A DNA stretch of 64,000 bases from a virus (lineage: Duplodnaviria > Caudoviricetes): the IMG/VR virus record IMGVR_UViG_3300027874_000010, positions 10,413 through 74,412 of that record; one strand, 5' to 3'. Positions 1 to 64,000 of the stretch are shown here, piece after piece. Positions within the stretch are counted from its first letter, which is position 1; every line of letters begins with the position of its first letter. The translations under genes were made by a program, and so were the position numbers. The notes under the pieces were generated by a model. The model was not told where the DNA came from, made no database searches, and saw only the letters and a program-made list of their open reading frames with translations.

Positions 1-3000
1 ATTCATGACGGCATCCACGACGGCGTTGCGGCCGTTCTGCAACGCCGTCTTGACCACCTTGCCCGCGATGTCTGAGGACTCCTCGTGGACCTTCATCGCC
101 CACTTGACCGAGCCAGCATCGCGCATGGCCTGCGTCTCGGGGATGTCCTCGGTCTTGTTCCAGTCGGCGTTGCTCCACACCGCGTGGTCCTTATCGGGCA
201 CGGCGAACTGCTCGGGGCTGCGCTGCAGCGCCGTGCTCTTGCCCGACGCGCCGCCACCGCCCAGGACGCTGACGGTCGGTCCCCCCTCGGCGGGTGGCAC
301 GTAGCCGCCGCCAGCCACACCTTGTTCGTGGTTCTCGTAGATGCCGTGTTGGGCGCGGTCGATGGCCGGCTCGTGTACCTTGTCCAGGCGCGCCTGCACG
401 TAGTCGCCCTTCTTGCCGCCCTCGGGCATGTACAGCTTCTGAGTGTCACCCTTGTCGCGCAGGAAGCCGTGCGGGTTGTCCTTGGTAATCAGCGACGAGG
501 AGTCGCCCGACTCGACGTTCTCGCCGCCGCCGACGCCAGCGGCGAAGCGCCCCGAGTTGTCGCGCGGGTGCTTGTCCTCGAAGTCCTGATCCTTGGTTTC
601 GGGCAGATCGAGGATGTTCAGCCAGGTCTGCGTCTTGGGGCGGAACACCTGTACCGGCTGGCCCGCACCGAGCAGCGAGCGCTCCATGTCGCGGATCTGC
701 TCGGTGACGGCCTTGGTCAACTCGTCGCGGGAGTCCACGATGGTGTGCTCCCACCCGTTCAGGTTGAGCTTGCCGTTCTTGTCGCTCTCCTCGGACGGCG
801 CGTGCCCAGGCCAGTAGCCGGTCGCCTCGTGGTGCAGCCACGCGCACAGCGCCTGGGGGTTGTCCACCTTGTCGGTGAGCGTGTCCACACAGTCATCGAA
901 GTCGCCCGGGTGCCCGCCGTCGAAGCGGTCCTTCCAGTAGTCGAGCAGTGCCTCCAGATTGCCCGCCTTGTAGCTCAGCCGCTCGCCGTCGTCCGCGACC
1001 TTGGTCGGCCACTCGCCCGTGGCGTGCTTGTACAGCCACGCCGTCACTTCGAGGTGGTCGTCCAGGGCTTTCATCGCCGCATCGAAGTCGCCGCCGCCGG
1101 CCGCGAAGGTGTCGCGCCAGTGGTTGAGTAGTTCCACCACCTCGGCGGTCTTCTTCTTCTTGGGCGGCTGGCGCGGGCCACCTGGCGGGACCATGATGCC
1201 GCCGTAGGTGTCGATGCCCTCGGTCAGGATCTTGGTGGCATTCAGCGGGATGGCGACCTGGCGACCATCGGTGCCCGAGTAGGTCAGATCCCCCAGGGTG
1301 ATGTGCATGCCATACAGCGGCGACCTCTGGCCGACGTACTTCGAGACGGCCGAATGCTTGATGTAGGCGATGGTCACGTGCGGCGTGTAGTTGGTGTGCG
1401 TCTCGACGTTGGCGAGCGAGCGCTTGATGATGCCGTTGAGATGGCCCGCGTCGTCGCTGGTGACGCTCACGTACAGCGGCACGCCGCCGCCCTGGTCCTG
1501 GCCGGCGAAGACGTAGTTCGGCCCAAACGTCATGGCGACCGGCGTCTGGTCCTTGACCACGCGCGCCACGTCGCTCGCGCCGACGTTGGGCATCAGCCCG
1601 TACTTGACGGTGACGTGCGGCTCCATCTCGATGCCGCCGCTGCCCAGGTCGTCGGGGTCGATGTGGTCCTCAGCCCACTCGACCAGTTCGTTGCCCAGGA
1701 TCTCTGGCAGGTTGAGTTGCGTCGAGGAGTAGTCGTAGCCGCTGGTCGCGTCGGTCTTGAGCATGTACGGGTCTTGGCCGCACCAGGCGCACACGCCGAG
1801 TTCCACCGAGCGGTAGTGGCCCATGTCGTCTTCGGGGCAGTCGGGGATGATCTCGAACCGCCCGTCGCTGGTCATCTTCGTCTCGATCATCTTCCCTCCT
1901 GGGCCGGCTGAGCCTGACTCCTGTGCGCCACCCGGTGGCGGTACGCCAGGGATGGATGGTGGTGCGCCGCCGCCGCCAGGTCGTCCGCCGAACGCGCCGC
2001 CGCCACCTGGCGGCAGGCCGGGCGGCTGGTCAGGCTGTCCTGGCGGCTTGTCCCCCTTGTGGTAGTTCGCCAGTTCGTCGGAGGGCGTCGGGATCATGTT
2101 GGCTGGCAGCAGCACCCACCCTGGCTGGTCGGTCGGGTAGCCGAGCGTCTGCGCCGCGACGTGCCACGGGATCAGGCCCGCCGTGAAGTCGGCACGCACG
2201 CGGGCGTGCACCTTGTCCACGTCCTCGGTGTAGCCCGGCACCTGGCTGAGGTCGAAGTCGAAGTGGTCAACCTCGGGGAAGTCGGGCTTGATCTGCAGCG
2301 AGAACTGCTGCGCCAGATCCTCGTACATCGGAGCCAGCGAGCCAGTCCACCACTGCGCTCGGTCCGACTCCTTGTTCGAGTTGTTCAGGCCCGACGAGGA
2401 CTGGTGGCCGAGGACCGTCCAGATGATCGACGGCGGCACGTCCAGTACCGCGCAGATCTTGGACTCGGTGACGCGGTTGATGTCGTCCAGGCCCAGGCCC
2501 ACCGGGTCCATGCCCATCTTGGTGTAGGTCGCCTGCCCGTTGTCGATGACCAAGACGTTGCCCCACCCGTCTGGCCCGCCGTACTGCTGGCGGAAGCGCT
2601 GGCGGATGATCTCGCGCTCGTTGGGTTCGACCGAGCGCATGATGTTGAGCAACCCGCTCGGCACGCCCGCGTTCCTGAAGAACGCCGTGGTGAACTCGCG
2701 GCACCACACGTCGATGTCGATGCGCTCGGCCAGCACCGCCAGCGGCGACAGGCCGTAGTAGTCGTTCAGCGGGTTGGGGTTCTTGAAGTGGATGACATCA
2801 TCCGGATCCAGGGTGAACACCCGCTCCCCGATGCGGTACTCGTACGCCTGGATGTAGTCCTTTTCGTCAGGGATGATCCACACGCGGTCGGGTCGCAGCG
2901 GCCAGTACTCGATGATCTTGCCCGAGCGCCCTCGCACGATCTCCCAGTAGGCGTTGCCGTTGATCTTGAGCGCCACCACCGTGGACGACCACAGCATGAA

Positions 3001-3315
3001 CGTCGTCCACCACTTGTTGGGGCGGTTCAGGACATCCAGCGCGGGGTGGTCGAAGATGGCGTCGGCGTCGTGCGCCTTGGAATCGAAGACCACCATGCGC
3101 GGCAGCGCCGCTGACTTCGCGACGGCCTGGCACGCGGCGAAGACGACCTCGGACCCCAGGTAGCCCTTGCGCGCCAACTGGTCGTACGAACGTTGGTTCC
3201 AGATCGGCGTGGCCGGCAGGCCAACCTGCCAGGTCGGGATGGCCGTCGCCACAGCCTGCTTCGTCTCGCCCCCGAACAGAGCGAGCGTGCGGAAGGCGTC
3301 GGCCAGCAGGCCCAT
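1..3315 (-). CDS. Portal protein (HK97-like) fused to an Acb1-like 2H phosphoesterase, two helical repeats and a zeta-toxin-like P-loop kinase; runs off the left edge (>=1105 aa)
   Basis: Absent from the ORF track because there is no stop in the window. ATG at 3315 abuts the upstream TAA. Hand translation found no stop; codon-level checks at 1141-1320 and 1861-2100. Portal motifs GNAYWEIVR, LRPDRV, DVIHFK-NP-D-YYGLSPL, FFRNAGVPSGLL. Then a Pro/Gly linker, 2H motifs HVTVKY (1609-1617) and YTPHVTIAY (1372-1380), the HPRDNSGRF tag, and Walker A GGGGASGKST (235-261) with VHEESS. Located downstream of terL. Confidence 0.9.
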   Translation of the reverse strand, partial: MGLLADAFRTLALFGGETKQAVATAIPTWQVGLPATPIWNQRSYDQLARKGYLGSEVVFAACQAVAKSAALPRMVVFDSKAHDADAIFDHPALDVLNRPNKWWTTFMLWSSTVVALKINGNAYWEIVRGRSGKIIEYWPLRPDRVWIIPDEKDYIQAYEYRIGERVFTLDPDDVIHFKNPNPLNDYYGLSPLAVLAERIDIDVWCREFTTAFFRNAGVPSGLLNIMRSVEPNEREIIRQRFRQQYGGPDGWGNVLVIDNGQATYTKMGMDPVGLGLDDINRVTESKICAVLDVPPSIIWTVLGHQSSSGLNNSNKESDRAQWWTGSLAPMYEDLAQQFSLQIKPDFPEVDHFDFDLSQVPGYTEDVDKVHARVRADFTAGLIPWHVAAQTLGYPTDQPGWVLLPANMIPTPSDELANYHKGDKPPGQPDQPPGLPPGGGGAFGGRPGGGGAPPSIPGVPPPGGAQESGSAGPGGKMIETKMTSDGRFEIIPDCPEDDMGHYRSVELGVCAWCGQDPYMLKTDATSGYDYSSTQLNLPEILGNELVEWAEDHIDPDDLGSGGIEMEPHVTVKYGLMPNVGASDVARVVKDQTPVAMTFGPNYVFAGQDQGGGVPLYVSVTSDDAGHLNGIIKRSLANVETHTNYTPHVTIAYIKHSAVSKYVGQRSPLYGMHITLGDLTYSGTDGRQVAIPLNATKILTEGIDTYGGIMVPPGGPRQPPKKKKTAEVVELLNHWRDTFAAGGGDFDAAMKALDDHLEVTAWLYKHATGEWPTKVADDGERLSYKAGNLEALLDYWKDRFDGGHPGDFDDCVDTLTDKVDNPQALCAWLHHEATGYWPGHAPSEESDKNGKLNLNGWEHTIVDSRDELTKAVTEQIRDMERSLLGAGQPVQVFRPKTQTWLNILDLPETKDQDFEDKHPRDNSGRFAAGVGGGENVESGDSSSLITKDNPHGFLRDKGDTQKLYMPEGGKKGDYVQARLDKVHEPAIDRAQHGIYENHEQGVAGGGYVPPAEGGPTVSVLGGGGASGKSTALQRSPEQFAVPDKDHAVWSNADWNKTEDIPETQAMRDAGSVKWAMKVHEESSDIAGKVVKTALQNGRNAVVDAVMN

Positions 3316-3534
3316 TTAGAGTTCTCCGGCAGCTTCGAGTTGGTCAACCAAGAGCGCGATGTCGTCGTAGGCCCGCTGCGTCTTGGCCCTGCCGCCCCCG
3401 CGCGACTGCTTCATGCACACGGCCATCCGCTGTTGCATGTCGGGAAACTCGCCCTTCAGTGCCGACATGCAGCGACCCATGAAATCGCTCTGTGACTCGC
3501 CGCCGCTTGGTTCAGGTAGTGGCATGGTTTCCAT
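3316..3534 (-). CDS. Small head-region protein (MPLPEPSGGESQSDFMGRCM...QRMAVCM)
   Basis: 3' part of track ORF 3316..3711; stop abuts the portal ATG. Confidence 0.7.
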   Translation of the reverse strand: METMPLPEPSGGESQSDFMGRCMSALKGEFPDMQQRMAVCMKQSRGGGRAKTQRAYDDIALLVDQLEAAGEL

Positions 3535-4033
3535 CCAATTCGGCAACCCGCGTGATGAGCGCTTGTCCGCGCACCGCCTGCGCGCCGACCTGTTCGAGGA
3601 CGCCCTGCAAGTCGAGAATCGTCTGGCGCAGCACGGCGTTTGAGTGCTCGATGCGCGTGATGCGCTGCGAGGAAGCAGCGAGACGAGACTCACTCGCGCG
3701 CCGCGCCCCAACCGCCTCGCTCAGTGCGGCGCTCTGTCGTTCCGCAGCGGCTTCGAGTTCGGAGATGCGCTGCTGCAGGCGCGTGATGTCGTCACGATTT
3801 CTCGCCAGGGTCCGCTCCAGGGTCAACGTCTCGGCGCGAATTCGCTCGATCTTCGCGCCACATGGCGCGTGCTGAGCGTTCAGTTCATCGAACGCTCGTT
3901 GCCACTGCGCTTCGAGCCGCTGCGCATCAGCTTCCATCCGCAGGATGCGCTGGTCCCTGATCTCGACGTAGCGCATCAGGGTGCCCACGTCGGGCGCTCC
4001 CTCTACCGTGGCGTTCGGCTCAGGCAGCGGCAT
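3512..4033 (-). CDS. Coiled-coil hypothetical protein, 173 aa
   Basis: Track ORF; heptad-rich, in operon order between terL and portal. Confidence 0.7.
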   Translation of the reverse strand: MPLPEPNATVEGAPDVGTLMRYVEIRDQRILRMEADAQRLEAQWQRAFDELNAQHAPCGAKIERIRAETLTLERTLARNRDDITRLQQRISELEAAAERQSAALSEAVGARRASESRLAASSQRITRIEHSNAVLRQTILDLQGVLEQVGAQAVRGQALITRVAELDGNHATT

Positions 4034-4042
4034 GGCCCCACT

Positions 4043-4174
4043 CTAGCGCAGGCCGGACACAACTAGGAAGATGCGGACCGCCAAACCGAGCAGCGCGGCC
4101 GAACCGAGCACCAGCAGCACGACCACGACGATGACGCCAGCCGGCCTCAGATCGGAACGGTCAACGACTGCCAT
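4043..4174 (-). CDS. Small membrane protein, 43 aa (MAVVDRSDLRPAGVIVVVVLLVLG...)
   Basis: Hand translation; one long hydrophobic segment; fills the gap in the operon. Confidence 0.5.
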   Translation of the reverse strand: MAVVDRSDLRPAGVIVVVVLLVLGSAALLGLAVRIFLVVSGLR

Positions 4175-4252
4175 ACCCTATCCGTGCACCAGCGGGGAAT
4201 AGTTGGCGGTCCTCCGCGCTCGCGGACACATGCCGCTCGCCCCGTTGGTGCC

Positions 4253-4266
4253 GATAACCGGTTATC
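4253..4266. promoter_or_regulatory. Palindrome GATAACCGGTTATC (copy 1 of 7)
   Basis: Perfect 14-bp palindrome, intergenic downstream of terL. Confidence 0.7.
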
Positions 4267-4270
4267 ACTG

Positions 4271-4312
4271 GTGCTCCGACCGACCTTGCACGTGTTAGAT
4301 CGGTCGGAGCAC
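4271..4312 (-). terminator. 13-bp perfect stem-loop immediately after the terL stop (terminator or processing hairpin)
   Basis: GTGCTCCGACCGA / TCGGTCGGAGCAC, 16-nt loop; no U-tract. Confidence 0.45.
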
Positions 4313-5788
4313 TCAGATCACCCACACGCCCACCGATCCCTGGACCAGTAGCTCGGTCAGCGACCAGACGGCGGCGTCCAGGCGGTTGGGCGACCAGCCC
4401 GTGGTGACCGGATCCCAGGTGCACATCTCGTCTTCAAGCTCGGTCAGCCCGTTGACGCCGACGTGGTGCACGCGGCCCTGGTCGTACAGCATGGCGACCG
4501 GCTCAGCCCTGATCGCCTTGCCGCGCGAGGCCGAGCGCTTCTGGACGTTGCAGTAGATGCCGCGCTCGCGGGCGGCTGTCTCGATGACCGCCATCGCCAT
4601 GTCGCCGCCGAAGTTCGTCTCGACCACGATCAGGTCGGCCTTCCAGTCGAGCCACGCCTGGACCACCCGCGCGCCCCATCCCTCGGGGTGCAGCTTGCAC
4701 GAGTAGTCCGCGATCACGTAGCCGTGCGGCAGCGCGCCCGAAAGCTGCGTCGAGTCGGCCACCCAGTTGTCGGGCGCGGGTCCAACGCCGCATACCACGA
4801 TGCCCTGCTCGTCGTTCTCGGCACCCGCGCCGCCGGACGGGTCCACGCCGATCACCACACGTCGGAGGTCGGTGGGAGCGCGTGGTACCCGCTGGCTGTC
4901 CAGCAGCGCGCGGTTCCAGAACGAGTCGGGGTTGTCGTCAATGAGCTTGCCCTCAAGCTCCTGGCGACCGAGCCGCGTGCCGGCGTACTTGTCGTAGAAG
5001 AACTGGCGAACGTCGGCGTGCAGGAAGCGGTTCTGCGCCGTGGTCGCGATGGTCAGTGCCGTCTTCGGGTCGTTGACCAGATCCTTGATGCGCTTACGCG
5101 GCTTCGGGGTGGTCGAGGCAACAGCGTGTGGGTGCGGCCCCAACCGCAACCCGAAGCGCATGTGATCGTAGCACTCGTCCAGCTTCTGCCACGCGGCCAG
5201 TTCCTCCAGCCACGCCAGACAGCGGTTGCCACCCGCTCGCAGCCGCTCAACGTCCTCGGGGAAGCTCGCGCCGAACAACTTGCCCTCCGATCCGTTGGGC
5301 CACACGATGTGCAGCCCGCCCTGGGTCTTGAACTTGATGCCGCCCGAGTGCGCCTTCAGGCCAGACGGCCCGGTGACGCACGCCTCCACCGCGTCTCCCA
5401 GGTTGGGGGCGATGATGGCGATACGATGGCCGCCGGGCAACGACTCCAGACACGGTGGACCCAGTACATGTTGGGTCACGTAGTGGGCCATCGCGTCGGT
5501 CTTGCCCGACCCGCGCCCGCCGAGCATCAGCCAGAGCAGCCACCAGTCGCCCTCGGGCGGGATCTGGTGCGGTTGCGGCGTCCAGGCGTTGAGGAGACGG
5601 TCGAGTTCTTCTAGCTCGCGCTTGTTGAGGAGAGGGAGAAGCTCCTGAAGCTCCTCGACCTCAACCCCGAATCTAGCCGCTTGCTGCCGAACTGTCTCCA
5701 GTCGCGGGTCGTCCGGTGGAACGTGTCCGTTTTGCCCGTTCGCGCGCGAGATCAAGGATGCCGCTAATTCGCTCGGCTCGCTGGTCAT
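4313..5788 (-). CDS. terL: Terminase large subunit
   Basis: Walker A LGGRGSGKT, Walker B AWLEE, RNase H-like VIGVDPSGG ... NRLDA; 491 aa. Confidence 0.95.
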   Translation of the reverse strand: MTSEPSELAASLISRANGQNGHVPPDDPRLETVRQQAARFGVEVEELQELLPLLNKRELEELDRLLNAWTPQPHQIPPEGDWWLLWLMLGGRGSGKTDAMAHYVTQHVLGPPCLESLPGGHRIAIIAPNLGDAVEACVTGPSGLKAHSGGIKFKTQGGLHIVWPNGSEGKLFGASFPEDVERLRAGGNRCLAWLEELAAWQKLDECYDHMRFGLRLGPHPHAVASTTPKPRKRIKDLVNDPKTALTIATTAQNRFLHADVRQFFYDKYAGTRLGRQELEGKLIDDNPDSFWNRALLDSQRVPRAPTDLRRVVIGVDPSGGAGAENDEQGIVVCGVGPAPDNWVADSTQLSGALPHGYVIADYSCKLHPEGWGARVVQAWLDWKADLIVVETNFGGDMAMAVIETAARERGIYCNVQKRSASRGKAIRAEPVAMLYDQGRVHHVGVNGLTELEDEMCTWDPVTTGWSPNRLDAAVWSLTELLVQGSVGVWVI

Positions 5789-6146
5789 CCGTCAGTCCAC
5801 TCACCTCGACCTCGATTGCGCCGCCATTCGGTCCGCTGAACTCGGCCCGCTCGATGTAGCCACGCTGCTTGCCCTGGGTCTTGAGCAGGAAGCACACCGC
5901 CCACGCCTCGCCGCGCTGGACGGCGCGCAGCAGCGACAGTTCGCCCACGTCGAGGAAGCTCTCGCGCTCCTGGCGGCGGACTTCGGCCACCTGGGGGTAG
6001 ACCTTGCAGTAGTTCTCGACGGTCTTCAGGTCGCAATGCAGCAGGCGCGCGGCGACGGTGTTCATACCCTTCGCCTCTTTGAGCGCCGCGATCATCTGGT
6101 CCGCCGAGTACTTGCGGTACGTCCCAGGCTTACGTCCACGTGGCAC
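5673..6146 (-). CDS. terS: Terminase small subunit (probable)
   Basis: GTG 6146 in track ORF 5673..6323; N-terminal HTH, FLLKTQGKQRGYIER and EFSGPNGGAIEV tail typical of TerS; directly upstream of terL. Confidence 0.8.
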   Translation of the reverse strand: MPRGRKPGTYRKYSADQMIAALKEAKGMNTVAARLLHCDLKTVENYCKVYPQVAEVRRQERESFLDVGELSLLRAVQRGEAWAVCFLLKTQGKQRGYIERAEFSGPNGGAIEVEVSGLTDDQRAERISGILDLARERAKRTRSTGRPATGDSSAASG

Positions 6147-6192
6147 GCCCCGAGCATAGCACTGGCGCACACCGGCGGAAACTACGGAATGC

Positions 6193-6221
6193 GTGCGCTC
6201 ACGTGCGAAATTGTGTATACT
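6193..6221 (+). promoter_or_regulatory. Sigma70-like promoter, repeated cassette family
   Basis: GTGCGC-17-TATACT with internal GTGCG box. Confidence 0.5.
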
Positions 6222-6351
6222 CGTGTCGTGAGGAGAGCAGAGAGTCCACCACCGGTCCCGCCGCCCGACCCCGAGCAGGAGGCGTACGAGGCCGCTCTTG
6301 TCCGAGAGTACGAGTTGTTCCATCGGTATTCAGATCAAGTAACCTATAAGC

Positions 6352-6738
6352 GTGTCTTCAAACGCTTACATGCGTGAATACATGCAGCGGCGCTACCGAG
6401 CGCGCATGGCGACAGCTATCGAACGGCTCGGTGGCCGGTGCATCCAGTGCGGCTCGACCGAGAGCCTGGAGTTCGACCACATCGACCCGTCCACGAAACT
6501 CATGGACATCTCCCAGGCCGTCACCTACTCGACCCGCGTGTTCGAGGCGGAACTGGCGAAGTGCCAACTGCTGTGCGCCTCGCACCATCAGCAGAAGACG
6601 CTCCAGCAGAACGGCATGACCCTGGCCCGAGGCACCCACGGCACGCTCTCCGCGCTCCGCTACTGTCGCCCGCCATGTGACGCCTGCCGAGCGGCCAAGG
6701 CCGACTACAACCGGCAGCACTACCTCTCGCGCCGTTAG
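6352..6738 (+). CDS. HNH endonuclease
   Basis: CIQCG...LEFDHIDP...KCQLLCASHH, C-terminal HGT...C..C; stop lies inside the tRNA-Lys. Confidence 0.9.
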   Translation: MSSNAYMREYMQRRYRARMATAIERLGGRCIQCGSTESLEFDHIDPSTKLMDISQAVTYSTRVFEAELAKCQLLCASHHQQKTLQQNGMTLARGTHGTLSALRYCRPPCDACRAAKADYNRQHYLSRR

Positions 6739-6802
6739 CTCAACTGGCTAGAGCAAGAAGCCCTTAACTTCGAGGTTCTCGGTTCGAGTCCGAGACGGCG
6801 CA
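6729..6802 (+). tRNA. tRNA-Lys(CUU)
   Basis: Cloverleaf: acceptor GCGCCGT/ACGGCGC, D-stem GCTC/GAGC, loop CCCTTAA, T-arm CTCGG-TTCGAGT-CCGAG; atypical C33; no encoded CCA. Confidence 0.88.
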
Positions 6803-6899
6803 CTGCCCCCGGCGTTGACCCCGCTGGCGCGTAAACGTTCGCTCATCAGCGACGACCCGCCTTGTCACGTCGGGGCTTTTCCATATCGTGGAGCGGCCA

Positions 6900-7175
6900 A
6901 TGAACCCTGACGAGATCCCAGTCAAGATCCTGCGCGAAGTCGAGGTCGGTGACACGCCGATGTTCCCCCGAGGGCACGCCCCTGGCGCATTGCCCAACGG
7001 CACGCGGGTGCGCAAGAGCCGCGACGACCCGGGCGACACTCACACCATCGGGGACCAGGCCACCGTGCTGTCCAGCGTCGGACCGCACGAAGGCATGTTC
7101 CTGTACTTCGTGGAGTGGGACGACTTGCCCCGGATCCCTGTCGGCATCCGCAGTGACAAGCTCTCCCGAGCCTGA
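6900..7175 (+). CDS. Hypothetical protein
   Basis: Track ORF 6888..7175, ATG 6900 after GGAG. Confidence 0.7.
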   Translation: MNPDEIPVKILREVEVGDTPMFPRGHAPGALPNGTRVRKSRDDPGDTHTIGDQATVLSSVGPHEGMFLYFVEWDDLPRIPVGIRSDKLSRA

Positions 7176-7284
7176 TGAACGACGGCTCAATGTCGCGCTG
7201 TTCGTCATCCTTTTCGTTTTTCTCACCTTCGGGATCGCCCTGGTGTTGACGCTTTCTCGACTGCATGGCGCGTAGGGTGGCGAC

Positions 7285-7497
7285 GTGGCACAACCACTAC
7301 TTGCCGCCTGCATGGGGTGCGGGGAGCGACTCGCCGTGGACGCTCAGGAAGCGCTCGCGGATACCAGAGGTTGGAAGTACGACTTTGATCTCGGCTGGCT
7401 GTGTCAGCGCTGCGACGGGCTGGACGCACGCCTGCAGCAGCGCCGCCGCCGAGGACCAGGCATGCCGATGAAAGGACACGGCAACGATGACCGATGA
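7285..7497 (+). CDS. Hypothetical protein with CxxC pairs
   Basis: Track ORF; overlaps next gene. Confidence 0.55.
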   Translation: MAQPLLAACMGCGERLAVDAQEALADTRGWKYDFDLGWLCQRCDGLDARLQQRRRRGPGMPMKGHGNDDR

Positions 7498-7783
7498 TCC
7501 GCGCACCTGGCTGGATCTGGACAACTGGTGCTACGAGCACATGGTCGAGAAGCTCGACTGTGTGCACTGCCAGTTCGGGGACGACAGTCTGATCTTCATG
7601 TACGACTGCGAGCGCTGCGCGATCCCGCACGGTGCCAAGACCTGGGGGTGGCTGTCGCCCGAGGGCCGCGAGTACTGCATCCGCTGCATGGCGATTGGGG
7701 CGTATCAGGATCTGGTGAGCCACGACTTGCTGATGCCGCAGTTCCCCAACCAGGGCGATCTGCCACCCGGCGCGCGACCATGA
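7487..7783 (+). CDS. Cys-rich hypothetical protein
   Basis: Track ORF; three CxxC; stop/start overlap. Confidence 0.7.
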   Translation: MTDDPRTWLDLDNWCYEHMVEKLDCVHCQFGDDSLIFMYDCERCAIPHGAKTWGWLSPEGREYCIRCMAIGAYQDLVSHDLLMPQFPNQGDLPPGARP

Positions 7784-7959
7784 CCAACTACAGGCCGATG
7801 GCGGTGTGGATCGTCAACCTGCTGGAGACGGACCCGGGGCAAGTCCTGCAGGCCCTGGCGGTGATGATGCGCGACACGCCCATCGACCAGCGCCTGCCAC
7901 TGATGGAAGCCATCGAAGCCGAGACGGTGAGGAGGCTCAATGAGCAAGAGCGAGGATAG
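7780..7959 (+). CDS. Hypothetical protein
   Basis: ATGA overlap with the previous stop. Confidence 0.65.
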   Translation: MTNYRPMAVWIVNLLETDPGQVLQALAVMMRDTPIDQRLPLMEAIEAETVRRLNEQERG

Positions 7960-8254
7960 GGCCTGGAAGGACTACGGCGACCGCTTCCGCCGCGAGGTGC
8001 TGCCGAAGATCATGAACTCGGCCGTGTTCCTCGCCATCGGCACCGAGGAACTGGACGTGAAGATGGCGACCGAACTCGGCGCGGCGCTGCTGGCCGACAA
8101 GCCGCTGCTGCTGGTCTGTCCGCGCGGCAGGCGTATCCCTGAGCGACTGCGGCGCGCGGCCGACATCGTGGTGGACAATTGGGATCCGGCCGATCCCGAC
8201 GCCCAGGAGCGCTTCGCGGATGCCCTGCAGCAACTGGATCTGCCCCCGCGCTAA
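7940..8254 (+). CDS. Hypothetical protein, 104 aa
   Basis: Track ORF; operon packing. Confidence 0.75.
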   Translation: MSKSEDRAWKDYGDRFRREVLPKIMNSAVFLAIGTEELDVKMATELGAALLADKPLLLVCPRGRRIPERLRRAADIVVDNWDPADPDAQERFADALQQLDLPPR

Positions 8255-8284
8255 TGTAGCCGAACGTGTGCTATAAGTGGCGGC

Positions 8285-8734
8285 ATGAAGCCGACCGGTA
8301 AGGTCTACGTCGGGGTGCGCCTGCCACCCCTCAACTCCGCAGGCGAAGCCGTGGTGCTGGTGCTCGACCCCGAGCGGCAGCAAGCCCACTACCTGCCGCA
8401 CATCTGCGACCAGCACACCCCGCGCGCCAAGGCGCTACTGGCCCACTACGGCTGTCACAGCCCAACCGGGTTCAACTGGGGCTACGGCGGCTCGGGACCA
8501 TCCGAGCTTGCCTTCATGCTGCTGCTGGATCTCGGCATCGCGGACGAGCGCGCGTGGATGGCCCACAACCCGCTGACGACACAGATCATCGCCGGGCTGC
8601 AGCAGGACCAGCCGTGGATGCTGAGCGCCAGACGCCTGCGCACCTGGCTGCTGCACTTCGAGAACGGCATGCTCGGCCGCAAGGCCAGCCCCGAGGAAGT
8701 CGCCCACGCCATCCGCGAGGCCGAGGGGGAATAG
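8285..8734 (+). CDS. DUF6166-like phage protein
   Basis: HSPTGFNWGYGGSGPSELA motif. Confidence 0.7.
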   Translation: MKPTGKVYVGVRLPPLNSAGEAVVLVLDPERQQAHYLPHICDQHTPRAKALLAHYGCHSPTGFNWGYGGSGPSELAFMLLLDLGIADERAWMAHNPLTTQIIAGLQQDQPWMLSARRLRTWLLHFENGMLGRKASPEEVAHAIREAEGE

Positions 8735-8931
8735 TGCACATCCACCACCCCGACCATCACGCCTGGGGCCAGCAGGCCATCGACGCCCTGGAAGCCAACT
8801 TCAAGACCATCCCGAAGTACGAGGCGATGACCACCGACCAGTTGGCCGACTTCTGGCAGGGCATGACCGAGGCGTGTGTGCTGCGGCTGGTCAAGCTCAA
8901 ACCCGAGGGCGTCTCCCACCCACCTGAGTAG
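8734..8931 (+). CDS. Hypothetical protein
   Basis: GTG overlapping the previous TAG. Confidence 0.6.
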   Translation: MHIHHPDHHAWGQQAIDALEANFKTIPKYEAMTTDQLADFWQGMTEACVLRLVKLKPEGVSHPPE

Positions 8932-8938
8932 CTAATTC

Positions 8939-8968
8939 TTGCGAGCGTGTGCGATCAATAGTTAGAAT
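8939..8968 (+). promoter_or_regulatory. Sigma70-like promoter, repeated cassette family
   Basis: TTGCGA-18-TAGAAT with GTGCG box. Confidence 0.65.
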
Positions 8969-8973
8969 GTAGC

Positions 8974-9567
8974 GTGAGCGAGAGAGAAAGCTGGATAGAG
9001 GTCGCAGCGCGGCATGAGGCGACGTTCCAGCCGTACGTTGACCGCGCGGTCGAAGCAGGGGCTGACCCTGGGACGATCAAGTACCTGGCACAGACCGCTG
9101 GCATGCAGCGGTACATCTTCGAGAACAACAACCCTGGTCGCGAGACGGCCTACGCCAGCTTCGAGGAGTTCGTGTTGAAGCACGGTGAGGTCTTCGAGGC
9201 CCCACCCACCAAGAAGCCACGACCCAAGGGTTTCCGCAAGGGCCGCGACAAGATGTGCTTCATGAACTCGACGCACGCGGCGTTCGAGCACGGCTGGTCC
9301 TATGTCGAGGGCTTCGGCACCGGCTACATCCCCGCCCACCACGCCTGGGTCGTTGACGACGACGGCAACGTGGTCGAGACGACGTGGAAGCAGGCGGGCA
9401 GCACCTACTTCGGGGTCAAGTTCTCCGACGAGCAGTGGCGGCTGTCGATCTCGTTGACCGGGGTCTACGGCGTGATGAACGCGGTCTTGATGGAGCAGCC
9501 GTACACGCCCGAGGGCCACGTCGCGGCGTTGCGCGCGGCGTTGGCCGAGAAGCGCAGGGCGGCATGA
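8974..9567 (+). CDS. Hypothetical protein (C...YVEG...HAW motif, possibly papain/transglutaminase-like)
   Basis: Track ORF; CFMNS, YVEGF, HHAWVVD. Confidence 0.7.
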   Translation: MSERESWIEVAARHEATFQPYVDRAVEAGADPGTIKYLAQTAGMQRYIFENNNPGRETAYASFEEFVLKHGEVFEAPPTKKPRPKGFRKGRDKMCFMNSTHAAFEHGWSYVEGFGTGYIPAHHAWVVDDDGNVVETTWKQAGSTYFGVKFSDEQWRLSISLTGVYGVMNAVLMEQPYTPEGHVAALRAALAEKRRAA

Positions 9568-10214
9568 CCCGGCTCCCGTTGACGCTGGACATCGACGGTC
9601 GGACGTGGCGTACACCGCTTACCGCGTCGGATGTCCGTGAGCATGGCGGCGCTCGCATGGTGCCGAAAAGCTATGGGCGGGGCGGCTACTGGCGAATGGA
9701 AGGCACTGGCGGGTACGAGTTCTTTCGCGTGCGCGGCGGTCGCCTGACGGTGATGTCCCTGGACCGCCGTGAACCTGGCCGCAAGCGCTGGAAGACGTGG
9801 ATGGTCGATGACCCGCTGCACTGGTACGGGATGCGCGAGTTGGTCCTCGATCTGCCGCCCGGACGCCTGCTGGTCGCCGGGTTGGGACTTGGGCTGTTTG
9901 CCCACCACCTGATGGACCGTCCCGACATCACCAGCATCGAGGTCATCGAGATCGACCCGGACGTGATCGCGCTGGTCGAGCCAACGCTGCCCGACGATCC
10001 GCGACGAGTCATTGTCAGAGGCGACTACTACGACCGCATCAGCGACGGGCCTGCCCCGGACGCGGTGCTGTGGGATCTGGCAGTTGGCACCGAGGATCAG
10101 ACCCGCCCCGACTTCCTCAAGGCGCAGTTGCTGACAGCCGTCTACCTGCCCGGCACGCCGCTGTTCTGCTTCGGCCTGCGGCGAGAGAAGCACGCCGAGG
10201 AGTTGCTTATCTGA
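9564..10214 (+). CDS. Class I SAM-dependent methyltransferase (spermidine-synthase-like)
   Basis: LLVAGLGLG motif I, IEVIEIDPDVI, VIVRGD; ATGA overlap. Confidence 0.8.
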   Translation: MTRLPLTLDIDGRTWRTPLTASDVREHGGARMVPKSYGRGGYWRMEGTGGYEFFRVRGGRLTVMSLDRREPGRKRWKTWMVDDPLHWYGMRELVLDLPPGRLLVAGLGLGLFAHHLMDRPDITSIEVIEIDPDVIALVEPTLPDDPRRVIVRGDYYDRISDGPAPDAVLWDLAVGTEDQTRPDFLKAQLLTAVYLPGTPLFCFGLRREKHAEELLI

Positions 10215-10414
10215 TGCCGCTGAACGCCGAGCAGATCGAGCGCGAGACGCTGTGGTGGTGCATCAAACGCCAGGTGAAGGTCGTCGGCGGCTGGCACATC
10301 GCGGCCTTCTGCCCACTGCTGATATGGGACTCGGCCCGCGAGGTCCAGGCCGAGGTCAAAGACATGCACCGCCGCCAACTGGCGATGGAAGCCCTGTGGG
10401 ACCGTCTGCTGTGA
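10214..10414 (+). CDS. Hypothetical protein
   Basis: TGATG overlap. Confidence 0.6.
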   Translation: MPLNAEQIERETLWWCIKRQVKVVGGWHIAAFCPLLIWDSAREVQAEVKDMHRRQLAMEALWDRLL

Positions 10415-10418
10415 ATTC

Positions 10419-10448
10419 TTGCGCACACGTGCGAACATAGCGCATAAT
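10419..10448 (+). promoter_or_regulatory. Sigma70-like promoter, repeated cassette family
   Basis: TTGCGC-18-CATAAT, GTGCG box, followed by GGAAGGAGAG SD. Confidence 0.7.
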
Positions 10449-10468
10449 GTCTCTGGAAGGAGAGAGGA

Positions 10469-10852
10469 ATGTCCACCACCAAGACGCCGTTCGTGCCGAG
10501 CTTCATCCCTGAGCCGGACGGCCTGCCAATCTGGAAGATGCGCGAGATCGAGCGGTCACGCCAGCACTTCATCGAGGGCGGCGCGTACGTCGGCCCCGAG
10601 GGTGAGGTGCGCTGGTTCTCCAACGACAGCGTGGTCCCGGGCGACGTGTTCCGTGATGCCTACGTGCGGGTGCCCAACCCCGAGGCTCAGGAGCGGGTGC
10701 GCGACCGTGAGACGCAGGCGTTCCTGGCCGAGTACCGCCGGGCCAACAAGGGCCGCAAGCGGTCGGCTGAGGAGATATTTGAGATGCGCGCGGCCTTCGG
10801 CCCGGGCGAGACGGTTGTCGATGTGATAACCGGTGAGCGGTTCGAGACGTGA
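10469..10852 (+). CDS. Hypothetical protein
   Basis: Strong SD; track ORF. Confidence 0.8.
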   Translation: MSTTKTPFVPSFIPEPDGLPIWKMREIERSRQHFIEGGAYVGPEGEVRWFSNDSVVPGDVFRDAYVRVPNPEAQERVRDRETQAFLAEYRRANKGRKRSAEEIFEMRAAFGPGETVVDVITGERFET

Positions 10853-11721
10853 GTACGACCTACTCACCCTCCCTGTGCACGGCGGCGCGGGATCTCCCTG
10901 TTCGCCTGTCCGAGTGGTGGATGGAACCCAAGATGGACGGCATCCGTCTGCAGATGGTCGCCAGAGGTGGCCGCGTAGACTGCTACTCGCGGGCGGGGCT
11001 GACCTACAACGGTCGTATGCCCGCCGTCGAGGAGGCCCTGTCCGCCCTGGACGTGGTAGTCGATGGCGAGGTCGTCTGGTTCTCACCCGAAACGGGTGAG
11101 GTGGACTTCCACAAAGGCTCGGGCCTGTTCCGTCGCGAAGACTCGGCGCGGGCGCAGCGCTTCGAGGGGCCGCTGACCTACGTGGTCTTCGACATGCTCG
11201 AACTGGCCGGCCAGGATCTGCGCAAGCTGCCCATCGAGACACGGCGCGGCCTGCTGGCGCAGTTGGTCGAGGGCCTCGGGTGCCCGCAGCTTCGCCTGAT
11301 CGAACAGGCCGAAGCGTCACCCGAGGCACAAGCAGCCTACATCGCGCGCTACCGCGAAGGGGTGGTCCTCAAGAAGAAGGGCAGCACCTACGTCGCGGGC
11401 CGGCCTCCGACCTGGCTCAAGCTGAAGGTGGTCGAGGATGCCGATGTGGTCATCACCGGCTTCGAGCGCGGCAAGGGCAAGTACGCCAACACCCTGGGGT
11501 GCGTCGAGTTCAGCCAGTTCCGCGAGGGCCTGTTGGAGCGGCGCGGGACGTGCTCGGGCATGACCGACGCCGAGCGCGATCACATCTGGCACAACCGCTC
11601 CGAGTACGAGGGCAAGGTGCTGGTCATCCGTCACATGGGAGCCGATGGCGAGGGCTTCCGGCACCCACAGTGGAGCCACGTTCGAGAAGACAAAAACGCC
11701 TGGGAGTGCGTCTGGTCATGA
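10849..11721 (+). CDS. lig: ATP-dependent DNA ligase (minimal adenylation + OB domain)
   Basis: EPKMDG (KxDG), VVDGEVV, VVFDML, EGVVLKK, WLKLK, FRHP. Confidence 0.93.
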   Translation: MSTTYSPSLCTAARDLPVRLSEWWMEPKMDGIRLQMVARGGRVDCYSRAGLTYNGRMPAVEEALSALDVVVDGEVVWFSPETGEVDFHKGSGLFRREDSARAQRFEGPLTYVVFDMLELAGQDLRKLPIETRRGLLAQLVEGLGCPQLRLIEQAEASPEAQAAYIARYREGVVLKKKGSTYVAGRPPTWLKLKVVEDADVVITGFERGKGKYANTLGCVEFSQFREGLLERRGTCSGMTDAERDHIWHNRSEYEGKVLVIRHMGADGEGFRHPQWSHVREDKNAWECVWS

Positions 11722-11802
11722 CGCGCTCCTGTCGTATGCTGACCCCGCTGCCGGGGAGTCACCCTGTTTCTCCTTCCAAAGTGCAGGGGCGCTTGGAGTG
11801 CT

Positions 11803-12594
11803 GTGGTGGCCTCTGAGCCGACGACTCCCGGCAGCGGTCCGCCCATCCCGCCCGAGCTACTGCGGCAAGCGCGCGTGACGCTGCGCGCGCACGAGGCGAT
11901 GGACGAGGCGTGGCGGCTGATCGAAGAAGTCAACGCCCGCCAGGAGCACCCGGGCCAGGTCGCGTGTGCCAGCGGTTGCGCGGCGTGCTGCAGCTACCTC
12001 GTGGACACCATCTCCTCCGAGGGAGCGGTGATCGCCACGGGCATCGAGTACGGCGACCCGGGCTACAAGGCCGTGGTCATGGAGCGGCTGCTGGATTGGG
12101 AGTACGAGTTCATGCACTGGATGCTGCGGCACCCCATCCCCAACGAGGGCCGCAAGGATCACGAGCACGACCTGTGGCGCGGCCAGTGGCAGATCCGCAG
12201 GATCGCCTGCCCGTTTCTGGATCTCGACTCCAACATGTGCTCGATCTACGCCGACCGACCGGCGACGTGCCGAGGGCACCATGCCTGCTACCCGCCGCCC
12301 CAGGTCGCGGATCACGTCTCGATGCCGCCCGAGGGCTGCTTCACCAAGATCGAGGATCTCCAGCGCGGCGAACTGACCCCGATCTGGCAACTCAACGACA
12401 CCGTGACGCAGACGTTCTCGAAGTTGCTGGCCGACTCGTTGCACGCCCGCGACATCGCGTTTTCGTCGCATCTGCTGCCGATCATGGTGCTGTGGGCCGG
12501 GCGCTCATGGTTCGGTTGGCCCGCACCCGACTCGCGCAAGCGGAGAGCCAAACCCCCACGGATAACCGTAGCCAGGAAGGAGCCACCACAATGA
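11803..12594 (+). CDS. YkgJ-family (CxxCxxCC) cysteine-cluster protein
   Basis: CASGCAACC, CPFLD, CSIYADRPATCR. Confidence 0.85.
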   Translation: MVASEPTTPGSGPPIPPELLRQARVTLRAHEAMDEAWRLIEEVNARQEHPGQVACASGCAACCSYLVDTISSEGAVIATGIEYGDPGYKAVVMERLLDWEYEFMHWMLRHPIPNEGRKDHEHDLWRGQWQIRRIACPFLDLDSNMCSIYADRPATCRGHHACYPPPQVADHVSMPPEGCFTKIEDLQRGELTPIWQLNDTVTQTFSKLLADSLHARDIAFSSHLLPIMVLWAGRSWFGWPAPDSRKRRAKPPRITVARKEPPQ

Positions 12595-12836
12595 TCGACC
12601 CGATGAACCTGCTGGTGCTGGAGGCGACGTTCTGCACGTTCTGCTTCCGCCAGGGCAAGCGTCCGCCAGCACACGAGGCGGGCATCCTGGGCGGCGTGCG
12701 CTTCGGGCGCGGCGGACGGATCGGCAACTTCGACCGCAGCTACCGGCGTGCCACGCGGCGGCGCGTCATCAAGCACGTCCGCGCCGAGCACCCCGAGTTC
12801 AAGGCCCCACTCAAGGGCGAGAAGGTCGCGCCATGA
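12591..12836 (+). CDS. Hypothetical protein
   Basis: SD AGGAG, ATGA overlap. Confidence 0.65.
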   Translation: MIDPMNLLVLEATFCTFCFRQGKRPPAHEAGILGGVRFGRGGRIGNFDRSYRRATRRRVIKHVRAEHPEFKAPLKGEKVAP

Positions 12837-13045
12837 GCGTCTGCGACGACGAGCGGAATCTGTACCCGCTGGAGGCAGCGCTCGATGCCCTCGAACGGCT
12901 GCACGACTACATCGTGCAGGACGGCGAACAGAAAGCGCGGGAGTGTCTGTGCCAGGAAGCCGCTGCATGGCGGGCCGCGCGCAAGGTGACTGTGGCGTGG
13001 CGGGAGGAGCGCGGCATGAAGGTCCGCCTGCTGGATCAGGTATGA
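12833..13045 (+). CDS. Hypothetical protein
   Basis: ATGA overlaps at both ends. Confidence 0.65.
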   Translation: MSVCDDERNLYPLEAALDALERLHDYIVQDGEQKARECLCQEAAAWRAARKVTVAWREERGMKVRLLDQV

Positions 13046-14112
13046 GCATCGGCAACCCGGGCGTTGGCTTGAGCCTGCGAGACGCCATGCTGAACATGAC
13101 CCGCAACCCGACGCGGCTGTGGCACGCCTCGTCGCTGGTCGCCAACAGCAACGACGACGACGCCATCGCGACGATGGCCGGCTACATCAAGCCGACCGCC
13201 GAGCGCGCCGCCGTGTACTACGCGACTTCGAGTGTCTCGCGCGACCTGGGCGCTGCCGCCAGAGCGCTGCAGCAGGAGCACCTCGTGCGCTTCTACCGTG
13301 AGGACTTCCCGACGCCGTTCGGCCTGATGGTCTTCGACGGCGACGACTATGAGCTACCGTCCTGGGGCACCTACGGCAAGCAGACGCTGCGCGGCATCCT
13401 GTGGGCGGTCGCCGCCGACGCCCTGATCCTGTGGAGCATCGTCCACGACCGGAGCGACTTCGAGGAGCACGCGCGCATATTCAGCTTCGGCGGCGCGCAC
13501 TTCCGCCAGATGCTGGCCGCGCCCTGGGGACGCCAGATGCAGATCGTGCCCGGCCCCAACCCGCAGCAGCGCGCCGAGGCCGAGGAGTCCAAGGGTTGGC
13601 CGGGCGGCAAGGGTGTCACCCTCCAATCGGACGGCATCGTGCGAATCCACGGCGGCGACATCGCCACCTTCCGCGAGGAGACGGAGAAGAAGATCCCGGG
13701 CTACGACGCGGGCATCAGCGTCGAAGACGAGCAGGTTCAGGTTGCCTACGCCGCCGCTGCGATTTTCAGATTGGTCTACACATGGACGCAGTTCGTGGCC
13801 GACGAGATCGTGACCGTCAGCCGTGCGGCGCTGAGCCGTGCTGAGAGACGCCGCGCCGAGCGCGAGAAGACCCCCGAACCGCAACTCAACGTCATTCTGC
13901 TCAGACGGGTGCGGCACGAGCGACCCGAGGGCGACGAGATTCACGACGTGGACTGGAAGTCGCGCTGGTACGTGCACGGCCACTGGCGCAACCAGCCGTA
14001 CGGTCCCAGGGACAACCCCGAGTACCGTGCCAAGTTCATCACCGGCTACATCAAAGGGCCAGAAGGGAAACCTCTCGTGATGAAAGATCGGGTGATCGTC
14101 CTTGGCCGCTGA
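13042..14112 (+). CDS. Conserved phage hypothetical protein, 356 aa (C-terminal VHGHWRNQPYGP...KGPE)
   Basis: ATG 13042 within track ORF 12748..14112. Confidence 0.8.
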   Translation: MSIGNPGVGLSLRDAMLNMTRNPTRLWHASSLVANSNDDDAIATMAGYIKPTAERAAVYYATSSVSRDLGAAARALQQEHLVRFYREDFPTPFGLMVFDGDDYELPSWGTYGKQTLRGILWAVAADALILWSIVHDRSDFEEHARIFSFGGAHFRQMLAAPWGRQMQIVPGPNPQQRAEAEESKGWPGGKGVTLQSDGIVRIHGGDIATFREETEKKIPGYDAGISVEDEQVQVAYAAAAIFRLVYTWTQFVADEIVTVSRAALSRAERRRAEREKTPEPQLNVILLRRVRHERPEGDEIHDVDWKSRWYVHGHWRNQPYGPRDNPEYRAKFITGYIKGPEGKPLVMKDRVIVLGR

Positions 14113-14293
14113 CCCGCGCCTCGACGTGCGCAATCTCATCGAGCAGTGCATCGACCAGACCGAGGAGCGCCGCCGTATGGAAACGGTGATCGACGCCGTG
14201 GTCGCCAGGATCAAAACCGACCCGGCGCTCACGGACGCCATCATCGAGGAGTACGTCCGCAATCAGTACCGCAGCCGTGAGTACGGGCTGTGA
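14102..14293 (+). CDS. Hypothetical protein
   Basis: Track ORF. Confidence 0.6.
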   Translation: MAADPRLDVRNLIEQCIDQTEERRRMETVIDAVVARIKTDPALTDAIIEEYVRNQYRSREYGL

Positions 14294-14535
14294 GCGAGGA
14301 GTTCACCATCCTGTGCGGCTGGTGCCACCGCGAGGTGGTCAGCTTCGTCGGCCCGCCAGCGATGGTCACCGTCAACACGCTGGCTCCTGGGCTGGACGGC
14401 AACTTCTGGCGGATCTGCCTGTCGTGCTACGCCGAACTCATCAAGCTGATCGCTGAGCGCGACTGGCGCTCGACGCCTCCTGACCGTGAGCCGCCTCGCC
14501 CTGGCAGCTTTGAGTTCGAGATCGAGAATCCGTGA
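14290..14535 (+). CDS. Hypothetical protein with two CxxC
   Basis: GTGA overlap. Confidence 0.65.
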   Translation: MSEEFTILCGWCHREVVSFVGPPAMVTVNTLAPGLDGNFWRICLSCYAELIKLIAERDWRSTPPDREPPRPGSFEFEIENP

Positions 14536-14702
14536 TCCCTGACGACCACAAGCCCACGCTGTACCGCGCGCGAGGCCACGCCTGGGTGGTGTGCGCCTGC
14601 GGTTGGAAGTCCGGCGACCAGCGCGACCAGGCTGCGGCGCAGCTTGCCTGGTCAGGCCACATCCGCGACGTGCTGCTCGCTCATCCTAGAGATCGAGGAT
14701 GA
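14532..14702 (+). CDS. Small CxCGW...H protein
   Basis: Hand translation; GTGA overlap. Confidence 0.55.
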   Translation: MIPDDHKPTLYRARGHAWVVCACGWKSGDQRDQAAAQLAWSGHIRDVLLAHPRDRG

Positions 14703-14765
14703 TCCCCGACTGGCTGGTCTACCTGCTGTGCTTCGCGGCGGGCGAACTCAGCGTGGTGCTCTGGC

Positions 14766-15086
14766 TCAACTTTCGATGCTCAAGACGAGGCCGCGACCGT
14801 CGTTAGGGAAGCTCTCCTGATGCCCGGGCCACGCCACCAGCCAGTGGTAGAAGTACGCGCCAGGAACGTCCGTCTCGCCAGGTAGCCAGATGTGCTGCAC
14901 CAGCCCCTGGGTCGCATCGGCACCCGCGATGGTCGCGGGCAGGATCGTCTCGATGCTGGTCGCCATCTCAAAGAGCTTGAGCGAGACGGTGGCGTCGGTG
15001 AGATCCACGGCACTGAGATCCGGGTTGAGCAGCGTGCCCGTGATTGTCGGCAGCGTGTCGGAGAGCTTGAGATAGAAGTCGGCCAT
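14766..15086 (-). CDS. BppU-like baseplate/tail-associated Ig-fold protein
   Basis: FYLKLSDTLP...VDLTDATV...GLVQHIW...DVPGAY...ESFP; overlaps the stop of the giant tail gene. Confidence 0.7.
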   Translation of the reverse strand: MADFYLKLSDTLPTITGTLLNPDLSAVDLTDATVSLKLFEMATSIETILPATIAGADATQGLVQHIWLPGETDVPGAYFYHWLVAWPGHQESFPNDGRGLVLSIES

Positions 15087-18000
15087 CAGCTTGGCTCCTC
15101 GCCTCGATTCGGGTTGCCCCACGTCACCTTGCCAGATGCACCCGCGCTGGTCCTAGAGCCGTAGGGCGAGCCACTGGTTGCCCTGCGCCGTCCGCCCGCC
15201 GAGGTGCGCCCGTTGCTGCCGCCCACTGAGGTCCGCGACGGACCGGTGTGGATGATCTGACCGTCACCGGTCGTGCCCTCGAAGCGGTTGATGTGCAGGG
15301 TCGCATCCAGCGTGGCCTGCCCAACGGATGACCCGAACAGCATCTTGAAGATGGCGATCTCGCATTCGAGGGCGACCGAGGTGAGCACGCCCGATGGCGG
15401 CAGGTAGACCAGCAGCCCGGCCGCGAAGCTCGACTGCGCGACGGTGACCACCGTCAGGCCGATACGCAGCGGACTCAGGCTCGAAGACGCCTGGGCGACC
15501 AGCGGCGGCGGCTGGATGTACTGATAACGGGTTATCGCTGCCGTGCTGCCCGAGGCCGTCAGCACCGTCGCCTGGACGAAGACCGTCAGCCCCGCTTGAG
15601 TGCCGCCCTGAGCCGCGCCCGAGGCCCCCAGGCCGATGGCGAGCACCGCGTCGAGGGTGACGTGGGTGGTGACGATGCCCGCGAACTCGGTGCCCGCCTG
15701 GACGAACGTCACACCCGAGGTCTGCGCCTGGGCGATGGTGACGACACTCAGGCCGAAGTTGACCGGCGGCGCGCTCAGGCTGGCCTGGGCGATGACCGTG
15801 CCCGAGAGCACCGCGCGCTGGCCGGTCTGCGCGCTCGACGCGGCCTGGGCGACGGACTGGCCCGCCAGCAGCAGGACGAAGGGGACGTTCTGGACCAGCG
15901 CCTGACCCTGGACGCTGCCCGCAACCAGCGTGTTGAGCAGTGCGTCGAACTGCGACTGGGCGCGGATCGGGAGTGGCACCAGCGTGGCACCGAAGGCGCA
16001 CGCTGAGATCGCCTGCGAGACAACCTGGCCGCTGAGCGCCACGCGCACCGTCAGCGCCGTGACGCTCGTGCTCGCCTGCGGCAGGACGCTGCCAGCCATG
16101 AAGTAGGTGATGAACGGGTTGGGGACGAAGACCGTCGCCTGGGCCGCGCTCGCGCCGACGAGTGGGGAGGCAGGCACCAGCGAGCACGAGGTGCTGGCCT
16201 GGGCGACGGTCAGCCCGGCGAGGCCGTACGTAGCGGGCAGTTGTCCCGTGGCCTGGGCCTGGGCGACCACAGATCCCTGCAGCGCCAGGGCGACCTGGGC
16301 CGTGGCCGTGGCCTGGGCGACCACGACGGCCGAGCCGATCAGCGGCGAGTAGATCGCGGAGAGTGTGGCCTGCGTCGTGATCTGGCCGGTCAGAAGCTCG
16401 GTGGCCGGGCCGAAGACCAGCGCCTGGGCCGTGACGGTGCCCGCCAGCCCGATGGTGAGCGTGCCGGTGCCCGTCGAGAGCGCAACGGACTGGCTCGCCA
16501 GGAGCACCGTGGGTGCACCAAGCACTTCATCCAGCGCCGCCTGGGTGACGATGGCGACCGGTGCCAGGACCAGTTTGAGCGCCGCCGTGGTGTTGGTCGT
16601 GGTGAGGACCGCACCCGCCATCTGGACGCCGGTGCCGAAGGCTCCCGTCGAGATGGCCTGGGCGACGACGGCCTGCGAGCCGAGGGCGACCTTGAGGCCA
16701 GGGATTGGCCCGACTTCATCCAGTGCCGCCTGGGTCGCGATGGTGCCCGCCAGGGCGTTGGCTTGGCTCAGCGCCGCAGTGCTTACTGCCTGGGTCGCGG
16801 CATTGCCAGCCAGCCCCAGGACCAGCGTGTTGGTACTCAGCACCTGGGTGACCGTCGCGCCCTGGAGCTTCGCCGTCAGCGTGGCTGTGGACTGCGCCTG
16901 GGTGACCGTCGCACCCGTAACCAGCATGCCGATGATGAGTTGCGCCGAGGTGCTCGACGCCTGTGCGGTGGTGACCTGGGGCGGGAAGGCGACGGTGATG
17001 ATCGCGCTGGTCGATGCCTGCGCTGTGCCGATGCCGGTCAGGTTCGACATCGCACCGACGAAGACGGCCTGGGCGACGATGGTCTGGTTGCCGAGCGACA
17101 GCTTCAGCCCTGGGGTTGCGCCGATCTCATCCAGCGCAGCCTGGGTGGTGACCGTGCCCGTCAGGATGTTGACCTGGCTGAGCGCGCCAGCCAGCGTGAC
17201 CTGGGTGACCGTCGCCGCTGGCAGGAAGACGGTTGGCGCGCTCGTACTGAGCGCCTGGGTCGCCGTCAGCCCCTGCAGCTTGAGGGTCGGCGCGGCTCCG
17301 ATCTCGTCCAGTGCGGCCTGCCCGAAGAAGCTCGCCTGGAGCGCCTGGACCTGAACCATCACCGCGCTGGTGCTGGCCTGGGTGACGGTCGGTCCTGCCA
17401 GCAAGATCCTGGGCGCGCCGGTCGCGACGGCCTGGGTGACGATGCCCGGGGTACTCAGCCACTCGGTGAGCGGACCGCTGACGATGGCCTGGGCGATGAC
17501 CGATCCCTGAACCAGCAGCGTCGGCGCAGCCAGGATCTCGTCCAGGCCGGCCTGGGTCGCGATGGTGCCCGCCAGCGCCTGCTTCGCCGTGAGCGTGCCG
17601 CTCAGCGTTGCCTGGCCGATGGAGTTGCCGCCGAACGCTGGCGCGACCTCGCGCGGCGCGCCCAGGACGATGCGCCCGAGCAGCGTCATCGGCGTGCCCA
17701 GGACCGCCGTGTCGCGCAGCGCGATGCCGAGGCGCGTCGGCACACGAAGGTTGGCCGAGGTAACTGCCTGGGTCGCCACGACCTGGGTGCCGAGCGCGAA
17801 GCGCGGGCTGGCGGTGCTGACGGCCTGGGCGACGGGCGAGGCCGTCAGCATCTCCCACATCGGACCGATGACCGTGGCTTGCGCGACAGAGGTGCCCGCC
17901 AAACCAGCGGTCAGCGTAGTGAGCACCGGTGCGCCCTGGCTGACCGTCGCGCCCGCCAGTGCGAAGGCTTGGCTCAAGGTTGCGGACGAGACGGCCTGGG

Positions 18001-21000
18001 TCGCCGTCACCACCGCCGGTAGTGCCTGGGTGAAGGTGACGCTGCCGCTAGAGACGGCCTGGGTCGCGATGACCTGGGCACCGAGCGAGATTCGCAGCGT
18101 GGCCGTGCTGATCGCCTGGGCGACGAACGCGCCCATCATGCTGCCGCCGCCTGCGGCGTAGTGCAGTGCGACCTGGGTGGGCGACAGCGCCACGTTGTAG
18201 TAGGCGAACTGGGCGAGCTTCCCGGTGAAGTTGCCGCCACCGCCGCCGTTGCGCCAACCGAAGTTGTTGGTGATGTTCGTCAGCAGCGCGTAGCCGCTCA
18301 GGTCAATCGTGCCGACCTGGGCACCGTTGACGTAGGCGATGCCCGTGTTGACATCGCGCACGACCACGATGTGGTTCCACTGGTTCTGCTTGATGACACC
18401 CGTCGTGGACTGGATGGCGTGGTTGCCGCCGCTGCTATCGACGTAGTTGGCGTACAGCGCGGTTGGCGTGTCGTACTGCCAGACGTGGAAACCCTGGGTG
18501 GCGGTGCCGTTGCTGTAGTCGATAATCGGCTCGGTGTTGGCCGTTGTCGGGTAGATCCACATTTCCCAGGTGAACGGGTTGCTAATCAGATCCAGCAGTG
18601 AGAACGGCGCGGCGCTGTCCAGCGTGGCGTTGGTCGTGCCATCGAGCGAATAGGCGTAGCTCGGAACGTCAGTTGACAGACCGGGCTGCATGACGTTGAC
18701 GCCTGTCGGATTGGCCCGCATGGTCAGGCCGTGACCGCTCTCATCGAAGGCGTTGGCATCGCCCGCCTCGTGCATCCGCCAGTAGCCTTGAAGCCCCGTC
18801 GTAGCCTCGATGGACGAGCCGAGCGAGTCGCGTGCCTTGATGCCCTTGTAGTAGTGGTCCTGAGCGACGGCCAGGGTCATGACGTTGGTGTAGATCGCCA
18901 TCTCGTCAACGTTGCCCGCAAGGAGCGCGTTCGTGTACGAGTTCTTGCCGACGTAGGTGTTCCCGTATGCGTCAGCAAAGTTGTAGAACGTCCCCTTGCT
19001 GCCCGCCTGGGCCTCGATAGCCCCATTGACCATGACCGTCAGCGTGCCGCCACCGGAGGGCGACCAACTCGCCACGATGTGGTGCCACTGGCCGGTGGAC
19101 AGCGGTCGCCAGGTCGTGATGTTCTGCCAGGTGCCGTTGCCGCTCGTGTCGATAAACCAGTTCAGCGTGCCATTTGTGGCCGCGACCTCCAGCGAGAAGC
19201 CGCCCTTGTTGGTGTTGTCGTAGTAGCGGCGCTGAAAGATGGGCGCGCCAACAGTCCACGACGTGGCCCTTAGCCACGTCTCGATGGTGAAGCCGGTTGT
19301 GGTCCAGGGCGTCGAGTAGTCGCTCGAATAGATGTAGTTGACCGAGCCGTCGAGCGTTGCCGACTTGCCAATGCCATCGCTCAGCGCTGATGTGCCGCGC
19401 GGCTGCAGCGCACCCTGGAGGGCGAGGTTGGCGTTGAGCGCGGAGTCCCAACACGTCGTGCCGGCCGCCTCATCGAAGCGCCAGTAGTACTTGAGCGAGC
19501 CACCGAAGTTACTCAGGATCGTCGTGCTGTACTCGTTGTTCGCTATTGCCGAGGAGGTCGAAGCCTGAGCCTTCGCGATGCCACTCGATCCTGTCCACGT
19601 GATCGGGAGCCAGGTGTTGAGCGAGCTATAGAGGGCTTTGCCCGGCGAGGTGACGGCCTGGTAACAGCCCTCGACAATGTTCACCAGCAGGGCGGTGACC
19701 GCGAACGGATCGGCAACGGCGGTTCCGAGGGGGGTCCACTGGGCATTCAGCGGACCCCACGCCTGGAAGATGGTGTACCCGGTGTCGTAGTACGAGAAGT
19801 AGACCTTGCCAGCAGATTCGGTGATGCGCAGCCACAGGTTGTGGAGGCTCGTATTCGCGACCGTGCCGAGGGTGGTGAGCGTGCCCGCCACATTGGTGCG
19901 CGCAACCACATTCAGATCGACCATCCCGATTTCGAGGTAGTTGTTGCTGTCGATCTGAAGCTGAATCGTGGCGGTCTGGCCGGCCTTCCACGTTGAGGAC
20001 AGTTGCAGGTAGACGAACATGGATTTGTTCGTCAGGTCGTAGCTAGATTTTGAAAGCACCCCGCCATAGGTGCTTGCTCCTGGCCCGGCGTTGTTGACAG
20101 CCAGCGTGTAGGGGAAGGCCCACGGGTAGCCGGAGTAGCCAGAGTCGTTCTCGATTGCGGCTCCCGTGCCCCAGAAGCCCCACAACGTCGTATTCAGCGC
20201 TGGAGCGTTGAAGTAGTCGCTGATGGGGATGGTTGCCCCCATCGCAACCTGCCCCGAGCCGATCAGGAAGTGGTTGGTAATCTGTGATTTGGTGAGCGCG
20301 GTGTTGTACCAGGCAACTTCGTCAACACCGCCGCCGCCACCGATTGAGTAGTTGGTCGTTGGTGATGTCGGATAGCTGTTGCCAAGGACGAGGTTGGCCC
20401 CACCACTGGATCCGGGTCCGGCGAAGCTACCGCCAGTGACAGGGGACGAGCCTTGCAGAATAGAGTCGATGTAGATGGCAGCATTGGCTCCGTCGTACGT
20501 CAGGGCAACGTGGTGCCACACGTCCTTCGTGACGGTGTAGTTGACGCCACCGACCCAAACGCTGCCGCCGGTGCCATAGAACAAGCAATCGAGTTGCGTG
20601 CTGTTGCCTGGGCCGAAGTAGTAGCCAGCACTGCCATTGGTGGTGTCAAAAAACTGGCCGTACGCAACTGTTTGCGTTGAGGACCACTTGAACCAGCACT
20701 CCATCGTGAACGGATTGGTGCCACCAGTGCCGACATCGACACTGGTGCCAGAGATCCTGTCGGTGGTCTGCTGTGTGGTCCATGTCGCGCCGATGTTGCC
20801 CAGTAACGAGCTTGTCGCAGCGCCCTGGACGAGCGAGCCGCTGCTCGTCGCCATCAGGTCGTCGGTGCCTTTGTAGTCGTAGACCCGGCCGCTGCTCTCG
20901 TCCAACCGCCAGTAGTGCCTGAGCGACGACTCGGCGGCGATCATCGTGCCGTACGGATCGGTGGGAGCCGGTGGAGTTGGCCGGATGAACGGAAACGCGA

Positions 21001-22207
21001 TCCACGGGAAGATGTACTGGGTGGTTGTCGCGTTGGTGGCGTAGTTGACCGTGAAACCTGTGGCAGTCATCGAGCCGTGGTCGAGCAACACCTCGGTCGT
21101 GCCTGCCGCCGACACAGACGCTGGCAGGTTGCGCTGCAGCAGCAAGTCGGCTGCACCGCCACCAGTAATGCTGTGCCGCGACTGGGTGCTGAGGACGCCG
21201 TTCTTGTTCTCCCAACAGCCCTGGTTCCAGTTGGTCCCGTCCGAGGCACCGATGGCCGAGCGCCAGCCGGTGGACTGCGCCGTGCTGCTGGTAGCCGAGT
21301 TGGTGAACAGCATGTACGCGCTCGGCTGGAAGCCACAGGTGACCGTCTCGGAGGTAGCCGTCGTGTTGGCGGCTTTGGTGATCGCGCCCACGGCGAAGCT
21401 CGCCGCAGCGCCACCGAGCGCCAGGTAACGCGCACTCACGGCCGTCGCGCTTGCCGTCGTCCAGTTCAGCGTGAAGCCGTTGGCGTCCATGCTGGTCAGG
21501 TCCGCCGCCATCATGGTTGTCGTCGCGCCGCTGGCAGTCAGCAGGTTGATGCACTTGGTCGTGTCCTGAATACGCGAGGCAAGCGCGGTGCTCGACATCG
21601 TTGCGCCGCCTGTGGCCGACTGACTGAACGCCCACCGCGCGGTTGTTGACGCCGCTGCTCCATAGCCAACACCGTTGTTGCCATTGGTCGTCGTAGAGCC
21701 GAGGAGCGCAAACAGCAACAGCTTCGGCTGGAAGCCCGTACCCGTGTACGCCTGGGTGCCGGTGCTGGTCTTGGGCGTGAACGCCGCACTGAAGACACTG
21801 AGATCTGTACCGCCAAGCGCCAGGTAGTGCCCGGTGTAAGACCCGCCGCCACCGACAGTCCAGTTGATCGTGAAGCCGTTGGTGTCGAGCGAGACGAGCG
21901 TGCCTTGCAGGGCATACCCGAGAGCAGCATTGAAGATCGTGCCGCTATTGGTCAGGTAGGCGTTGGAGGTACTACCGTTGGTGGAGGAAGCGTTGTTGCC
22001 CATGCCCCCACCGAAGACACCTTGCTGGCCGGCTCCTGTTCCTACGGTCCACCCGAAGCCGAAGACTGCGTTCGCCTGGTCACCTGTGCCAGCCGGATCG
22101 GAGGCGTTGAACCAGATGATGACCTTGGGCGTGAAGCCACAGGTGTACGAGACGTTGCCGTTCGCCGCTGGTGCGCTGTACGTGCCCTGGTAGGCGAAGA
22201 AGGTCAG
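15086..22207 (-). CDS. Giant tail/fibre protein (~2373 aa): N-terminal GFxPK repeats, three LamG/concanavalin-like domains, long C-terminal xQA repeat region
   Basis: Track ORF 15086..22003. The frame stays open and homologous for 68 more codons to a CTG at 22207. LamG starts LRHYWRLDE, LKYYWRFDE, LQGYWRMHE. Confidence 0.85.
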   Translation of the reverse strand: MTFFAYQGTYSAPAANGNVSYTCGFTPKVIIWFNASDPAGTGDQANAVFGFGWTVGTGAGQQGVFGGGMGNNASSTNGSTSNAYLTNSGTIFNAALGYALQGTLVSLDTNGFTINWTVGGGGSYTGHYLALGGTDLSVFSAAFTPKTSTGTQAYTGTGFQPKLLLFALLGSTTTNGNNGVGYGAAASTTARWAFSQSATGGATMSSTALASRIQDTTKCINLLTASGATTTMMAADLTSMDANGFTLNWTTASATAVSARYLALGGAAASFAVGAITKAANTTATSETVTCGFQPSAYMLFTNSATSSTAQSTGWRSAIGASDGTNWNQGCWENKNGVLSTQSRHSITGGGAADLLLQRNLPASVSAAGTTEVLLDHGSMTATGFTVNYATNATTTQYIFPWIAFPFIRPTPPAPTDPYGTMIAAESSLRHYWRLDESSGRVYDYKGTDDLMATSSGSLVQGAATSSLLGNIGATWTTQQTTDRISGTSVDVGTGGTNPFTMECWFKWSSTQTVAYGQFFDTTNGSAGYYFGPGNSTQLDCLFYGTGGSVWVGGVNYTVTKDVWHHVALTYDGANAAIYIDSILQGSSPVTGGSFAGPGSSGGANLVLGNSYPTSPTTNYSIGGGGGVDEVAWYNTALTKSQITNHFLIGSGQVAMGATIPISDYFNAPALNTTLWGFWGTGAAIENDSGYSGYPWAFPYTLAVNNAGPGASTYGGVLSKSSYDLTNKSMFVYLQLSSTWKAGQTATIQLQIDSNNYLEIGMVDLNVVARTNVAGTLTTLGTVANTSLHNLWLRITESAGKVYFSYYDTGYTIFQAWGPLNAQWTPLGTAVADPFAVTALLVNIVEGCYQAVTSPGKALYSSLNTWLPITWTGSSGIAKAQASTSSAIANNEYSTTILSNFGGSLKYYWRFDEAAGTTCWDSALNANLALQGALQPRGTSALSDGIGKSATLDGSVNYIYSSDYSTPWTTTGFTIETWLRATSWTVGAPIFQRRYYDNTNKGGFSLEVAATNGTLNWFIDTSGNGTWQNITTWRPLSTGQWHHIVASWSPSGGGTLTVMVNGAIEAQAGSKGTFYNFADAYGNTYVGKNSYTNALLAGNVDEMAIYTNVMTLAVAQDHYYKGIKARDSLGSSIEATTGLQGYWRMHEAGDANAFDESGHGLTMRANPTGVNVMQPGLSTDVPSYAYSLDGTTNATLDSAAPFSLLDLISNPFTWEMWIYPTTANTEPIIDYSNGTATQGFHVWQYDTPTALYANYVDSSGGNHAIQSTTGVIKQNQWNHIVVVRDVNTGIAYVNGAQVGTIDLSGYALLTNITNNFGWRNGGGGGNFTGKLAQFAYYNVALSPTQVALHYAAGGGSMMGAFVAQAISTATLRISLGAQVIATQAVSSGSVTFTQALPAVVTATQAVSSATLSQAFALAGATVSQGAPVLTTLTAGLAGTSVAQATVIGPMWEMLTASPVAQAVSTASPRFALGTQVVATQAVTSANLRVPTRLGIALRDTAVLGTPMTLLGRIVLGAPREVAPAFGGNSIGQATLSGTLTAKQALAGTIATQAGLDEILAAPTLLVQGSVIAQAIVSGPLTEWLSTPGIVTQAVATGAPRILLAGPTVTQASTSAVMVQVQALQASFFGQAALDEIGAAPTLKLQGLTATQALSTSAPTVFLPAATVTQVTLAGALSQVNILTGTVTTQAALDEIGATPGLKLSLGNQTIVAQAVFVGAMSNLTGIGTAQASTSAIITVAFPPQVTTAQASSTSAQLIIGMLVTGATVTQAQSTATLTAKLQGATVTQVLSTNTLVLGLAGNAATQAVSTAALSQANALAGTIATQAALDEVGPIPGLKVALGSQAVVAQAISTGAFGTGVQMAGAVLTTTNTTAALKLVLAPVAIVTQAALDEVLGAPTVLLASQSVALSTGTGTLTIGLAGTVTAQALVFGPATELLTGQITTQATLSAIYSPLIGSAVVVAQATATAQVALALQGSVVAQAQATGQLPATYGLAGLTVAQASTSCSLVPASPLVGASAAQATVFVPNPFITYFMAGSVLPQASTSVTALTVRVALSGQVVSQAISACAFGATLVPLPIRAQSQFDALLNTLVAGSVQGQALVQNVPFVLLLAGQSVAQAASSAQTGQRAVLSGTVIAQASLSAPPVNFGLSVVTIAQAQTSGVTFVQAGTEFAGIVTTHVTLDAVLAIGLGASGAAQGGTQAGLTVFVQATVLTASGSTAAITRYQYIQPPPLVAQASSSLSPLRIGLTVVTVAQSSFAAGLLVYLPPSGVLTSVALECEIAIFKMLFGSSVGQATLDATLHINRFEGTTGDGQIIHTGPSRTSVGGSNGRTSAGGRRRATSGSPYGSRTSAGASGKVTWGNPNRGEEPS
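15523..15536. promoter_or_regulatory. Palindrome GATAACGGGTTATC (copy 2 of 7)
   Basis: Inside the tail gene. Confidence 0.65.
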
Positions 22208-22560
22208 GGTGCGATCCTCAGCGTCTGTGCTCTAGCCGCCAGATCCCAAAACGCGGTGCCTGTCGCCTCCAGCATCCACGCCCCCGTCTTGAGCGCGCCT
22301 GCACTCAGGTCGGCTGGTACGTCGGCGGCTGCGCCCGCGCCAGGACCGTCAGCGCCGAGCCAGTAGTAGTCCTGGCCGTAGAACTGCTCGACGTAGTTCT
22401 CGGTGACCCACTCCGTCTCGATCCAGATCGGGTACGTCTCGGCCAGGTAGAAGGTGACGAACTGCACGTCCTGGCTCGGCAAGTCGGCCCACTCGCCCTC
22501 TCTGCTGGTCTTGACCAGGCCGTTGCCGTACCAGATGCGGAAGCCAACGTAGTCGGGCAT
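22204..22560 (-). CDS. Hypothetical tail-region protein
   Basis: Track ORF; coupled to the next gene. Confidence 0.75.
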   Translation of the reverse strand: MPDYVGFRIWYGNGLVKTSREGEWADLPSQDVQFVTFYLAETYPIWIETEWVTENYVEQFYGQDYYWLGADGPGAGAAADVPADLSAGALKTGAWMLEATGTAFWDLAARAQTLRIAP

Positions 22561-22563
22561 AGC

Positions 22564-22577
22564 GATAACCGGTTATC
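22564..22577. promoter_or_regulatory. Palindrome GATAACCGGTTATC (copy 3 of 7)
   Basis: Fills the gap between two tail genes. Confidence 0.7.
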
Positions 22578-22974
22578 AGACCGGCTGCGGCGGCGGCGCG
22601 GGTGCCTGGACCTGGCTCTCGTCCACCACTGGTCCCGCCGGCGACATGGGTGTGACGACGGTGCCCTGGTCCAGGCCAAGCGCCGAGACGACTGCGGCTT
22701 GCTGCTCGGGTGTGCCGTAGGCGTACGCCGTCGCAATGTCAATGGTCGGCACCGGCGTGGTCGCCAAGTTGAAGCTCCGCACGTAGGTGTCGAGGATCTC
22801 GTTGTTGCGGTCCTGCAGCCACTTGGCAGGGTCGTTGCCCTCGCCCGCGACCCACAGCAGCGCCTGGTTCTGCACGTCGGTCGCCTCGATGGTGTACGTG
22901 CCTGCGGCCAGCGGCGGGATGTACGGCGGCGGGGCGACGATGGTCGTACCAGGGGTCGGTGGTTGGTCAGTCAT
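22576..22974 (-). CDS. Hypothetical tail-region protein (possible fibre assembly factor)
   Basis: ATG 22974 overlaps the tail fibre TGA. Confidence 0.7.
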   Translation of the reverse strand: MTDQPPTPGTTIVAPPPYIPPLAAGTYTIEATDVQNQALLWVAGEGNDPAKWLQDRNNEILDTYVRSFNLATTPVPTIDIATAYAYGTPEQQAAVVSALGLDQGTVVTPMSPAGPVVDESQVQAPAPPPQPV

Positions 22975-25900
22975 GCAGCCCTCCCGTCGAGCGCGTCCAC
23001 GCGGCCGGCAAGCTCTTTGATCGCCTCGACCACGATGGGGATGAGTTCGGTGTACGCGATGCCCTCGATCTTGCCTTCTGCACTGCGGCGCACCACGTCG
23101 GGCAATATGGCATCCAGATCCTCCGCGATGAAGCCGTGGTGCGCCTGCGCCGGGTCGTGGACGTAGTTGAAGCGCTGGCCGTCCATGCGGCGCACCGTCG
23201 CCAGGGCGTTGCTCAGCGGGGTCAGGTTGGTCTTCACATCCCGCGTCGAGCCGACCGCCCACGCCTGGTTGACGTAGGGATAGCCGTCACCCCGAAGGTA
23301 GAAGATGTTGATCGAAGCCGCTCGGTTGTAGACCACCATCGCGATGTCACCGGACCCAGTGCCAGCCTGGACTTGCAGTCCGTACGAACCCGACCCGTTG
23401 TAACCAACGAGCAGCGTGCTGTACGAGCCAGTCGCCCCGTAAACATTGAAGACGTTGCCCGCCGAAACGGTCTGTTGGGTATTGACCGTAATCTGACCAC
23501 CAGAAGCAATGGTGAGCCACTGGTTGGTAGCCGTAAACCCGTTGTTGCCCGCGTGCAGCGCGAGCGTGCCCGCCGACTTGATGCGCTGTGTGCCCTGCGC
23601 CGAATCCGACCACATCTCGAACTGGGGTGTGCCGTTGTTGGCCTGGATGAAGTAACCGCCCAGGTCACCCGCCGAGTTGCCGCCCGTGCGAACGAGTACG
23701 TTGAGGTGCGAGCCTGACGACTGCGCGGCGATGAGCACGTCGGCAACGCAATAGATGCCGTAGTTGCTCGATGACGCGCCGCTCTGCGCCGCGATGTAGA
23801 TCCCGAAGGCGCTCGTGATGCCCGCCGCACCCTGGTTGGCGATATACAGGCCGTACTGGGTCGTGAGCGATGAGCCAGCCCCGAGCGACGGGCCATACGC
23901 CAGGAACGTGTAGCCCGTGCCGACCGTGTAGCTTGCCGCCGCCGTGGTCATCACGGCGCTCACCCCGATGATGCCGCTCGTGCCCGCCGAGGTGCCGTTC
24001 ACGACGACCTGAACGCCGAACTGGTTGAGGCCACCCAATGCGGTCGGGTTGACGTATAGCGAGGACTGGTTAGGGCTTGGATTTGCGGCTCCAATGCTGA
24101 TGTTGCCCTGGTTGTTGACCTGCATCCGAACGGTGTTGCCCTGGTAGAAGTCCAGGCCGTTCTGGTTGCCGCCGCTCGTGCGCTTGGAGCCGAGGCCCTC
24201 GCCACCACCCGCGAAGTGCAGCCACGGCTGGTTGACCGTGCCGTCGCCCAGGCCGTTCCTATCAACGTTGACGCTGCCACCTCGGTAGTCGCCGTCCGTG
24301 ACGAAGTACTGGCCCTGCATCCAGCCACCGGTCTGGAAGTTGCCGTTGGTGCTGAAGCCGCCCGCCGAGACGTTGCCCGCGTACCACGCGGCTCCGTTGA
24401 CGCGCAGCGCGTACGCCGGGTCGGTACCGCCCATGATCCCGGTGCGATCCAGGCTGTTGTTGGCCGCGCCCGTGGTGCCCTGGACGATGCTCATGCCAGA
24501 AGCCATCACCAACTGGTTGCTGATGGGTGCGGTGCCCATCCCGACAGCGGTGCTCAGTTGCGTCGAGCCGGCGTTATACAGGCTGATGTTGGTGCTCGAC
24601 GCGCCCGAGGTGTTCTCCAGATACAGGCCGTAGGCGTTGGCGATCCCCGACACGCCCTGGTTACGGACATACACGCCGTACTGCGTCGTGATGGCACTGC
24701 CTGACCCCAGGACGGGAGTCTGCACCCACAGCGCGTACCCCGATGTGACCGTGAATCCAGCGGCCTGGGTGATGACGGAGCAGGCGATGGCTGCAGCAGT
24801 CGCTGTCGTCTGCGAGTTGAACGTCGGGTTGACCCAAAACCCGTAGCCGTTTGGACTAGTAGAGATGAGCAGGGTGCTGCTCATCCGGAATCCCACCGAG
24901 GGATTCGGCACCGTACCCATCCCGATGCCACGGTCGAAGCGGGCTTGACCCAGGCACCACAACCCGACGTTGTTGGTCGATCCTGTCTGGTCCGCGATGT
25001 AGACGCCGTAGGACGTGCCAACACCCGAGACGGTCTGGTTGTTGACGTAGATCCCGTACATCGTCGTGACCGTGGCCCCGCTCTGCACCAGCGCAGCCTG
25101 GATCTGAAGGCCGTAACCGCTGGTCATCGTGAAAACTTGTGCGGCGGTCTGGAAGCCGACCGAGATCGACGCGCCCGAGACGGTTGCGGACGAGTTGAAA
25201 TTGGTCGTGACAGCCAGACCGCTCTGTTGAGTGCCCGTGAGCGTGGAGCCGCCCTGGAGCCAGACCATCGTGGTGCTTGATGGGCCTATGCCGATGCCCA
25301 GGAACGAGTTAAGTTGGGTGGTGCCCGCGTTGTACAGCCCGACGTTCTGGCTCGATCCAGACTGAGCGTCGATGTACACGCCGTAAGCGTTGGTCGCCTG
25401 CCCGCCGCCCTGGTTGTTGACGTGCACGCCGATGGCGTTGGTGATGCTCGAACCCGATCCCCAGGACGGTCCGAGTGCCAGGAAGTCGGTGCTCTCGGCC
25501 TGGGTGAAGCTCGCCGGCTGCGTTGCTGACTGGGCCGCGACCGCCGCGCCCATGACCGTCGCCACACTGGAGGTGATCGCCGCGAACAGCGCGCCGTACT
25601 GGGTCGCACCCGCCAACTGGGTGGACGGCGTGAGCACGACCATGCCCGTGTTGCTCAGGACGGGCGCGCCCACGCCTAGCTGCCCCTGGACGGTCAGGTT
25701 GCCAGTAAGCGTGCCACCCGTCAGCGGCAGGAAGTTGCCTGCGCCCAGGTACGCTGCCAGCCCACCATTGGTGATAACCGCCGAGATGGTCGAGCCACTC
25801 GGCCATGCATAGGCCGTGGTGCTGCCGTTGTAGCTCTCGGCCCCGCGCACCACCGTCAGGGTCGCCGTGCCCTGCCCACCAGTGATCCTGACCAACTCGA

Positions 25901-26063
25901 ACGGACCGTTGACCGGATCCTGGCACAGCACGGCGCGATACTGGCCCGACGACGGCCAGCTACCCGCATCACCCGTCTGGATGGTGAGGCTCGTCGCGGC
26001 GGCGGTTATAGCTCCGTTGAGCGTGCTCTGTAGCCCGTTACCGGGCAGCACCTCCATGACCAT
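22971..26063 (-). CDS. Tail fibre/spike with C-terminal intramolecular chaperone (Peptidase S74-like)
   Basis: STRDVKTNL...HHGFIAEDL...IAYTELIPIVVEAIKEL; internal ~80-aa repeats with YGVY..NQ motifs. Confidence 0.9.
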   Translation of the reverse strand: MVMEVLPGNGLQSTLNGAITAAATSLTIQTGDAGSWPSSGQYRAVLCQDPVNGPFELVRITGGQGTATLTVVRGAESYNGSTTAYAWPSGSTISAVITNGGLAAYLGAGNFLPLTGGTLTGNLTVQGQLGVGAPVLSNTGMVVLTPSTQLAGATQYGALFAAITSSVATVMGAAVAAQSATQPASFTQAESTDFLALGPSWGSGSSITNAIGVHVNNQGGGQATNAYGVYIDAQSGSSQNVGLYNAGTTQLNSFLGIGIGPSSTTMVWLQGGSTLTGTQQSGLAVTTNFNSSATVSGASISVGFQTAAQVFTMTSGYGLQIQAALVQSGATVTTMYGIYVNNQTVSGVGTSYGVYIADQTGSTNNVGLWCLGQARFDRGIGMGTVPNPSVGFRMSSTLLISTSPNGYGFWVNPTFNSQTTATAAAIACSVITQAAGFTVTSGYALWVQTPVLGSGSAITTQYGVYVRNQGVSGIANAYGLYLENTSGASSTNISLYNAGSTQLSTAVGMGTAPISNQLVMASGMSIVQGTTGAANNSLDRTGIMGGTDPAYALRVNGAAWYAGNVSAGGFSTNGNFQTGGWMQGQYFVTDGDYRGGSVNVDRNGLGDGTVNQPWLHFAGGGEGLGSKRTSGGNQNGLDFYQGNTVRMQVNNQGNISIGAANPSPNQSSLYVNPTALGGLNQFGVQVVVNGTSAGTSGIIGVSAVMTTAAASYTVGTGYTFLAYGPSLGAGSSLTTQYGLYIANQGAAGITSAFGIYIAAQSGASSSNYGIYCVADVLIAAQSSGSHLNVLVRTGGNSAGDLGGYFIQANNGTPQFEMWSDSAQGTQRIKSAGTLALHAGNNGFTATNQWLTIASGGQITVNTQQTVSAGNVFNVYGATGSYSTLLVGYNGSGSYGLQVQAGTGSGDIAMVVYNRAASINIFYLRGDGYPYVNQAWAVGSTRDVKTNLTPLSNALATVRRMDGQRFNYVHDPAQAHHGFIAEDLDAILPDVVRRSAEGKIEGIAYTELIPIVVEAIKELAGRVDALDGRAA

Positions 26064-26161
26064 GCGTCACCACCAACGGAACCAGTAGTGGCCCGCGTCG
26101 AACATCAGGTCGAAGAAGAACTTCAGGATCAGGAACAGCAGGATGAGACGGACGAGAAGGA

Positions 26162-26590
26162 TCACGCCTCCGTAACTTTGAGCGCACCCGCCGCGAACGA
26201 GGCTGTCGCACCCGAGCCAACGGTCGTGGCCGAGCCGAACGTGCCCCAGTACAGCAGCGTGCCGACCGTCGCCGTGTCATAGATGCCGTAGCCCGTCGCC
26301 GCCGTCCAGCCTGCCGAGGCCGTGGGGAACGAGATCTGGTTGGCGTTGGTCTTCCACACGCCCGTGGCGTCGGTGGTCGTCGCGCTCCAGGCGGCTGCAG
26401 CGTTGGCCGCGTCGATGGTCGCCCGCGTGTAGCCCGATCCCGAAAGCTCCGTAAACGTGCCGTTGTCAGCCGTCGCCGTGGTGCTAAACAGCGCCGCATA
26501 GCAGCCCGCCGGAGCCGTGTACGCCGCTTTGCCCAGGACGTACTGGAGGATGTTCGAGTCGGTCGTGGAACCGCGTCCTGATGTCGCCAT
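26162..26590 (-). CDS. Virion structural (tail) protein, 142 aa
   Basis: YAALFST...ELSGSGYTR...N...ISFPTA...W...YGIYD...GTLLYWG pattern of phage tail proteins. Confidence 0.8.
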   Translation of the reverse strand: MATSGRGSTTDSNILQYVLGKAAYTAPAGCYAALFSTTATADNGTFTELSGSGYTRATIDAANAAAAWSATTTDATGVWKTNANQISFPTASAGWTAATGYGIYDTATVGTLLYWGTFGSATTVGSGATASFAAGALKVTEA

Positions 26591-26593
26591 CGC

Positions 26594-27058
26594 TCAGGCC
26601 CCCGTCGTGGCTGGTGCTGGCACGTCCTCGGGATTGCCGAGCCGCACGCGACCGGTCGCGTTGCCAGCGGAGTCGAGTTCCGCAACGTAGTGCATGCCGC
26701 GCACGCGCACGAACGAGCCGTCCGCTGGCGGGCCGTCACCCGATACCCACTCGGGATGCCGCGCACTGAACACACCGCGTACCGCCTGGAGATCCAGTTC
26801 GAGCGGCTTGCCTGGCGCTGGTCGGCCCTCGCTATCGAGTTGCGAGTAGTCCTCGGCCACCAGATAGATGGGGTGGCGTCTGACCTGGCGTCCTGGCTCG
26901 GCCGGGTGCGGGTCGAGGTCGTGAGAATTCGCAGCGATTGCGACTTCGATCTGCTGCAGGTTGCAGTCGTGGCAGTTTATGACCGCCGACCACTGATCTT
27001 CGGTGCTGCTGGCATCACCCGTTGGGGGTGGGCTGCTCGACAAGGGCTGGTCCGTCAT
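26594..27058 (-). CDS. Hypothetical protein
   Basis: Track ORF; SD GAGGAG. Confidence 0.75.
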   Translation of the reverse strand: MTDQPLSSSPPPTGDASSTEDQWSAVINCHDCNLQQIEVAIAANSHDLDPHPAEPGRQVRRHPIYLVAEDYSQLDSEGRPAPGKPLELDLQAVRGVFSARHPEWVSGDGPPADGSFVRVRGMHYVAELDSAGNATGRVRLGNPEDVPAPATTGA

Positions 27059-27173
27059 GGCGTTACTTTGCTCCTCTCTTGGACGCAGTGCAACTGGCCT
27101 GCTCCAAGGTGAAATCGTTGCCGAAAACGTGCGAGTTCATGCAAAATAGACGAAAGGAGTTGAAATCTCACCT

Positions 27174-27341
27174 ATGCCGCGACCCATGAAGCCACTCAAG
27201 CCTGTGTGCCAGACGTGCAAAGCCGTGCTACCGCATGCGCTTGCATGTCGCCACGGCCAGCTACTGTGTCTGTCCTGCTGCAAGCACACCCACGCGCCGG
27301 TCGCCGCACAGACCGCCAAGCGTCAGCCAGTCCTCGTCTGA
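27174..27341 (+). CDS. Small Cys/His-rich (RING-like) protein, 55 aa
   Basis: Hand translation CQTC...CRHG..LCLSCC; cassette-type promoter upstream at 27118-27147. Confidence 0.45.
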   Translation: MPRPMKPLKPVCQTCKAVLPHALACRHGQLLCLSCCKHTHAPVAAQTAKRQPVLV

Positions 27342-27634
27342 GTGAAGCGGCGACCCTGCTCGGTCGCGTGCGGGGATAGCGCCTCGCCCAGTTCCGCCGC
27401 GTAGCTCTTTTGCTGCGCCGGCGGGACTTTCCCGGCTGCCCCCTGGTTGTGCTTGGCCCACGCGCTCGCGTGGTCGGCGTCGTTACTGTTGGCCGCATCC
27501 TGCTGGTCGCTGCCCATCTCGCCCGTGCCGGGCAGCTTGCCGAAGTTCTTCGGCGGCGGCGCTTCTTTGTTCTCGGACAGTCGCTTGTCCTTGTCCGTCC
27601 CCGGGTTGGGCTTGCCGCCCTTCTGCTCGTCCAT
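27323..27634 (-). CDS. Hydrophilic hypothetical protein
   Basis: ATG overlaps the endolysin TGA. Confidence 0.7.
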   Translation of the reverse strand: MDEQKGGKPNPGTDKDKRLSENKEAPPPKNFGKLPGTGEMGSDQQDAANSNDADHASAWAKHNQGAAGKVPPAQQKSYAAELGEALSPHATEQGRRFTQTRTG

Positions 27635-28272
27635 CACTTCACCCTGCACACGTTGCAATCGAGCGGCTCGTCGGTGAACTGCTTCATCCACGCTTCCGTC
27701 CAGCCGCCGTAGGGCCGGAAGCCCACGTTGACATCAGCCTTGCGGTCGTAGTTGCTGTCCCACAGCCGCCGCTCTGACCACCAGTCGTAGTCCGACCAGC
27801 CAAGCTGATCGAAGATCCACTTGCCCGTGTAGAAGGGTGAGTCGGGCACGATCTCGTCGCAGCGCAGCAGATCCGCGTCCACGTCGTCGGGCGTGAGGCC
27901 CATCTCCTCGACATCCAGTGCCACGAACACGATGTCGTCGGTGAAACGCTCGATCAGGTCCAGCCGACGCTGGAAGCGACCCCGGTCCATCGAGTCGCCC
28001 GAGGAGCACCACACGTACGACGAGATCGCCCAGTTGTGGTCGAGGCCCGCCTGGAGTTGCTGAGCCGTGTAGCTGTAGCCATCCAGCCCGACCACCGCCT
28101 GGACGATCAGCCCGCTGTAGCCGAGCGCGCCCCAGTGCTCGAAGAAGTCGTCGCCCAGGACGCGCTGGTAGTTGGATACGTCCAGAGACAACTCAGGCCA
28201 CACGTCCTTGGGAAAGACGAGTGGCCCGGTGGGTGCCCATCGGCGGATGAGTCCCGCGCCGCTGATGCTCAC
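27634..28272 (-). CDS. Endolysin, GH25 muramidase-like
   Basis: LDVSNYQ, VALDVEE (DxE), YTGKW, LWDSNY, KQFT; GTG start 28272 probable. Confidence 0.85.
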   Translation of the reverse strand: MSISGAGLIRRWAPTGPLVFPKDVWPELSLDVSNYQRVLGDDFFEHWGALGYSGLIVQAVVGLDGYSYTAQQLQAGLDHNWAISSYVWCSSGDSMDRGRFQRRLDLIERFTDDIVFVALDVEEMGLTPDDVDADLLRCDEIVPDSPFYTGKWIFDQLGWSDYDWWSERRLWDSNYDRKADVNVGFRPYGGWTEAWMKQFTDEPLDCNVCRVK

Positions 28273-28391
28273 GCGCCTCAGCTTAGCGCACGCCGATGAT
28301 CCGTTACCGGTACGTTCCCTGATTGGTCCCTGATTGGTTCTTGCGTCGTTACGTCTTGCGTCGTAGCGTGATTGGTGTGAAAGGAGTCCTG

Positions 28392-28721
28392 ATGGCAAAA
28401 GCCTTCACCTACACGAATATGTCCCTTGAGGACACGCTCTCGGAATGCCGCTCTGGTGGCGAGGACGTGCTCGTCGGTTACCAGGGCGGCGCGGCGGGCA
28501 TGAAGCGTGACGCCCGCAACTTCCGCGACCCCGACACCGGCGAGCGCGGCGTCACCGTCCCCGAGTACCTGGCGATGCGCACCCGCTTCAAGGTCCATCG
28601 CAAGAACGGCGACGGCGACCTGACGCTGATCGGGCCACCCGTGGCCGCGAATTGGATGAAGGCGGCGGACTTCATCAAGATGGCCGAACCCGAGCCGGCC
28701 CTCCCTGCCGCCACAACGTAA
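28392..28721 (+). CDS. Hypothetical protein
   Basis: SD AAGGAG, ATG 28392. Confidence 0.75.
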   Translation: MAKAFTYTNMSLEDTLSECRSGGEDVLVGYQGGAAGMKRDARNFRDPDTGERGVTVPEYLAMRTRFKVHRKNGDGDLTLIGPPVAANWMKAADFIKMAEPEPALPAATT

Positions 28722-28726
28722 ACGCC

Positions 28727-28753
28727 GAAGCCCGGACCAGTGGTCCGGGCTTC
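28727..28753. terminator. Bidirectional terminator hairpin
   Basis: GAAGCCCGGACCA-G-TGGTCCGGGCTTC between convergent genes. Confidence 0.75.
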
Positions 28754-28761
28754 TCTTGTGT

Positions 28762-29361
28762 CTAGCGCAGGCCGATGATCCGCGAGCACCTCGGCCAAGC
28801 GCCCCATCCCTGTGACGCCTGCCCCGCTATGGCGACGGTGATCTGCTGGTTCGGACTTGCCAGGTCGGGCCTGGCAGCGAAGGCTTTACCACCGTAACGT
28901 GCCCAAAATGTGAGATCCTCTTGGAGTCCGCCGTAGTAGCCATTGCCCGTATTCGTTGCCCAGTTTCCGGAAGATTCGCAGGCAGCGAGACGAGTCCAGA
29001 CGCTACTCGGCGGTCCCGTTTGTGGGGGAGTCGCCGCCTGAGCGGAAGACGCCACAGCCTGCTGGCCCTGCGGAATTTCGAGTCGCCAGGTCCGCCAGCC
29101 ATCGGTAAACGATGGTTGCTCGCCTTTGCGCCACACGGCCAGCCCGGTCGTTGTTCGCTGCACAGCGTCGGCATCCTCATTCTGATGCTCGACTTCGACC
29201 GGGGTGCCCATGATGTCCCCGATCTGGCTATGCAGTTGCTCAAACCCTTCCGCGAAGTCTGGCCCGCGCGCCGCTGGTAGGATAGTCATCTCGTCTGCAG
29301 ACACCCCGCCCCCGGGGTTCAGCGTCTGCGCGACGAGTAACAAACTCGCCAGTACGTGCAA
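28762..29361 (-). CDS. Exported resuscitation-promoting-factor (Rpf)-type transglycosylase
   Basis: WTRLAACESSGNWATNTGNGYYGGLQ...W...PDLAS..QQI...QGWGAWPRC; hydrophobic N-terminus. Confidence 0.92.
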   Translation of the reverse strand: MHVLASLLLVAQTLNPGGGVSADEMTILPAARGPDFAEGFEQLHSQIGDIMGTPVEVEHQNEDADAVQRTTTGLAVWRKGEQPSFTDGWRTWRLEIPQGQQAVASSAQAATPPQTGPPSSVWTRLAACESSGNWATNTGNGYYGGLQEDLTFWARYGGKAFAARPDLASPNQQITVAIAGQASQGWGAWPRCSRIIGLR

Positions 29362-29427
29362 CGGTCTGCAACCACCCTACCGGCCCCGGCCTATCGACTG
29401 TCAACCCTGTCCTGCGAAAATGAGACG

Positions 29428-29616
29428 GTGAAGACGTTTGTAGTGCGGTATCCAGAGTGGTTCATGGGTAACGCCGAGACGCCCGAAGAAGTCGTGCTGT
29501 ACGCCATCGCGCGCGCCAACCTGCACGCCGAGACGTACATCGTGTACGACCACGACCTGAACCGCTTCGAGGTGCCCCACCCTGAGCGGCCATCCGAACC
29601 ACCAGCCGTGGGCTGA
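29428..29616 (+). CDS. Hypothetical protein
   Basis: GTG in track ORF 29356..29616. Confidence 0.55.
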   Translation: MKTFVVRYPEWFMGNAETPEEVVLYAIARANLHAETYIVYDHDLNRFEVPHPERPSEPPAVG

Positions 29617-30024
29617 CCATCCGACCAACGGCGGTCCTGGCTGCATCTCGTGCGCGCTGTTTGTGTTAGTAGTTTGCGTCGTGCTCGTGATCTGCGCCGG
29701 CGGGATCATCATGGCGGTGCGCACGGGCCTATGATGGTCGCGCAGGACCAGTCCCCTTCCCCCTCCTGTGCGCCGGACGGCTTATGCCTCCAACTCCCCG
29801 GGCCGTCTGGCGCTACGCCTCCGAGCCAACTGGCGGCGGCAAGCGCAACTGGCGCGAGCGTCGGGGCAGACGATGCGGGTCGTCCTCGGAGACGCCCTCG
29901 AAGAACTCGCGTAGGGCACTACGCCCGGCACCGTGCAGCGAGCCATTGCAGCGACACTTGCAGCGCGGGTGCTTGCCCTGCTCGCAGCGCGTGACCTGAG
30001 TCGAGGTCAGCGCTCTCACGTCCG

Positions 30025-30120
30025 ATGCCTGACCATCTGGTGCTGCTCGCCATCCTTGTCGTGGTGGTCCTGGCCGTGGCCGTTGCGCTCTGGTACTGGC
30101 GTGGCGACGACTGGCACTAG
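30025..30120 (+). CDS. Small single-TM peptide, 31 aa
   Basis: Hand translation MPDHLVLLAILVVVVLAVAVALWYWRGDDWH. Confidence 0.5.
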   Translation: MPDHLVLLAILVVVVLAVAVALWYWRGDDWH

Positions 30121-30239
30121 CGGCTTCAGTGGTCTGCCCTTCCGAAAACGCCGCACCCGCTTGGTTCGTTTTGGGGCTGAAGGCTCATCTGTCATGCGAT
30201 AATGGGCATGCTAACGCACAGGCACGAAGGGATTCGAGG

Positions 30240-30386
30240 ATGAACGGATGGCTACTACTCCTCGGTGCCTGGGTCACGGGCGGGGCGCTCGTGGCGTGGG
30301 GCTTCTGCCGATTCAAACAGTACGAACGCTGGAAGGACGAACAAGAACGTGAGCTTCAACATCGACGCGGATATTGCGAATGCTGA
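30240..30386 (+). CDS. Small membrane protein
   Basis: MNGWLLLLGAWVTGGALVAW... Confidence 0.5.
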   Translation: MNGWLLLLGAWVTGGALVAWGFCRFKQYERWKDEQERELQHRRGYCEC

Positions 30387-30561
30387 CTGGGCCAAGCGCA
30401 CCTGGGACATCTACACGCCGGACGGCCAGGTGGTCACCTCACTGGTGCAGTTGAAGTCGGTCTTCCCGGCGTACTCGGACGCCGAACTCAAGCACTTCCT
30501 CGATCTGCCCGTGGCCGAGAACATGCCCGCGCAGTTGAAGGGTGAGCTTCAGCGACTCTAG
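30349..30561 (+). CDS. Hypothetical protein
   Basis: GTG in track ORF 30265..30561. Confidence 0.6.
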   Translation: MSFNIDADIANADWAKRTWDIYTPDGQVVTSLVQLKSVFPAYSDAELKHFLDLPVAENMPAQLKGELQRL

Positions 30562-30683
30562 GTGGTCGAGGGCTGCGGAGGCTATCGAACTTCCTTCGCT
30601 CGCGCAGCCGGTCATGGGGCGGGGGGTTAGCCACCATGACGCTTTACATGGAAAGGTGCAGCGATCCTTTGTGTCTATGACAC

Positions 30684-30947
30684 ATGGAACACTGCACCGT
30701 TTGCGGCCATCCGCTGGATGCGCACGAACCCGACAACGACGGCTTCGCCTGCACCGTCCCGTACTTCGACCCGCTCACCGACGAGGTGAGCTTCTGCACG
30801 TGCTCGCGGACGTGCTGCCTGCCCGAGCGCTGCCCGCACTGCCCTGAGTACCAGGGCCGCGCCGTGGGGTGGGGCGGCGGCAATCCCCGCCACATCTGCT
30901 GTCTGTGCCTGGATCTACCCGAGGAGATCCTCGCCGCCAACCCGTAG
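30684..30947 (+). CDS. Cys-rich zinc-binding hypothetical protein
   Basis: Track ORF, SD GAAAGG; CxxCGH...H pattern. Confidence 0.6.
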   Translation: MEHCTVCGHPLDAHEPDNDGFACTVPYFDPLTDEVSFCTCSRTCCLPERCPHCPEYQGRAVGWGGGNPRHICCLCLDLPEEILAANP

Positions 30948-32564
30948 CTGGAAGCGGCGGATCTGCGCCAGTCGGTGCTCCGAGAACCGATAACCGGTTA
31001 TCGTTTTGGTCGCGAGCGCACTTCTGGCTTCGGGCGAGATCGGGTAGCCGTACTGGTCGGCCTTGCCGATCACCGCCTTGCCGAGCGCGGGGAACTTGTC
31101 GGCCATGAAGCTCGGTTCGTCGTGCAGCACCGAGTACGCCTCCGCGACGATCTCGCCCGGCGTGGTCTGGCCGTTGACGCCCCATATCTCGCCGTTTTTG
31201 CCCTTCGCGCCCATCGCCCCCTGGTCGGCCAGGTCGAACGCCGAGCCGTCCTTGAGCATCTCGTCGGACAGACCGTGGCCGATCTCGTGGTGGATTACCG
31301 CCTCCCGCTGGCGATTATCCAGATCGAAAAATTCTGAACCGAGGGTGATGTCGCTGCCGCCGCCGCGCCCGTGCTGGCCCTCGTGCCCCAGGCCGGCGTC
31401 GTACTTGAAGCCTTTGGGCGGATGGTCCTTGAAGTCCTGCTCGGACATGGCCGCGACCTTCTTCGGGTCGGCGTAGGTCGCCTGCACGCTGCCGCCGCCA
31501 CCACCTACGGTCCAGCGACCCGACTCGTCGCGGGCCTGGTCCTCGCGAAACTTCAGCACGCGCGCCAGCAGCGGGTCCATCGCGACCCACTGGCCCGGCC
31601 CCTGGACGGCGAGCACCTTCAGGATGGCTTCGAGCATCTTGGCTGTGCCCGCTTTCTGCGCGATGCCCATTGCCGTGGTGTACTCGCGCGAGGTGTCCAG
31701 AATCGTGCCGATGTCGGCGTCCACGCGCTGCACCGGCAGATCGAACTTGGTCTTGCCCGCTCTGAGGTTCGCCAGCACCGTCGCCGCCCACTGGTGGTGG
31801 CCGTCCACCACGTAGTCGTCCTTGCTAACAAAGATCGGCCGGATGTTGAGCTTGCCCTGCTCCAGGGCGTCGGCCATGCCCGCGACCTGGGGGCCGACCA
31901 GATCCATCTGAGTCGCCCGCAAGCTCTCGGCCGGCACGCGACCGTCCGTCACCTTGAAGCCCTGGTGCTCCAGTTCGTCGCGGAACGCCTCGCCTAAATT
32001 GACCGAGCCGCGCGAGTTCTTGGGGTACTTCGACTCGTCGTCGGCTGGACTGCCCTTGGTCGGCGGGCCGGATAGTTGCGGCATCTGCACGCGCGGGATG
32101 CCCAGGGACTGCTGCGTAAAGAGGTTGGTGCCCGGCACGGTCACCAGGCCCAGGTCGTACGTCGGGGCCTTCTCACCCTTGGCGACGGCATCCTCAGCCA
32201 TGTCCCCGAGCTTGTCGGTCAACGTCACCACCTGGCGGGCCTGGTCCAGGCGCACGTGGTGCCCGGCATGGATCTCGCGTACCGCGTGGTCGAGGTCGCC
32301 ATCGACGTAGATCGGATGCGCCATCGAGCCATCCGCGTTCGGGTCACCGCCGGTGTGCGGCACCTGAGCGACAGCGTTGTGCGCGGCGTCACTGTGATCG
32401 GGTGGTGGCGACGACGATGGGGTCGTCGCACCCCCTCCCCCGCCAGACGAGAACTCGCCGCGCTCGTTGCGCGGATGCTGCGATTCGTCCCACTCCTTGA
32501 ACTCGACGCGCTCCAGTACCGCGCGCATGGCCTGGATCTCGCGGGTTAGCTCGGCGCGGTCCAT
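30915..32564 (-). CDS. Two-module tagged protein (549 aa): ParB/Srx-like domain + HExxH zinc metallopeptidase
   Basis: ATG 32564 in track ORF. Tags KEWDESQHPRNERGEF and KFREDQARDESGRW. ParB-like LRATQ...IFVSKDDYVVDGHHQWAA; peptidase HHEIGH...EIVAEAY. Confidence 0.85.
   Translation of the reverse strand: MDRAELTREIQAMRAVLERVEFKEWDESQHPRNERGEFSSGGGGGATTPSSSPPPDHSDAAHNAVAQVPHTGGDPNADGSMAHPIYVDGDLDHAVREIHAGHHVRLDQARQVVTLTDKLGDMAEDAVAKGEKAPTYDLGLVTVPGTNLFTQQSLGIPRVQMPQLSGPPTKGSPADDESKYPKNSRGSVNLGEAFRDELEHQGFKVTDGRVPAESLRATQMDLVGPQVAGMADALEQGKLNIRPIFVSKDDYVVDGHHQWAATVLANLRAGKTKFDLPVQRVDADIGTILDTSREYTTAMGIAQKAGTAKMLEAILKVLAVQGPGQWVAMDPLLARVLKFREDQARDESGRWTVGGGGGSVQATYADPKKVAAMSEQDFKDHPPKGFKYDAGLGHEGQHGRGGGSDITLGSEFFDLDNRQREAVIHHEIGHGLSDEMLKDGSAFDLADQGAMGAKGKNGEIWGVNGQTTPGEIVAEAYSVLHDEPSFMADKFPALGKAVIGKADQYGYPISPEARSALATKTITGYRFSEHRLAQIRRFQLRVGGEDLLG
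30989..31002. promoter_or_regulatory. Palindrome GATAACCGGTTATC (copy 4 of 7; 16 bp with C/G flanks)
   Basis: In the 3' tail of the 549-aa gene. Confidence 0.7.
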
Positions 32565-32746
32565 GCGGGATCTCCGTCCTCGAACTGGATGCCGTGGTCG
32601 CCCGGGTACGTCTGGCGATGCTCGATCTTGGACTGCCAGATCTCGTCGGGGATGCCGTGCGTAAACGCCTCGCAGCGCATGAACGCCTTGGGTGGCGGCG
32701 CTTCGAGGTGGATGCAGTGCAGGCAGATGGCTGGTGGGAACTTCAC
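32546..32746 (-). CDS. Small Cys/His protein (CxxCxH...CxAF..GIP..I...H...GDHGIQF), candidate immunity/inhibitor
   Basis: GTGA-coupled to the polyprotein stop. Confidence 0.8.
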   Translation of the reverse strand: MKFPPAICLHCIHLEAPPPKAFMRCEAFTHGIPDEIWQSKIEHRQTYPGDHGIQFEDGDPAWTAPS

Positions 32747-35700
32747 TCGTCGCTGGCCCGTGGCGCTTTTCCAAACACCTTTTTCATCACGTCACCCGCC
32801 GCTTTCGCGACCGGGTGCTCTGAGCCGAGATAGTACGCCGAGAACGCCTCGGCCCACGCCTCGTCGCGAGATCGCTGCGCGTAGCGCGAGAAGTCACCCA
32901 CGTTCTCGGGAGCCAGCGTCTTGGACAGGAAGAAGAAGCTGTTGAACGCCATGCGCTGATCCTCGGTGAAGGCGTCTCTGTTGTCCTGAATGGCGTTAGC
33001 GACCGCGTGGCCGAACTCGTGCACCGCCGTCGAGCCGGGGATCTTCGACTCGGGGTACGAGAAGCCCGTGTCCGCGCCGTCGCGCTCGTACTTCTCGGCG
33101 GGCAGCGGGTCGTTGGGCTGGTAGCCCGAGCCGAAGTGGATGGCCGAATAGCCGAACTCGTTGCTGCTGGTCGCCATGATCGCCTGCGGGTTCTCGCGCA
33201 TGTAGTCCTTCATGTCCTTGGTGCGCGGCTGGCCGACCTGAAGCAGCATCTTGCCGACCTCGGGGTACTGGTTGGAGAGCTTGCCCAGGAACTGCGAGAC
33301 GGGCACGAGTTGGCGCTTCAGATAACTGTCGTAGTCCACCCGTGCGCGCGGGTTCGGCAGCGTGCCCTTGAGTGCCTTGGCGATCTGTGCCTGACTCCAC
33401 TTGGTAGCGTCGTTCTGGCCGTACGGACTCTCTGGCCCGAGCGCAGCGGGCGGGTTCTTGAGTGGCGCGTCGAGCGCCGCGAACTTGGGCTTCGGAGCGC
33501 CGCCGCCGCCGCCTGAAGTCCAGCGACCACTGTCGTCGCGCGGCTGATCCGGGTCGTACGCCTTCGTCTCTAGATCTGCCCAGGTCGTCTTGGTCTGGAA
33601 CAGCGCTGCGCCATTGGGAGGTGGCCCACCGCCGCGCCGCTTGCTGTACGCCTGGGCGCTGACTTCATCCTTGCCGCCCAGGAGCACGACCTCCTTCTCA
33701 GGTTTGCAGCCGAAGCCGCTGTTCATAGTTGAGAGGATGCGACTGGCCGGTACCTTCGCGGCCATCATCGCGCCCTCGTGCTCACCCGCAAAATTCGCGG
33801 CCTGCTTGAACGAGTAGGACCACGACGACGCCGGCTGCTGTGCCGTTTGCACCACGGCAGGCTTGCCGTTGAACTTCATCCCCGTCTCACGCTGTAACGC
33901 CGCCACGGTTTTGCCAGCGCTGAAGTTCAAACCTCGGTACACGGTCATCTCGGTGATGCCTTTTGCAGCCAGGTCCGCCTGGGTGTTGTCGTACATGGCG
34001 CGAGCAAACGCTCGGTAGGCGGCACCATTCTGCTGGTACTCCTGCTCGACCCTCGCCTGGGCGTCACGTCCCTGGTAGGCAACACGAGCATCGAGGTGCT
34101 CGGTGGTCGCGTCCTCCAGGCCGAACTCGTCCTTGATGGCCTGCTGCATAGCGATGGCTCGGACGTTGGTGTCGCCCGAGGTTTCCGCCCACCCGTGAAC
34201 AAGCCTGGCAGTTTGGTTCACACGGTCCACGTCGTCCATTTGGCGTGACGGCAGGCCAGCACGACTGGCACGGCCCTCATCGAGGAGCCGCTGCACGTAC
34301 TCGTTGAATGGGGCACTGTCCTTGAGACGGTTGCCTAGTTCCCACGAGATGCGCTCCTTGTATTCGTCGCGACTGGACCTGGGATTGAACAGCGCCTTGT
34401 TCGCCGCCTGCTCGTCGGCCCTGGCCGCATTGACTGCCGTGCGGCCCATGCCGAGCGGGTCGTCGGGCGCGGAGGGCGCACCAGTAGCTTCCCATCGCCC
34501 GCGCTCGTCACGCGCCTGGTTGGGGTCGTACTCCTTCAGTTCGAGCAGCGCCCAGGTCTTGTGCGAGGGCAGCGCGCTCGGCAGCGGCGGACCGTCGTAG
34601 GCGTGGTAGGCATCCATCACGTCCTGGCTGTAGGTCTTGCCGTTGAGCATCCCGGTGTACGTCTCGGCCACGAACTCGGCTGGCTCGGTCGCCGCGTAGC
34701 GCGAGACTTGTGCGGCAGCGGCCCGGTGCGCCGGGTTCGCCCACGGCTCGTGTGCGTCGTGCTCCTTGCCCAGGCTCTCCTCGTGCACCGCGTGCTGCAA
34801 GTGCGCCAACTCGTGGGTCATCACATGCGCGGGGTCACTATCCGACCAGGCGTGCGAGTTGGCCTGATCCTGGGCGGTCGCCTTCGCGTTCGACCAGTCG
34901 CCGTTGCGGTTGACCGCCAGGTAGTCGCCGCCACGGTTGTAGCTCGCCAGCGTGTCGCGGTCGGCCATCGACTCGACGGCCACGCTCTTGGGCATGACCA
35001 TCGACGGGTTCTTCTCGGTGATGTCGAACAGTTGCCGGTTGGCCTCGTTCGCAATGGGCAGATCGCCTTGCTCCTCGAAGTGCGGGTACTTGATGCCAAG
35101 GCCCCTGGTGAACTGCGCGGCGTCCTCCAGCGACTTCGCCGGAGCGAACGCGGTTGGGCGCGGGATGACCTCCGGCTCGGGCGGCTTGTAGTCGGGCGGC
35201 AGGATGCTGCCCTTGACGTGGATCACGTCCGGGTTGATGTCGGGAGCCTCGCTGACGAGGATCTTGTCTCCTGGCTGGACGTTGCCCGGCACGTCGTACA
35301 CCACACGGACGCTGATACCCGGGATGGCGGCGGATTGCGCTGCGGTGTGGCGCTCGGCCTCCTCGGGCGTGCCGAACGCCTTCGCGCCGCTCGGGATGGT
35401 GTGGACCGAGCCTTTGTCGAGCAGCATCACCGCCGACAGCGCGTGCGGATCGCTCAGCGGGATCGCTTGGCCCAGGTGCGTCCATCGCCCCCGCTCGTCG
35501 CGCGGCTGGCTCTCGTCGTACGCCTTCGTGAACCAGTGCCGCAGGGAGGCAACCAGTTGCAGGGCGAGCTTGGTGTGGAAGATCTCGCTGGCCCCGTGCG
35601 GCGCGCCGGTTGGCGTGTTGCCCCAGGCTTGCGCCGCCACCACGTCGTCGGTGCTGCCGAGCACGACAACCTCGTCCTCGTTCTTGCAGCCGATGCCGGT

Positions 35701-38700
35701 CTTGAGCGTGCTCAGGATGCGAGACGCGGGCACCGTCGCGGCCATCAACGCCCCAGGGATGTTGCGCCCGCCCGAGAATTTGTACGCCTGACGGAAGCTG
35801 TACGCCCAGGATGACGCGGGCTGATTGCCGACCGTCACCTGATGCGGGTTGCTATCGGGCTTGAAGCCCGCCTGCCGCACCATGTCCGCGTCACGGAATC
35901 TGACGCCGCGATACAGGGTCATCTCCTTGATCCCGTCGCGCGCCAGTTCCTCCTGGGTGTTGTCGTACATAGCACGCGCGAACGCGCGATACGCCTCGCC
36001 GTTCTGTGCGTACACCCTCGCGACGTTGGGGGAGTCCATCGGCATGTGCTCGGTGCGCGCCTTCAGCCCGAACTCCTCGTTGATCGCCTTCTGCATCGCC
36101 ACCGCGTTGATGTTGCCGTCGCCCGACGTGCCAGCCCACATCGCGACCAGGCTGTTGACCGCGTGGTGCTGGCGTGTCTCGCCGGGCTTCAGCAGCGCCG
36201 TGGACAGGCTCATGGCGTACTTGCGGAACGCGGGATTGTTCGCCAGTCGCCCCGAGAGGTTCCGCACGATGTCGCCCTTGAAGTAGTTCGGGTTCAGGTT
36301 GTCGTTGTTGAGCGCCTGCTCAGCCGCCTGCTCGCGCGACTGGGCCTCGGCCTGACCCCACTCCTTGGGCGGCGCGGACATGGCGTTGCCGCCCACCGTC
36401 GTCCAGCGTCCATACTCGTCGCGCGGCTGGTTCTCATCGAATGCCTTGAGTTCGAGCCAGCGCACAGCGGTCTTGGTGTTCACCACATCCTCGGGGAAGC
36501 TCGGCGGGCCGTTACCGTTGGCTGACCAACTGAACGCGGCCACGTCGTCCTTGCCGCCCAGGACCACGACCTCCTTCTCGTCTTTGCACCCGAAGCCGGT
36601 CTTCATGGTCGAGAGGATTCGCGAGGCGGGTACCGTCGCCGCGATGACCGCGCCGTGCGTATCCGAGCCGCCCGCGAAGCCGGAGGCCACGTCGAAGCTG
36701 TACGCCCAGGACGACGCGGGCTGCTCGTTCACCGTCGCCGGGTGCGACTTGTCGTCGTACTCGAAGCCCATCGGCGGGTTGTCAGGCCCGAACTGGAGGC
36801 CACGGTACAGCGTCATCTCGCTGATGCCCTGGCGCGCCAGTTCCTCCTGGGTGTTCTGATACATCGCCCGCGCGAACGCGCGCAGGCCCGGCCCCTGCTC
36901 CCTGTACTCCTTGCGCGCCTCGAACTTCAGGTCCGCTGCGCTCTTGTCCCACGATGGTCCGCTGAGCAGATGGTCCATGCGGGCGTCGTTCAGGTGGAAC
37001 TCGTCGCGTATGGCCTGCTGCATGATGACCGACTGGACGTTGTTGTCACCCGAGCTATTGGCCCACTGCGCGATCAACCCCGACGCCGTGTCTACGGGGC
37101 TGGAGGTGCCAAAGCGCTTCTCGCCGTCAGCCAGGTACTTCTCCCAGTCGGGGTTGCCCTGCAGCCGATACGCGAGATCCTTGCTCAGGCGCTCCTTGTA
37201 CTCCGAGGCCGAGTGGGAATCGAACTGGCTGTCGATGGCCGCATCCGCGACGTTCTCGCGTCCGATGAGCGTGGAGCCTGACTCCTTGGCTGGAGCCTTG
37301 AGCGCATCCTCCTCGGCGTTGCCCTCAGCGGTCCAGCGGCCGGCGGCATCGCGCGCCTGGTTCGGGTCGTAGTCCTTTGTCTCCAGGGATCTCCAGGCGG
37401 TCTTGACGTTGAACAGTCCCTCGGGACTGAGCGGGCGTCCGGAGAGCTTGCTCCAGGCTTGTGCGGCGACCTGATCGTTACCGCCCAGGACCACCACTTC
37501 GTGTTCCCGCTCGCACCCGATACCCGAGTTCAAGGTGCTCAGGATGCGACTGGCGGGCACCGTTGCCGCCAGCATCGCGCCCCGCGAGTCGAAGTGACCA
37601 TGCAGCGCACTCGCGGCCTGCGTCACGACGCCAGCGATGGTCGCGCTCCCAAAATCGTAGGACCACGATGAGGCGGGCTGCTGGCTGACCGTCGTCGCGT
37701 GGGGTTCACCGTCGAACGTCAGGCCAGGGGGAGTCTGAGAGCCGAAGCTCATGCCGCGATACAGGGTCATCTCCTTGATGCCCTTTGAAGCGAGGTCGGC
37801 CTGAGTGTTGTCGTACATCGCCCGCGCAAACGCGCGGTAGGCCGCACCGTTGGCCTCGTAGTCGGGTCGCGCCCCTTCAATGCCCAGGTGATCCGTCACG
37901 GCGTCCTTCAGTCCGAACTCGTCGCGGATCGCCATCTGCATTGCCACGGCCTGCGGTCGGTTGTCACCCGAGGACTGCGCCCACAACTGGACCAGCGACG
38001 ACGCCGCCGTCTCGGACTGAGTGGGCACGTGCGCCCTGAGCACGTCGTACATCACCACCCTGGGCGGAACGGGATGCGCTCGCGTCAGGTACTCCTTCCA
38101 GGCGGGGTTGTCCTCAAGTCGGTCGCTGAGTTCCTTGGCGATGCGGACTTTTTCCTCGGGCCGCGAGGTCGAGTGGTCGTTGAGCGCACGGTCGGCTTCG
38201 TCCCGCCGCGCGTGCGCCACGATTTGCTCCTTGGACCAACCAGGCTTGCCGAAGGCTTCGATGGCCGAGGCTGTGGGTGCGCCGGTCGCCGCCCACCGTC
38301 CGCGCTCGTCGCGCGCCTGGTCCGGGTCGTACGCCTTGAAATCAAGCGATAACCCGTTATCGGCCCAGGTCTTGGTGTGGACCAGATCGCCCGGCTCGGA
38401 CGGCGGGAAGCCGTGGTTGGCGTACCAGGCCCACGAGTTGACTTCATCCTTGCCACCCAGGACCACGACCTCCTTCTCGTCCTTGCAACCCCACCCCGAG
38501 TCCATCGTGCTCAAGATCCGTGAGGCGGGCACGGTCGCGGCGAGCATCGCGCCGGTACCGCTCTCGGTCGGCGCGAAGCCGCTGGCCTGGTGGTAGCTGT
38601 AGGACCACGACGAGGCGGGCTGCTCGACGGTGGTGACCGCGTGCTCGCGGCCGTCGAAGATCAGACCCGTCTTCGGATCCGGGATGGTGGGGTGCGGCGT

Positions 38701-41421
38701 CACGCCGCCGACGCCGGTATCGAAGCTCATACCGCGATACAGGGTCATCTCGGTAATGCCTTTTGCAGCCAGGTCCGCCTGGGTGTTTTCATACATCGCC
38801 CGCGCGAAATCGCGGTACGCCTCGCCCCTGATGGCGTACTCCTGGCGCATCTCCTCCTTCAGGCTGGCCGCGCTCGTTCCACTCGATTCCCAGGACTGGC
38901 CGCTGAGCAGATGGTCAGTCGTCGCGTCTTTCAGCCCGAACTCGTCCTTGACAGCCTGCTGCAGCGCCGCCGGAATCACGTGGTTGTCGCCTGATGAGCC
39001 GGCCCAACTCTGGATCAGGTTGGACGCAGCCCAGGCACGCTCGGCAGCGACACTCCTGGCAGGCGCTTCCATCGGCTCGCTGCCCGACCAGTTCTGGTAC
39101 GGGTGCTCGCGGAACGCCTCGGCCTGAGAGTGCGCGTAGTCGTTGAAGGCGGCACTGCCCTCCAGTCGATCCCCGATCTCCTGGGAGATGCGCGCCTTGT
39201 ACTCCTGCTTGGAGGCGCTCATGTCGTTGATCGCCTCGTCCACTTGGTTGTGCGCCGTCTCCGCTGCCGCCGTGCCCGCCGCCGGACTGCCCGGGAAGTA
39301 CGAGCCTTCTTCGGGGTTCGGCAGGCTCGGCGTGCCGGTCGCCGCCCACCGTCCGCGCTCGTCACGCGGCTGGCTCGGGTCGTAGTCCTTGCGCTCCAGG
39401 GGGAGCCATACTGTCTTGACGCTCAACAGCGGCCCGGTGCTCTTGGGTGGACCGGCACCACCCGCGTCCCACGCCTGGGCAGTCACTTCATCTTTGCCGC
39501 CGAGCAACACCACCTCGCGCTCGGGCTTGCAACCAAAGCCCGAGTTCATGGTTGAGAGGATGCGACTGGCGGGGACGGTCGCCGCCATGACCGCACCCGG
39601 GTAGCTGCTGCCAGCTTCGGACGAGAACGTCGTGGCCTGGGAATAGGCGTACGCCCAGGACGAGGCCGGCTGCTGCACCACCGTGGTGCGGTGCGGCTCG
39701 CCATCCCCCTGCAGGCCGGCTGGCAACTCGGCATCGCGGGCGAAGTGCATCCCGCGATAGATGGTCATCTCCTTGATGCCCTTCGCCGCCAGGTCTGCCT
39801 GGGTGTTGTCGTACATCGCTCGCACGAACGCGCGGTAGCCATCCCCGAACGTGCCACCCGAGAGGCCGGTGGACTGGTTCGAGAAGTCACTGGCTCGACT
39901 GAGGTCCGTCCGGCCCACGTGGTCCATCGTCGCGTCCTTCAGGCCGAACTCGTCCTTGATGGCCTGCTGCATGGCGACCGAGGCGCTGCTGGAGTCCATC
40001 GAGGTGTTGGCCCATCCCTCGATCAGTTGGCTGACCAACTTCTCCGACGCCGCCGGACCGGTCGATGCGCCCACGTAGTCGCGGAACTTGACCCACCGTG
40101 GATCTTTGTTGGCGCGGACGGCGATCTCCTTGGCGATGCGCGCCTTGTACGCCTCGCGTGTGGCACTCTGGTCGTTGAGCGCGGCCTCGGTCGCTTTGAG
40201 CATCGCCTGCCCGGAGTCCTTGCCCGTGTCAGGCGCGCGAGTCACGTCGCCCGCGCCCACCGTCCAGCGACCGGATTCGTCGCGCGGTTCGCTCTCGTCG
40301 TACGCCTTGAATTGTCCAGCGCGTTGGACAGTTTTTCTGCGCGGGTTGTACTTGGCTCCTGGGCGCGACAGCATGCCCGCGATTCGCGGACCGTCGCCTT
40401 TGCCGAAGAAGTTGCCCGCGCCCGTCCACGAGTTCACCGTGTCCTGTCCGCCGAGCACGACGATCTCGTTCTCGTCCTTGCAGCCCATGCCGCTTTTCAT
40501 CGTGCTCAGGATGCGTTCGGCCGGCACCGTCGCGGCCATGACCGTGCCCACGACGCCGCCCGAGAAGGCACGCGCCACGTCCGGGTTGTAGGACCACGAC
40601 GACGCGGGCTGCTGAGTGACCGTCAGCGTCTCGGTGGCGGGCACGTCCTGATTCAGGCCGAAGCCTGCGGCGTGGGCGTCAGACGAGCGATCCCAGGACA
40701 TGCCGCGATACAGCGTCATCTCCGAGATCCCCTGGGCCTTCAGTTCAGCCTGAGTGTTGTCGTACATCGCCCTGGCGAACGCGCGATACGCCTCGCCGTT
40801 TTTGGCGTAGTCCCGCTCGGCCTGCTCCATCGTGCCTGCCAGGTCTTCGCTCAGGAAGTGCTCGGTGCTGGCGTTGGTCAGCCCGAACTCGCGCTGCACG
40901 GCGAGTTGCATCGCCACTGCCTGGCGGTCGCCGTCACCCGAGGTGCCCGCCCACTGGTTGACGAGGATGCTGACGCCGGTCTTCAGCGGGTCGGCCTCGC
41001 GGTCCCACATCGGCTTGAGCATCGGGTTGTGACGACCCGTCGCGACCATCTCTTTGAAGGCCGCGTTGTCGCGCAGCCGCGTGGCGATCTCGTCGGTAAT
41101 GCGCGCCTTGTACTCCTCGGCCTTGGCGTTGGGATCGTTGAGCTTGGCGTCGGCCTCCGCGACACGCTCATTGACGCGCTCCTCGCTGGCGCGCTTGGGC
41201 TGCGCCGTACCACCGCCCGAGTCCGTCCAGCGCCCACCTTCGTCGCGCGGCTGAGACGGATCGAAGTCCTTCTTCACCCACACGCCGCTGCGATTTTCCA
41301 GAAAGCTAAATTTTCGGAGCTTGGTGGTCGGCCGCTGCTCCTCGGCCGCGAGGTCCGCCCAAATCTTGTCGAGGATGGCCTCGTCCTCGGGCGTGGTGTC
41401 GTACGGCGAGCCGACGCTCAC
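32743..41421 (-). CDS. Nine-module polyprotein (2892 aa): seven ADP-ribosyltransferase-like domains + two HExxH metallopeptidases, each with an N-terminal PRDxxGRW tag
   Basis: Seven copies of EMT[LIV]YRG...QPASSW[SA]Y...AA[TK]VPA.RILST..[ST]G.GC..E.E.V.LG (R-S-ExE); THELAH and VHEFGH modules with SRYA...E..AE. Confidence 0.92.
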   Translation of the reverse strand: MSVGSPYDTTPEDEAILDKIWADLAAEEQRPTTKLRKFSFLENRSGVWVKKDFDPSQPRDEGGRWTDSGGGTAQPKRASEERVNERVAEADAKLNDPNAKAEEYKARITDEIATRLRDNAAFKEMVATGRHNPMLKPMWDREADPLKTGVSILVNQWAGTSGDGDRQAVAMQLAVQREFGLTNASTEHFLSEDLAGTMEQAERDYAKNGEAYRAFARAMYDNTQAELKAQGISEMTLYRGMSWDRSSDAHAAGFGLNQDVPATETLTVTQQPASSWSYNPDVARAFSGGVVGTVMAATVPAERILSTMKSGMGCKDENEIVVLGGQDTVNSWTGAGNFFGKGDGPRIAGMLSRPGAKYNPRRKTVQRAGQFKAYDESEPRDESGRWTVGAGDVTRAPDTGKDSGQAMLKATEAALNDQSATREAYKARIAKEIAVRANKDPRWVKFRDYVGASTGPAASEKLVSQLIEGWANTSMDSSSASVAMQQAIKDEFGLKDATMDHVGRTDLSRASDFSNQSTGLSGGTFGDGYRAFVRAMYDNTQADLAAKGIKEMTIYRGMHFARDAELPAGLQGDGEPHRTTVVQQPASSWAYAYSQATTFSSEAGSSYPGAVMAATVPASRILSTMNSGFGCKPEREVVLLGGKDEVTAQAWDAGGAGPPKSTGPLLSVKTVWLPLERKDYDPSQPRDERGRWAATGTPSLPNPEEGSYFPGSPAAGTAAAETAHNQVDEAINDMSASKQEYKARISQEIGDRLEGSAAFNDYAHSQAEAFREHPYQNWSGSEPMEAPARSVAAERAWAASNLIQSWAGSSGDNHVIPAALQQAVKDEFGLKDATTDHLLSGQSWESSGTSAASLKEEMRQEYAIRGEAYRDFARAMYENTQADLAAKGITEMTLYRGMSFDTGVGGVTPHPTIPDPKTGLIFDGREHAVTTVEQPASSWSYSYHQASGFAPTESGTGAMLAATVPASRILSTMDSGWGCKDEKEVVVLGGKDEVNSWAWYANHGFPPSEPGDLVHTKTWADNGLSLDFKAYDPDQARDERGRWAATGAPTASAIEAFGKPGWSKEQIVAHARRDEADRALNDHSTSRPEEKVRIAKELSDRLEDNPAWKEYLTRAHPVPPRVVMYDVLRAHVPTQSETAASSLVQLWAQSSGDNRPQAVAMQMAIRDEFGLKDAVTDHLGIEGARPDYEANGAAYRAFARAMYDNTQADLASKGIKEMTLYRGMSFGSQTPPGLTFDGEPHATTVSQQPASSWSYDFGSATIAGVVTQAASALHGHFDSRGAMLAATVPASRILSTLNSGIGCEREHEVVVLGGNDQVAAQAWSKLSGRPLSPEGLFNVKTAWRSLETKDYDPNQARDAAGRWTAEGNAEEDALKAPAKESGSTLIGRENVADAAIDSQFDSHSASEYKERLSKDLAYRLQGNPDWEKYLADGEKRFGTSSPVDTASGLIAQWANSSGDNNVQSVIMQQAIRDEFHLNDARMDHLLSGPSWDKSAADLKFEARKEYREQGPGLRAFARAMYQNTQEELARQGISEMTLYRGLQFGPDNPPMGFEYDDKSHPATVNEQPASSWAYSFDVASGFAGGSDTHGAVIAATVPASRILSTMKTGFGCKDEKEVVVLGGKDDVAAFSWSANGNGPPSFPEDVVNTKTAVRWLELKAFDENQPRDEYGRWTTVGGNAMSAPPKEWGQAEAQSREQAAEQALNNDNLNPNYFKGDIVRNLSGRLANNPAFRKYAMSLSTALLKPGETRQHHAVNSLVAMWAGTSGDGNINAVAMQKAINEEFGLKARTEHMPMDSPNVARVYAQNGEAYRAFARAMYDNTQEELARDGIKEMTLYRGVRFRDADMVRQAGFKPDSNPHQVTVGNQPASSWAYSFRQAYKFSGGRNIPGALMAATVPASRILSTLKTGIGCKNEDEVVVLGSTDDVVAAQAWGNTPTGAPHGASEIFHTKLALQLVASLRHWFTKAYDESQPRDERGRWTHLGQAIPLSDPHALSAVMLLDKGSVHTIPSGAKAFGTPEEAERHTAAQSAAIPGISVRVVYDVPGNVQPGDKILVSEAPDINPDVIHVKGSILPPDYKPPEPEVIPRPTAFAPAKSLEDAAQFTRGLGIKYPHFEEQGDLPIANEANRQLFDITEKNPSMVMPKSVAVESMADRDTLASYNRGGDYLAVNRNGDWSNAKATAQDQANSHAWSDSDPAHVMTHELAHLQHAVHEESLGKEHDAHEPWANPAHRAAAAQVSRYAATEPAEFVAETYTGMLNGKTYSQDVMDAYHAYDGPPLPSALPSHKTWALLELKEYDPNQARDERGRWEATGAPSAPDDPLGMGRTAVNAARADEQAANKALFNPRSSRDEYKERISWELGNRLKDSAPFNEYVQRLLDEGRASRAGLPSRQMDDVDRVNQTARLVHGWAETSGDTNVRAIAMQQAIKDEFGLEDATTEHLDARVAYQGRDAQARVEQEYQQNGAAYRAFARAMYDNTQADLAAKGITEMTVYRGLNFSAGKTVAALQRETGMKFNGKPAVVQTAQQPASSWSYSFKQAANFAGEHEGAMMAAKVPASRILSTMNSGFGCKPEKEVVLLGGKDEVSAQAYSKRRGGGPPPNGAALFQTKTTWADLETKAYDPDQPRDDSGRWTSGGGGGAPKPKFAALDAPLKNPPAALGPESPYGQNDATKWSQAQIAKALKGTLPNPRARVDYDSYLKRQLVPVSQFLGKLSNQYPEVGKMLLQVGQPRTKDMKDYMRENPQAIMATSSNEFGYSAIHFGSGYQPNDPLPAEKYERDGADTGFSYPESKIPGSTAVHEFGHAVANAIQDNRDAFTEDQRMAFNSFFFLSKTLAPENVGDFSRYAQRSRDEAWAEAFSAYYLGSEHPVAKAAGDVMKKVFGKAPRASDE
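38348..38361. promoter_or_regulatory. Palindrome GATAACCCGTTATC (copy 5 of 7)
   Basis: In the linker between polyprotein modules 3 and 4. Confidence 0.65.
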
Positions 41422-42239
41422 GCGCTCAGGCCCTTGGCCTTGAGGTACGCGGCCATCACCTGGCGACCCTGGGAAGTCGGGTCAGTGTCCATCGTCATGC
41501 CCGTTGGTCCGCCGTGCTCCTTCCAGAACGCCGCGCCGCCGGGCATCTTCATCAGGTTGCTGAGCGTGCCCGCGCCCTTGTACTGGGCCGGCCAGGTGGG
41601 GCGGAAGCCGACCGGAGCGTCGAAGCCGATGCGCGCCCAGGTGTAGTAGCCGTTTTCCTCGGGGTGGAACTCCTTGGAGCCGACGCCGGTGAGTTGGACC
41701 TTGGGCAGGCCAGCCTGGTGCGCTGCCTCGACCGCCCGCGCCATGACCTGCACGCCCTTGCCGGATCCGCGCGCCTCGGGCTTCAGGTAGATCTGTTCGT
41801 AGTGCAGGTACGGGCCGTTCGGCGCACCGTAGGTGCCGTCGCCGTTGTAGATCATGGCGACGGCCTGGTCTTCGATGTCGGGGTGCTCCGCGACGATGGC
41901 TACGCCTGGACCGTGCATCTGGTCATCCCAGTTGACGACCTTGATCTTGGCCCCGTTCGGAGCACCGACCAGTCCCGCGATCTGGTGGTCCGAGAGATCC
42001 CTACCCAGGAGCTTCTGCACGCGCGCGTGCACATCCTTGGCGACTTCGAGCGGACCGCTGCTGCCACCAGCAGTCCAGCGACCACCCTCATCTCGCTCCT
42101 CGGTTTCCCACGCTGCCTTGCGGTTTTGATCCGGCCGAAATAACAAACGCCGGGTAGGGACAATCTCCCCTACCTCGGCGCTAACGACCCGCCGCAGGGT
42201 CGCCTCCATGTCCAGCAGTGCGGCTCTTGGCTCAGCCAT
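41418..42239 (-). CDS. Tagged GNAT-like acetyltransferase
   Basis: Tag KAAWETEERDEGGRW; GNAT motif A IYLKPEARGSGKG; GYYTWARIGF. Confidence 0.8.
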   Translation of the reverse strand: MAEPRAALLDMEATLRRVVSAEVGEIVPTRRLLFRPDQNRKAAWETEERDEGGRWTAGGSSGPLEVAKDVHARVQKLLGRDLSDHQIAGLVGAPNGAKIKVVNWDDQMHGPGVAIVAEHPDIEDQAVAMIYNGDGTYGAPNGPYLHYEQIYLKPEARGSGKGVQVMARAVEAAHQAGLPKVQLTGVGSKEFHPEENGYYTWARIGFDAPVGFRPTWPAQYKGAGTLSNLMKMPGGAAFWKEHGGPTGMTMDTDPTSQGRQVMAAYLKAKGLSA

Positions 42240-42435
42240 AGCGCGGCACGTACTCCTCGACTACCAGCCAGTTGCCGCCGCACGCCGGACAGTGCAGTGG
42301 GAGCGGGCGTTGCTCGGGTGCCTCGCGTCCGCACATGAAGCAGCGGTACTCGCGCACGAGGTCTTTGTCCAGCCGGCGGCGTACCGCAGGCACGAGGAAA
42401 TCGTCGTCCTCCAGAGTCTTGCGGGGCCGGGGCAC
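42232..42435 (-). CDS. Zinc-ribbon protein
   Basis: YRCFMCG...CPACGG. Confidence 0.7.
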   Translation of the reverse strand: MPRPRKTLEDDDFLVPAVRRRLDKDLVREYRCFMCGREAPEQRPLPLHCPACGGNWLVVEEYVPRYG

Positions 42436-42481
42436 GGCTCCAGTGTAGCCCTGCGGTCAATCTCAGAGCATGCGCTAATGC

Positions 42482-42510
42482 TTGCGAACACGTGCGAGAT
42501 TTTGTACACT
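42482..42510 (+). promoter_or_regulatory. Sigma70-like promoter, repeated cassette family
   Basis: TTGCGA-17-TACACT, GTGCG box, SD GGAAGGAGA. Confidence 0.7.
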
Positions 42511-42529
42511 CTATTCGGAAGGAGAAGTG

Positions 42530-43174
42530 ATGACCACCACCACCGCCCGCGCCTCAGCCCCTCGGCCCGAGGGCGGGATCACGATCCCTGAGTACGCCCC
42601 AGGGATGGAGAAGGACCAGTACGGCAAGCCGCTCGTCGTGGCCTGGAACCAGTCCTACGTCGGGGCCGTGCTCATGACCTACGAACGCAACGGCTACGAC
42701 GACTCGGACTTCTTCGCCATCGTTTACGACGAGGCGACCGACTCGCTCAAGCACGTCGAATACGCCAGCACCCGTGGTTACACCTACGACTGCGGAGCGC
42801 GCGTGGACGCGACCGAGGAAGTCAAGGCCAAGGCCCGCGAAGTCCTGCGGCGCGCGAGCTTCCGGTCGCTGACCGCTGCGGCGGCGAACGAGGCCGAAGC
42901 GCCCGAGGTCGGCAAGGCCGTCACCGTCGTCAAGGGCCGCAAGGTTCCAGTCGGGACCGCAGGCACCGTCGTCTGGAAGGGCGTGGATGCCTACAAGTCG
43001 AAGTACGGCTCGACCCACTACCGGGTGGGCGTCAAGGATGCCAGCGGCACCGTCCACTGGACCAGCGCTGACAACGTGAGGGTGGTCGATCCCCAGGACT
43101 TCATGCCCGCCTGGAGCGACCTCGAACAGCGGGCCGCGCGGTACGCCCGAGGCGACCACTGGCGGCAGTACTGA
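42530..43174 (+). CDS. Hypothetical early protein (GYDDSDF motif, KOW/SH3-like C-terminus)
   Basis: Promoter + SD; track ORF. Confidence 0.85.
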   Translation: MTTTTARASAPRPEGGITIPEYAPGMEKDQYGKPLVVAWNQSYVGAVLMTYERNGYDDSDFFAIVYDEATDSLKHVEYASTRGYTYDCGARVDATEEVKAKAREVLRRASFRSLTAAAANEAEAPEVGKAVTVVKGRKVPVGTAGTVVWKGVDAYKSKYGSTHYRVGVKDASGTVHWTSADNVRVVDPQDFMPAWSDLEQRAARYARGDHWRQY

Positions 43175-43197
43175 GAGGACCTAGCGCCCTCTCTTTC

Positions 43198-43227
43198 TTG
43201 CGCTTGTGTGCGAATGTCGGCTAAAAT
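43198..43227 (+). promoter_or_regulatory. Sigma70-like promoter, repeated cassette family
   Basis: TTGCGC-18-TAAAAT, GTGCG box. Confidence 0.65.
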
Positions 43228-43249
43228 GCTCTTGGAAGGAGAGAGCAGG

Positions 43250-43480
43250 ATGTTCACCCGGATGCCACCACCATCCAAAGAGGAGCGCGCGAAGTTGGCG
43301 CAGTACGTCTTGGATGAGCGCACGGCGCGCAACAAGAAGCGTGACCCGGACAAAGAGGGGTCGCGCGGCTCGACTTGCGAAGACTCGGGCATGAGCTACG
43401 GCGGGCGACCCCGCCAGCCCAAGAAGCGGCGACGGCCCGCGCAGTCGCGCTACGACAGCTACCACACGTGGAAGGGGTAA
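43250..43480 (+). CDS. Basic hypothetical protein
   Basis: SD GGAAGGAGAG. Confidence 0.7.
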   Translation: MFTRMPPPSKEERAKLAQYVLDERTARNKKRDPDKEGSRGSTCEDSGMSYGGRPRQPKKRRRPAQSRYDSYHTWKG

Positions 43481-43482
43481 CG

Positions 43483-43698
43483 ATGTTCACCACACAGCAA
43501 GCGACCTACGTGCGCGAATTACTCGAAGACGAGGTTGACAAGCACGACCTGAACGTCTTCGGCGCAGAGCAGGACATGCAGCACAAGTACGAGCGCATCC
43601 GTGAGCGCGGCAAGCGGCGTCTGCCCGAAGCGCAGCGCAAGCTGGCCCTGGCCCAGGAGACGCTCCAGGCATTCGTGAAGGAGTACTTCCCCAAGTGA
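43483..43698 (+). CDS. Hypothetical protein
   Basis: SD; overlap with the next gene. Confidence 0.7.
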   Translation: MFTTQQATYVRELLEDEVDKHDLNVFGAEQDMQHKYERIRERGKRRLPEAQRKLALAQETLQAFVKEYFPK

Positions 43699-44078
43699 GC
43701 CACCCCGTCACCGGCGTCACCACGCCGACCTACGAAAACTTCCGACATCTGCCCACGGTGTTCTCGGTGCGCATGACCAGCGTCTGTCCGCACGGCAAGC
43801 GCTCGAACCAGTGCTGCGGCAACGCGGAGTGGCTCCAAGTAATCCACGCCGTCAACGGTGCGCTTGAAGAAGGCACGCGCCAGGAGCACGGTTTCGGCGC
43901 TCCGGTCGCGACCTACGCCTGGTGGACGGGCGGCATCTGGACCGAGGAGTACCCCGAGTTTCGGGTGCTGCTGCGGCCGGACTGGACCACCAACATCGTC
44001 GCCAAGACCGAGGCGGCGGCGGAACGACTGAAGGCGGCGGTGCGCCAGGTCACCGGTCACGAGGCTGTCGGTGCCTGA
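43695..44078 (+). CDS. Hypothetical protein
   Basis: GTGA overlap. Confidence 0.7.
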   Translation: MSHPVTGVTTPTYENFRHLPTVFSVRMTSVCPHGKRSNQCCGNAEWLQVIHAVNGALEEGTRQEHGFGAPVATYAWWTGGIWTEEYPEFRVLLRPDWTTNIVAKTEAAAERLKAAVRQVTGHEAVGA

Positions 44079-44337
44079 TCCATTCGCGCGCTACGACATG
44101 TGGCTGCAGCAGGGCAATCCCTGGGACCAGCCCGAGCGCGAGCCAGATCGCCTGATCTGCTCCGAATGCGGCGACGAGTACTTCGATTTCAAAAACCACA
44201 AGGAGGGCGAGGCCCACTGCGTAGACGAAGACGACGGCACGGTGTACGGGAGCCTGCAGTGGGGCTACGGACCCGACGAAGACGATGGGCCGGATCCGGA
44301 TGAAGCCTACGACCGGATGCGAGAAGGAGATTACTGA
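44071..44337 (+). CDS. Acidic zinc-finger hypothetical protein
   Basis: Track ORF; CSECG; ends PDEAYDRMRE. Confidence 0.7.
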   Translation: MPDPFARYDMWLQQGNPWDQPEREPDRLICSECGDEYFDFKNHKEGEAHCVDEDDGTVYGSLQWGYGPDEDDGPDPDEAYDRMREGDY

Positions 44338-44609
44338 TGGCGAGTCCACTGGTGTGGAAGGTCTACAGCGCGAGCGGCGAGCACATCGCCAGCCTGCGCG
44401 ATGCCGAGGATGCTGCGGCCCTGGTCGGGCTGCACGACGACGGCAAGGTGCTCGTGGACGGGCGAATCGTCTGGCGCGAGGGCAAGGAAGAAGATCGGGC
44501 TGGCAACAGCTACGACTTCGCGGCGGGCGTCATGTACCAGCGGCGCGCCGAGCACCACCGTGCGGCCCAGGCGCGCTGGCTGAACCTGCAGCGGGCGGGG
44601 GTGCGCTGA
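44337..44609 (+). CDS. Hypothetical protein
   Basis: TGATG overlap. Confidence 0.75.
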   Translation: MASPLVWKVYSASGEHIASLRDAEDAAALVGLHDDGKVLVDGRIVWREGKEEDRAGNSYDFAAGVMYQRRAEHHRAAQARWLNLQRAGVR

Positions 44610-44785
44610 TGGCCCAACTCAGCGACAGCGAGCGCGCGGCAGTCCTGCTCGCCCTGGACTCCATCGAGACGCTTGCCAATCTGGTGCGCGACGTGCCGCC
44701 GGAGAACATGCGGCGCGTGCAAGGCGAGCTAACGAGCGCGGCCAGCGAGATCCGTAAGCAACTGGATCTCGACTCCGATGTCTGA
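44609..44785 (+). CDS. Hypothetical protein
   Basis: TGATG overlap. Confidence 0.65.
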   Translation: MAQLSDSERAAVLLALDSIETLANLVRDVPPENMRRVQGELTSAASEIRKQLDLDSDV

Positions 44786-44957
44786 GAGCAAGCTGCGCGA
44801 CGTGGTGGAGGGCGCGATGGCGGACCTCGGGCTGGACCCCGAGGACTGCCAGGACTTCATCGAACTGCTCCAGCAGCGCTTGTCCAAAGCCATGCTAATC
44901 GAACTGGACGACGCCACGGTGTTCGTCCGTCGTCCGCCGCTGCGCAAACTGCGGTGA
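44778..44957 (+). CDS. Hypothetical protein
   Basis: Hand translation MSESKLRDVVEGAM... Confidence 0.6.
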   Translation: MSESKLRDVVEGAMADLGLDPEDCQDFIELLQQRLSKAMLIELDDATVFVRRPPLRKLR

Positions 44958-45202
44958 GCCGCCACACACACGGCGTCCTCTGGACGCTGTTCGCCGCCGT
45001 CCCAGGCGGCTTCTGCGCACTGTTCCTGATCGGCGGGCTGCTGCTCGGCTCCCTGGGCGCGAGCCTGTTCGTCGCCTTCGGCATGGCGTGCATCGCCGCA
45101 CCGCTGCTGGCGAAGGCCCACGCCGCGTTCCGGGACGCACGGGAAAGCCGACTACTTGATGAGTCGCGGTCGGCCAGCGCGAGCAACACGTTGCCCCGAT
45201 AA
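44954..45202 (+). CDS. Membrane protein (2 TM)
   Basis: GTGA overlap; hydrophobic. Confidence 0.65.
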   Translation: MSRHTHGVLWTLFAAVPGGFCALFLIGGLLLGSLGASLFVAFGMACIAAPLLAKAHAAFRDARESRLLDESRSASASNTLPR

Positions 45203-45595
45203 CGGGGGCATGTGTAGGTCACCAGTATAGGCGTGCCCGAGCGCTTGTGCGTTTCCTCGAACCCACCCCGCGTCCGCTCCCTCAGAGAGTTCGCGACGGT
45301 TCGGGGCGCACCGCGATGTCGCTTCCCGCCTGAAACCCCGGGCGGCTCCAGTTTACACCCTTCCGAAGGTTCGCACACGTCTTAGCATTCAGTCGCTTAC
45401 GAAACAACGTACACGCATGAAATGACTGACGTGTCCGATGCGTCGTGAGCGTCTAGCCCGGGCCGACGTTTCCGACGCCCTGCCGCGAATTCTAACACTT
45501 CTCTTACACATGCCAGCCTTGGATAATGTGTGTGAACCCGTGCGAGTGTGGTATAAATTAGTGTGGCCTCCGAGGGGGTCACAGAGAGGAGTCGA

Positions 45596-46009
45596 ATGAC
45601 CGACAGTCGGTTCAACCCGTACCGCTACGTCTATGACGAAGTGGCGCGGGAAACGCGGGCCATGTACGACGTGTGGTCGGGGACGGAGATCCCGCCCGAC
45701 ACGCGCCCCGTGGTCTTCCCTGAGACGTGCCCGGCGTGTGGCGCGGAGGCCGTGGCCCACGGCACGTTCTGGCGCAAGCCAGTCACCTACGCCTGTGGCG
45801 GCGGGTATGACTCGAAGCCACAGATCCAGAACCACCGCGACGTGTGGTGGGGACACTGCCCCGTGACGAAGGCCCAGGTTGAGGCCGAGGCCGAGGCAGC
45901 AGGCATGGTCAAGACCGAGTTCGGGGGCTACATCCCTCGCGCTCAGGCCGAGGCCGAAGGCTGGACATTGGGTAGATGGGGTTACCAGCGCCCCACGGGA
46001 GTTCGGTGA
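45596..46009 (+). CDS. Hypothetical protein
   Basis: SD GAGGAG; promoter-like TATAAA at 45552. Confidence 0.75.
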   Translation: MTDSRFNPYRYVYDEVARETRAMYDVWSGTEIPPDTRPVVFPETCPACGAEAVAHGTFWRKPVTYACGGGYDSKPQIQNHRDVWWGHCPVTKAQVEAEAEAAGMVKTEFGGYIPRAQAEAEGWTLGRWGYQRPTGVR

Positions 46010-46452
46010 CCACCATCCCCTTCGTCTTCGATGACGGCGGCCGGGAGGCCGCCGGATTCAGGGGCATCGCAGGCGACTGCGCTGTCCGAGCTATCGCCAT
46101 CGCCACGGGCAAGCCGTACCGCGAGGTGTACGACGCGATCAACGCCATCGCCAGGACGACCAGGCGGCGCAAGAGCGGCAAGCGGTCGAGCGCGCGCGAT
46201 GGCGTCTTTGTCGAGGACATGCACCGCTACCTGGGCGGCGTGCTCGGCTGGACCTGGCACCCGACAATGCACATCGGCTCGGGCTGCACGGTCCACGTGC
46301 GGGCTGACGAACTGCCGCCAGGTCGCCTGGTGCTCAACCTCAGTCGCCACTTCGCAGCGGTGATCGACGGCACGCTGTTCGACACCCACGACTGCTCGCG
46401 CGACGGTACGCGCTGCGTCTATGGCTACTGGCAACCACCTGGGGGCGCGTGA
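46006..46452 (+). CDS. Papain-fold (C39-like) hypothetical peptidase
   Basis: GDCAVRAIAIATG...RHFAAVIDG..FDTHD...GYW. Confidence 0.7.
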   Translation: MTTIPFVFDDGGREAAGFRGIAGDCAVRAIAIATGKPYREVYDAINAIARTTRRRKSGKRSSARDGVFVEDMHRYLGGVLGWTWHPTMHIGSGCTVHVRADELPPGRLVLNLSRHFAAVIDGTLFDTHDCSRDGTRCVYGYWQPPGGA

Positions 46453-47120
46453 TGCGCCCCTTCTCTGTGCGTACCACCTCCCAGGAGGAGCGCCTGGTGC
46501 GCGCTCGGGATCTGGTGGACGCCCTGGTCGTGGCCCGCGCCACCTGGCCGGAGGATGCGTTCGTCAGCGTCATCGAGGCTCCCGAGCCACCCCGCCGACG
46601 CCCTGGTTGGCAGAAGGGCCGACCGCGACCGTTCACCCACTGCGGGTGGTGCGGGCAGCGCGGCCACAACGCCAGGACATGCCCCGATTGGGACAAGGCT
46701 CACCAGCCGGTCGAGACGCTCGGTGACTGGCTGCTGCGCAACCAGCCGCAGACCCTGGAGCAGGCCATCGCCCTGGACCCGCCCGTCGAAGCGCCCAGGC
46801 CGACCAGGGTGGTCGAGCCAGATCCCGCCGATGTCGAGCGCACCCCCGATGGCGTCCGCCTGTGCGAGTGCGGCGAGCCGTCCATCAGTCAGAAGAACAC
46901 CCGTGTGCGCACGTGCCAGCGCTGCCGCGACATCGAGGAGGCATCGACCCACCGAGGCGACCACGTGCGGGGTGCCCACCCGACGCCGAACACGAGCTAC
47001 AAGGTCAACTTCAACCCGACCACGAGGCTGCTGCCGCAGCTTGACTCGCGCACGATCCACTCGGGTCTGGCCGAGGTCATCCGCGAGATGAACCGCCTCA
47101 AGCCGTTCACCACGATGTGA
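46449..47120 (+). CDS. Hypothetical protein with CCHC zinc knuckle
   Basis: CGWCGQRGHNARTC; CECG...CQRC. Confidence 0.75.
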   Translation: MMRPFSVRTTSQEERLVRARDLVDALVVARATWPEDAFVSVIEAPEPPRRRPGWQKGRPRPFTHCGWCGQRGHNARTCPDWDKAHQPVETLGDWLLRNQPQTLEQAIALDPPVEAPRPTRVVEPDPADVERTPDGVRLCECGEPSISQKNTRVRTCQRCRDIEEASTHRGDHVRGAHPTPNTSYKVNFNPTTRLLPQLDSRTIHSGLAEVIREMNRLKPFTTM

Positions 47121-47123
47121 GCC

Positions 47124-47137
47124 GATAACCCGTTATC
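47124..47137. promoter_or_regulatory. Palindrome GATAACCCGTTATC (copy 6 of 7)
   Basis: Intergenic, 36 bp upstream of a cassette promoter. Confidence 0.7.
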
Positions 47138-47173
47138 GCTTGCCGGCATGTGTGTGCGTCCGTGCGCTAATTC

Positions 47174-47202
47174 TTGCGCAGATGTGCGAACGGGTGTATT
47201 AT
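47174..47202 (+). promoter_or_regulatory. Sigma70-like promoter, repeated cassette family
   Basis: TTGCGC-17-TATTAT flanked by GTGCG boxes. Confidence 0.7.
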
Positions 47203-47225
47203 CTAGTTGTCAGGAGAACAAGGCA

Positions 47226-47438
47226 GTGACCACCACCACGACGGCCTTCCCCACTTGGAAGCCTTCCCCCCGCCACGCGGCGATGATGGAAGAACCACCC
47301 ACGGCCCCCAAAGCTACGGCCGAGGCCGTGACGCACGATTGGGGCTTCGGGGCCAGGGGCGCGGCCAAAGCCTGGTCGCCGCCCGAAACGCCCGCTCCAC
47401 CCAAGGATTGGTGGAAACGGGATCGAGCTTTCGCCTGA
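47226..47438 (+). CDS. Hypothetical protein
   Basis: GTG ACC ACC start after AGGAG. Confidence 0.65.
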   Translation: MTTTTTAFPTWKPSPRHAAMMEEPPTAPKATAEAVTHDWGFGARGAAKAWSPPETPAPPKDWWKRDRAFA

Positions 47439-47463
47439 CGGTCTTCGGGCCGTCGTTCCCCTC

Positions 47464-47538
47464 GCACGAGGAGCCAGGCCGGTTGCCAGGCGCACGTCTG
47501 CAAAACGTGATTCGCGGGTTCGACTCCCGCCTCGTGCT
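47464..47538 (+). tRNA. tRNA-Cys(GCA)
   Basis: Acceptor GCACGAG/CTCGTGC, anticodon arm CACGT-CTGCAAA-ACGTG, T-arm GCGGG-TTCGACT-CCCGC, U discriminator; atypical G8. Confidence 0.85.
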
Positions 47539-47626
47539 CCGCGCGTCACCGCCCGTGAATTGTTCGGGCCTGGGCCGGAAGTCTTGCCGCCGACGCGACC
47601 ACACTCAGAGAAGGAGAACCCACCAC

Positions 47627-47833
47627 ATGAAGTACCGCACGTACCGCGTCGAGCAGTCGTCACCTGGCTTTTGGGTCGTGACGGACCCGAACCAGGCCAG
47701 CGAGCCTTGCATGGGCGTCTTCGAGACGCGCGCCAAGGCCAAGGAGTTCGTGGACGAGTTGATGGCCGCTGCCGGGCGCGGCATGGCCCAGGCGATGCGC
47801 GCGATGCGCGAGCGCCGACAGGCGGGCCAGTGA
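47627..47833 (+). CDS. Hypothetical protein
   Basis: SD AAGGAG. Confidence 0.7.
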   Translation: MKYRTYRVEQSSPGFWVVTDPNQASEPCMGVFETRAKAKEFVDELMAAAGRGMAQAMRAMRERRQAGQ

Positions 47834-48057
47834 TGGCCTGGTACGACGTTGATCTGGTCGTGCCGCCCGAGCACAAGTTGTCCTGCACCTCCCAGGACTA
47901 CACCCGCTGGTCGGCCCACTGTAGCTGCGGCTGGCGCTCCCCCTGGGTCGAGCGCGAGTCGTGGTCGCTGCTGGACTGGCGGCTGCACGTCGAGGCGCTG
48001 CTGACCAGCGCCCTGGACCAGCCCTGGAACTGGTCAGCTACCTCACCGCCCGCGTGA
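47833..48057 (+). CDS. Small CxCGW...H protein
   Basis: TGATG overlap. Confidence 0.65.
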   Translation: MAWYDVDLVVPPEHKLSCTSQDYTRWSAHCSCGWRSPWVERESWSLLDWRLHVEALLTSALDQPWNWSATSPPA

Positions 48058-48061
48058 ATTC

Positions 48062-48090
48062 TTGCGATCTCGTGCGTTATCCCGTACACT
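48062..48090 (+). promoter_or_regulatory. Sigma70-like promoter, repeated cassette family
   Basis: TTGCGA-17-TACACT; near copy of 42482 cassette. Confidence 0.7.
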
Positions 48091-48109
48091 CTACTCGGAA
48101 GGAGATGAA

Positions 48110-49057
48110 GTGACCACCACCAGCAAGCGACGGACCGATGCCCACGCTCCGTCGAACTTCGTGCCCGAGAACTACACGTTTGTGGGCAGCTACGACGCCT
48201 CCCCTTCGGCCTACATGGTCGTTGAGGTTGGGCAGTTCGGCCAGAAGTACGTCAGCTACCTGCCCGGATACGAACGGGCCAAGCAATTGGAGGCGATGGT
48301 CGCGGCCTCGTCTGAGAGCCGCAGCGACGGTCGCTGTGACCACTGTGGCGCGACGATCCGCTACCGGGCAGTGATGCGGCACACGCCGACCGGCCAGGTC
48401 ATACAGGTCGGTGAGACGTGCTTGGACAACCGCTTCTCGCTGGCGACCGCCGAGTTCAAGGCGATGAAAAAGGCGGCTGAGGAGGCCCGCAAAGACCAGC
48501 GCGTCAAGAAGGCCGTGGCCCTGTGGGTCGCGGAGAACCCCGAGATGGGCTGGATGGCTTCCCAGGTCGAGACTGAGGCGAAGGCCCCAGGAAACAACTT
48601 CGTCGCGGACGTGGCGCGCAAGCTGCGGGCCTACGGCTCGATCTCTGAGCGCCAGGTCGAGGCCGTCAAGCACTCGCTGGTCAAGGACGCGGAGATGGCC
48701 GCGAAGCGAGCGCGATGGGCTGCTGAGCGCGAGGCCGAGGAGTCCGCGCGAGCCGCCGAGCACGGCACGGCTCCGGTCCCACGCGGGCGGGTGACGGTCG
48801 AGGGCAAAGTCCTGACGGTCCGCGAGCCAGACCCGAACGCGCAGTTCCCCGCCTGGAAGATGCTGGTCCAAACCGACCAGGGTTGGAAGGTGTGGGGCAC
48901 CGTCCCCCGCGCGCTGGACACCGTGGATCGCGGCGACCGGGTGAGCTTCGTAGCTGAGGTCCAGCCATCCGACAAAGATCCGATGTTCGGCTTCTACAGT
49001 CGGCCAATGCAGGCGCGCTTCGTGGAGCGCGCCCCGCGCGAGGGGAGCGGCAAGTAA
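48110..49057 (+). CDS. Hypothetical protein with zinc finger and C-terminal OB-like fold
   Basis: CDHCG...GETC; GRVTVEGKVL...WKMLV...RVSFVAEV. Confidence 0.85.
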   Translation: MTTTSKRRTDAHAPSNFVPENYTFVGSYDASPSAYMVVEVGQFGQKYVSYLPGYERAKQLEAMVAASSESRSDGRCDHCGATIRYRAVMRHTPTGQVIQVGETCLDNRFSLATAEFKAMKKAAEEARKDQRVKKAVALWVAENPEMGWMASQVETEAKAPGNNFVADVARKLRAYGSISERQVEAVKHSLVKDAEMAAKRARWAAEREAEESARAAEHGTAPVPRGRVTVEGKVLTVREPDPNAQFPAWKMLVQTDQGWKVWGTVPRALDTVDRGDRVSFVAEVQPSDKDPMFGFYSRPMQARFVERAPREGSGK

Positions 49058-49256
49058 CTGGAGTTACGCTCCAGACCGTGCGATGACACGTGAGATCATT
49101 CGAGCATGAGCGCGAGCAATTGGGGATTGCGAATCCCTGGAGGAGGGTGCCTCAGACTGGCGGCGGCGAAACACGCCAAACCGCCCGCCAGTCGCCTATG
49201 GAACTGAGCTACACGGATGCGGGTCTGCGGCCTCCCCGCCCATCGAGGCCGCTCGT
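49058..49256 (+). ncRNA. Candidate structured RNA
   Basis: ORF-free gap with several nested stems (see findings). Confidence 0.35.
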
Positions 49257-49263
49257 TGAATTC

Positions 49264-49293
49264 CTGTGAACGTGTGCGAGCATCGGCTATACT
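49264..49293 (+). promoter_or_regulatory. Sigma70-like promoter, repeated cassette family
   Basis: CTGTGA-18-TATACT, GTGCG box. Confidence 0.6.
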
Positions 49294-49313
49294 GTGTGTG
49301 CAAGGAGATAACA

Positions 49314-49481
49314 GTGACCACCACCAAGGCGTATCGACCACAGTGCAAGCAGCAGGTTCCGACCCGCCCAGGGCGGACCTACTTCCCGGTCCCGCTGTTC
49401 GCGCGCTGTTCGCGCCGAGCCGTCGCAGGCTCGCGCTACTGCAAGCAGCACCAGCCAGCATCTGAGAGGAGCCAGGCATGA
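49314..49481 (+). CDS. Small Cys/His protein
   Basis: SD AAGGAG, GTG ACC ACC. Confidence 0.65.
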   Translation: MTTTKAYRPQCKQQVPTRPGRTYFPVPLFARCSRRAVAGSRYCKQHQPASERSQA

Positions 49482-49612
49482 GCAAGCCGCGCATCATCTA
49501 CAGCCGCGTTCTCGGCGGCTGGTTCATCGTCGTCGGTCCGCACATGACGCCCATCGGCGGGCGCTACGAAACCAGGGAAGCTGCGGAGGCTGCGCTCCAT
49601 GCCAAAAAGTGA
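49478..49612 (+). CDS. Hypothetical protein
   Basis: ATGA overlap, SD GAGGAG; hand translation. Confidence 0.6.
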   Translation: MSKPRIIYSRVLGGWFIVVGPHMTPIGGRYETREAAEAALHAKK

Positions 49613-49817
49613 TCGACGCGACCGGCAGCGCGTCAAGGCTCGCTACAACCTGCCGACCAGCCGCACGTTCCTGCACACGCTCGACCGCCTCGCGGCCGAA
49701 CGGGATCGGGCCAAGCGCGCCGAGGTTGCGGACCACGCCTTCGAGGGCGACGGGATGCCTGGTGCCAGCATCTGCTCGTGCGGGCGCTACCGCGAGGAGC
49801 ACCTCCGATTCCGATGA
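49599..49817 (+). CDS. Hypothetical protein
   Basis: Track ORF. Confidence 0.6.
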   Translation: MPKSDRRDRQRVKARYNLPTSRTFLHTLDRLAAERDRAKRAEVADHAFEGDGMPGASICSCGRYREEHLRFR

Positions 49818-50104
49818 CCACCAGCAAGTACCGACCCACCCACTACAAGCCGGTGGCCTTCACCAACGGCACCTCGTGCGGCGTGCAGACGCGGCACGGC
49901 GTCAACTACTCGCTGCGCATGGAGAGCGTGACGTGCCCGCGCTGCATCAAGGAGATGCTCAAGCCGGCCACCACCGTCGAGGAGGCGCTCAAGCGCGTCA
50001 GCCACTACGCCCACCACACGCTCGGCAACGACCCCGAGGCGACCCATCGACTACTCGACACGCTGAATGCCCTGGTCCCAACACCCACAAAGGAGAACTC
50101 GTGA
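49814..50104 (+). CDS. Hypothetical protein
   Basis: ATGA overlap. Confidence 0.65.
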   Translation: MTTSKYRPTHYKPVAFTNGTSCGVQTRHGVNYSLRMESVTCPRCIKEMLKPATTVEEALKRVSHYAHHTLGNDPEATHRLLDTLNALVPTPTKENS

Positions 50105-50493
50105 CCACCAACGCCTTCGATACCCCGCTCTACGCTGGCCCACCGACCGAGGCCACGCTCGACCAACTCACGCGGGATCTGACCGCCTTCGAGAGCTTCC
50201 GTGCGATGCTCGACGCCGAGGGCAACTACCGCCCGACGATCATGATGCGCGATCTGCGCCACGTCCAGTTGGCCGACGCCTACGACCTGGCGATGATCGG
50301 TCGCGGCGATCCACGGCGCGCCTACCGAGGATCGCTGGACAACCGCCCGCTGCCGATCACGCTGACGGTCACCGAGGGTCGCCAGCTTATGGACTTCCTG
50401 GGCACCAAAGACGACGAGATCGTGGACGGCGGGTGGGAGCACGTCGAGAGCGTGCTCGGCAAGGTCGTCGCGGCGCTCCAGGCGGCAGGCTGA
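50101..50493 (+). CDS. Hypothetical protein
   Basis: GTG after AAGGAG. Confidence 0.75.
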   Translation: MTTNAFDTPLYAGPPTEATLDQLTRDLTAFESFRAMLDAEGNYRPTIMMRDLRHVQLADAYDLAMIGRGDPRRAYRGSLDNRPLPITLTVTEGRQLMDFLGTKDDEIVDGGWEHVESVLGKVVAALQAAG

Positions 50494-50816
50494 TGACAAG
50501 CAGTGTGACGGCGGGACCGACCCGCCTGCAGGACTACCTGTACATGCGCGCGTTCATGGACGGCCCTCTGGATGCCGAGCAGCGGCGTGAGGCACGTGCC
50601 GCAGCGGGTGTGAACCCCACCGGCGGCTGGATGGACGGTTGTCTTGAGTGGTGCGCCGACCACGTGCGCATGCAACTGACAATCGGAGGCCGCGCCTACG
50701 TCGCCTGGTGCGAGTGGCAGGGCTACCCCGATGGCCCGATTCACGACGACGACACGCACGGGTGGGAAACCTGGCTGGCTGGCTTCATCCAGGGCTACAC
50801 GTTGGGCGTAGGCTGA
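50493..50816 (+). CDS. Hypothetical protein
   Basis: TGATG overlap. Confidence 0.7.
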   Translation: MTSSVTAGPTRLQDYLYMRAFMDGPLDAEQRREARAAAGVNPTGGWMDGCLEWCADHVRMQLTIGGRAYVAWCEWQGYPDGPIHDDDTHGWETWLAGFIQGYTLGVG

Positions 50817-50820
50817 GGGC

Positions 50821-51102
50821 ATGGCTGAGGAGCAGATGGTCCGCGACATGCTCGACCTGGCAACCGTCAAGGCCCCCGAGGTCGCGGAGTGGGCGCAGGA
50901 CAAACGCCGCGCCGCGTTCGTCGCGTTTGCGATGGGCGCGCAGTGGGCGCTCGAACTCGCTGCCCTGGACCCCGAGGTCGCCCGCAAGCTGATCGAGCAG
51001 ATCCACGCCTCGCAGACCAGCGACACCGCGCCCGAGTGGAACACCAACGCGCTGGCGTTCATCGCTCGCTGCCACGGCCACCGCCCACCCGGATCCAACT
51101 AG
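50821..51102 (+). CDS. Hypothetical protein
   Basis: Track ORF. Confidence 0.7.
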   Translation: MAEEQMVRDMLDLATVKAPEVAEWAQDKRRAAFVAFAMGAQWALELAALDPEVARKLIEQIHASQTSDTAPEWNTNALAFIARCHGHRPPGSN

Positions 51103-51107
51103 CCCAC

Positions 51108-51142
51108 TGGCCTGTAGCTCAACGGTAGAGCACGCGACTGTG
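51108..51142 (+). pseudogene. tRNA 5' half (acceptor 5' strand, D-arm, anticodon 5' stem) ending at CT-GTG
   Basis: TGGCCTG-TA-GCTC-AACGGTA-GAGC-A-CGCGA-CTGTG; no T-arm or acceptor 3' strand follows. Confidence 0.7.
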
Positions 51143-51146
51143 TACC

Positions 51147-51584
51147 GTGTGCTCTATGCAGCGCAACAACCCGAAGGCCGTGGGCGAGCGGTCCGAAGTC
51201 ATGGTCCTGGCGGCGCTCCTGCGTCAGCGCCACGTCGTCCTGCAGCCGTTTGGCGACAACCAGCGGTACGACCTCGTAGTGGATCTCGACGGCGTGTTCG
51301 TTCGCGTGCAGTGCAAGACAGCGCGGCTGGTCAACGGCGCACTCACCTTCGCGACGTGCAGTTCCCAGGCGCACCGCCAGCGGGGGCACCAGACCTACCG
51401 TGGCGAGGCCGAGTACTTTGGCGTCTACAGCCCCGATCTCGACCGCGTGTTCATGGTGCCGGTCGAAGGTACAGGCGAGCGCTCATCGTGGTTGCGACTG
51501 GAAGCGCCGCGCAACGGACAGCAGGCGAAGGTCAGATACGCCGACCAGTTCGCCGTGGAATCATGGGAGCACACTCCCCGGTAG
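51147..51584 (+). CDS. PD-(D/E)XK endonuclease of the group I intron-associated (I-Ssp6803I-like) type
   Basis: GERSE...PFGDNQRYDLVVD...RVQCKT...YRGEAEYFGVY. Confidence 0.88.
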   Translation: MCSMQRNNPKAVGERSEVMVLAALLRQRHVVLQPFGDNQRYDLVVDLDGVFVRVQCKTARLVNGALTFATCSSQAHRQRGHQTYRGEAEYFGVYSPDLDRVFMVPVEGTGERSSWLRLEAPRNGQQAKVRYADQFAVESWEHTPR

Positions 51585-51646
51585 CTCAATGGTCGAGCGC
51601 GGTCCTGTTAAGACCGGAGATGCCCGTTCGAGTCGGGCCTGGGGAG
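51575..51646 (+). tRNA. tRNA-Asn(GUU)
   Basis: Acceptor TCCCCGG/CTGGGGA, anticodon arm CGGTC-CTGTTAA-GACCG, T-arm GCCCG-TTCGAGT-CGGGC. Confidence 0.93.
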
Positions 51647-51655
51647 CCGAAGCCG

Positions 51656-51772
51656 ATGCGTAATGCGCTGCTGCTCCTGGGCGCGGGAATCTTTCTGCTG
51701 GCGACGATAGTCCTGCGGGTGTGGTGGGACTCGCCGCTGTACTGCATCCACTTCGGCTGGTTCTGCCCATAG
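51656..51772 (+). CDS. Small membrane protein
   Basis: MRNALLLLGAGIFLLATIVLRVWW... Confidence 0.5.
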   Translation: MRNALLLLGAGIFLLATIVLRVWWDSPLYCIHFGWFCP

Positions 51773-51797
51773 CCGCCGGCGCACTGTGTGCGAATTG

Positions 51798-51826
51798 TTG
51801 TGCGCATGTGCGAAATCGTGTATTAT
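51798..51826 (+). promoter_or_regulatory. Sigma70-like promoter, repeated cassette family
   Basis: TTGTGC-17-TATTAT, three GTGCG boxes. Confidence 0.7.
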
Positions 51827-51867
51827 CTTCTTGTGGGGCTGAGAGGCCCCCGAGAGGAGTCCGAGAG

Positions 51868-52038
51868 ATGAGAGAGCGAGCCGCCACCACCGCGCGCCGA
51901 ATGCGCGCGAAGGCCCGCCGAGCCGCCCGCCGCATGATGCGCGCGATGGCCGCTCCCCGCAGGCCAGTGCCGATGGCGATGGCCGCGCCCCGCATGGGCT
52001 ACGCGACCAGTCACACGATGACCTATCGGTACGCCTAG
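51868..52038 (+). CDS. Arg/Ala/Met-rich basic peptide, 56 aa
   Basis: SD GAGGAG directly after the promoter. Confidence 0.6.
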   Translation: MRERAATTARRMRAKARRAARRMMRAMAAPRRPVPMAMAAPRMGYATSHTMTYRYA

Positions 52039-52042
52039 TGAG

Positions 52043-52420
52043 TGGCGCACTGACCAGGGCGTCCAGCCGTGGGGTTCCCCCTTCTATGGGCCGGGAACAG
52101 CCGGAGAACGCAGCCAGGTGGTCAATACGGAGAGCGGACACGACGCCAAGCGCCCGCTCGTTCCTGGCCTGTCGGACCGGTGGCGGGTGTGTCGCCCAGG
52201 GGTGCCTTGGTCAGTGCGCCAGTCACAACCCGGCCTCTCGCGTCTGGACGAGGGGTCCGCGACGGGGCCACAAGCCTGCGTCGTGCAGTCCGGGTGTCGC
52301 CTCCAGTAGTTGAGTAGAGGTGGTTCACGACCAGTCCCTTGCCCCCCTATGGAAGTGGGCTGGCTCAGCCCCGAGCGGCTGAGGTCAGGTCGGTCTTGGT
52401 ATCCGACCGTCCGCTCGAAC
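52043..52420 (+). ncRNA. Candidate large structured RNA
   Basis: 22-bp helix 52043-52064/52200-52221 with nested stems plus further hairpins. Confidence 0.5.
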
Positions 52421-52431
52421 GAAAGGAGCGC

Positions 52432-52659
52432 ATGGCAAAACTCACTCGCGGACAGATCCGCTACTTCGCCCGCCAATCGGTCACGCCCGTTTACAGCGTG
52501 CCTGCTGACCGATGGGGGCACGGCTTCGCGATGTACGCCTCGGTGCCCGTCTTCGCTGACAACCGCACCAACCGCGCCATCGACGCCCACGAAACTCGCA
52601 TCCGCAACCGCCGCACCTTCCGTCGCCGCCCTGGTCCTACTGCGGCAGATTGGAGCTAA
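52432..52659 (+). CDS. Basic hypothetical protein
   Basis: SD AAGGAG. Confidence 0.65.
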   Translation: MAKLTRGQIRYFARQSVTPVYSVPADRWGHGFAMYASVPVFADNRTNRAIDAHETRIRNRRTFRRRPGPTAADWS

Positions 52660-52664
52660 CCCTA

Positions 52665-52877
52665 ATGTTCGAGGTCGTCCCTGACGGCCAGCGCTTCCGG
52701 GTCGCTCGCAACGGGGAGCTTCTCCCCGCGCGGTTCCACCGCCGCGAGCAGGCCGAGGCGTACGTCGCCGCCCAGGAGCAGGCCGTGCGCGACGAGTACC
52801 AGGCCCGCAAGGGGCACCTCCAGGCGGGCAACCTGCCTGACGTGTACGGCGGGAACCTGCTCAGCTACCCGCGCTAA
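52665..52877 (+). CDS. Hypothetical protein
   Basis: SD GGAG. Confidence 0.65.
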   Translation: MFEVVPDGQRFRVARNGELLPARFHRREQAEAYVAAQEQAVRDEYQARKGHLQAGNLPDVYGGNLLSYPR

Positions 52878-52880
52878 TTC

Positions 52881-52909
52881 TTGCACGTTCGCACACGCTC
52901 GCATATCAT
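52881..52909 (+). promoter_or_regulatory. Sigma70-like promoter, repeated cassette family (boxes inverted, CGCAC)
   Basis: TTGCAC-17-TATCAT. Confidence 0.65.
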
Positions 52910-52928
52910 TTGGATGTAAGGAGAAGCA

Positions 52929-53243
52929 GTGACCACCACCACCCAACGACCAGCCACGGCCATGAAGAACGAGATCAAGCGCTTTCTCAAGCGCAACGGC
53001 TTCGACTACGAGGTCACGTGGTATTCCAAGGCCGCGTGGCAGGCGCGCGGCGAGCGCTTCGGCAACGAGGCGGACGTGAGCCTCGTCTTCGAGGGGCCAC
53101 TCTACGAGGCCCTCAACTACGGCAGCTACGGCGGGTACCGCGAGGGCGGGGCCGTGGACTTCTTCGCTGAGACGGCGCGCAAGTACGGCTACTTCTTCGA
53201 GCAGGGCTTCGCCTGGTCGGGCCACTTCTACAAGTGGGATTGA
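52929..53243 (+). CDS. Hypothetical protein
   Basis: Track ORF, SD. Confidence 0.8.
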   Translation: MTTTTQRPATAMKNEIKRFLKRNGFDYEVTWYSKAAWQARGERFGNEADVSLVFEGPLYEALNYGSYGGYREGGAVDFFAETARKYGYFFEQGFAWSGHFYKWD

Positions 53244-53254
53244 GAGGAGATCCA

Positions 53255-53659
53255 GTGACCACCAACGTTCGCCTGGTAGCAGTCCAGGCCCAGGAACTCA
53301 ACGACCCGGACGGCGATCCGGGCTACGTCTTCGAGGACGCCGAGAACAACCCCCAGGACCGCTTCGCCCAGGAGCGCGCCAACGCCTACGTGAACGGCGA
53401 CTGGCATTGGGTCGGCATCCGCGCGATGGCAACCCTCGAAGTCGATTCGGGGGCCGACCCCGCTCACAACGTCAACTGGAAGACCGAACAGCACGTCTAC
53501 TCGTCGGGTCTGTGGGGCATCGAGAGCGACTCGTCTGGCGACTACTTCGATGAGGTCGGCCGCGAACAGGTCGCGGAGCTACGCGAGATCGTCCAGGCGA
53601 TGGGCGTCGAGTGGGACGAGTCGGTCGTCCCCGACCACCTCAAGGAGGTGAGCGCGTGA
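53255..53659 (+). CDS. Conserved phage hypothetical protein (SSGLWGIESD)
   Basis: SD GAGGAG, GTG. Confidence 0.8.
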   Translation: MTTNVRLVAVQAQELNDPDGDPGYVFEDAENNPQDRFAQERANAYVNGDWHWVGIRAMATLEVDSGADPAHNVNWKTEQHVYSSGLWGIESDSSGDYFDEVGREQVAELREIVQAMGVEWDESVVPDHLKEVSA

Positions 53660-53889
53660 CCAGCATCCAGCCCAGGGTCGGCCAGTACGTCCGCCCTGGC
53701 ACCGGCTGGGCGCTGCGTCCCTGGTGCCGCGTGATCGCCACCGGCGAAGACAAGTGGGGTCCGTGGTTCATCGCGGAGTACCCCGACGATGCGGTCGCCC
53801 AGGAGCAGTTCCGCCAGTACAAGCAGTACTGGAGCGACCACAACTTCCGCTTCTGTGAGGTCAGCAATGAGACACCGCCCGCAAGCTGA
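53656..53889 (+). CDS. Hypothetical protein
   Basis: GTGA overlap, SD AAGGAGG. Confidence 0.65.
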   Translation: MTSIQPRVGQYVRPGTGWALRPWCRVIATGEDKWGPWFIAEYPDDAVAQEQFRQYKQYWSDHNFRFCEVSNETPPAS

Positions 53890-54079
53890 GCCGCATCCCG
53901 AGTGGTGCGGGCGCTACCAGTACGGCTCCAAGCAACTGTGCGACGACCACCTGGCCGAGGCCGAGCGGCGCTACCCCCAGGGCTGGAGATCGTACCCGGG
54001 CGACACCTGTCGCCACGGCGTGTACGTCGGCGGGGTCGGCATCGACTGGATGTGCCCCGTGTGCGAAGGCGGCGAGTAA
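53867..54079 (+). CDS. Small Cys-rich protein
   Basis: CRHG...DWMCPVCE. Confidence 0.7.
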   Translation: MRHRPQAEPHPEWCGRYQYGSKQLCDDHLAEAERRYPQGWRSYPGDTCRHGVYVGGVGIDWMCPVCEGGE

Positions 54080-54112
54080 TTACGCACGGTTTCGCACAGA
54101 ATCGGCTATAAT
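54078..54112 (+). promoter_or_regulatory. Promoter, repeated cassette family (CGCAC boxes)
   Basis: TATAAT at 54107 followed by GGAAGGAGAGAG; weak -35. Confidence 0.55.
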
Positions 54113-54135
54113 GTCCCTGGAAGGAGAGAGACGAA

Positions 54136-54387
54136 ATGTCCACCACCACCCGAACGAAACGGCCCGCCGTGTGGGTCGATTGCCCTGGCCTGCAGGACGG
54201 CCGCTACGCCCACTCGATGCGCGACGGCTGCTGGTCGTGCGCTCCGTTTTGGGAGCAGTTCCCGGTCTGCCCCGACGACGACACCCGCCTGCGGAGGAGC
54301 CAGCCGAAGCAGTGGGACAAGGCTCCAGATGGCTACTGCCGAACGTGCCGCAAGCACTTCAGCCTGGAGCGGGAGCCGCAGTCATGA
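54136..54387 (+). CDS. Cys-rich hypothetical protein
   Basis: Track ORF, SD. Confidence 0.75.
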   Translation: MSTTTRTKRPAVWVDCPGLQDGRYAHSMRDGCWSCAPFWEQFPVCPDDDTRLRRSQPKQWDKAPDGYCRTCRKHFSLEREPQS

Positions 54388-54548
54388 CGCCTGAAGAACA
54401 GGCCACGCTCCTCGACATCGTTCGCCGGTATCACGCCGGCGAGCCTGCCCAACACTGCATGGCCTGGGTCTACGGCCTGGTCAGCAACAGCAATCTCTGG
54501 AAGCCCGAATACGACGAGGAGGAGCGCAGCAATGCCAACCATCGCTAA
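54384..54548 (+). CDS. Hypothetical protein
   Basis: ATGA overlap. Confidence 0.6.
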   Translation: MTPEEQATLLDIVRRYHAGEPAQHCMAWVYGLVSNSNLWKPEYDEEERSNANHR

Positions 54549-54855
54549 CCGAGGTCCGCTCTCGGACAACATGACCGCCCTGGTCTGGCGCGGCGACTAC
54601 GCCGCGCTCGTCTACCGCTTTGAGACGGCGGACGGCGACAAGGGCTGGACCTTCAGCGTCTTCTACCGCCAGCACGTACTCGGCGGTGAGCAGGGCAGCA
54701 TGGAGTTCGGCACGCCGGATCCGAACGTGCGCTTCTGGAGCCGCGAGTCGGCGCTCAGCGTAGCCGAGGACGAACTGGCACGGCGCGAATACGAGAAGCA
54801 GCGCGCGGCCAAGCACGACGCGACCATCGCCCGGGCGCTCGCCGCCCGTGGATGA
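54532..54855 (+). CDS. Hypothetical protein
   Basis: SD GAGGAG. Confidence 0.75.
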   Translation: MPTIANRGPLSDNMTALVWRGDYAALVYRFETADGDKGWTFSVFYRQHVLGGEQGSMEFGTPDPNVRFWSRESALSVAEDELARREYEKQRAAKHDATIARALAARG

Positions 54856-55309
54856 ACTGAGCGCGCGCTACAAGGTCCGCGAGGTCGCTGCGCACCAGGC
54901 CGAGCAGGGGTGGGATCTGGACTGGTCCCGCCGCCTGCTCAACCAGTACGACGACCTCGTGGAGCAGGCCCAGGAGATCGCCAGGGTCGTCTTTGCGCTG
55001 CGATGGCCGCGCGCCGGTGAGTACAGCTTCGACATCAGTTTCAGCGAGGAGTACCGCGACGGCGGGCAGCACGTCACGGCGACGTACTTCACGCGCGGCG
55101 AGAACGACTCGTTCGCCTTCCCGCTGCACTACCTGTTCGCGACGTACGAGCAGATCGTGACCGCCGAAGACATCCTCAAGGATGAGGCGGCAGCGGCCCA
55201 CGCGGAGAAGCTGCGCGCGGCCCAGGAGGAGTCGCGACGGCGCGACATCGAGACGCTCAAGCGCCTGCAAGAGCGCTATCCGGAGGTCGGATACCGCCGC
55301 GATGCCTGA
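54848..55309 (+). CDS. Hypothetical protein
   Basis: Track ORF. Confidence 0.75.
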   Translation: MDELSARYKVREVAAHQAEQGWDLDWSRRLLNQYDDLVEQAQEIARVVFALRWPRAGEYSFDISFSEEYRDGGQHVTATYFTRGENDSFAFPLHYLFATYEQIVTAEDILKDEAAAAHAEKLRAAQEESRRRDIETLKRLQERYPEVGYRRDA

Positions 55310-55448
55310 GCACGGGTGCCGACCAGAGCCGCACTGCGTCTGCGGCCACAACGCCTGGTATCACGAGGACGAGGAGCCGAGCCGCTGCCACATGCAGGGC
55401 TGCACATGCACCACGTTCCGGCGCTGCCGCGAGTACCGAGATGCCTAA
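55302..55448 (+). CDS. Small CxCGH...H protein
   Basis: CVCGHNAWYH...CHMQGCTC. Confidence 0.6.
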   Translation: MPEHGCRPEPHCVCGHNAWYHEDEEPSRCHMQGCTCTTFRRCREYRDA

Positions 55449-55692
55449 GCGCCACCCGAAGCCCGGCCCCCAGGGATCGGGCAAGAGCAAGTTCGCGGCG
55501 TTCACCCGCCCACGCCAGCGCGGGCCTGCATACATCCTTGAGGACGACCCGAACTGGACCGAGGAGGTGCGCGAGGCCAAGCTTGCCGAGATGCGCGCGT
55601 TTGCCAACGAGCGCGGCCCGGTGCCGGGCGCGCCGTTCATCATCTTTGAGTACGCCGATGGGCGAAGGATTCGACTCGACCGCAACCCATGA
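55441..55692 (+). CDS. Hypothetical protein
   Basis: Track ORF. Confidence 0.65.
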   Translation: MPKRHPKPGPQGSGKSKFAAFTRPRQRGPAYILEDDPNWTEEVREAKLAEMRAFANERGPVPGAPFIIFEYADGRRIRLDRNP

Positions 55693-56255
55693 ACCTCGCA
55701 CCGCAACTGTGGGTCAGCCGCCGCACGCCAGCGGGTGCCCACTTCCAGCGCGTCGTCAACGACCAGGGCTTCGGCGTCAAGCCGACTGGTGGCTTCTGGA
55801 CCTCGACGTACTCGCCCGAGACTGGCTCGGCCTGGGTCGAGTGGTGCCTGGGCGAAGACTTCCGTGTGCCCGCCAACTGGCGCTGGCACGGCTGGCTGTT
55901 GACGCCACCGCCTGATGTCGAGGTACTGACCATCGACACCTACGCCGACCTGTGCCGCGCGCTGGAGGTCTTTGGCATTGCCAGCCCCGTCTCGACGCTG
56001 CACGCGGGCGGCAAGAGCCTGGACTTCGAGCGGCTGGCCGAGAGCTTCGACTGCATCCACCTGACCGAGCGCGGCCAGTGGGAGACACGCCTGAGCATGC
56101 CCCACACGCTGTACGGGTGGGACTGCGAGAGCACGCTCTGGCTGAACTGGCCGTGGGCGCACGGCGAGATCATCGACCTGGGGTTCAAGACCTGGGGCGC
56201 GCCACCGCCCGTGGACACGCGCGGGCGCATCCGGAGGGCACGCCGTGACCTCTGA
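55689..56255 (+). CDS. Conserved phage hypothetical protein (KPTGGFWTS...YGWDCES)
   Basis: ATGA overlap; track ORF. Confidence 0.8.
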   Translation: MNLAPQLWVSRRTPAGAHFQRVVNDQGFGVKPTGGFWTSTYSPETGSAWVEWCLGEDFRVPANWRWHGWLLTPPPDVEVLTIDTYADLCRALEVFGIASPVSTLHAGGKSLDFERLAESFDCIHLTERGQWETRLSMPHTLYGWDCESTLWLNWPWAHGEIIDLGFKTWGAPPPVDTRGRIRRARRDL

Positions 56256-56484
56256 GCGGATCGAGGTGCCATGCGCCGGGTGCAGCACAGACCCGTGCTA
56301 TCACTGGCCGTACTGCACCGAACTGCTCAGCCTCCGCGCCGCGAACGCGCGACTGCTGGCGCTGCTGCAGGAGGTCGAGAGTTGTGGGCACTGGTCAGAC
56401 TGCCCGGCCAGCTTCAACACCAAGTATCGGTGCCGATGTGCCTACGGGATCATCGTAGAGGCGCACGCCCAAGGTGACTTATGA
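56245..56484 (+). CDS. Cys-rich hypothetical protein
   Basis: Track ORF. Confidence 0.6.
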   Translation: MTSERIEVPCAGCSTDPCYHWPYCTELLSLRAANARLLALLQEVESCGHWSDCPASFNTKYRCRCAYGIIVEAHAQGDL

Positions 56485-56521
56485 TCGCATGTCTGCACGT
56501 CCATCGGATATAGTGCCTGCA

Positions 56522-56755
56522 ATGACCACCGCGACCATCGACGCGCACGGCCTGCGCTTGCGGGCGTGGCGCACCGACCACAACCTGACGCAGAAGCAAC
56601 TCGCCAAGCACCTGGGCGTGGCGTGGTTGACTGTCCAGCGGTGGGAGGCGGGCACGCGGGCGCAGCCGAGCTTCCTGTACCTGGCGCTCGAACGCCTGGA
56701 CGAACTGCTCGCCCGAAGGCTGGTGGCACATGACCCGGCCACGGACCCCTGGTAG
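56522..56755 (+). CDS. XRE/Cro-family HTH transcriptional regulator
   Basis: LRAWR...LTQKQLAKHLGVAWLTVQRWEAG. Confidence 0.9.
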   Translation: MTTATIDAHGLRLRAWRTDHNLTQKQLAKHLGVAWLTVQRWEAGTRAQPSFLYLALERLDELLARRLVAHDPATDPW

Positions 56756-57890
56756 GGGACGGCGGGTTCGCTGCGATGCCTGTCGCGAGCTTCGCTACGG
56801 CCCGCTGATTCGCGGCCTGTGCGCCGAATGCGCCGAGCAGCAGCAGCGCTCTGAGGCCGAGTTCGACCGCCTGATCGGGGACACCATCCCCGACGCGCCG
56901 CCCGAGCGTCAGTGCCGCTACTGCCGCGCGGCCGTGTCCTGGCTGAACGACGACGGCTTCTGTTCGCAGTCGTGCGAGTACCGCTATGCGCGCGACGAGC
57001 GTAGCCCCGAGGAGCGCGCGCTGTTCGACGGCGAGCCGTGGCCCTACGGCCGCTCGCCGCTGGAGAGGCTGCGGACGCAGACCAACAACTACGGCCTGTA
57101 CGTCGGCGCGCCCACGCCCGAGGTGCCCGCTCCCCTGGAGGAGCAGGTACGCGCCTGGTTTGACGAGGACACGCCACCCCTGGAGGGCGACGAGCCTGTT
57201 GCCATCGTTCGCGGCGGCGTCGTACACGATGGCGAGGGCGAGATCGCGCGTCTGTGTCGGCGCGGGCATCCTCTGGAGGAGGGCGAGATCCGCTGCTACG
57301 TGTGCCACCCGCTAGAGGACACCGCCCTGGAAATTGACGACAGAGCGTCAGTGCGCGGCGAGCCGGGCCACGATCTGGATCTGGAGTGCTGCCTGGAGTT
57401 CAACGACGTGGATGTGGACCAGGCCGAGGTCAGCCGCGTGCTGGCTCGGGTGCCTGGGCGCTGGAACGGCGAGAACTTCCACTGGCTGCTGGAGCTACGC
57501 CAGGGGCGCTACTGCTATCTGGTCGGCTGGTGCGACTCGAACGGGTGGGAGGGCGACTCGCTGGCCCAGGCGTGGTTCGCCAACACGCCGTACGAGGCCC
57601 TGGTACAGGACGACTCGCTGAGCGAGGACATCATTCGCGCGCTCATGTCGCAGACCCTGAACGGCTTCATCGCGGGTGTGCACGAGCGCATCGCCACGTC
57701 GCTGGCCCAGGATGCCGACAAGCGCCACAAGGTCTACCAGGCGATGGGCTTCGAGATGAACCACACCTGGCTGTGTGAGAACTGCGAGTTCATGACGGGA
57801 TCTGACGCCGACGCGCGCTTCCACTCCGAGCAGCGGCGCGTGATCGACCCGCCGCCGGGCTGGATCAGAAAGCCGCGTAGACCGCTGTGA
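56730..57890 (+). CDS. Hypothetical protein with zinc fingers and a GWCD..GW domain
   Basis: Track ORF 386 aa. Confidence 0.75.
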   Translation: MTRPRTPGRGRRVRCDACRELRYGPLIRGLCAECAEQQQRSEAEFDRLIGDTIPDAPPERQCRYCRAAVSWLNDDGFCSQSCEYRYARDERSPEERALFDGEPWPYGRSPLERLRTQTNNYGLYVGAPTPEVPAPLEEQVRAWFDEDTPPLEGDEPVAIVRGGVVHDGEGEIARLCRRGHPLEEGEIRCYVCHPLEDTALEIDDRASVRGEPGHDLDLECCLEFNDVDVDQAEVSRVLARVPGRWNGENFHWLLELRQGRYCYLVGWCDSNGWEGDSLAQAWFANTPYEALVQDDSLSEDIIRALMSQTLNGFIAGVHERIATSLAQDADKRHKVYQAMGFEMNHTWLCENCEFMTGSDADARFHSEQRRVIDPPPGWIRKPRRPL

Positions 57891-58015
57891 TGAAAACGGC
57901 GGCGGCGTGGCTGGTTGCCATCGCTGCTGCCGTCGCCATCGGCGGCTGTCTGACGCTGCTCCTGCTGGTCGTCGTGGTCATCGGGCTGGCCGGCGCTGCC
58001 TTCAACTACCGATAA
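57890..58015 (+). CDS. Small membrane protein; TAA stop lies inside palindrome 7
   Basis: Hand translation MKTAAAWLVAIAAAVAIGG... Confidence 0.55.
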   Translation: MKTAAAWLVAIAAAVAIGGCLTLLLLVVVVIGLAGAAFNYR

Positions 58016-58024
58016 CCGGTTATC
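58011..58024. promoter_or_regulatory. Palindrome GATAACCGGTTATC (copy 7 of 7)
   Basis: 19 bp upstream of a cassette promoter. Confidence 0.7.
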
Positions 58025-58043
58025 GTCTAGCGTGTGCGAATTG

Positions 58044-58072
58044 TTGCGTCTATGTGTGCGGGCATGTATCAT
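58044..58072 (+). promoter_or_regulatory. Sigma70-like promoter, repeated cassette family
   Basis: TTGCGT-17-TATCAT with GTGCG boxes. Confidence 0.7.
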
Positions 58073-58098
58073 ATGGATGTAGCGAGGAGATCACAGAG

Positions 58099-58494
58099 AT
58101 GACAGCGACGACATTCGCCGGCCGACTTGAAGCGAGCGTGCGGACGCAGAGCCTGATGGCCGAAGCCGCCACGCGCCGAGGCGAGCACGTTGCCGCCGTC
58201 AAGTGGTACGCGATGGCACTCACCAGTTCTCGCGCGCGGGCCGACTACCTGAAAGGACGCACGAAAACCTACCAGCGCATGGCTCAGCAACGCGCCGAGC
58301 AGCAGAACCACTACCTGCACGACCAGATGACGATGGCCGAGGCGATGGCGAACGGAATGCCCGGCGTCGATGTCATGCCTGGCGGCAGCACCTACGTGCG
58401 CACCGACTGCCAGTGCATGAAGGAACGTGACGAACGTGGAGTCGAGCGAGTGGTGACCCACTCAAGCGATTGCCCGCAATACCTGCCCTACTGA
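58099..58494 (+). CDS. Hypothetical protein
   Basis: SD GAGGAG. Confidence 0.75.
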   Translation: MTATTFAGRLEASVRTQSLMAEAATRRGEHVAAVKWYAMALTSSRARADYLKGRTKTYQRMAQQRAEQQNHYLHDQMTMAEAMANGMPGVDVMPGGSTYVRTDCQCMKERDERGVERVVTHSSDCPQYLPY

Positions 58495-58506
58495 CAAGGA
58501 GATCCC

Positions 58507-58716
58507 GTGACCATCAAAGTCCACTACAGCACGCTCGACCACTTCTCGCAGACGCGGAAGTTCAAGACGCTCGAAGGCGCGCAGCGGTACGCGCAAAAGT
58601 GGGTCGGGCCACGCCCCGAAATGAGCTACTGGTACGCCGTCTCGTCGGACGGCATCGGCAAGGTTCAAGTGACTGGCGATGCCACACTGCGCGACCTGTT
58701 CCCGGAAGCCGAGTAA
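58507..58716 (+). CDS. Hypothetical protein
   Basis: SD AAGGAG, GTG. Confidence 0.8.
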   Translation: MTIKVHYSTLDHFSQTRKFKTLEGAQRYAQKWVGPRPEMSYWYAVSSDGIGKVQVTGDATLRDLFPEAE

Positions 58717-58726
58717 AGGAGATCCT

Positions 58727-59311
58727 GTGACCACCACCTATTCCGAGCAGGCCCTCGCGGGAGTGCGAGAGATCGCTGGCGGCACACTGCGCGGCGGGCT
58801 GCAGTTCACCCCCGAGGTCAAAGCCGCCATCGCAGCCGGGCTGGCCGTGGATGCCGACCCGTACTTCATGATGAGCGACATGCTCATCGGGCCATCGGCG
58901 CGGCTGACCCCCGAAGGGCAAGCCCTGGCGCGCGAGCGTGGGGATCTGACCGCGTGCGTCTGCCCTGGCTGTGATCGCGAGGCCAGCCGCAGTCCGTCTG
59001 GCTACTGCCAGTCCTGCCTGCGCGCGGGCAACCGCAGCAATGGTGGCGGACAGTGGGGCGGCTGGATCAATGGCGACCAGTGCTACGACCACTACCTGAC
59101 CACCCACCCCGAAGTTGCCGCCGAGCGCACGCGGCTGCTGCGCGAGGCCACGCCCACCCGTGGCCGGCATCGCGACTACGCCTCGCAGCGGCGCTACAGC
59201 GAACTCCTGGGCTACATCGACCCGTCAGATCAGCGGAGCGAGGACAAGAAGGGCATCCCGTCCTGGCACTACGGTCCTGACGGGCGCGTGGTGTGGGACA
59301 ACCTGCCATGA
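58727..59311 (+). CDS. Hypothetical protein with zinc finger
   Basis: SD AAGGAG, GTG ACC ACC. Confidence 0.75.
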   Translation: MTTTYSEQALAGVREIAGGTLRGGLQFTPEVKAAIAAGLAVDADPYFMMSDMLIGPSARLTPEGQALARERGDLTACVCPGCDREASRSPSGYCQSCLRAGNRSNGGGQWGGWINGDQCYDHYLTTHPEVAAERTRLLREATPTRGRHRDYASQRRYSELLGYIDPSDQRSEDKKGIPSWHYGPDGRVVWDNLP

Positions 59312-59493
59312 ACCATTGTTCGATTTGCCGCGACTTCGCGGCGCAGTTCAAGCTCGATCTGCCGCGCTCCACGCGCAACCTGCTGGCCGAGCAGTGGTGG
59401 TCCCATCAGGACCGGGCCGACGACGTGCGCTGCTGGAATGCGTACATGGCGGTCTTCGACCCCGAACAGGTCGTGGATCTGGAGGCCGAGTGA
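59308..59493 (+). CDS. Hypothetical protein
   Basis: ATGA overlap. Confidence 0.6.
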   Translation: MNHCSICRDFAAQFKLDLPRSTRNLLAEQWWSHQDRADDVRCWNAYMAVFDPEQVVDLEAE

Positions 59494-59666
59494 TGAACGA
59501 GTACCTGGCGGCGCTCGACTACGCCCTGGCGTACATGACGGCCGAACCCCGGCCGTCAACGTCGCTGGTGCGCGCCATCGAGGGCCTGATCGAGATCCGC
59601 GACAAGCTGACCCTGGCCGGCAGCTTCGCGGAGCTACTCAAGGAACTGGAGAAGACCGAGCCGTGA
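59493..59666 (+). CDS. Hypothetical protein
   Basis: TGATG overlap. Confidence 0.65.
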   Translation: MNEYLAALDYALAYMTAEPRPSTSLVRAIEGLIEIRDKLTLAGSFAELLKELEKTEP

Positions 59667-60076
59667 GCTTCATGGACCCGCTGGACGACGACGAGTACGC
59701 ACTCCTGGCGGGCGCGCACGCCCAGGACCAGGCCGAGGAGGACGCCGCAGACGCCGACGCCCACCGTGAGCCGCGCGAAGACGACGACGAACTGGATGAC
59801 TTCGAGGCCAGCGAGCGCGCGCGCGAGGAGGACGAGATCAACGCTGCCAACGAGCGGGCGCTCGCGGGCGGCTACTGCACCGCCGCCAACGCCTGGGACA
59901 TCAAGTGCGGCGACGACGCCGTGTACCTGCTGGTGGCCGGGCCAGACGAGGACGCGCATCTGCCGAAGGTGCGCGAGCCGCTGTGTCACGACCACCTGGC
60001 CGACGAGATCGAGCAGGCGCTCGCCGCCGGCTGGAACCACGTCGAGGTCAGTCTCTGGAAGGCGAACGTGCGCTAA
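59663..60076 (+). CDS. Acidic hypothetical protein
   Basis: GTGA overlap. Confidence 0.7.
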   Translation: MSFMDPLDDDEYALLAGAHAQDQAEEDAADADAHREPREDDDELDDFEASERAREEDEINAANERALAGGYCTAANAWDIKCGDDAVYLLVAGPDEDAHLPKVREPLCHDHLADEIEQALAAGWNHVEVSLWKANVR

Positions 60077-60079
60077 TCC

Positions 60080-60108
60080 TTGCGCACATGTGCGTTATCG
60101 TGTATTAT
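60080..60108 (+). promoter_or_regulatory. Sigma70-like promoter, repeated cassette family
   Basis: TTGCGC-17-TATTAT; near copy of 51798 cassette. Confidence 0.7.
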
Positions 60109-60154
60109 CTTCTTGCGGGGCCGAGAGAGGGCCTCGCGAGAAGGAGTCTGTCGG

Positions 60155-60361
60155 ATGAGCAAGGTCAAGACGGTTGCGCGGGTCGTGGTTCACACGGCTG
60201 TCGCGGTTCACGTCGCGGCCGTCATGTTCCACGCGATGGACCCCTCTGGCAAGGTCGCGCGGGGTGCGCAAGTGCCCGACGCGGTGTTCATGCCAGCCAA
60301 CCCCGTCACGATGACGGTTGATCCACCAGTGCCACCGGTGACGGTGAGCGTTCGGGCCTAG
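60155..60361 (+). CDS. Hypothetical protein
   Basis: SD AAGGAG. Confidence 0.6.
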   Translation: MSKVKTVARVVVHTAVAVHVAAVMFHAMDPSGKVARGAQVPDAVFMPANPVTMTVDPPVPPVTVSVRA

Positions 60362-60371
60362 AGGAGATCCC

Positions 60372-60572
60372 ATGTCCAGCAAAACCTGTCCGCGTTGCGC
60401 GGGCGACACCAGCGTCAAGCACAAGGCCACGACCAAGGCCCCGAGTGTGGCGACGATGGAACGTTGGTCGAACGACGGTGTGGCGCGCGCCACGGACGGC
60501 TGTCGGGTTGAGCCTGACGGCAAGTGCGAGCACGGCCACTCAAGCTGGATGCGAATGATGGGAGTGATCTAG
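60372..60572 (+). CDS. Small protein (ATDGCRVEPDGKCEHGH motif)
   Basis: SD GAGGAG. Confidence 0.75.
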   Translation: MSSKTCPRCAGDTSVKHKATTKAPSVATMERWSNDGVARATDGCRVEPDGKCEHGHSSWMRMMGVI

Positions 60573-60752
60573 ATGACCAGAGCAGAAGCAGTCGAGTACG
60601 TGGTGCGCCGCCTCCTGGCGGTGACCACCCGCGACGACGAGTACGAGGCCGCACAAGAGGCGCTCGACTCGCTCCTGGGCCTGCAGGCTGAGCTACAGCT
60701 TGCCGCTCAGATCGACCAGATGTCCCGGCCGCGTTCCCGCGTGTCTCTCTAG
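60573..60752 (+). CDS. Hypothetical protein
   Basis: Hand translation; adjacent to the previous stop. Confidence 0.6.
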   Translation: MTRAEAVEYVVRRLLAVTTRDDEYEAAQEALDSLLGLQAELQLAAQIDQMSRPRSRVSL

Positions 60753-60770
60753 GGCAAGAAAGGAGAACCA

Positions 60771-61028
60771 GTGTCCATCACTCAGCGCAAGCGCAAGCGA
60801 ATGCACCCGCTGCTGGCGAGCGCGCGCGCCTACTTCCGTCTGGCTGGCAAGGCGTGGCGGGCCGGCAACTCCGGCGAGGCCATCGCCTACACCGAGCAGG
60901 CCCGCCGCATTCAGGATCGCTACTACCGCGAGATGGAAGCCAAGGCCCGCCGCGAGGAGGGCGAGAAGAAGTACCGCAAGGAACTGGCGGCGAAGGTCGC
61001 CGCGCGCAAGGCGGCGGCCGGTGGCTGA
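60771..61028 (+). CDS. Basic helical hypothetical protein
   Basis: SD AAGGAG. Confidence 0.7.
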   Translation: MSITQRKRKRMHPLLASARAYFRLAGKAWRAGNSGEAIAYTEQARRIQDRYYREMEAKARREEGEKKYRKELAAKVAARKAAAGG

Positions 61029-61377
61029 GCGACGGCGCAGCTACCGCCGCTTCCCGCACCGCCGCTCGCGCTTCAAGCACACCGCCAATGGCGTCGAGTA
61101 CACGGTCGAGGTCACCAGCTACGACCGCGTGCTCTCGGGCGAGCGGGTGTTCATGGAGATGGTCATCGAGGGGCCAGACGGCTACAAGCGCGTGCTGCAC
61201 GGCGACTCGAAGATCCACCCGGTCATGGAGCGCATATGGGCCTCGCACGAGGGCGACCCCTGCACCGAGTGTGAGCACGAGCGACGTTTACATGGACACG
61301 CCAACACACACTTTCTGTATGGACCCTGCAAGACCGAGGGCTGTACGTGCTCGAACTTCAAGAGGGAGAAGAAGTGA
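61021..61377 (+). CDS. Hypothetical protein with C-terminal Cys/His cluster
   Basis: GTG 61021 in track ORF. Confidence 0.7.
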   Translation: MAERRRSYRRFPHRRSRFKHTANGVEYTVEVTSYDRVLSGERVFMEMVIEGPDGYKRVLHGDSKIHPVMERIWASHEGDPCTECEHERRLHGHANTHFLYGPCKTEGCTCSNFKREKK

Positions 61378-61586
61378 CCCAACTCAAGCGCTCGATCTTT
61401 GTCCGTTATCGGGACGGCTCGGGCTTCCAGTTCACACGCGGCGACGACGGCCAGTGGCTGGTGCACGTCACCACTGCCAGCGGCCCGCGTCAGATCCGCT
61501 GGCAGCGCAGCGACCTCGTTGACGACGCCTACGTCATCCAGGCCATCGCCCTGCCCAACGTGGAGCGTGTCGATCAGTTCGATTGA
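61374..61586 (+). CDS. Hypothetical protein
   Basis: GTGA overlap. Confidence 0.7.
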   Translation: MTQLKRSIFVRYRDGSGFQFTRGDDGQWLVHVTTASGPRQIRWQRSDLVDDAYVIQAIALPNVERVDQFD

Positions 61587-61590
61587 ATTG

Positions 61591-61619
61591 TTGCGAGTAT
61601 GTGCGTTCTCGTGTATTAT
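61591..61619 (+). promoter_or_regulatory. Sigma70-like promoter, repeated cassette family
   Basis: TTGCGA-17-TATTAT, GTGCG box, SD GGAAGGAGA. Confidence 0.7.
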
Positions 61620-61641
61620 GTCTGTGGAAGGAGAAGACAGA

Positions 61642-61848
61642 ATGACCACCACCACTCCCCGCTCGTGGAAGGCCGGCGTCAAGACCGCTGGCGACCGAAG
61701 TTGGGCCTACAACGCGCTTCGCTTCGCGACCAAAGCTGAGGCTGAGGCGTACGGGACTGACCTGGCGATGCGCTGGACGGCGGTTCGCGAAGTCGAGGCC
61801 CACCCGTCCGACGACGAACCCACTGACACCTGGCCGAGGAGCCGCTGA
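61642..61848 (+). CDS. Hypothetical protein
   Basis: Promoter + SD. Confidence 0.75.
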   Translation: MTTTTPRSWKAGVKTAGDRSWAYNALRFATKAEAEAYGTDLAMRWTAVREVEAHPSDDEPTDTWPRSR

Positions 61849-62204
61849 TGCGCTGCACACGTTGCGGTGCGGATCTGCCGTGGTTCGACCCACGCGACGA
61901 CCGTGTGACCGCTGATCTCTGCGACGACTGCGCGAATAACTTCTTTGCGGCAATGGCCGAAGAATTCCCCTACGGCCAGTGCCCGCAGTGCGGCGCGAAG
62001 TACCAAGCGTTCCAGTGCGAACTGGGCAAGCAGCACGTCGAAGCCTTCCACGCCGAGGGCGCGTGCTCGATGTGGCGTGACGGCGGCGAGGCCGTCGATG
62101 CAGCGGGAGTCGCGGCTGGCTTCTGCAGCTACGGGTGCCGACCCACCGTGAGCCGCGATGAAGTCTGGACCGTGCCAGCCGGCGCGGATGAGATGCCCTT
62201 CTAA
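61848..62204 (+). CDS. Multi-zinc-finger hypothetical protein
   Basis: TGATG overlap; several CxxC. Confidence 0.7.
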   Translation: MRCTRCGADLPWFDPRDDRVTADLCDDCANNFFAAMAEEFPYGQCPQCGAKYQAFQCELGKQHVEAFHAEGACSMWRDGGEAVDAAGVAAGFCSYGCRPTVSRDEVWTVPAGADEMPF

Positions 62205-62227
62205 GAGAGGAGAGGAGTGTTCAACAC

Positions 62228-62848
62228 ATGAGAGCGAGATTCGATGTCCATCAGGCCGAGCGAGAGGCCGCAGAAGTTGTCCAGCCCTCCGGGGTCAAGG
62301 TCTGGCGCGGCGAGGGCCGCGCGACCGGCAAGCCCTGGTTGAAGATGTGGATGCCGAAGGCCACCAAGCCGTTCGTCAACTACACGTTCCGGACGGTCGA
62401 GCAGCGCGAGGAGTACGCCTCGAACGTCATCGCCAACGTCACGGCCAATCAAGCGGCCAAGGCCGAGGCCCGTGAGAAGCGCAAGAACCCGAGCAATGCC
62501 GAGCGGGTCGAGGTCGGCACGGTGTTTGTCCACTCGTGGGGGTGGGAGCAAACGAACGTTGACTACTACGAGGTTGTCTCGAAGTCAGGCAGCTACGTCG
62601 AAGTGCGGCCCATCGCCTCCGAGGAAGTCCCAGGCACGCAGGGCTTCATGTCGGCCACAGTCAAGCCTGTCCCGGGCGCGTTCGTCACCAACAGTTTCCG
62701 GATGCGCAAGAACGACGGCTCCTACCGCCAGAGCTTGCGCAAAAAGGTCCAGTACACCGAGTCAGGCTCGGCGTACCTGAGCTTTGAGTACGGCTGGTGT
62801 GGGGTCAATCGCCCAGGCGAGCAACGCTACTCCAGTTGGTATGCGTGA
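62228..62848 (+). CDS. Conserved phage hypothetical protein (HSWGWEQTNVDYYEV)
   Basis: SD GGAG; track ORF. Confidence 0.85.
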   Translation: MRARFDVHQAEREAAEVVQPSGVKVWRGEGRATGKPWLKMWMPKATKPFVNYTFRTVEQREEYASNVIANVTANQAAKAEAREKRKNPSNAERVEVGTVFVHSWGWEQTNVDYYEVVSKSGSYVEVRPIASEEVPGTQGFMSATVKPVPGAFVTNSFRMRKNDGSYRQSLRKKVQYTESGSAYLSFEYGWCGVNRPGEQRYSSWYA

Positions 62849-63339
62849 AAAGCGACGAGTACCTCGCCGGCCTCTTTGACGGCGAGGGCACGTTCTCGAT
62901 TCAGGTCGGCCTGCGCTACTACCGGGCCGACGTGCCGAGCGCGTGGGTCAACCCGTCGATGGGCCTGAATCTGTACTACGGGACCGACGTGCTACGTCGC
63001 TACGTGGAGCGCTTCGGCGGACAGGTCTATCCCTACCAGAGGGGCGGTGCACCGCGTGGTGCCCGCTGGCACCTGGGACAGCGCGAGGCGCTGCTGGTCG
63101 CTGTAGACGCCCTGCTGCCGCATCTGGAAATCAAGCAGGCCATCGCCCAGGAGTTTCGGCGGGCACTACTGCTGATGCCACCTGACGGTCGTGGCCCCAA
63201 TCGACAAGCGGGCGGGCGAGTGTGGAGGGTCGAGCAAGTGCTGGCCGTTGCGGAGATTGCGCTCGGCTTGAACCCGCCTCGCGCTCGCAAGAGTAACAAG
63301 ACACTGGAATACATCGAGATTCTGAGGAGATCACTGTGA
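62845..63339 (+). CDS. Free-standing single-motif LAGLIDADG homing endonuclease
   Basis: YLAGLFDGEGTFSI...RFGG...LLPHLEIK. Confidence 0.88.
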   Translation: MKSDEYLAGLFDGEGTFSIQVGLRYYRADVPSAWVNPSMGLNLYYGTDVLRRYVERFGGQVYPYQRGGAPRGARWHLGQREALLVAVDALLPHLEIKQAIAQEFRRALLLMPPDGRGPNRQAGGRVWRVEQVLAVAEIALGLNPPRARKSNKTLEYIEILRRSL

Positions 63340-63548
63340 CCACCACGCCCATGTACCACCAAGACCTTCTCGAAGCAAACGACCTGGCGAAGGATGTCTA
63401 CGCGGCCGTCGAAGACGCCGAGATGTGCCGCTCGCGGGCACTGGTGGAGGCGGCGCTCGTCGCCGTCGCCCGACTCAAGGCGAAGCTCGACCTGACGCTG
63501 GTGCATATGGACGTGGAGGGGAACCATGCCGAGACGACCACGTTGTAG
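63336..63548 (+). CDS. Hypothetical protein
   Basis: GTGA overlap, SD GAGGAG. Confidence 0.7.
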   Translation: MTTTPMYHQDLLEANDLAKDVYAAVEDAEMCRSRALVEAALVAVARLKAKLDLTLVHMDVEGNHAETTTL

Positions 63549-63885
63549 CTGCGGCGATCTGTTTTCCGAGCACGACTGGCACTCGCAGAACACCAGAGTG
63601 TGCGACCCGTGTCGTGGGCCGGTGTGCGCGGCGCTGATGCGCGCGCCGCATCGCGAAGATCCGTGCGAGACGTACTCACAGGAAGGCTACGAGTACGTGC
63701 CGCTGCGCCAGATCCTGCCAGCCTACGGGCTGACGCCTGCCGACGTGGGGCTGACAGCAGAGCATCCGAAGAAAGCGGCGTATTGTCGGCGCGGCCTGCA
63801 TCTGCGCTGCCTGGGCCTGATGCCGGATCGCAGCGCGTGCGAATGTGCCTGCCACGCTCCCGACAGGGAGGGCGCGCATGACTAG
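63526..63885 (+). CDS. Cys/His-rich hypothetical protein
   Basis: Track ORF. Confidence 0.65.
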   Translation: MPRRPRCSCGDLFSEHDWHSQNTRVCDPCRGPVCAALMRAPHREDPCETYSQEGYEYVPLRQILPAYGLTPADVGLTAEHPKKAAYCRRGLHLRCLGLMPDRSACECACHAPDREGAHD

Positions 63886-64000
63886 ATCGACAGGGGCGCG
63901 CGCGGCGCAACGAATCCGCTGCGGCAAGTGCGGCTCGCCCGGGCGATGGGGTGAAGCGTTCTTTTTTTGCGGCGCGACCTCCACCGAGAGCGAAAAGGGT

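Follow-up and report, generated by a model that had tools for sequence, protein, structure and literature searches.

A giant phage protein with seven ADP-ribosyltransferase-like modules and two putative zincin peptidases, each headed by a recurrent tag

The window analysed here, 64,000 nt of a Caudoviricetes record (IMGVR_UViG_3300027874_000010, positions 10,413–74,412), contains a giant gene (P0001) whose product is, with a probability of about 0.65, a phage 'polyvalent' effector, that is, a head-packaged, host-injected enzyme chain comprising seven active-looking mono-ADP-ribosyltransferases (ARTs) and two zincins. The gene starts with GTG and runs as one continuous frame without internal stops, its GC3 (0.86) is in line with that of the remaining genes on the contig, and the open frame and nine tags agree with the single ORF of nine modules described in the sequence-only reading of this DNA (Table 1). 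All motifs listed in that reading were recovered by regex scanning: W[AE]x[TS]SxD, RxFxRAMYxNTQ, EMT[LIV]YRG, QPASSW[SA]Y and GC..E.E.V.LG occurred seven times each, in modules 1–6 and 8, and HELAH and HEFGH, each followed by SRYA, were found in modules 7 and 9. An independent repeat search at the DNA level returned ART-core blocks in seven copies (60–80% nucleotide identity) and a 66-nt tag unit in nine copies with a spacing of 918–1053 nt.

Table 1. Features of the giant gene and its two flanking genes (positions within the window).
Feature	Position	Strand	Residues (aa)	Remarks
Giant ORF P0001	32743..41421	(-)	2892	52-aa leader and nine tag-headed modules
N-terminal leader	41266..41421	(-)	1-52	ends ...WVKK directly before first tag
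Module 1, ART-like	40303..41265	(-)	53-373	R239, S274/S275, E317/E319
Module 2, ART-like	39385..40302	(-)	374-679	R556, S587/S588, E634/E636
Module 3, ART-like	38332..39384	(-)	680-1030	R896, S937/S938, E982/E984
Module 4, ART-like	37372..38331	(-)	1031-1350	R1222, S1251/S1252, E1306/E1308
Module 5, ART-like	36442..37371	(-)	1351-1660	R1540, S1570/S1571, E1615/E1617
Module 6, ART-like	35521..36441	(-)	1661-1967	R1838, S1870/S1871, E1915/E1917
Module 7, putative zincin metallopeptidase	34531..35520	(-)	1968-2297	HELAH 2203, SRYA 2240, then E-F-V-A-E
Module 8, ART-like	33559..34530	(-)	2298-2621	R2496, S2532/S2533, E2575/E2577; the one modelled
Module 9, putative zincin metallopeptidase, lethal-factor/MtfA-like type	32746..33558	(-)	2622-2892	HEFGHAV 2801, SRYA 2845, then E-A-W-A-E-A-F
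Tag 1	41215..41280	(-)		66-nt repeat unit
Tag 2	40252..40317	(-)		66-nt repeat unit
Tag 3	39334..39399	(-)		66-nt repeat unit
Tag 4	38281..38346	(-)		66-nt repeat unit
Tag 5	37321..37386	(-)		66-nt repeat unit
Tag 6	36391..36456	(-)		66-nt repeat unit
Tag 7	35470..35535	(-)		66-nt repeat unit; heads peptidase module 7
Tag 8	34480..34545	(-)		66-nt repeat unit
Tag 9	33508..33573	(-)		66-nt repeat unit; heads peptidase module 9
Upstream gene: leader, tag and GNAT acetyltransferase	41418..42239	(-)		translationally coupled to giant ORF
Downstream gene	30915..32774	(-)	622	two tags and C-terminal HEIGH zincin motif; same tagged set

The proposed ART identity of the seven modules is supported by structure modelling, structural matches, conserved catalytic residues and relatives that score as DRAT, which mark them as R-S-ExE-type domains with an ART fold. 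The AF2 model of module 8 (pLDDT 89.3) gave an ART fold with the split beta-sheet NAD+-binding core, and its top structural matches were all R-S-E ARTs, the closest being bacterial toxins of the C3/VIP2/iota type, matched over ~165–185 residues, a stretch that takes in the N-terminal helices and the topology of the ARTT loop (nearest folds: iota, C2, VIP2, C3 and ART2.2). The catalytic Arg ([YF]-R-G), P-A-S-S-W-[SA] and E-x-E are present in all seven modules; in the model, the first lies within strand 194–202, the second corresponds to strand 234–238 followed by helix 241–247, and the third immediately precedes strand 280–284. Among 261 related domains outside the giant protein, the Arg was conserved in 100% and the next Gly in 99%, the two Ser in 83 and 89%, and the two Glu of E-x-E in 93 and 100%. 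Many very long, repetitive proteins of phages have a structural role, and the giant protein could be imagined as an internal, tape-measure-like filament in which the 'catalytic' motifs are coincidental; given globular modules with a high-confidence ART fold, 83–100% conservation of R, S-S and E-x-E across such distant domains, and family members scoring as DRAT, we regard this as most improbable. In a MAFFT alignment with 71 invariant columns, the seven modules were 41–46% identical to module 1. The earlier description of their N-terminal halves as variable is too simple, as the helical half holds several of the top-conserved motifs (WAxTSGD, AMQxAxxxEFGL and RAFxRAMYDNTQ).

The giant protein's own modules scored below the cutoff of Pfam DRAT (PF07357, 25 bits; two of the seven were listed, E = 0.007), and their relationship to DRAT is transitive because homologous family members, retrieved with the module profile, pass it (P0006, 83 bits; P0012, 65.6; P0009, 39; P0003, 32.6; P0023, 26), with the match restricted to the catalytic half of the profile (positions about 147–255). 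ADPrib_exo_Tox (PF03496) and ART-PolyVal (PF18760) gave no match to the whole protein or any module at E values up to 10. In the relatives P0016 and P0028, PF03496 sits on another tagged module. The modules belong to an R-S-ExE, DRAT-like clade rather than to the H-Y-D clade, an assignment that is new here. DRAT, which is Arg-specific, has the R-S-ExE signature in common with the modules; it works in cellular regulation with DraG as its partner, whereas the modules are viral and possess a helical N-terminal subdomain of their own that is strongly conserved. We infer that each module would be a mono-ADP-ribosyltransferase of the R-S-ExE (DRAT/C3/VIP2-like) type, composed of this helical subdomain and an NAD+-binding core built as a beta-sandwich, in which strand 1 carries the Arg, Ser-Ser-[WF] stands ahead of a helix and Glu-x-Glu closes an ARTT-like loop, and that each would move ADP-ribose from NAD+ onto a different host macromolecule, ExE favouring Arg on proteins. 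The variable segments are the ARTT turn residue (M/F/W/I), the insert between strands 1 and 2 and the outer helices.

As for the proposal of two metallopeptidases, modules 7 and 9 carry HExxH and E-x-x-A-E and look like zincin peptidases, which they would be in our model, with Pfam matches that stayed below cutoff (module 9 to ATLF, E = 0.0024; module 7 to Peptidase_M91, E = 0.012; Mx1, E = 0.097). The language-model neighbours of the two modules include M90 and ATLF clusters.

Relatives with other module counts were found, from single-copy proteins to metagenomic members with up to 11 copies, and the view of the seven ART modules as diverged paralogues is borne out by alignment, tree and dN/dS. 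In the tree, they were interleaved with modules of other phages (the label needs six changes, and they formed one clade in 0% of the bootstrap trees). The orthologue of module 3 in P0005 (L037) is 88% identical, with a dN/dS of 0.082/0.42 (about 0.2), and that of module 6 is module 2 of P0005 (65% identity); the module order is m4-m3-m6 in L037 versus m3-m4-m5-m6 in the giant ORF. These sequence comparisons show purifying selection on orthologous modules and, as a new finding, reveal seven old lineages, each conserved separately, that are shuffled between phages. Rather than Arg-specific protein ARTs, the modules might be NAD+-depleting glycohydrolases or DNA/RNA ADP-ribosyltransferases, with seven copies providing dosage or robustness against host inhibitors instead of a set of seven targets. 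We consider this unlikely, as ExE, the aromatic or hydrophobic ARTT turn and the nearest folds are those of protein-modifying enzymes, DRAT modifies Arg, and lineages of this age under purifying selection are not recent duplicates.

The giant gene belongs to the late operon of a phage whose head is of the HK97 type: the contig encodes TerL, portal, S78 protease and HK97 MCP, all on the same strand as the giant gene, together with a tail fibre, a Laminin_G virion protein and a transglycosylase. Its start codon GTG shares bases with the TGA that ends the upstream GNAT gene (GTGA), and in the relatives P0003 and P0004 a GNAT is built into the polyprotein. The Phage_Mu_F domain was absent from P0001 in the Pfam search, unlike in MuF polymorphic toxins (Jamet 2017); weak similarity to MuF was seen in a different gene of 266 aa (PHROG head morphogenesis, E 1e-6; Pfam, E = 0.088). 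In six of ten scanned single-copy relatives, Phage_Mu_F lies N-terminal to the ART domain, and the BFVD neighbours are proteins annotated 'phage head morphogenesis' and 'minor capsid'. The relatives thereby resemble known fusions in which an R-S-E ART is joined to a head-internal protein, such as the MuF-ART fusion EFV toxin of an Enterococcus faecalis V583 prophage (PMC5576092), the MuF-VIP2 fusions of Microbacterium phages Percival and Goodman (PMC7302621) and Alt/VIP2-MuF fusions (PMC9503650); the giant protein differs from these in that it lacks MuF, has seven ARTs plus two putative peptidases where they have a single ART, and bears a repeated tag. From the late-operon position and the MuF fusions of relatives we infer delivery on infection, in which the HK97-type prohead would take up the protein, which would exit along with the DNA. 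MuF toxins have also been proposed to act in competition (PMC5576092), and a protein lacking MuF could act inside the cell or after secretion in the manner of a polymorphic toxin, serving in lysogenic conversion or inter-bacterial competition, rather than be virion cargo. This is very unlikely in view of the late structural operon, the translational coupling to a tagged GNAT gene and the occurrence of the same tag on the portal; moreover, the giant protein showed neither a secretion signal nor a known trafficking domain, and no immunity-like or ADP-ribosylhydrolase gene was detected next to it among the ORFs scanned.

With at least two enzymatic domains in one large phage polypeptide and virion/head genes alongside, the giant protein fits the known 'polyvalent protein' class, in which one to many ART domains occur together with MPTase domains (Iyer, Burroughs, Anand, de Souza, Aravind 2017, PMC5512222). 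Both have multiple ARTs, interspersed zincin MPTase domains, putative ones in the case of the giant protein, a virion-gene setting and predicted head packaging and injection. This class already includes a Pseudomonas aeruginosa prophage protein with 12 ART domains, as well as N4-like vRNAP-MPTase-ART proteins (PMC5512222), so the uniqueness that had been implied for seven tandem ARTs was too strong a claim. The polyvalent-protein ARTs, however, are of the H-Y-D (Tox-ART-HYD2/ART-PolyVal) clade and the seven described here are R-S-ExE, and text searches of PMC5512222 turned up no repeated inter-domain tag.

Each module is headed by K-x-[YF]-D-x-x-Q-[PA]-R-D-x-x-G-R-W; a regex scan ([FY]D.xQ[PA]RD..GRW) located the tag at aa 53, 680, 1031, 1351, 1661, 1968, 2298 and 2622, and a ninth, deviating form (YDESEPRDESGRW) lies at aa 374. 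The tag is also present in four other genes of this phage, a finding that is new here: three strict copies and three looser ones are spread over the tail of the portal, the GNAT gene, the 622-aa gene and a 790-aa gene. A Lys precedes 15 of 15 tags of this phage, and L-E-x-K precedes five of the nine in the giant ORF. The predicted maturation junction of the MCP is E-Q-K/A-L-S-E-G and is kept in a 91%-identical relative. We propose that the Lys-preceded tag (often L-E-x-K) would mark a processing site, at which the S78 prohead protease, or alternatively the zincins in cis, would cut to yield nine separate proteins. It is also conceivable, though less likely, that the ART-bearing protein is packaged with its tags uncleaved. 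These would serve either as address or docking peptides, with the MCP delta domain, the portal or the protease/scaffold extension as their partner, or simply as conserved flexible joints for recombination, and the 310-kDa chain would enter the host in one piece, as does the N4 virion RNA polymerase, which is packaged unprocessed despite its MPTase (PMC5512222). Consistent with this, the tag core Q-P-R-D-x-x-G-R-W and its Gly-rich tail are far better conserved in relatives than the preceding Lys, the AF2 model shows the tag as a small hairpin-like element (pLDDT about 81), and the module order differs between L037 and the giant ORF, as expected if tags act as recombination joints. Yet one address would suffice per polypeptide and all modules are tagged, the portal, which needs none, bears a tag in its C-terminal tail, and the consistent Lys and frequent L-E-x-K argue for cleavage. 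On the preferred reading of cleaved tags, we tentatively suggest that the tag may be a general 'cargo code' of an HK97-type phage group, by which any tagged enzyme cassette would enter the prohead and be freed by the maturation protease. If so, phages could assemble, shuffle and exchange sets of injected effectors via recombination at tags, the set here would comprise seven ARTs, each specialised for its target, along with several zincins, a GNAT, a zeta-type kinase and a 2H phosphoesterase, and the seven ARTs would form a ready-made multi-target arsenal for host takeover or anti-defence.

Phage T4 Alt, an R-S-E ART, enters the head by means of an N-terminal targeting sequence, undergoes trimming by the prohead protease and is injected together with the DNA. 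This route is the mechanism proposed for the giant protein, in which a Lys-preceded tag follows the 52-aa leader and for which the phage encodes an S78 protease. Alt is a single-domain protein with no detectable sequence relationship to the giant protein, and it follows the T4 rules (CTS and gp21, L/I-x-E) instead of relying on an S78 protease of the HK97 type or on the Q-P-R-D-x-x-G-R-W tag. Another parallel is phage P1 DdrB, which combines a ParB-like domain with an MPTase and is processed before packaging, self-processing having been proposed (PMC5512222). By analogy, the giant protein may process itself through its putative zincin modules. The 622-aa neighbour resembles DdrB in its order of tag, DGHH-type motif, second tag and HEIGH, its ParB-like assignment being made by eye with Pfam silent.

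The giant ORF most likely encodes a head-packaged polyvalent effector, predicted to carry seven intact DRAT/C3-like ADP-ribosyltransferases (ARTs) and two zincin peptidases. It starts with GTG and runs through 2892 codons in a single frame without a break, and its GC3 of 0.86 is on par with that of the rest of the contig's genes. Regular expression scans identified nine copies of the tag that opens each module, [FY]-D-x-x-Q-[PA]-R-D-x-x-G-R-W (E-P-R-D in one of the nine), seven copies each of WAxTSxD, RxFxRAMYxNTQ, EMTxYRG, QPASSW[SA]Y and GCxxExExVxLG, and, in modules 7 and 9, the motifs HELAH and HEFGH, each followed by SRYA. At the DNA level, a repeat search recovered the ART core blocks seven times (60-80% nucleotide identity) and the 66-nt tag unit nine times at a spacing of 918-1053 nt. 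Modules 2-6 and 8 aligned with module 1 at 41-46% identity, and 71 columns were invariant across the seven ART-like modules. Every motif that the sequence-only reading had listed for a nine-module ORF was re-found in its place and the periodicity was seen independently in the DNA repeats; the ORF is real and had been well described in frame, motifs and repeats.

Searches with the ART modules gave no Pfam family above threshold (two modules matched DRAT at E=0.007, below threshold), no NCBIfam model for any module or relative, and, with sequence profiles against PDB chains, nothing meaningful. Apart from the marginal DRAT matches, the family is outside Pfam and NCBIfam and is therefore under-annotated in phage genomes. 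A profile of the seven modules, searched against 1.84 billion representative proteins, matched 3516 proteins with E<=1e-3, of which 667 reached E<=1e-30, a family of about 3,500 representatives at 50% identity. Several multi-copy proteins found with this profile exceeded the Pfam DRAT cutoff of 25 (P0006, 83 bits; P0012, 65.6; P0009, 39; P0003, 32.6; P0023, 26), matching DRAT over its catalytic half. Module 8 was modelled with AlphaFold2 from a 42-sequence alignment of the giant ORF's own modules and short relatives (pLDDT 89.3, pTM 0.86). In line with the ART fold proposed earlier, the model was ART-like with the signature in the expected places: an N-terminal part of six to seven helices is followed by a beta-rich core, with Y-R-G in the first core strand, P-A-S-S-W at a strand end before a helix, and the loop S-G-x-G-C-x-x-E-x-E leading into the next strand. 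Among 261 related domains outside the giant ORF, the catalytic Arg was conserved in 100%, the Ser residues in 83% and 89%, and the Glu residues in 93% and 100%. From signature, model and DRAT-scoring relatives, we conclude that the seven modules are mono-ART domains of the R-S-ExE type; their sequence is DRAT-like and their predicted fold resembles C3/VIP2/iota, and by their signature residues all seven look catalytically intact.

Homologs with other module counts were found among the 150 best family members, of which 75 had one ART copy, 53 two, 16 three, two four, one five and one eleven; seven copies are thus rare, not unique. The largest relative, the metagenomic protein P0002 (7059 aa), contains 11 ART cores, two HEYGH motifs and no tags. 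A pattern scan of IMG/VR returned 24 loci, almost all single-copy C-terminal fusions and none a seven-copy gene, and a word-indexed homologue search returned only four near-length relatives of an ART module. Megablast of the giant gene against 50,697 phage records gave no match, and the sole hits of module 4 by tblastn were hypothetical proteins of Bacillus phages SP-15 and HSE3 with one copy each, encoded in neighbourhoods that look non-structural and offer no functional clue.

The giant protein fits the polyvalent protein class of Iyer et al. 2017 (PMC5512222), proteins of 2-15 domains from phages and conjugative elements in which the MPTase zincin occurs most often of all domains and ART, 'in one or multiple copies', most often of the protein-modifying ones. 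Its ART clade (R-S-ExE), however, differs from that of the polyvalent proteins of Iyer et al. The suggestion that seven tandem ARTs lack a described counterpart did not hold, since one prophage polyvalent protein has 12 ART copies (PMC5512222). In the literature searched, including polyvalent and MuF papers, we found no description of the repeated tag or of R-S-E ART arrays, nor any in that literature of tandem ART domains in virions. To our knowledge, polyvalent proteins have to date been almost entirely computational predictions, and head-packaged ARTs are known in detail solely from T4 Alt.

Pairwise dS among the seven ART modules was about 0.6-1.3. A maximum-likelihood tree that also included 41 modules of 19 other proteins interspersed the seven with foreign modules; 6 changes of the label are required, and no bootstrap tree united the seven as one clade. 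A recent tandem amplification is ruled out by these dS values and the interleaving. P0016 was the partner of module 1 in the tree and P0004 that of module 2, and the two modules of P0005 grouped with modules 3 and 6. Module 3 was 88% identical to its orthologue (dN/dS about 0.2) and module 6 65% identical (dN/dS about 0.4). On the JGI 3300010366 contig encoding P0005 (L037), the order is m4-like, m3-like, m6-like, compared with m3-m4-m5-m6 in the window. Taken together, dS, interleaving, orthologues and order changes indicate that each module acts as a conserved cassette of its own, subject to reshuffling, unlike the arrays of P0006, P0009, P0013 and P0017, which the tree resolves as lineage-specific duplications. 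On L037, a stop codon takes the place of the conserved linker Trp between the first two modules; the gene may be split, the stop may be read through, or the sequence may contain an error. Most variation in the array falls in the post-tag linker, the outer helices, the stretch that follows S-S, the insert between the Arg and Ser strands, whose length varies, and the hydrophobic residue of the ARTT-like turn, which reads M, F, W, I, F, I, F. Different substrate specificities among the seven modules would fit these data, which are no proof of them. The frame combines seven intact-looking R-S-ExE ARTs, each conserved separately, and mapping their substrates in parallel could directly test whether phage ART paralogues diversify by target.

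In modules 7 and 9, HExxH is followed about 35-45 residues on by S-R-Y-A and E-x-x-A-E. Module 9 carries HEFGHAV and E-A-W-A-E-A-F, an arrangement that we take to recall lethal factor/MtfA. Zinc-peptidase matches of the two modules in Pfam were all sub-threshold (ATLF E=0.0024, Peptidase_M91 E=0.012, Mx1 E=0.097). In a protein-language-model search, the two modules shared their nearest neighbour, a viral cluster (scores 0.96 and 0.94), with M90 and ATLF clusters next at around 0.9. A PDB sequence-profile search with both modules gave nothing meaningful, the word-indexed search found no relative for module 9, and jackhmmer with the peptidase modules was dominated by the common tag, P0028 being the sole clear peptidase relative. 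The best reading of modules 7 and 9 is that they are putative zincin peptidases.

The window belongs to a 74.4-kb IMG/VR viral contig that is 67% complete according to CheckV, and the features around the giant ORF are listed in the table.

Features of the viral contig (G000; L011 positions are on it, outside the window) and of the P0005 contig (L037)
Feature	Position	Strand	Remarks
Giant ORF	window 32743-41421	(-)	
Tagged GNAT gene	window 41418-42239	(-)	TGA stop overlaps giant ORF GTG start (GTGA)
Tagged 622-aa gene	window 30915-32774	(-)	two tags; C-terminal HEIGH...E-I-V-A-E-A-Y zincin motif
Rpf-type transglycosylase	window 28762-29361	(-)	PF06737, E=6e-27
Tail fibre	past 622-aa gene	giant ORF's strand	S74 chaperone domain
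Laminin_G virion protein	past 622-aa gene	giant ORF's strand	2381 aa
Portal	window 1-3315, continuing to G000 10038	(-)	1229 aa
DUF7178 protein	L011:7400-9772	(-)	790 aa; HEMGH zincin-like C-terminus
Weakly MuF-like gene	between 790-aa gene and S78 protease		
S78 (HK97-type) prohead protease	L011:3760-5739	(-)	C-terminal extension of about 480 aa
MCP, HK97 fold	after S78 protease		delta domain of about 195 aa
P0005 contig, first part	L037:1-460		m4-like module, then in-frame stop at conserved inter-module linker Trp
P0005 contig, second part	L037:461-3892		same frame resumes: tag, m3-like module, m6-like module

A short opposite-strand block separates the tail-fibre/Laminin_G region from TerL and the portal, and the C-terminal tail of the portal contains a 2H phosphoesterase (2_5_RNA_ligase2, E=7e-7), a tag (E-T-K|D-Q-D-F-E-D-K-H-P-R-D-N-S-G-R-F) and a zeta-toxin kinase domain (E=2e-10). 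One relative, whose MCP is 91% identical, is a siphovirus and encodes a tape measure. Phage_Mu_F lies N-terminal to the ART module in six of ten single-copy relatives, and BFVD structural neighbours carry head morphogenesis or minor capsid annotations. Fusions of Alt/VIP2 ARTs to MuF have been described (PMC9503650), Microbacterium phages have MuF-VIP2 fusions (PMC7302621), and ARTs are listed among MuF toxins, of which the EFV toxin is the sole one studied (Jamet et al., PMC5576092). Gene context, MuF fusions and BFVD neighbours thus support packaging of the giant protein in the head, as we infer it. The Rpf-type transglycosylase and a GC content of 65% suggest an actinobacterial host.

Several neighbouring proteins have features of their own. 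The GNAT gene has its own leader (M-A-E-P-R-A-A-L-L-D-M-E-A-T-L-R-R...E-V-x-x-x-x-P), homologous to the opening leaders of polyproteins P0003, P0004 and P0016; the first two of these polyproteins end in a fused GNAT. The 622-aa protein contains a V-V-D-G-H-H-Q-W motif that is ParB/DdrB-like by eye (Pfam silent), and its layout recalls phage P1 DdrB, again by eye. In the 790-aa protein, a leader (R-A-A-L-L-D-M-E-R-A-L) is followed by a tag, DUF7178, a looser tag (F-N-P-Y-H-D-A-D-T-G-R-F), a coiled coil and HEMGH. The S78 protease extension, with two L-P-D-x-A-F-A...H-H...A-E-G-V repeats and long poly-Asp stretches, might function as a scaffold or cargo hub.

The tag is common to at least five of the phage's genes: the strict pattern occurs 12 times on the contig, of which nine fall in the giant ORF, with a single copy in each of the 622-aa gene, the GNAT gene and the tail of the portal. 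Looser forms (H-P-R-G/N-x-x-G-[RE]-F, H-D-x-x-T-G-R-F) bring one further copy to the 622-aa gene and two to the 790-aa gene. Lys precedes every copy on the contig, the junction in the giant ORF reading T-K-T-x-W-x-x-L-E-x-K|[ADE]-[YF]-D. The predicted MCP maturation junction, E-Q-K|A-L-S-E-G-...-G-G-Y-L-V-P, is kept in the relative with the 91%-identical MCP, and the HK97 protease likewise cuts its capsid protein after Lys. The Lys before the tags, the MCP junction and the HK97 precedent are suggestive of S78 protease cleavage, and we tentatively read the tag as a possible processing site, at close to even odds. That it is an address or joint without cleavage is somewhat less likely. The tag is not confined to this phage: among the 150 best family members, 47 carry 106 tag copies, of which only about half are preceded by Lys, and HExxH is absent in cis from many of the proteins that bear tags. 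If the tag is truly a processing or loading signal, injected phage effectors could be found by a simple rule at the sequence level, and the tag might serve to load foreign proteins into HK97-type capsids; together with the seven separately conserved ART lineages, this tag is the part most worth following. In these relatives, the tag stands ahead of ART modules, GNATs, uncharacterised domains and ARTs of a second type (PF03496). In P0016 (aa 246-421) and P0028 (aa 1263-1411), this unrelated second ART (ADPrib_exo_Tox, E 6e-12 and 3e-14) stands behind the same tag in a polyprotein that also contains a DRAT-like module.
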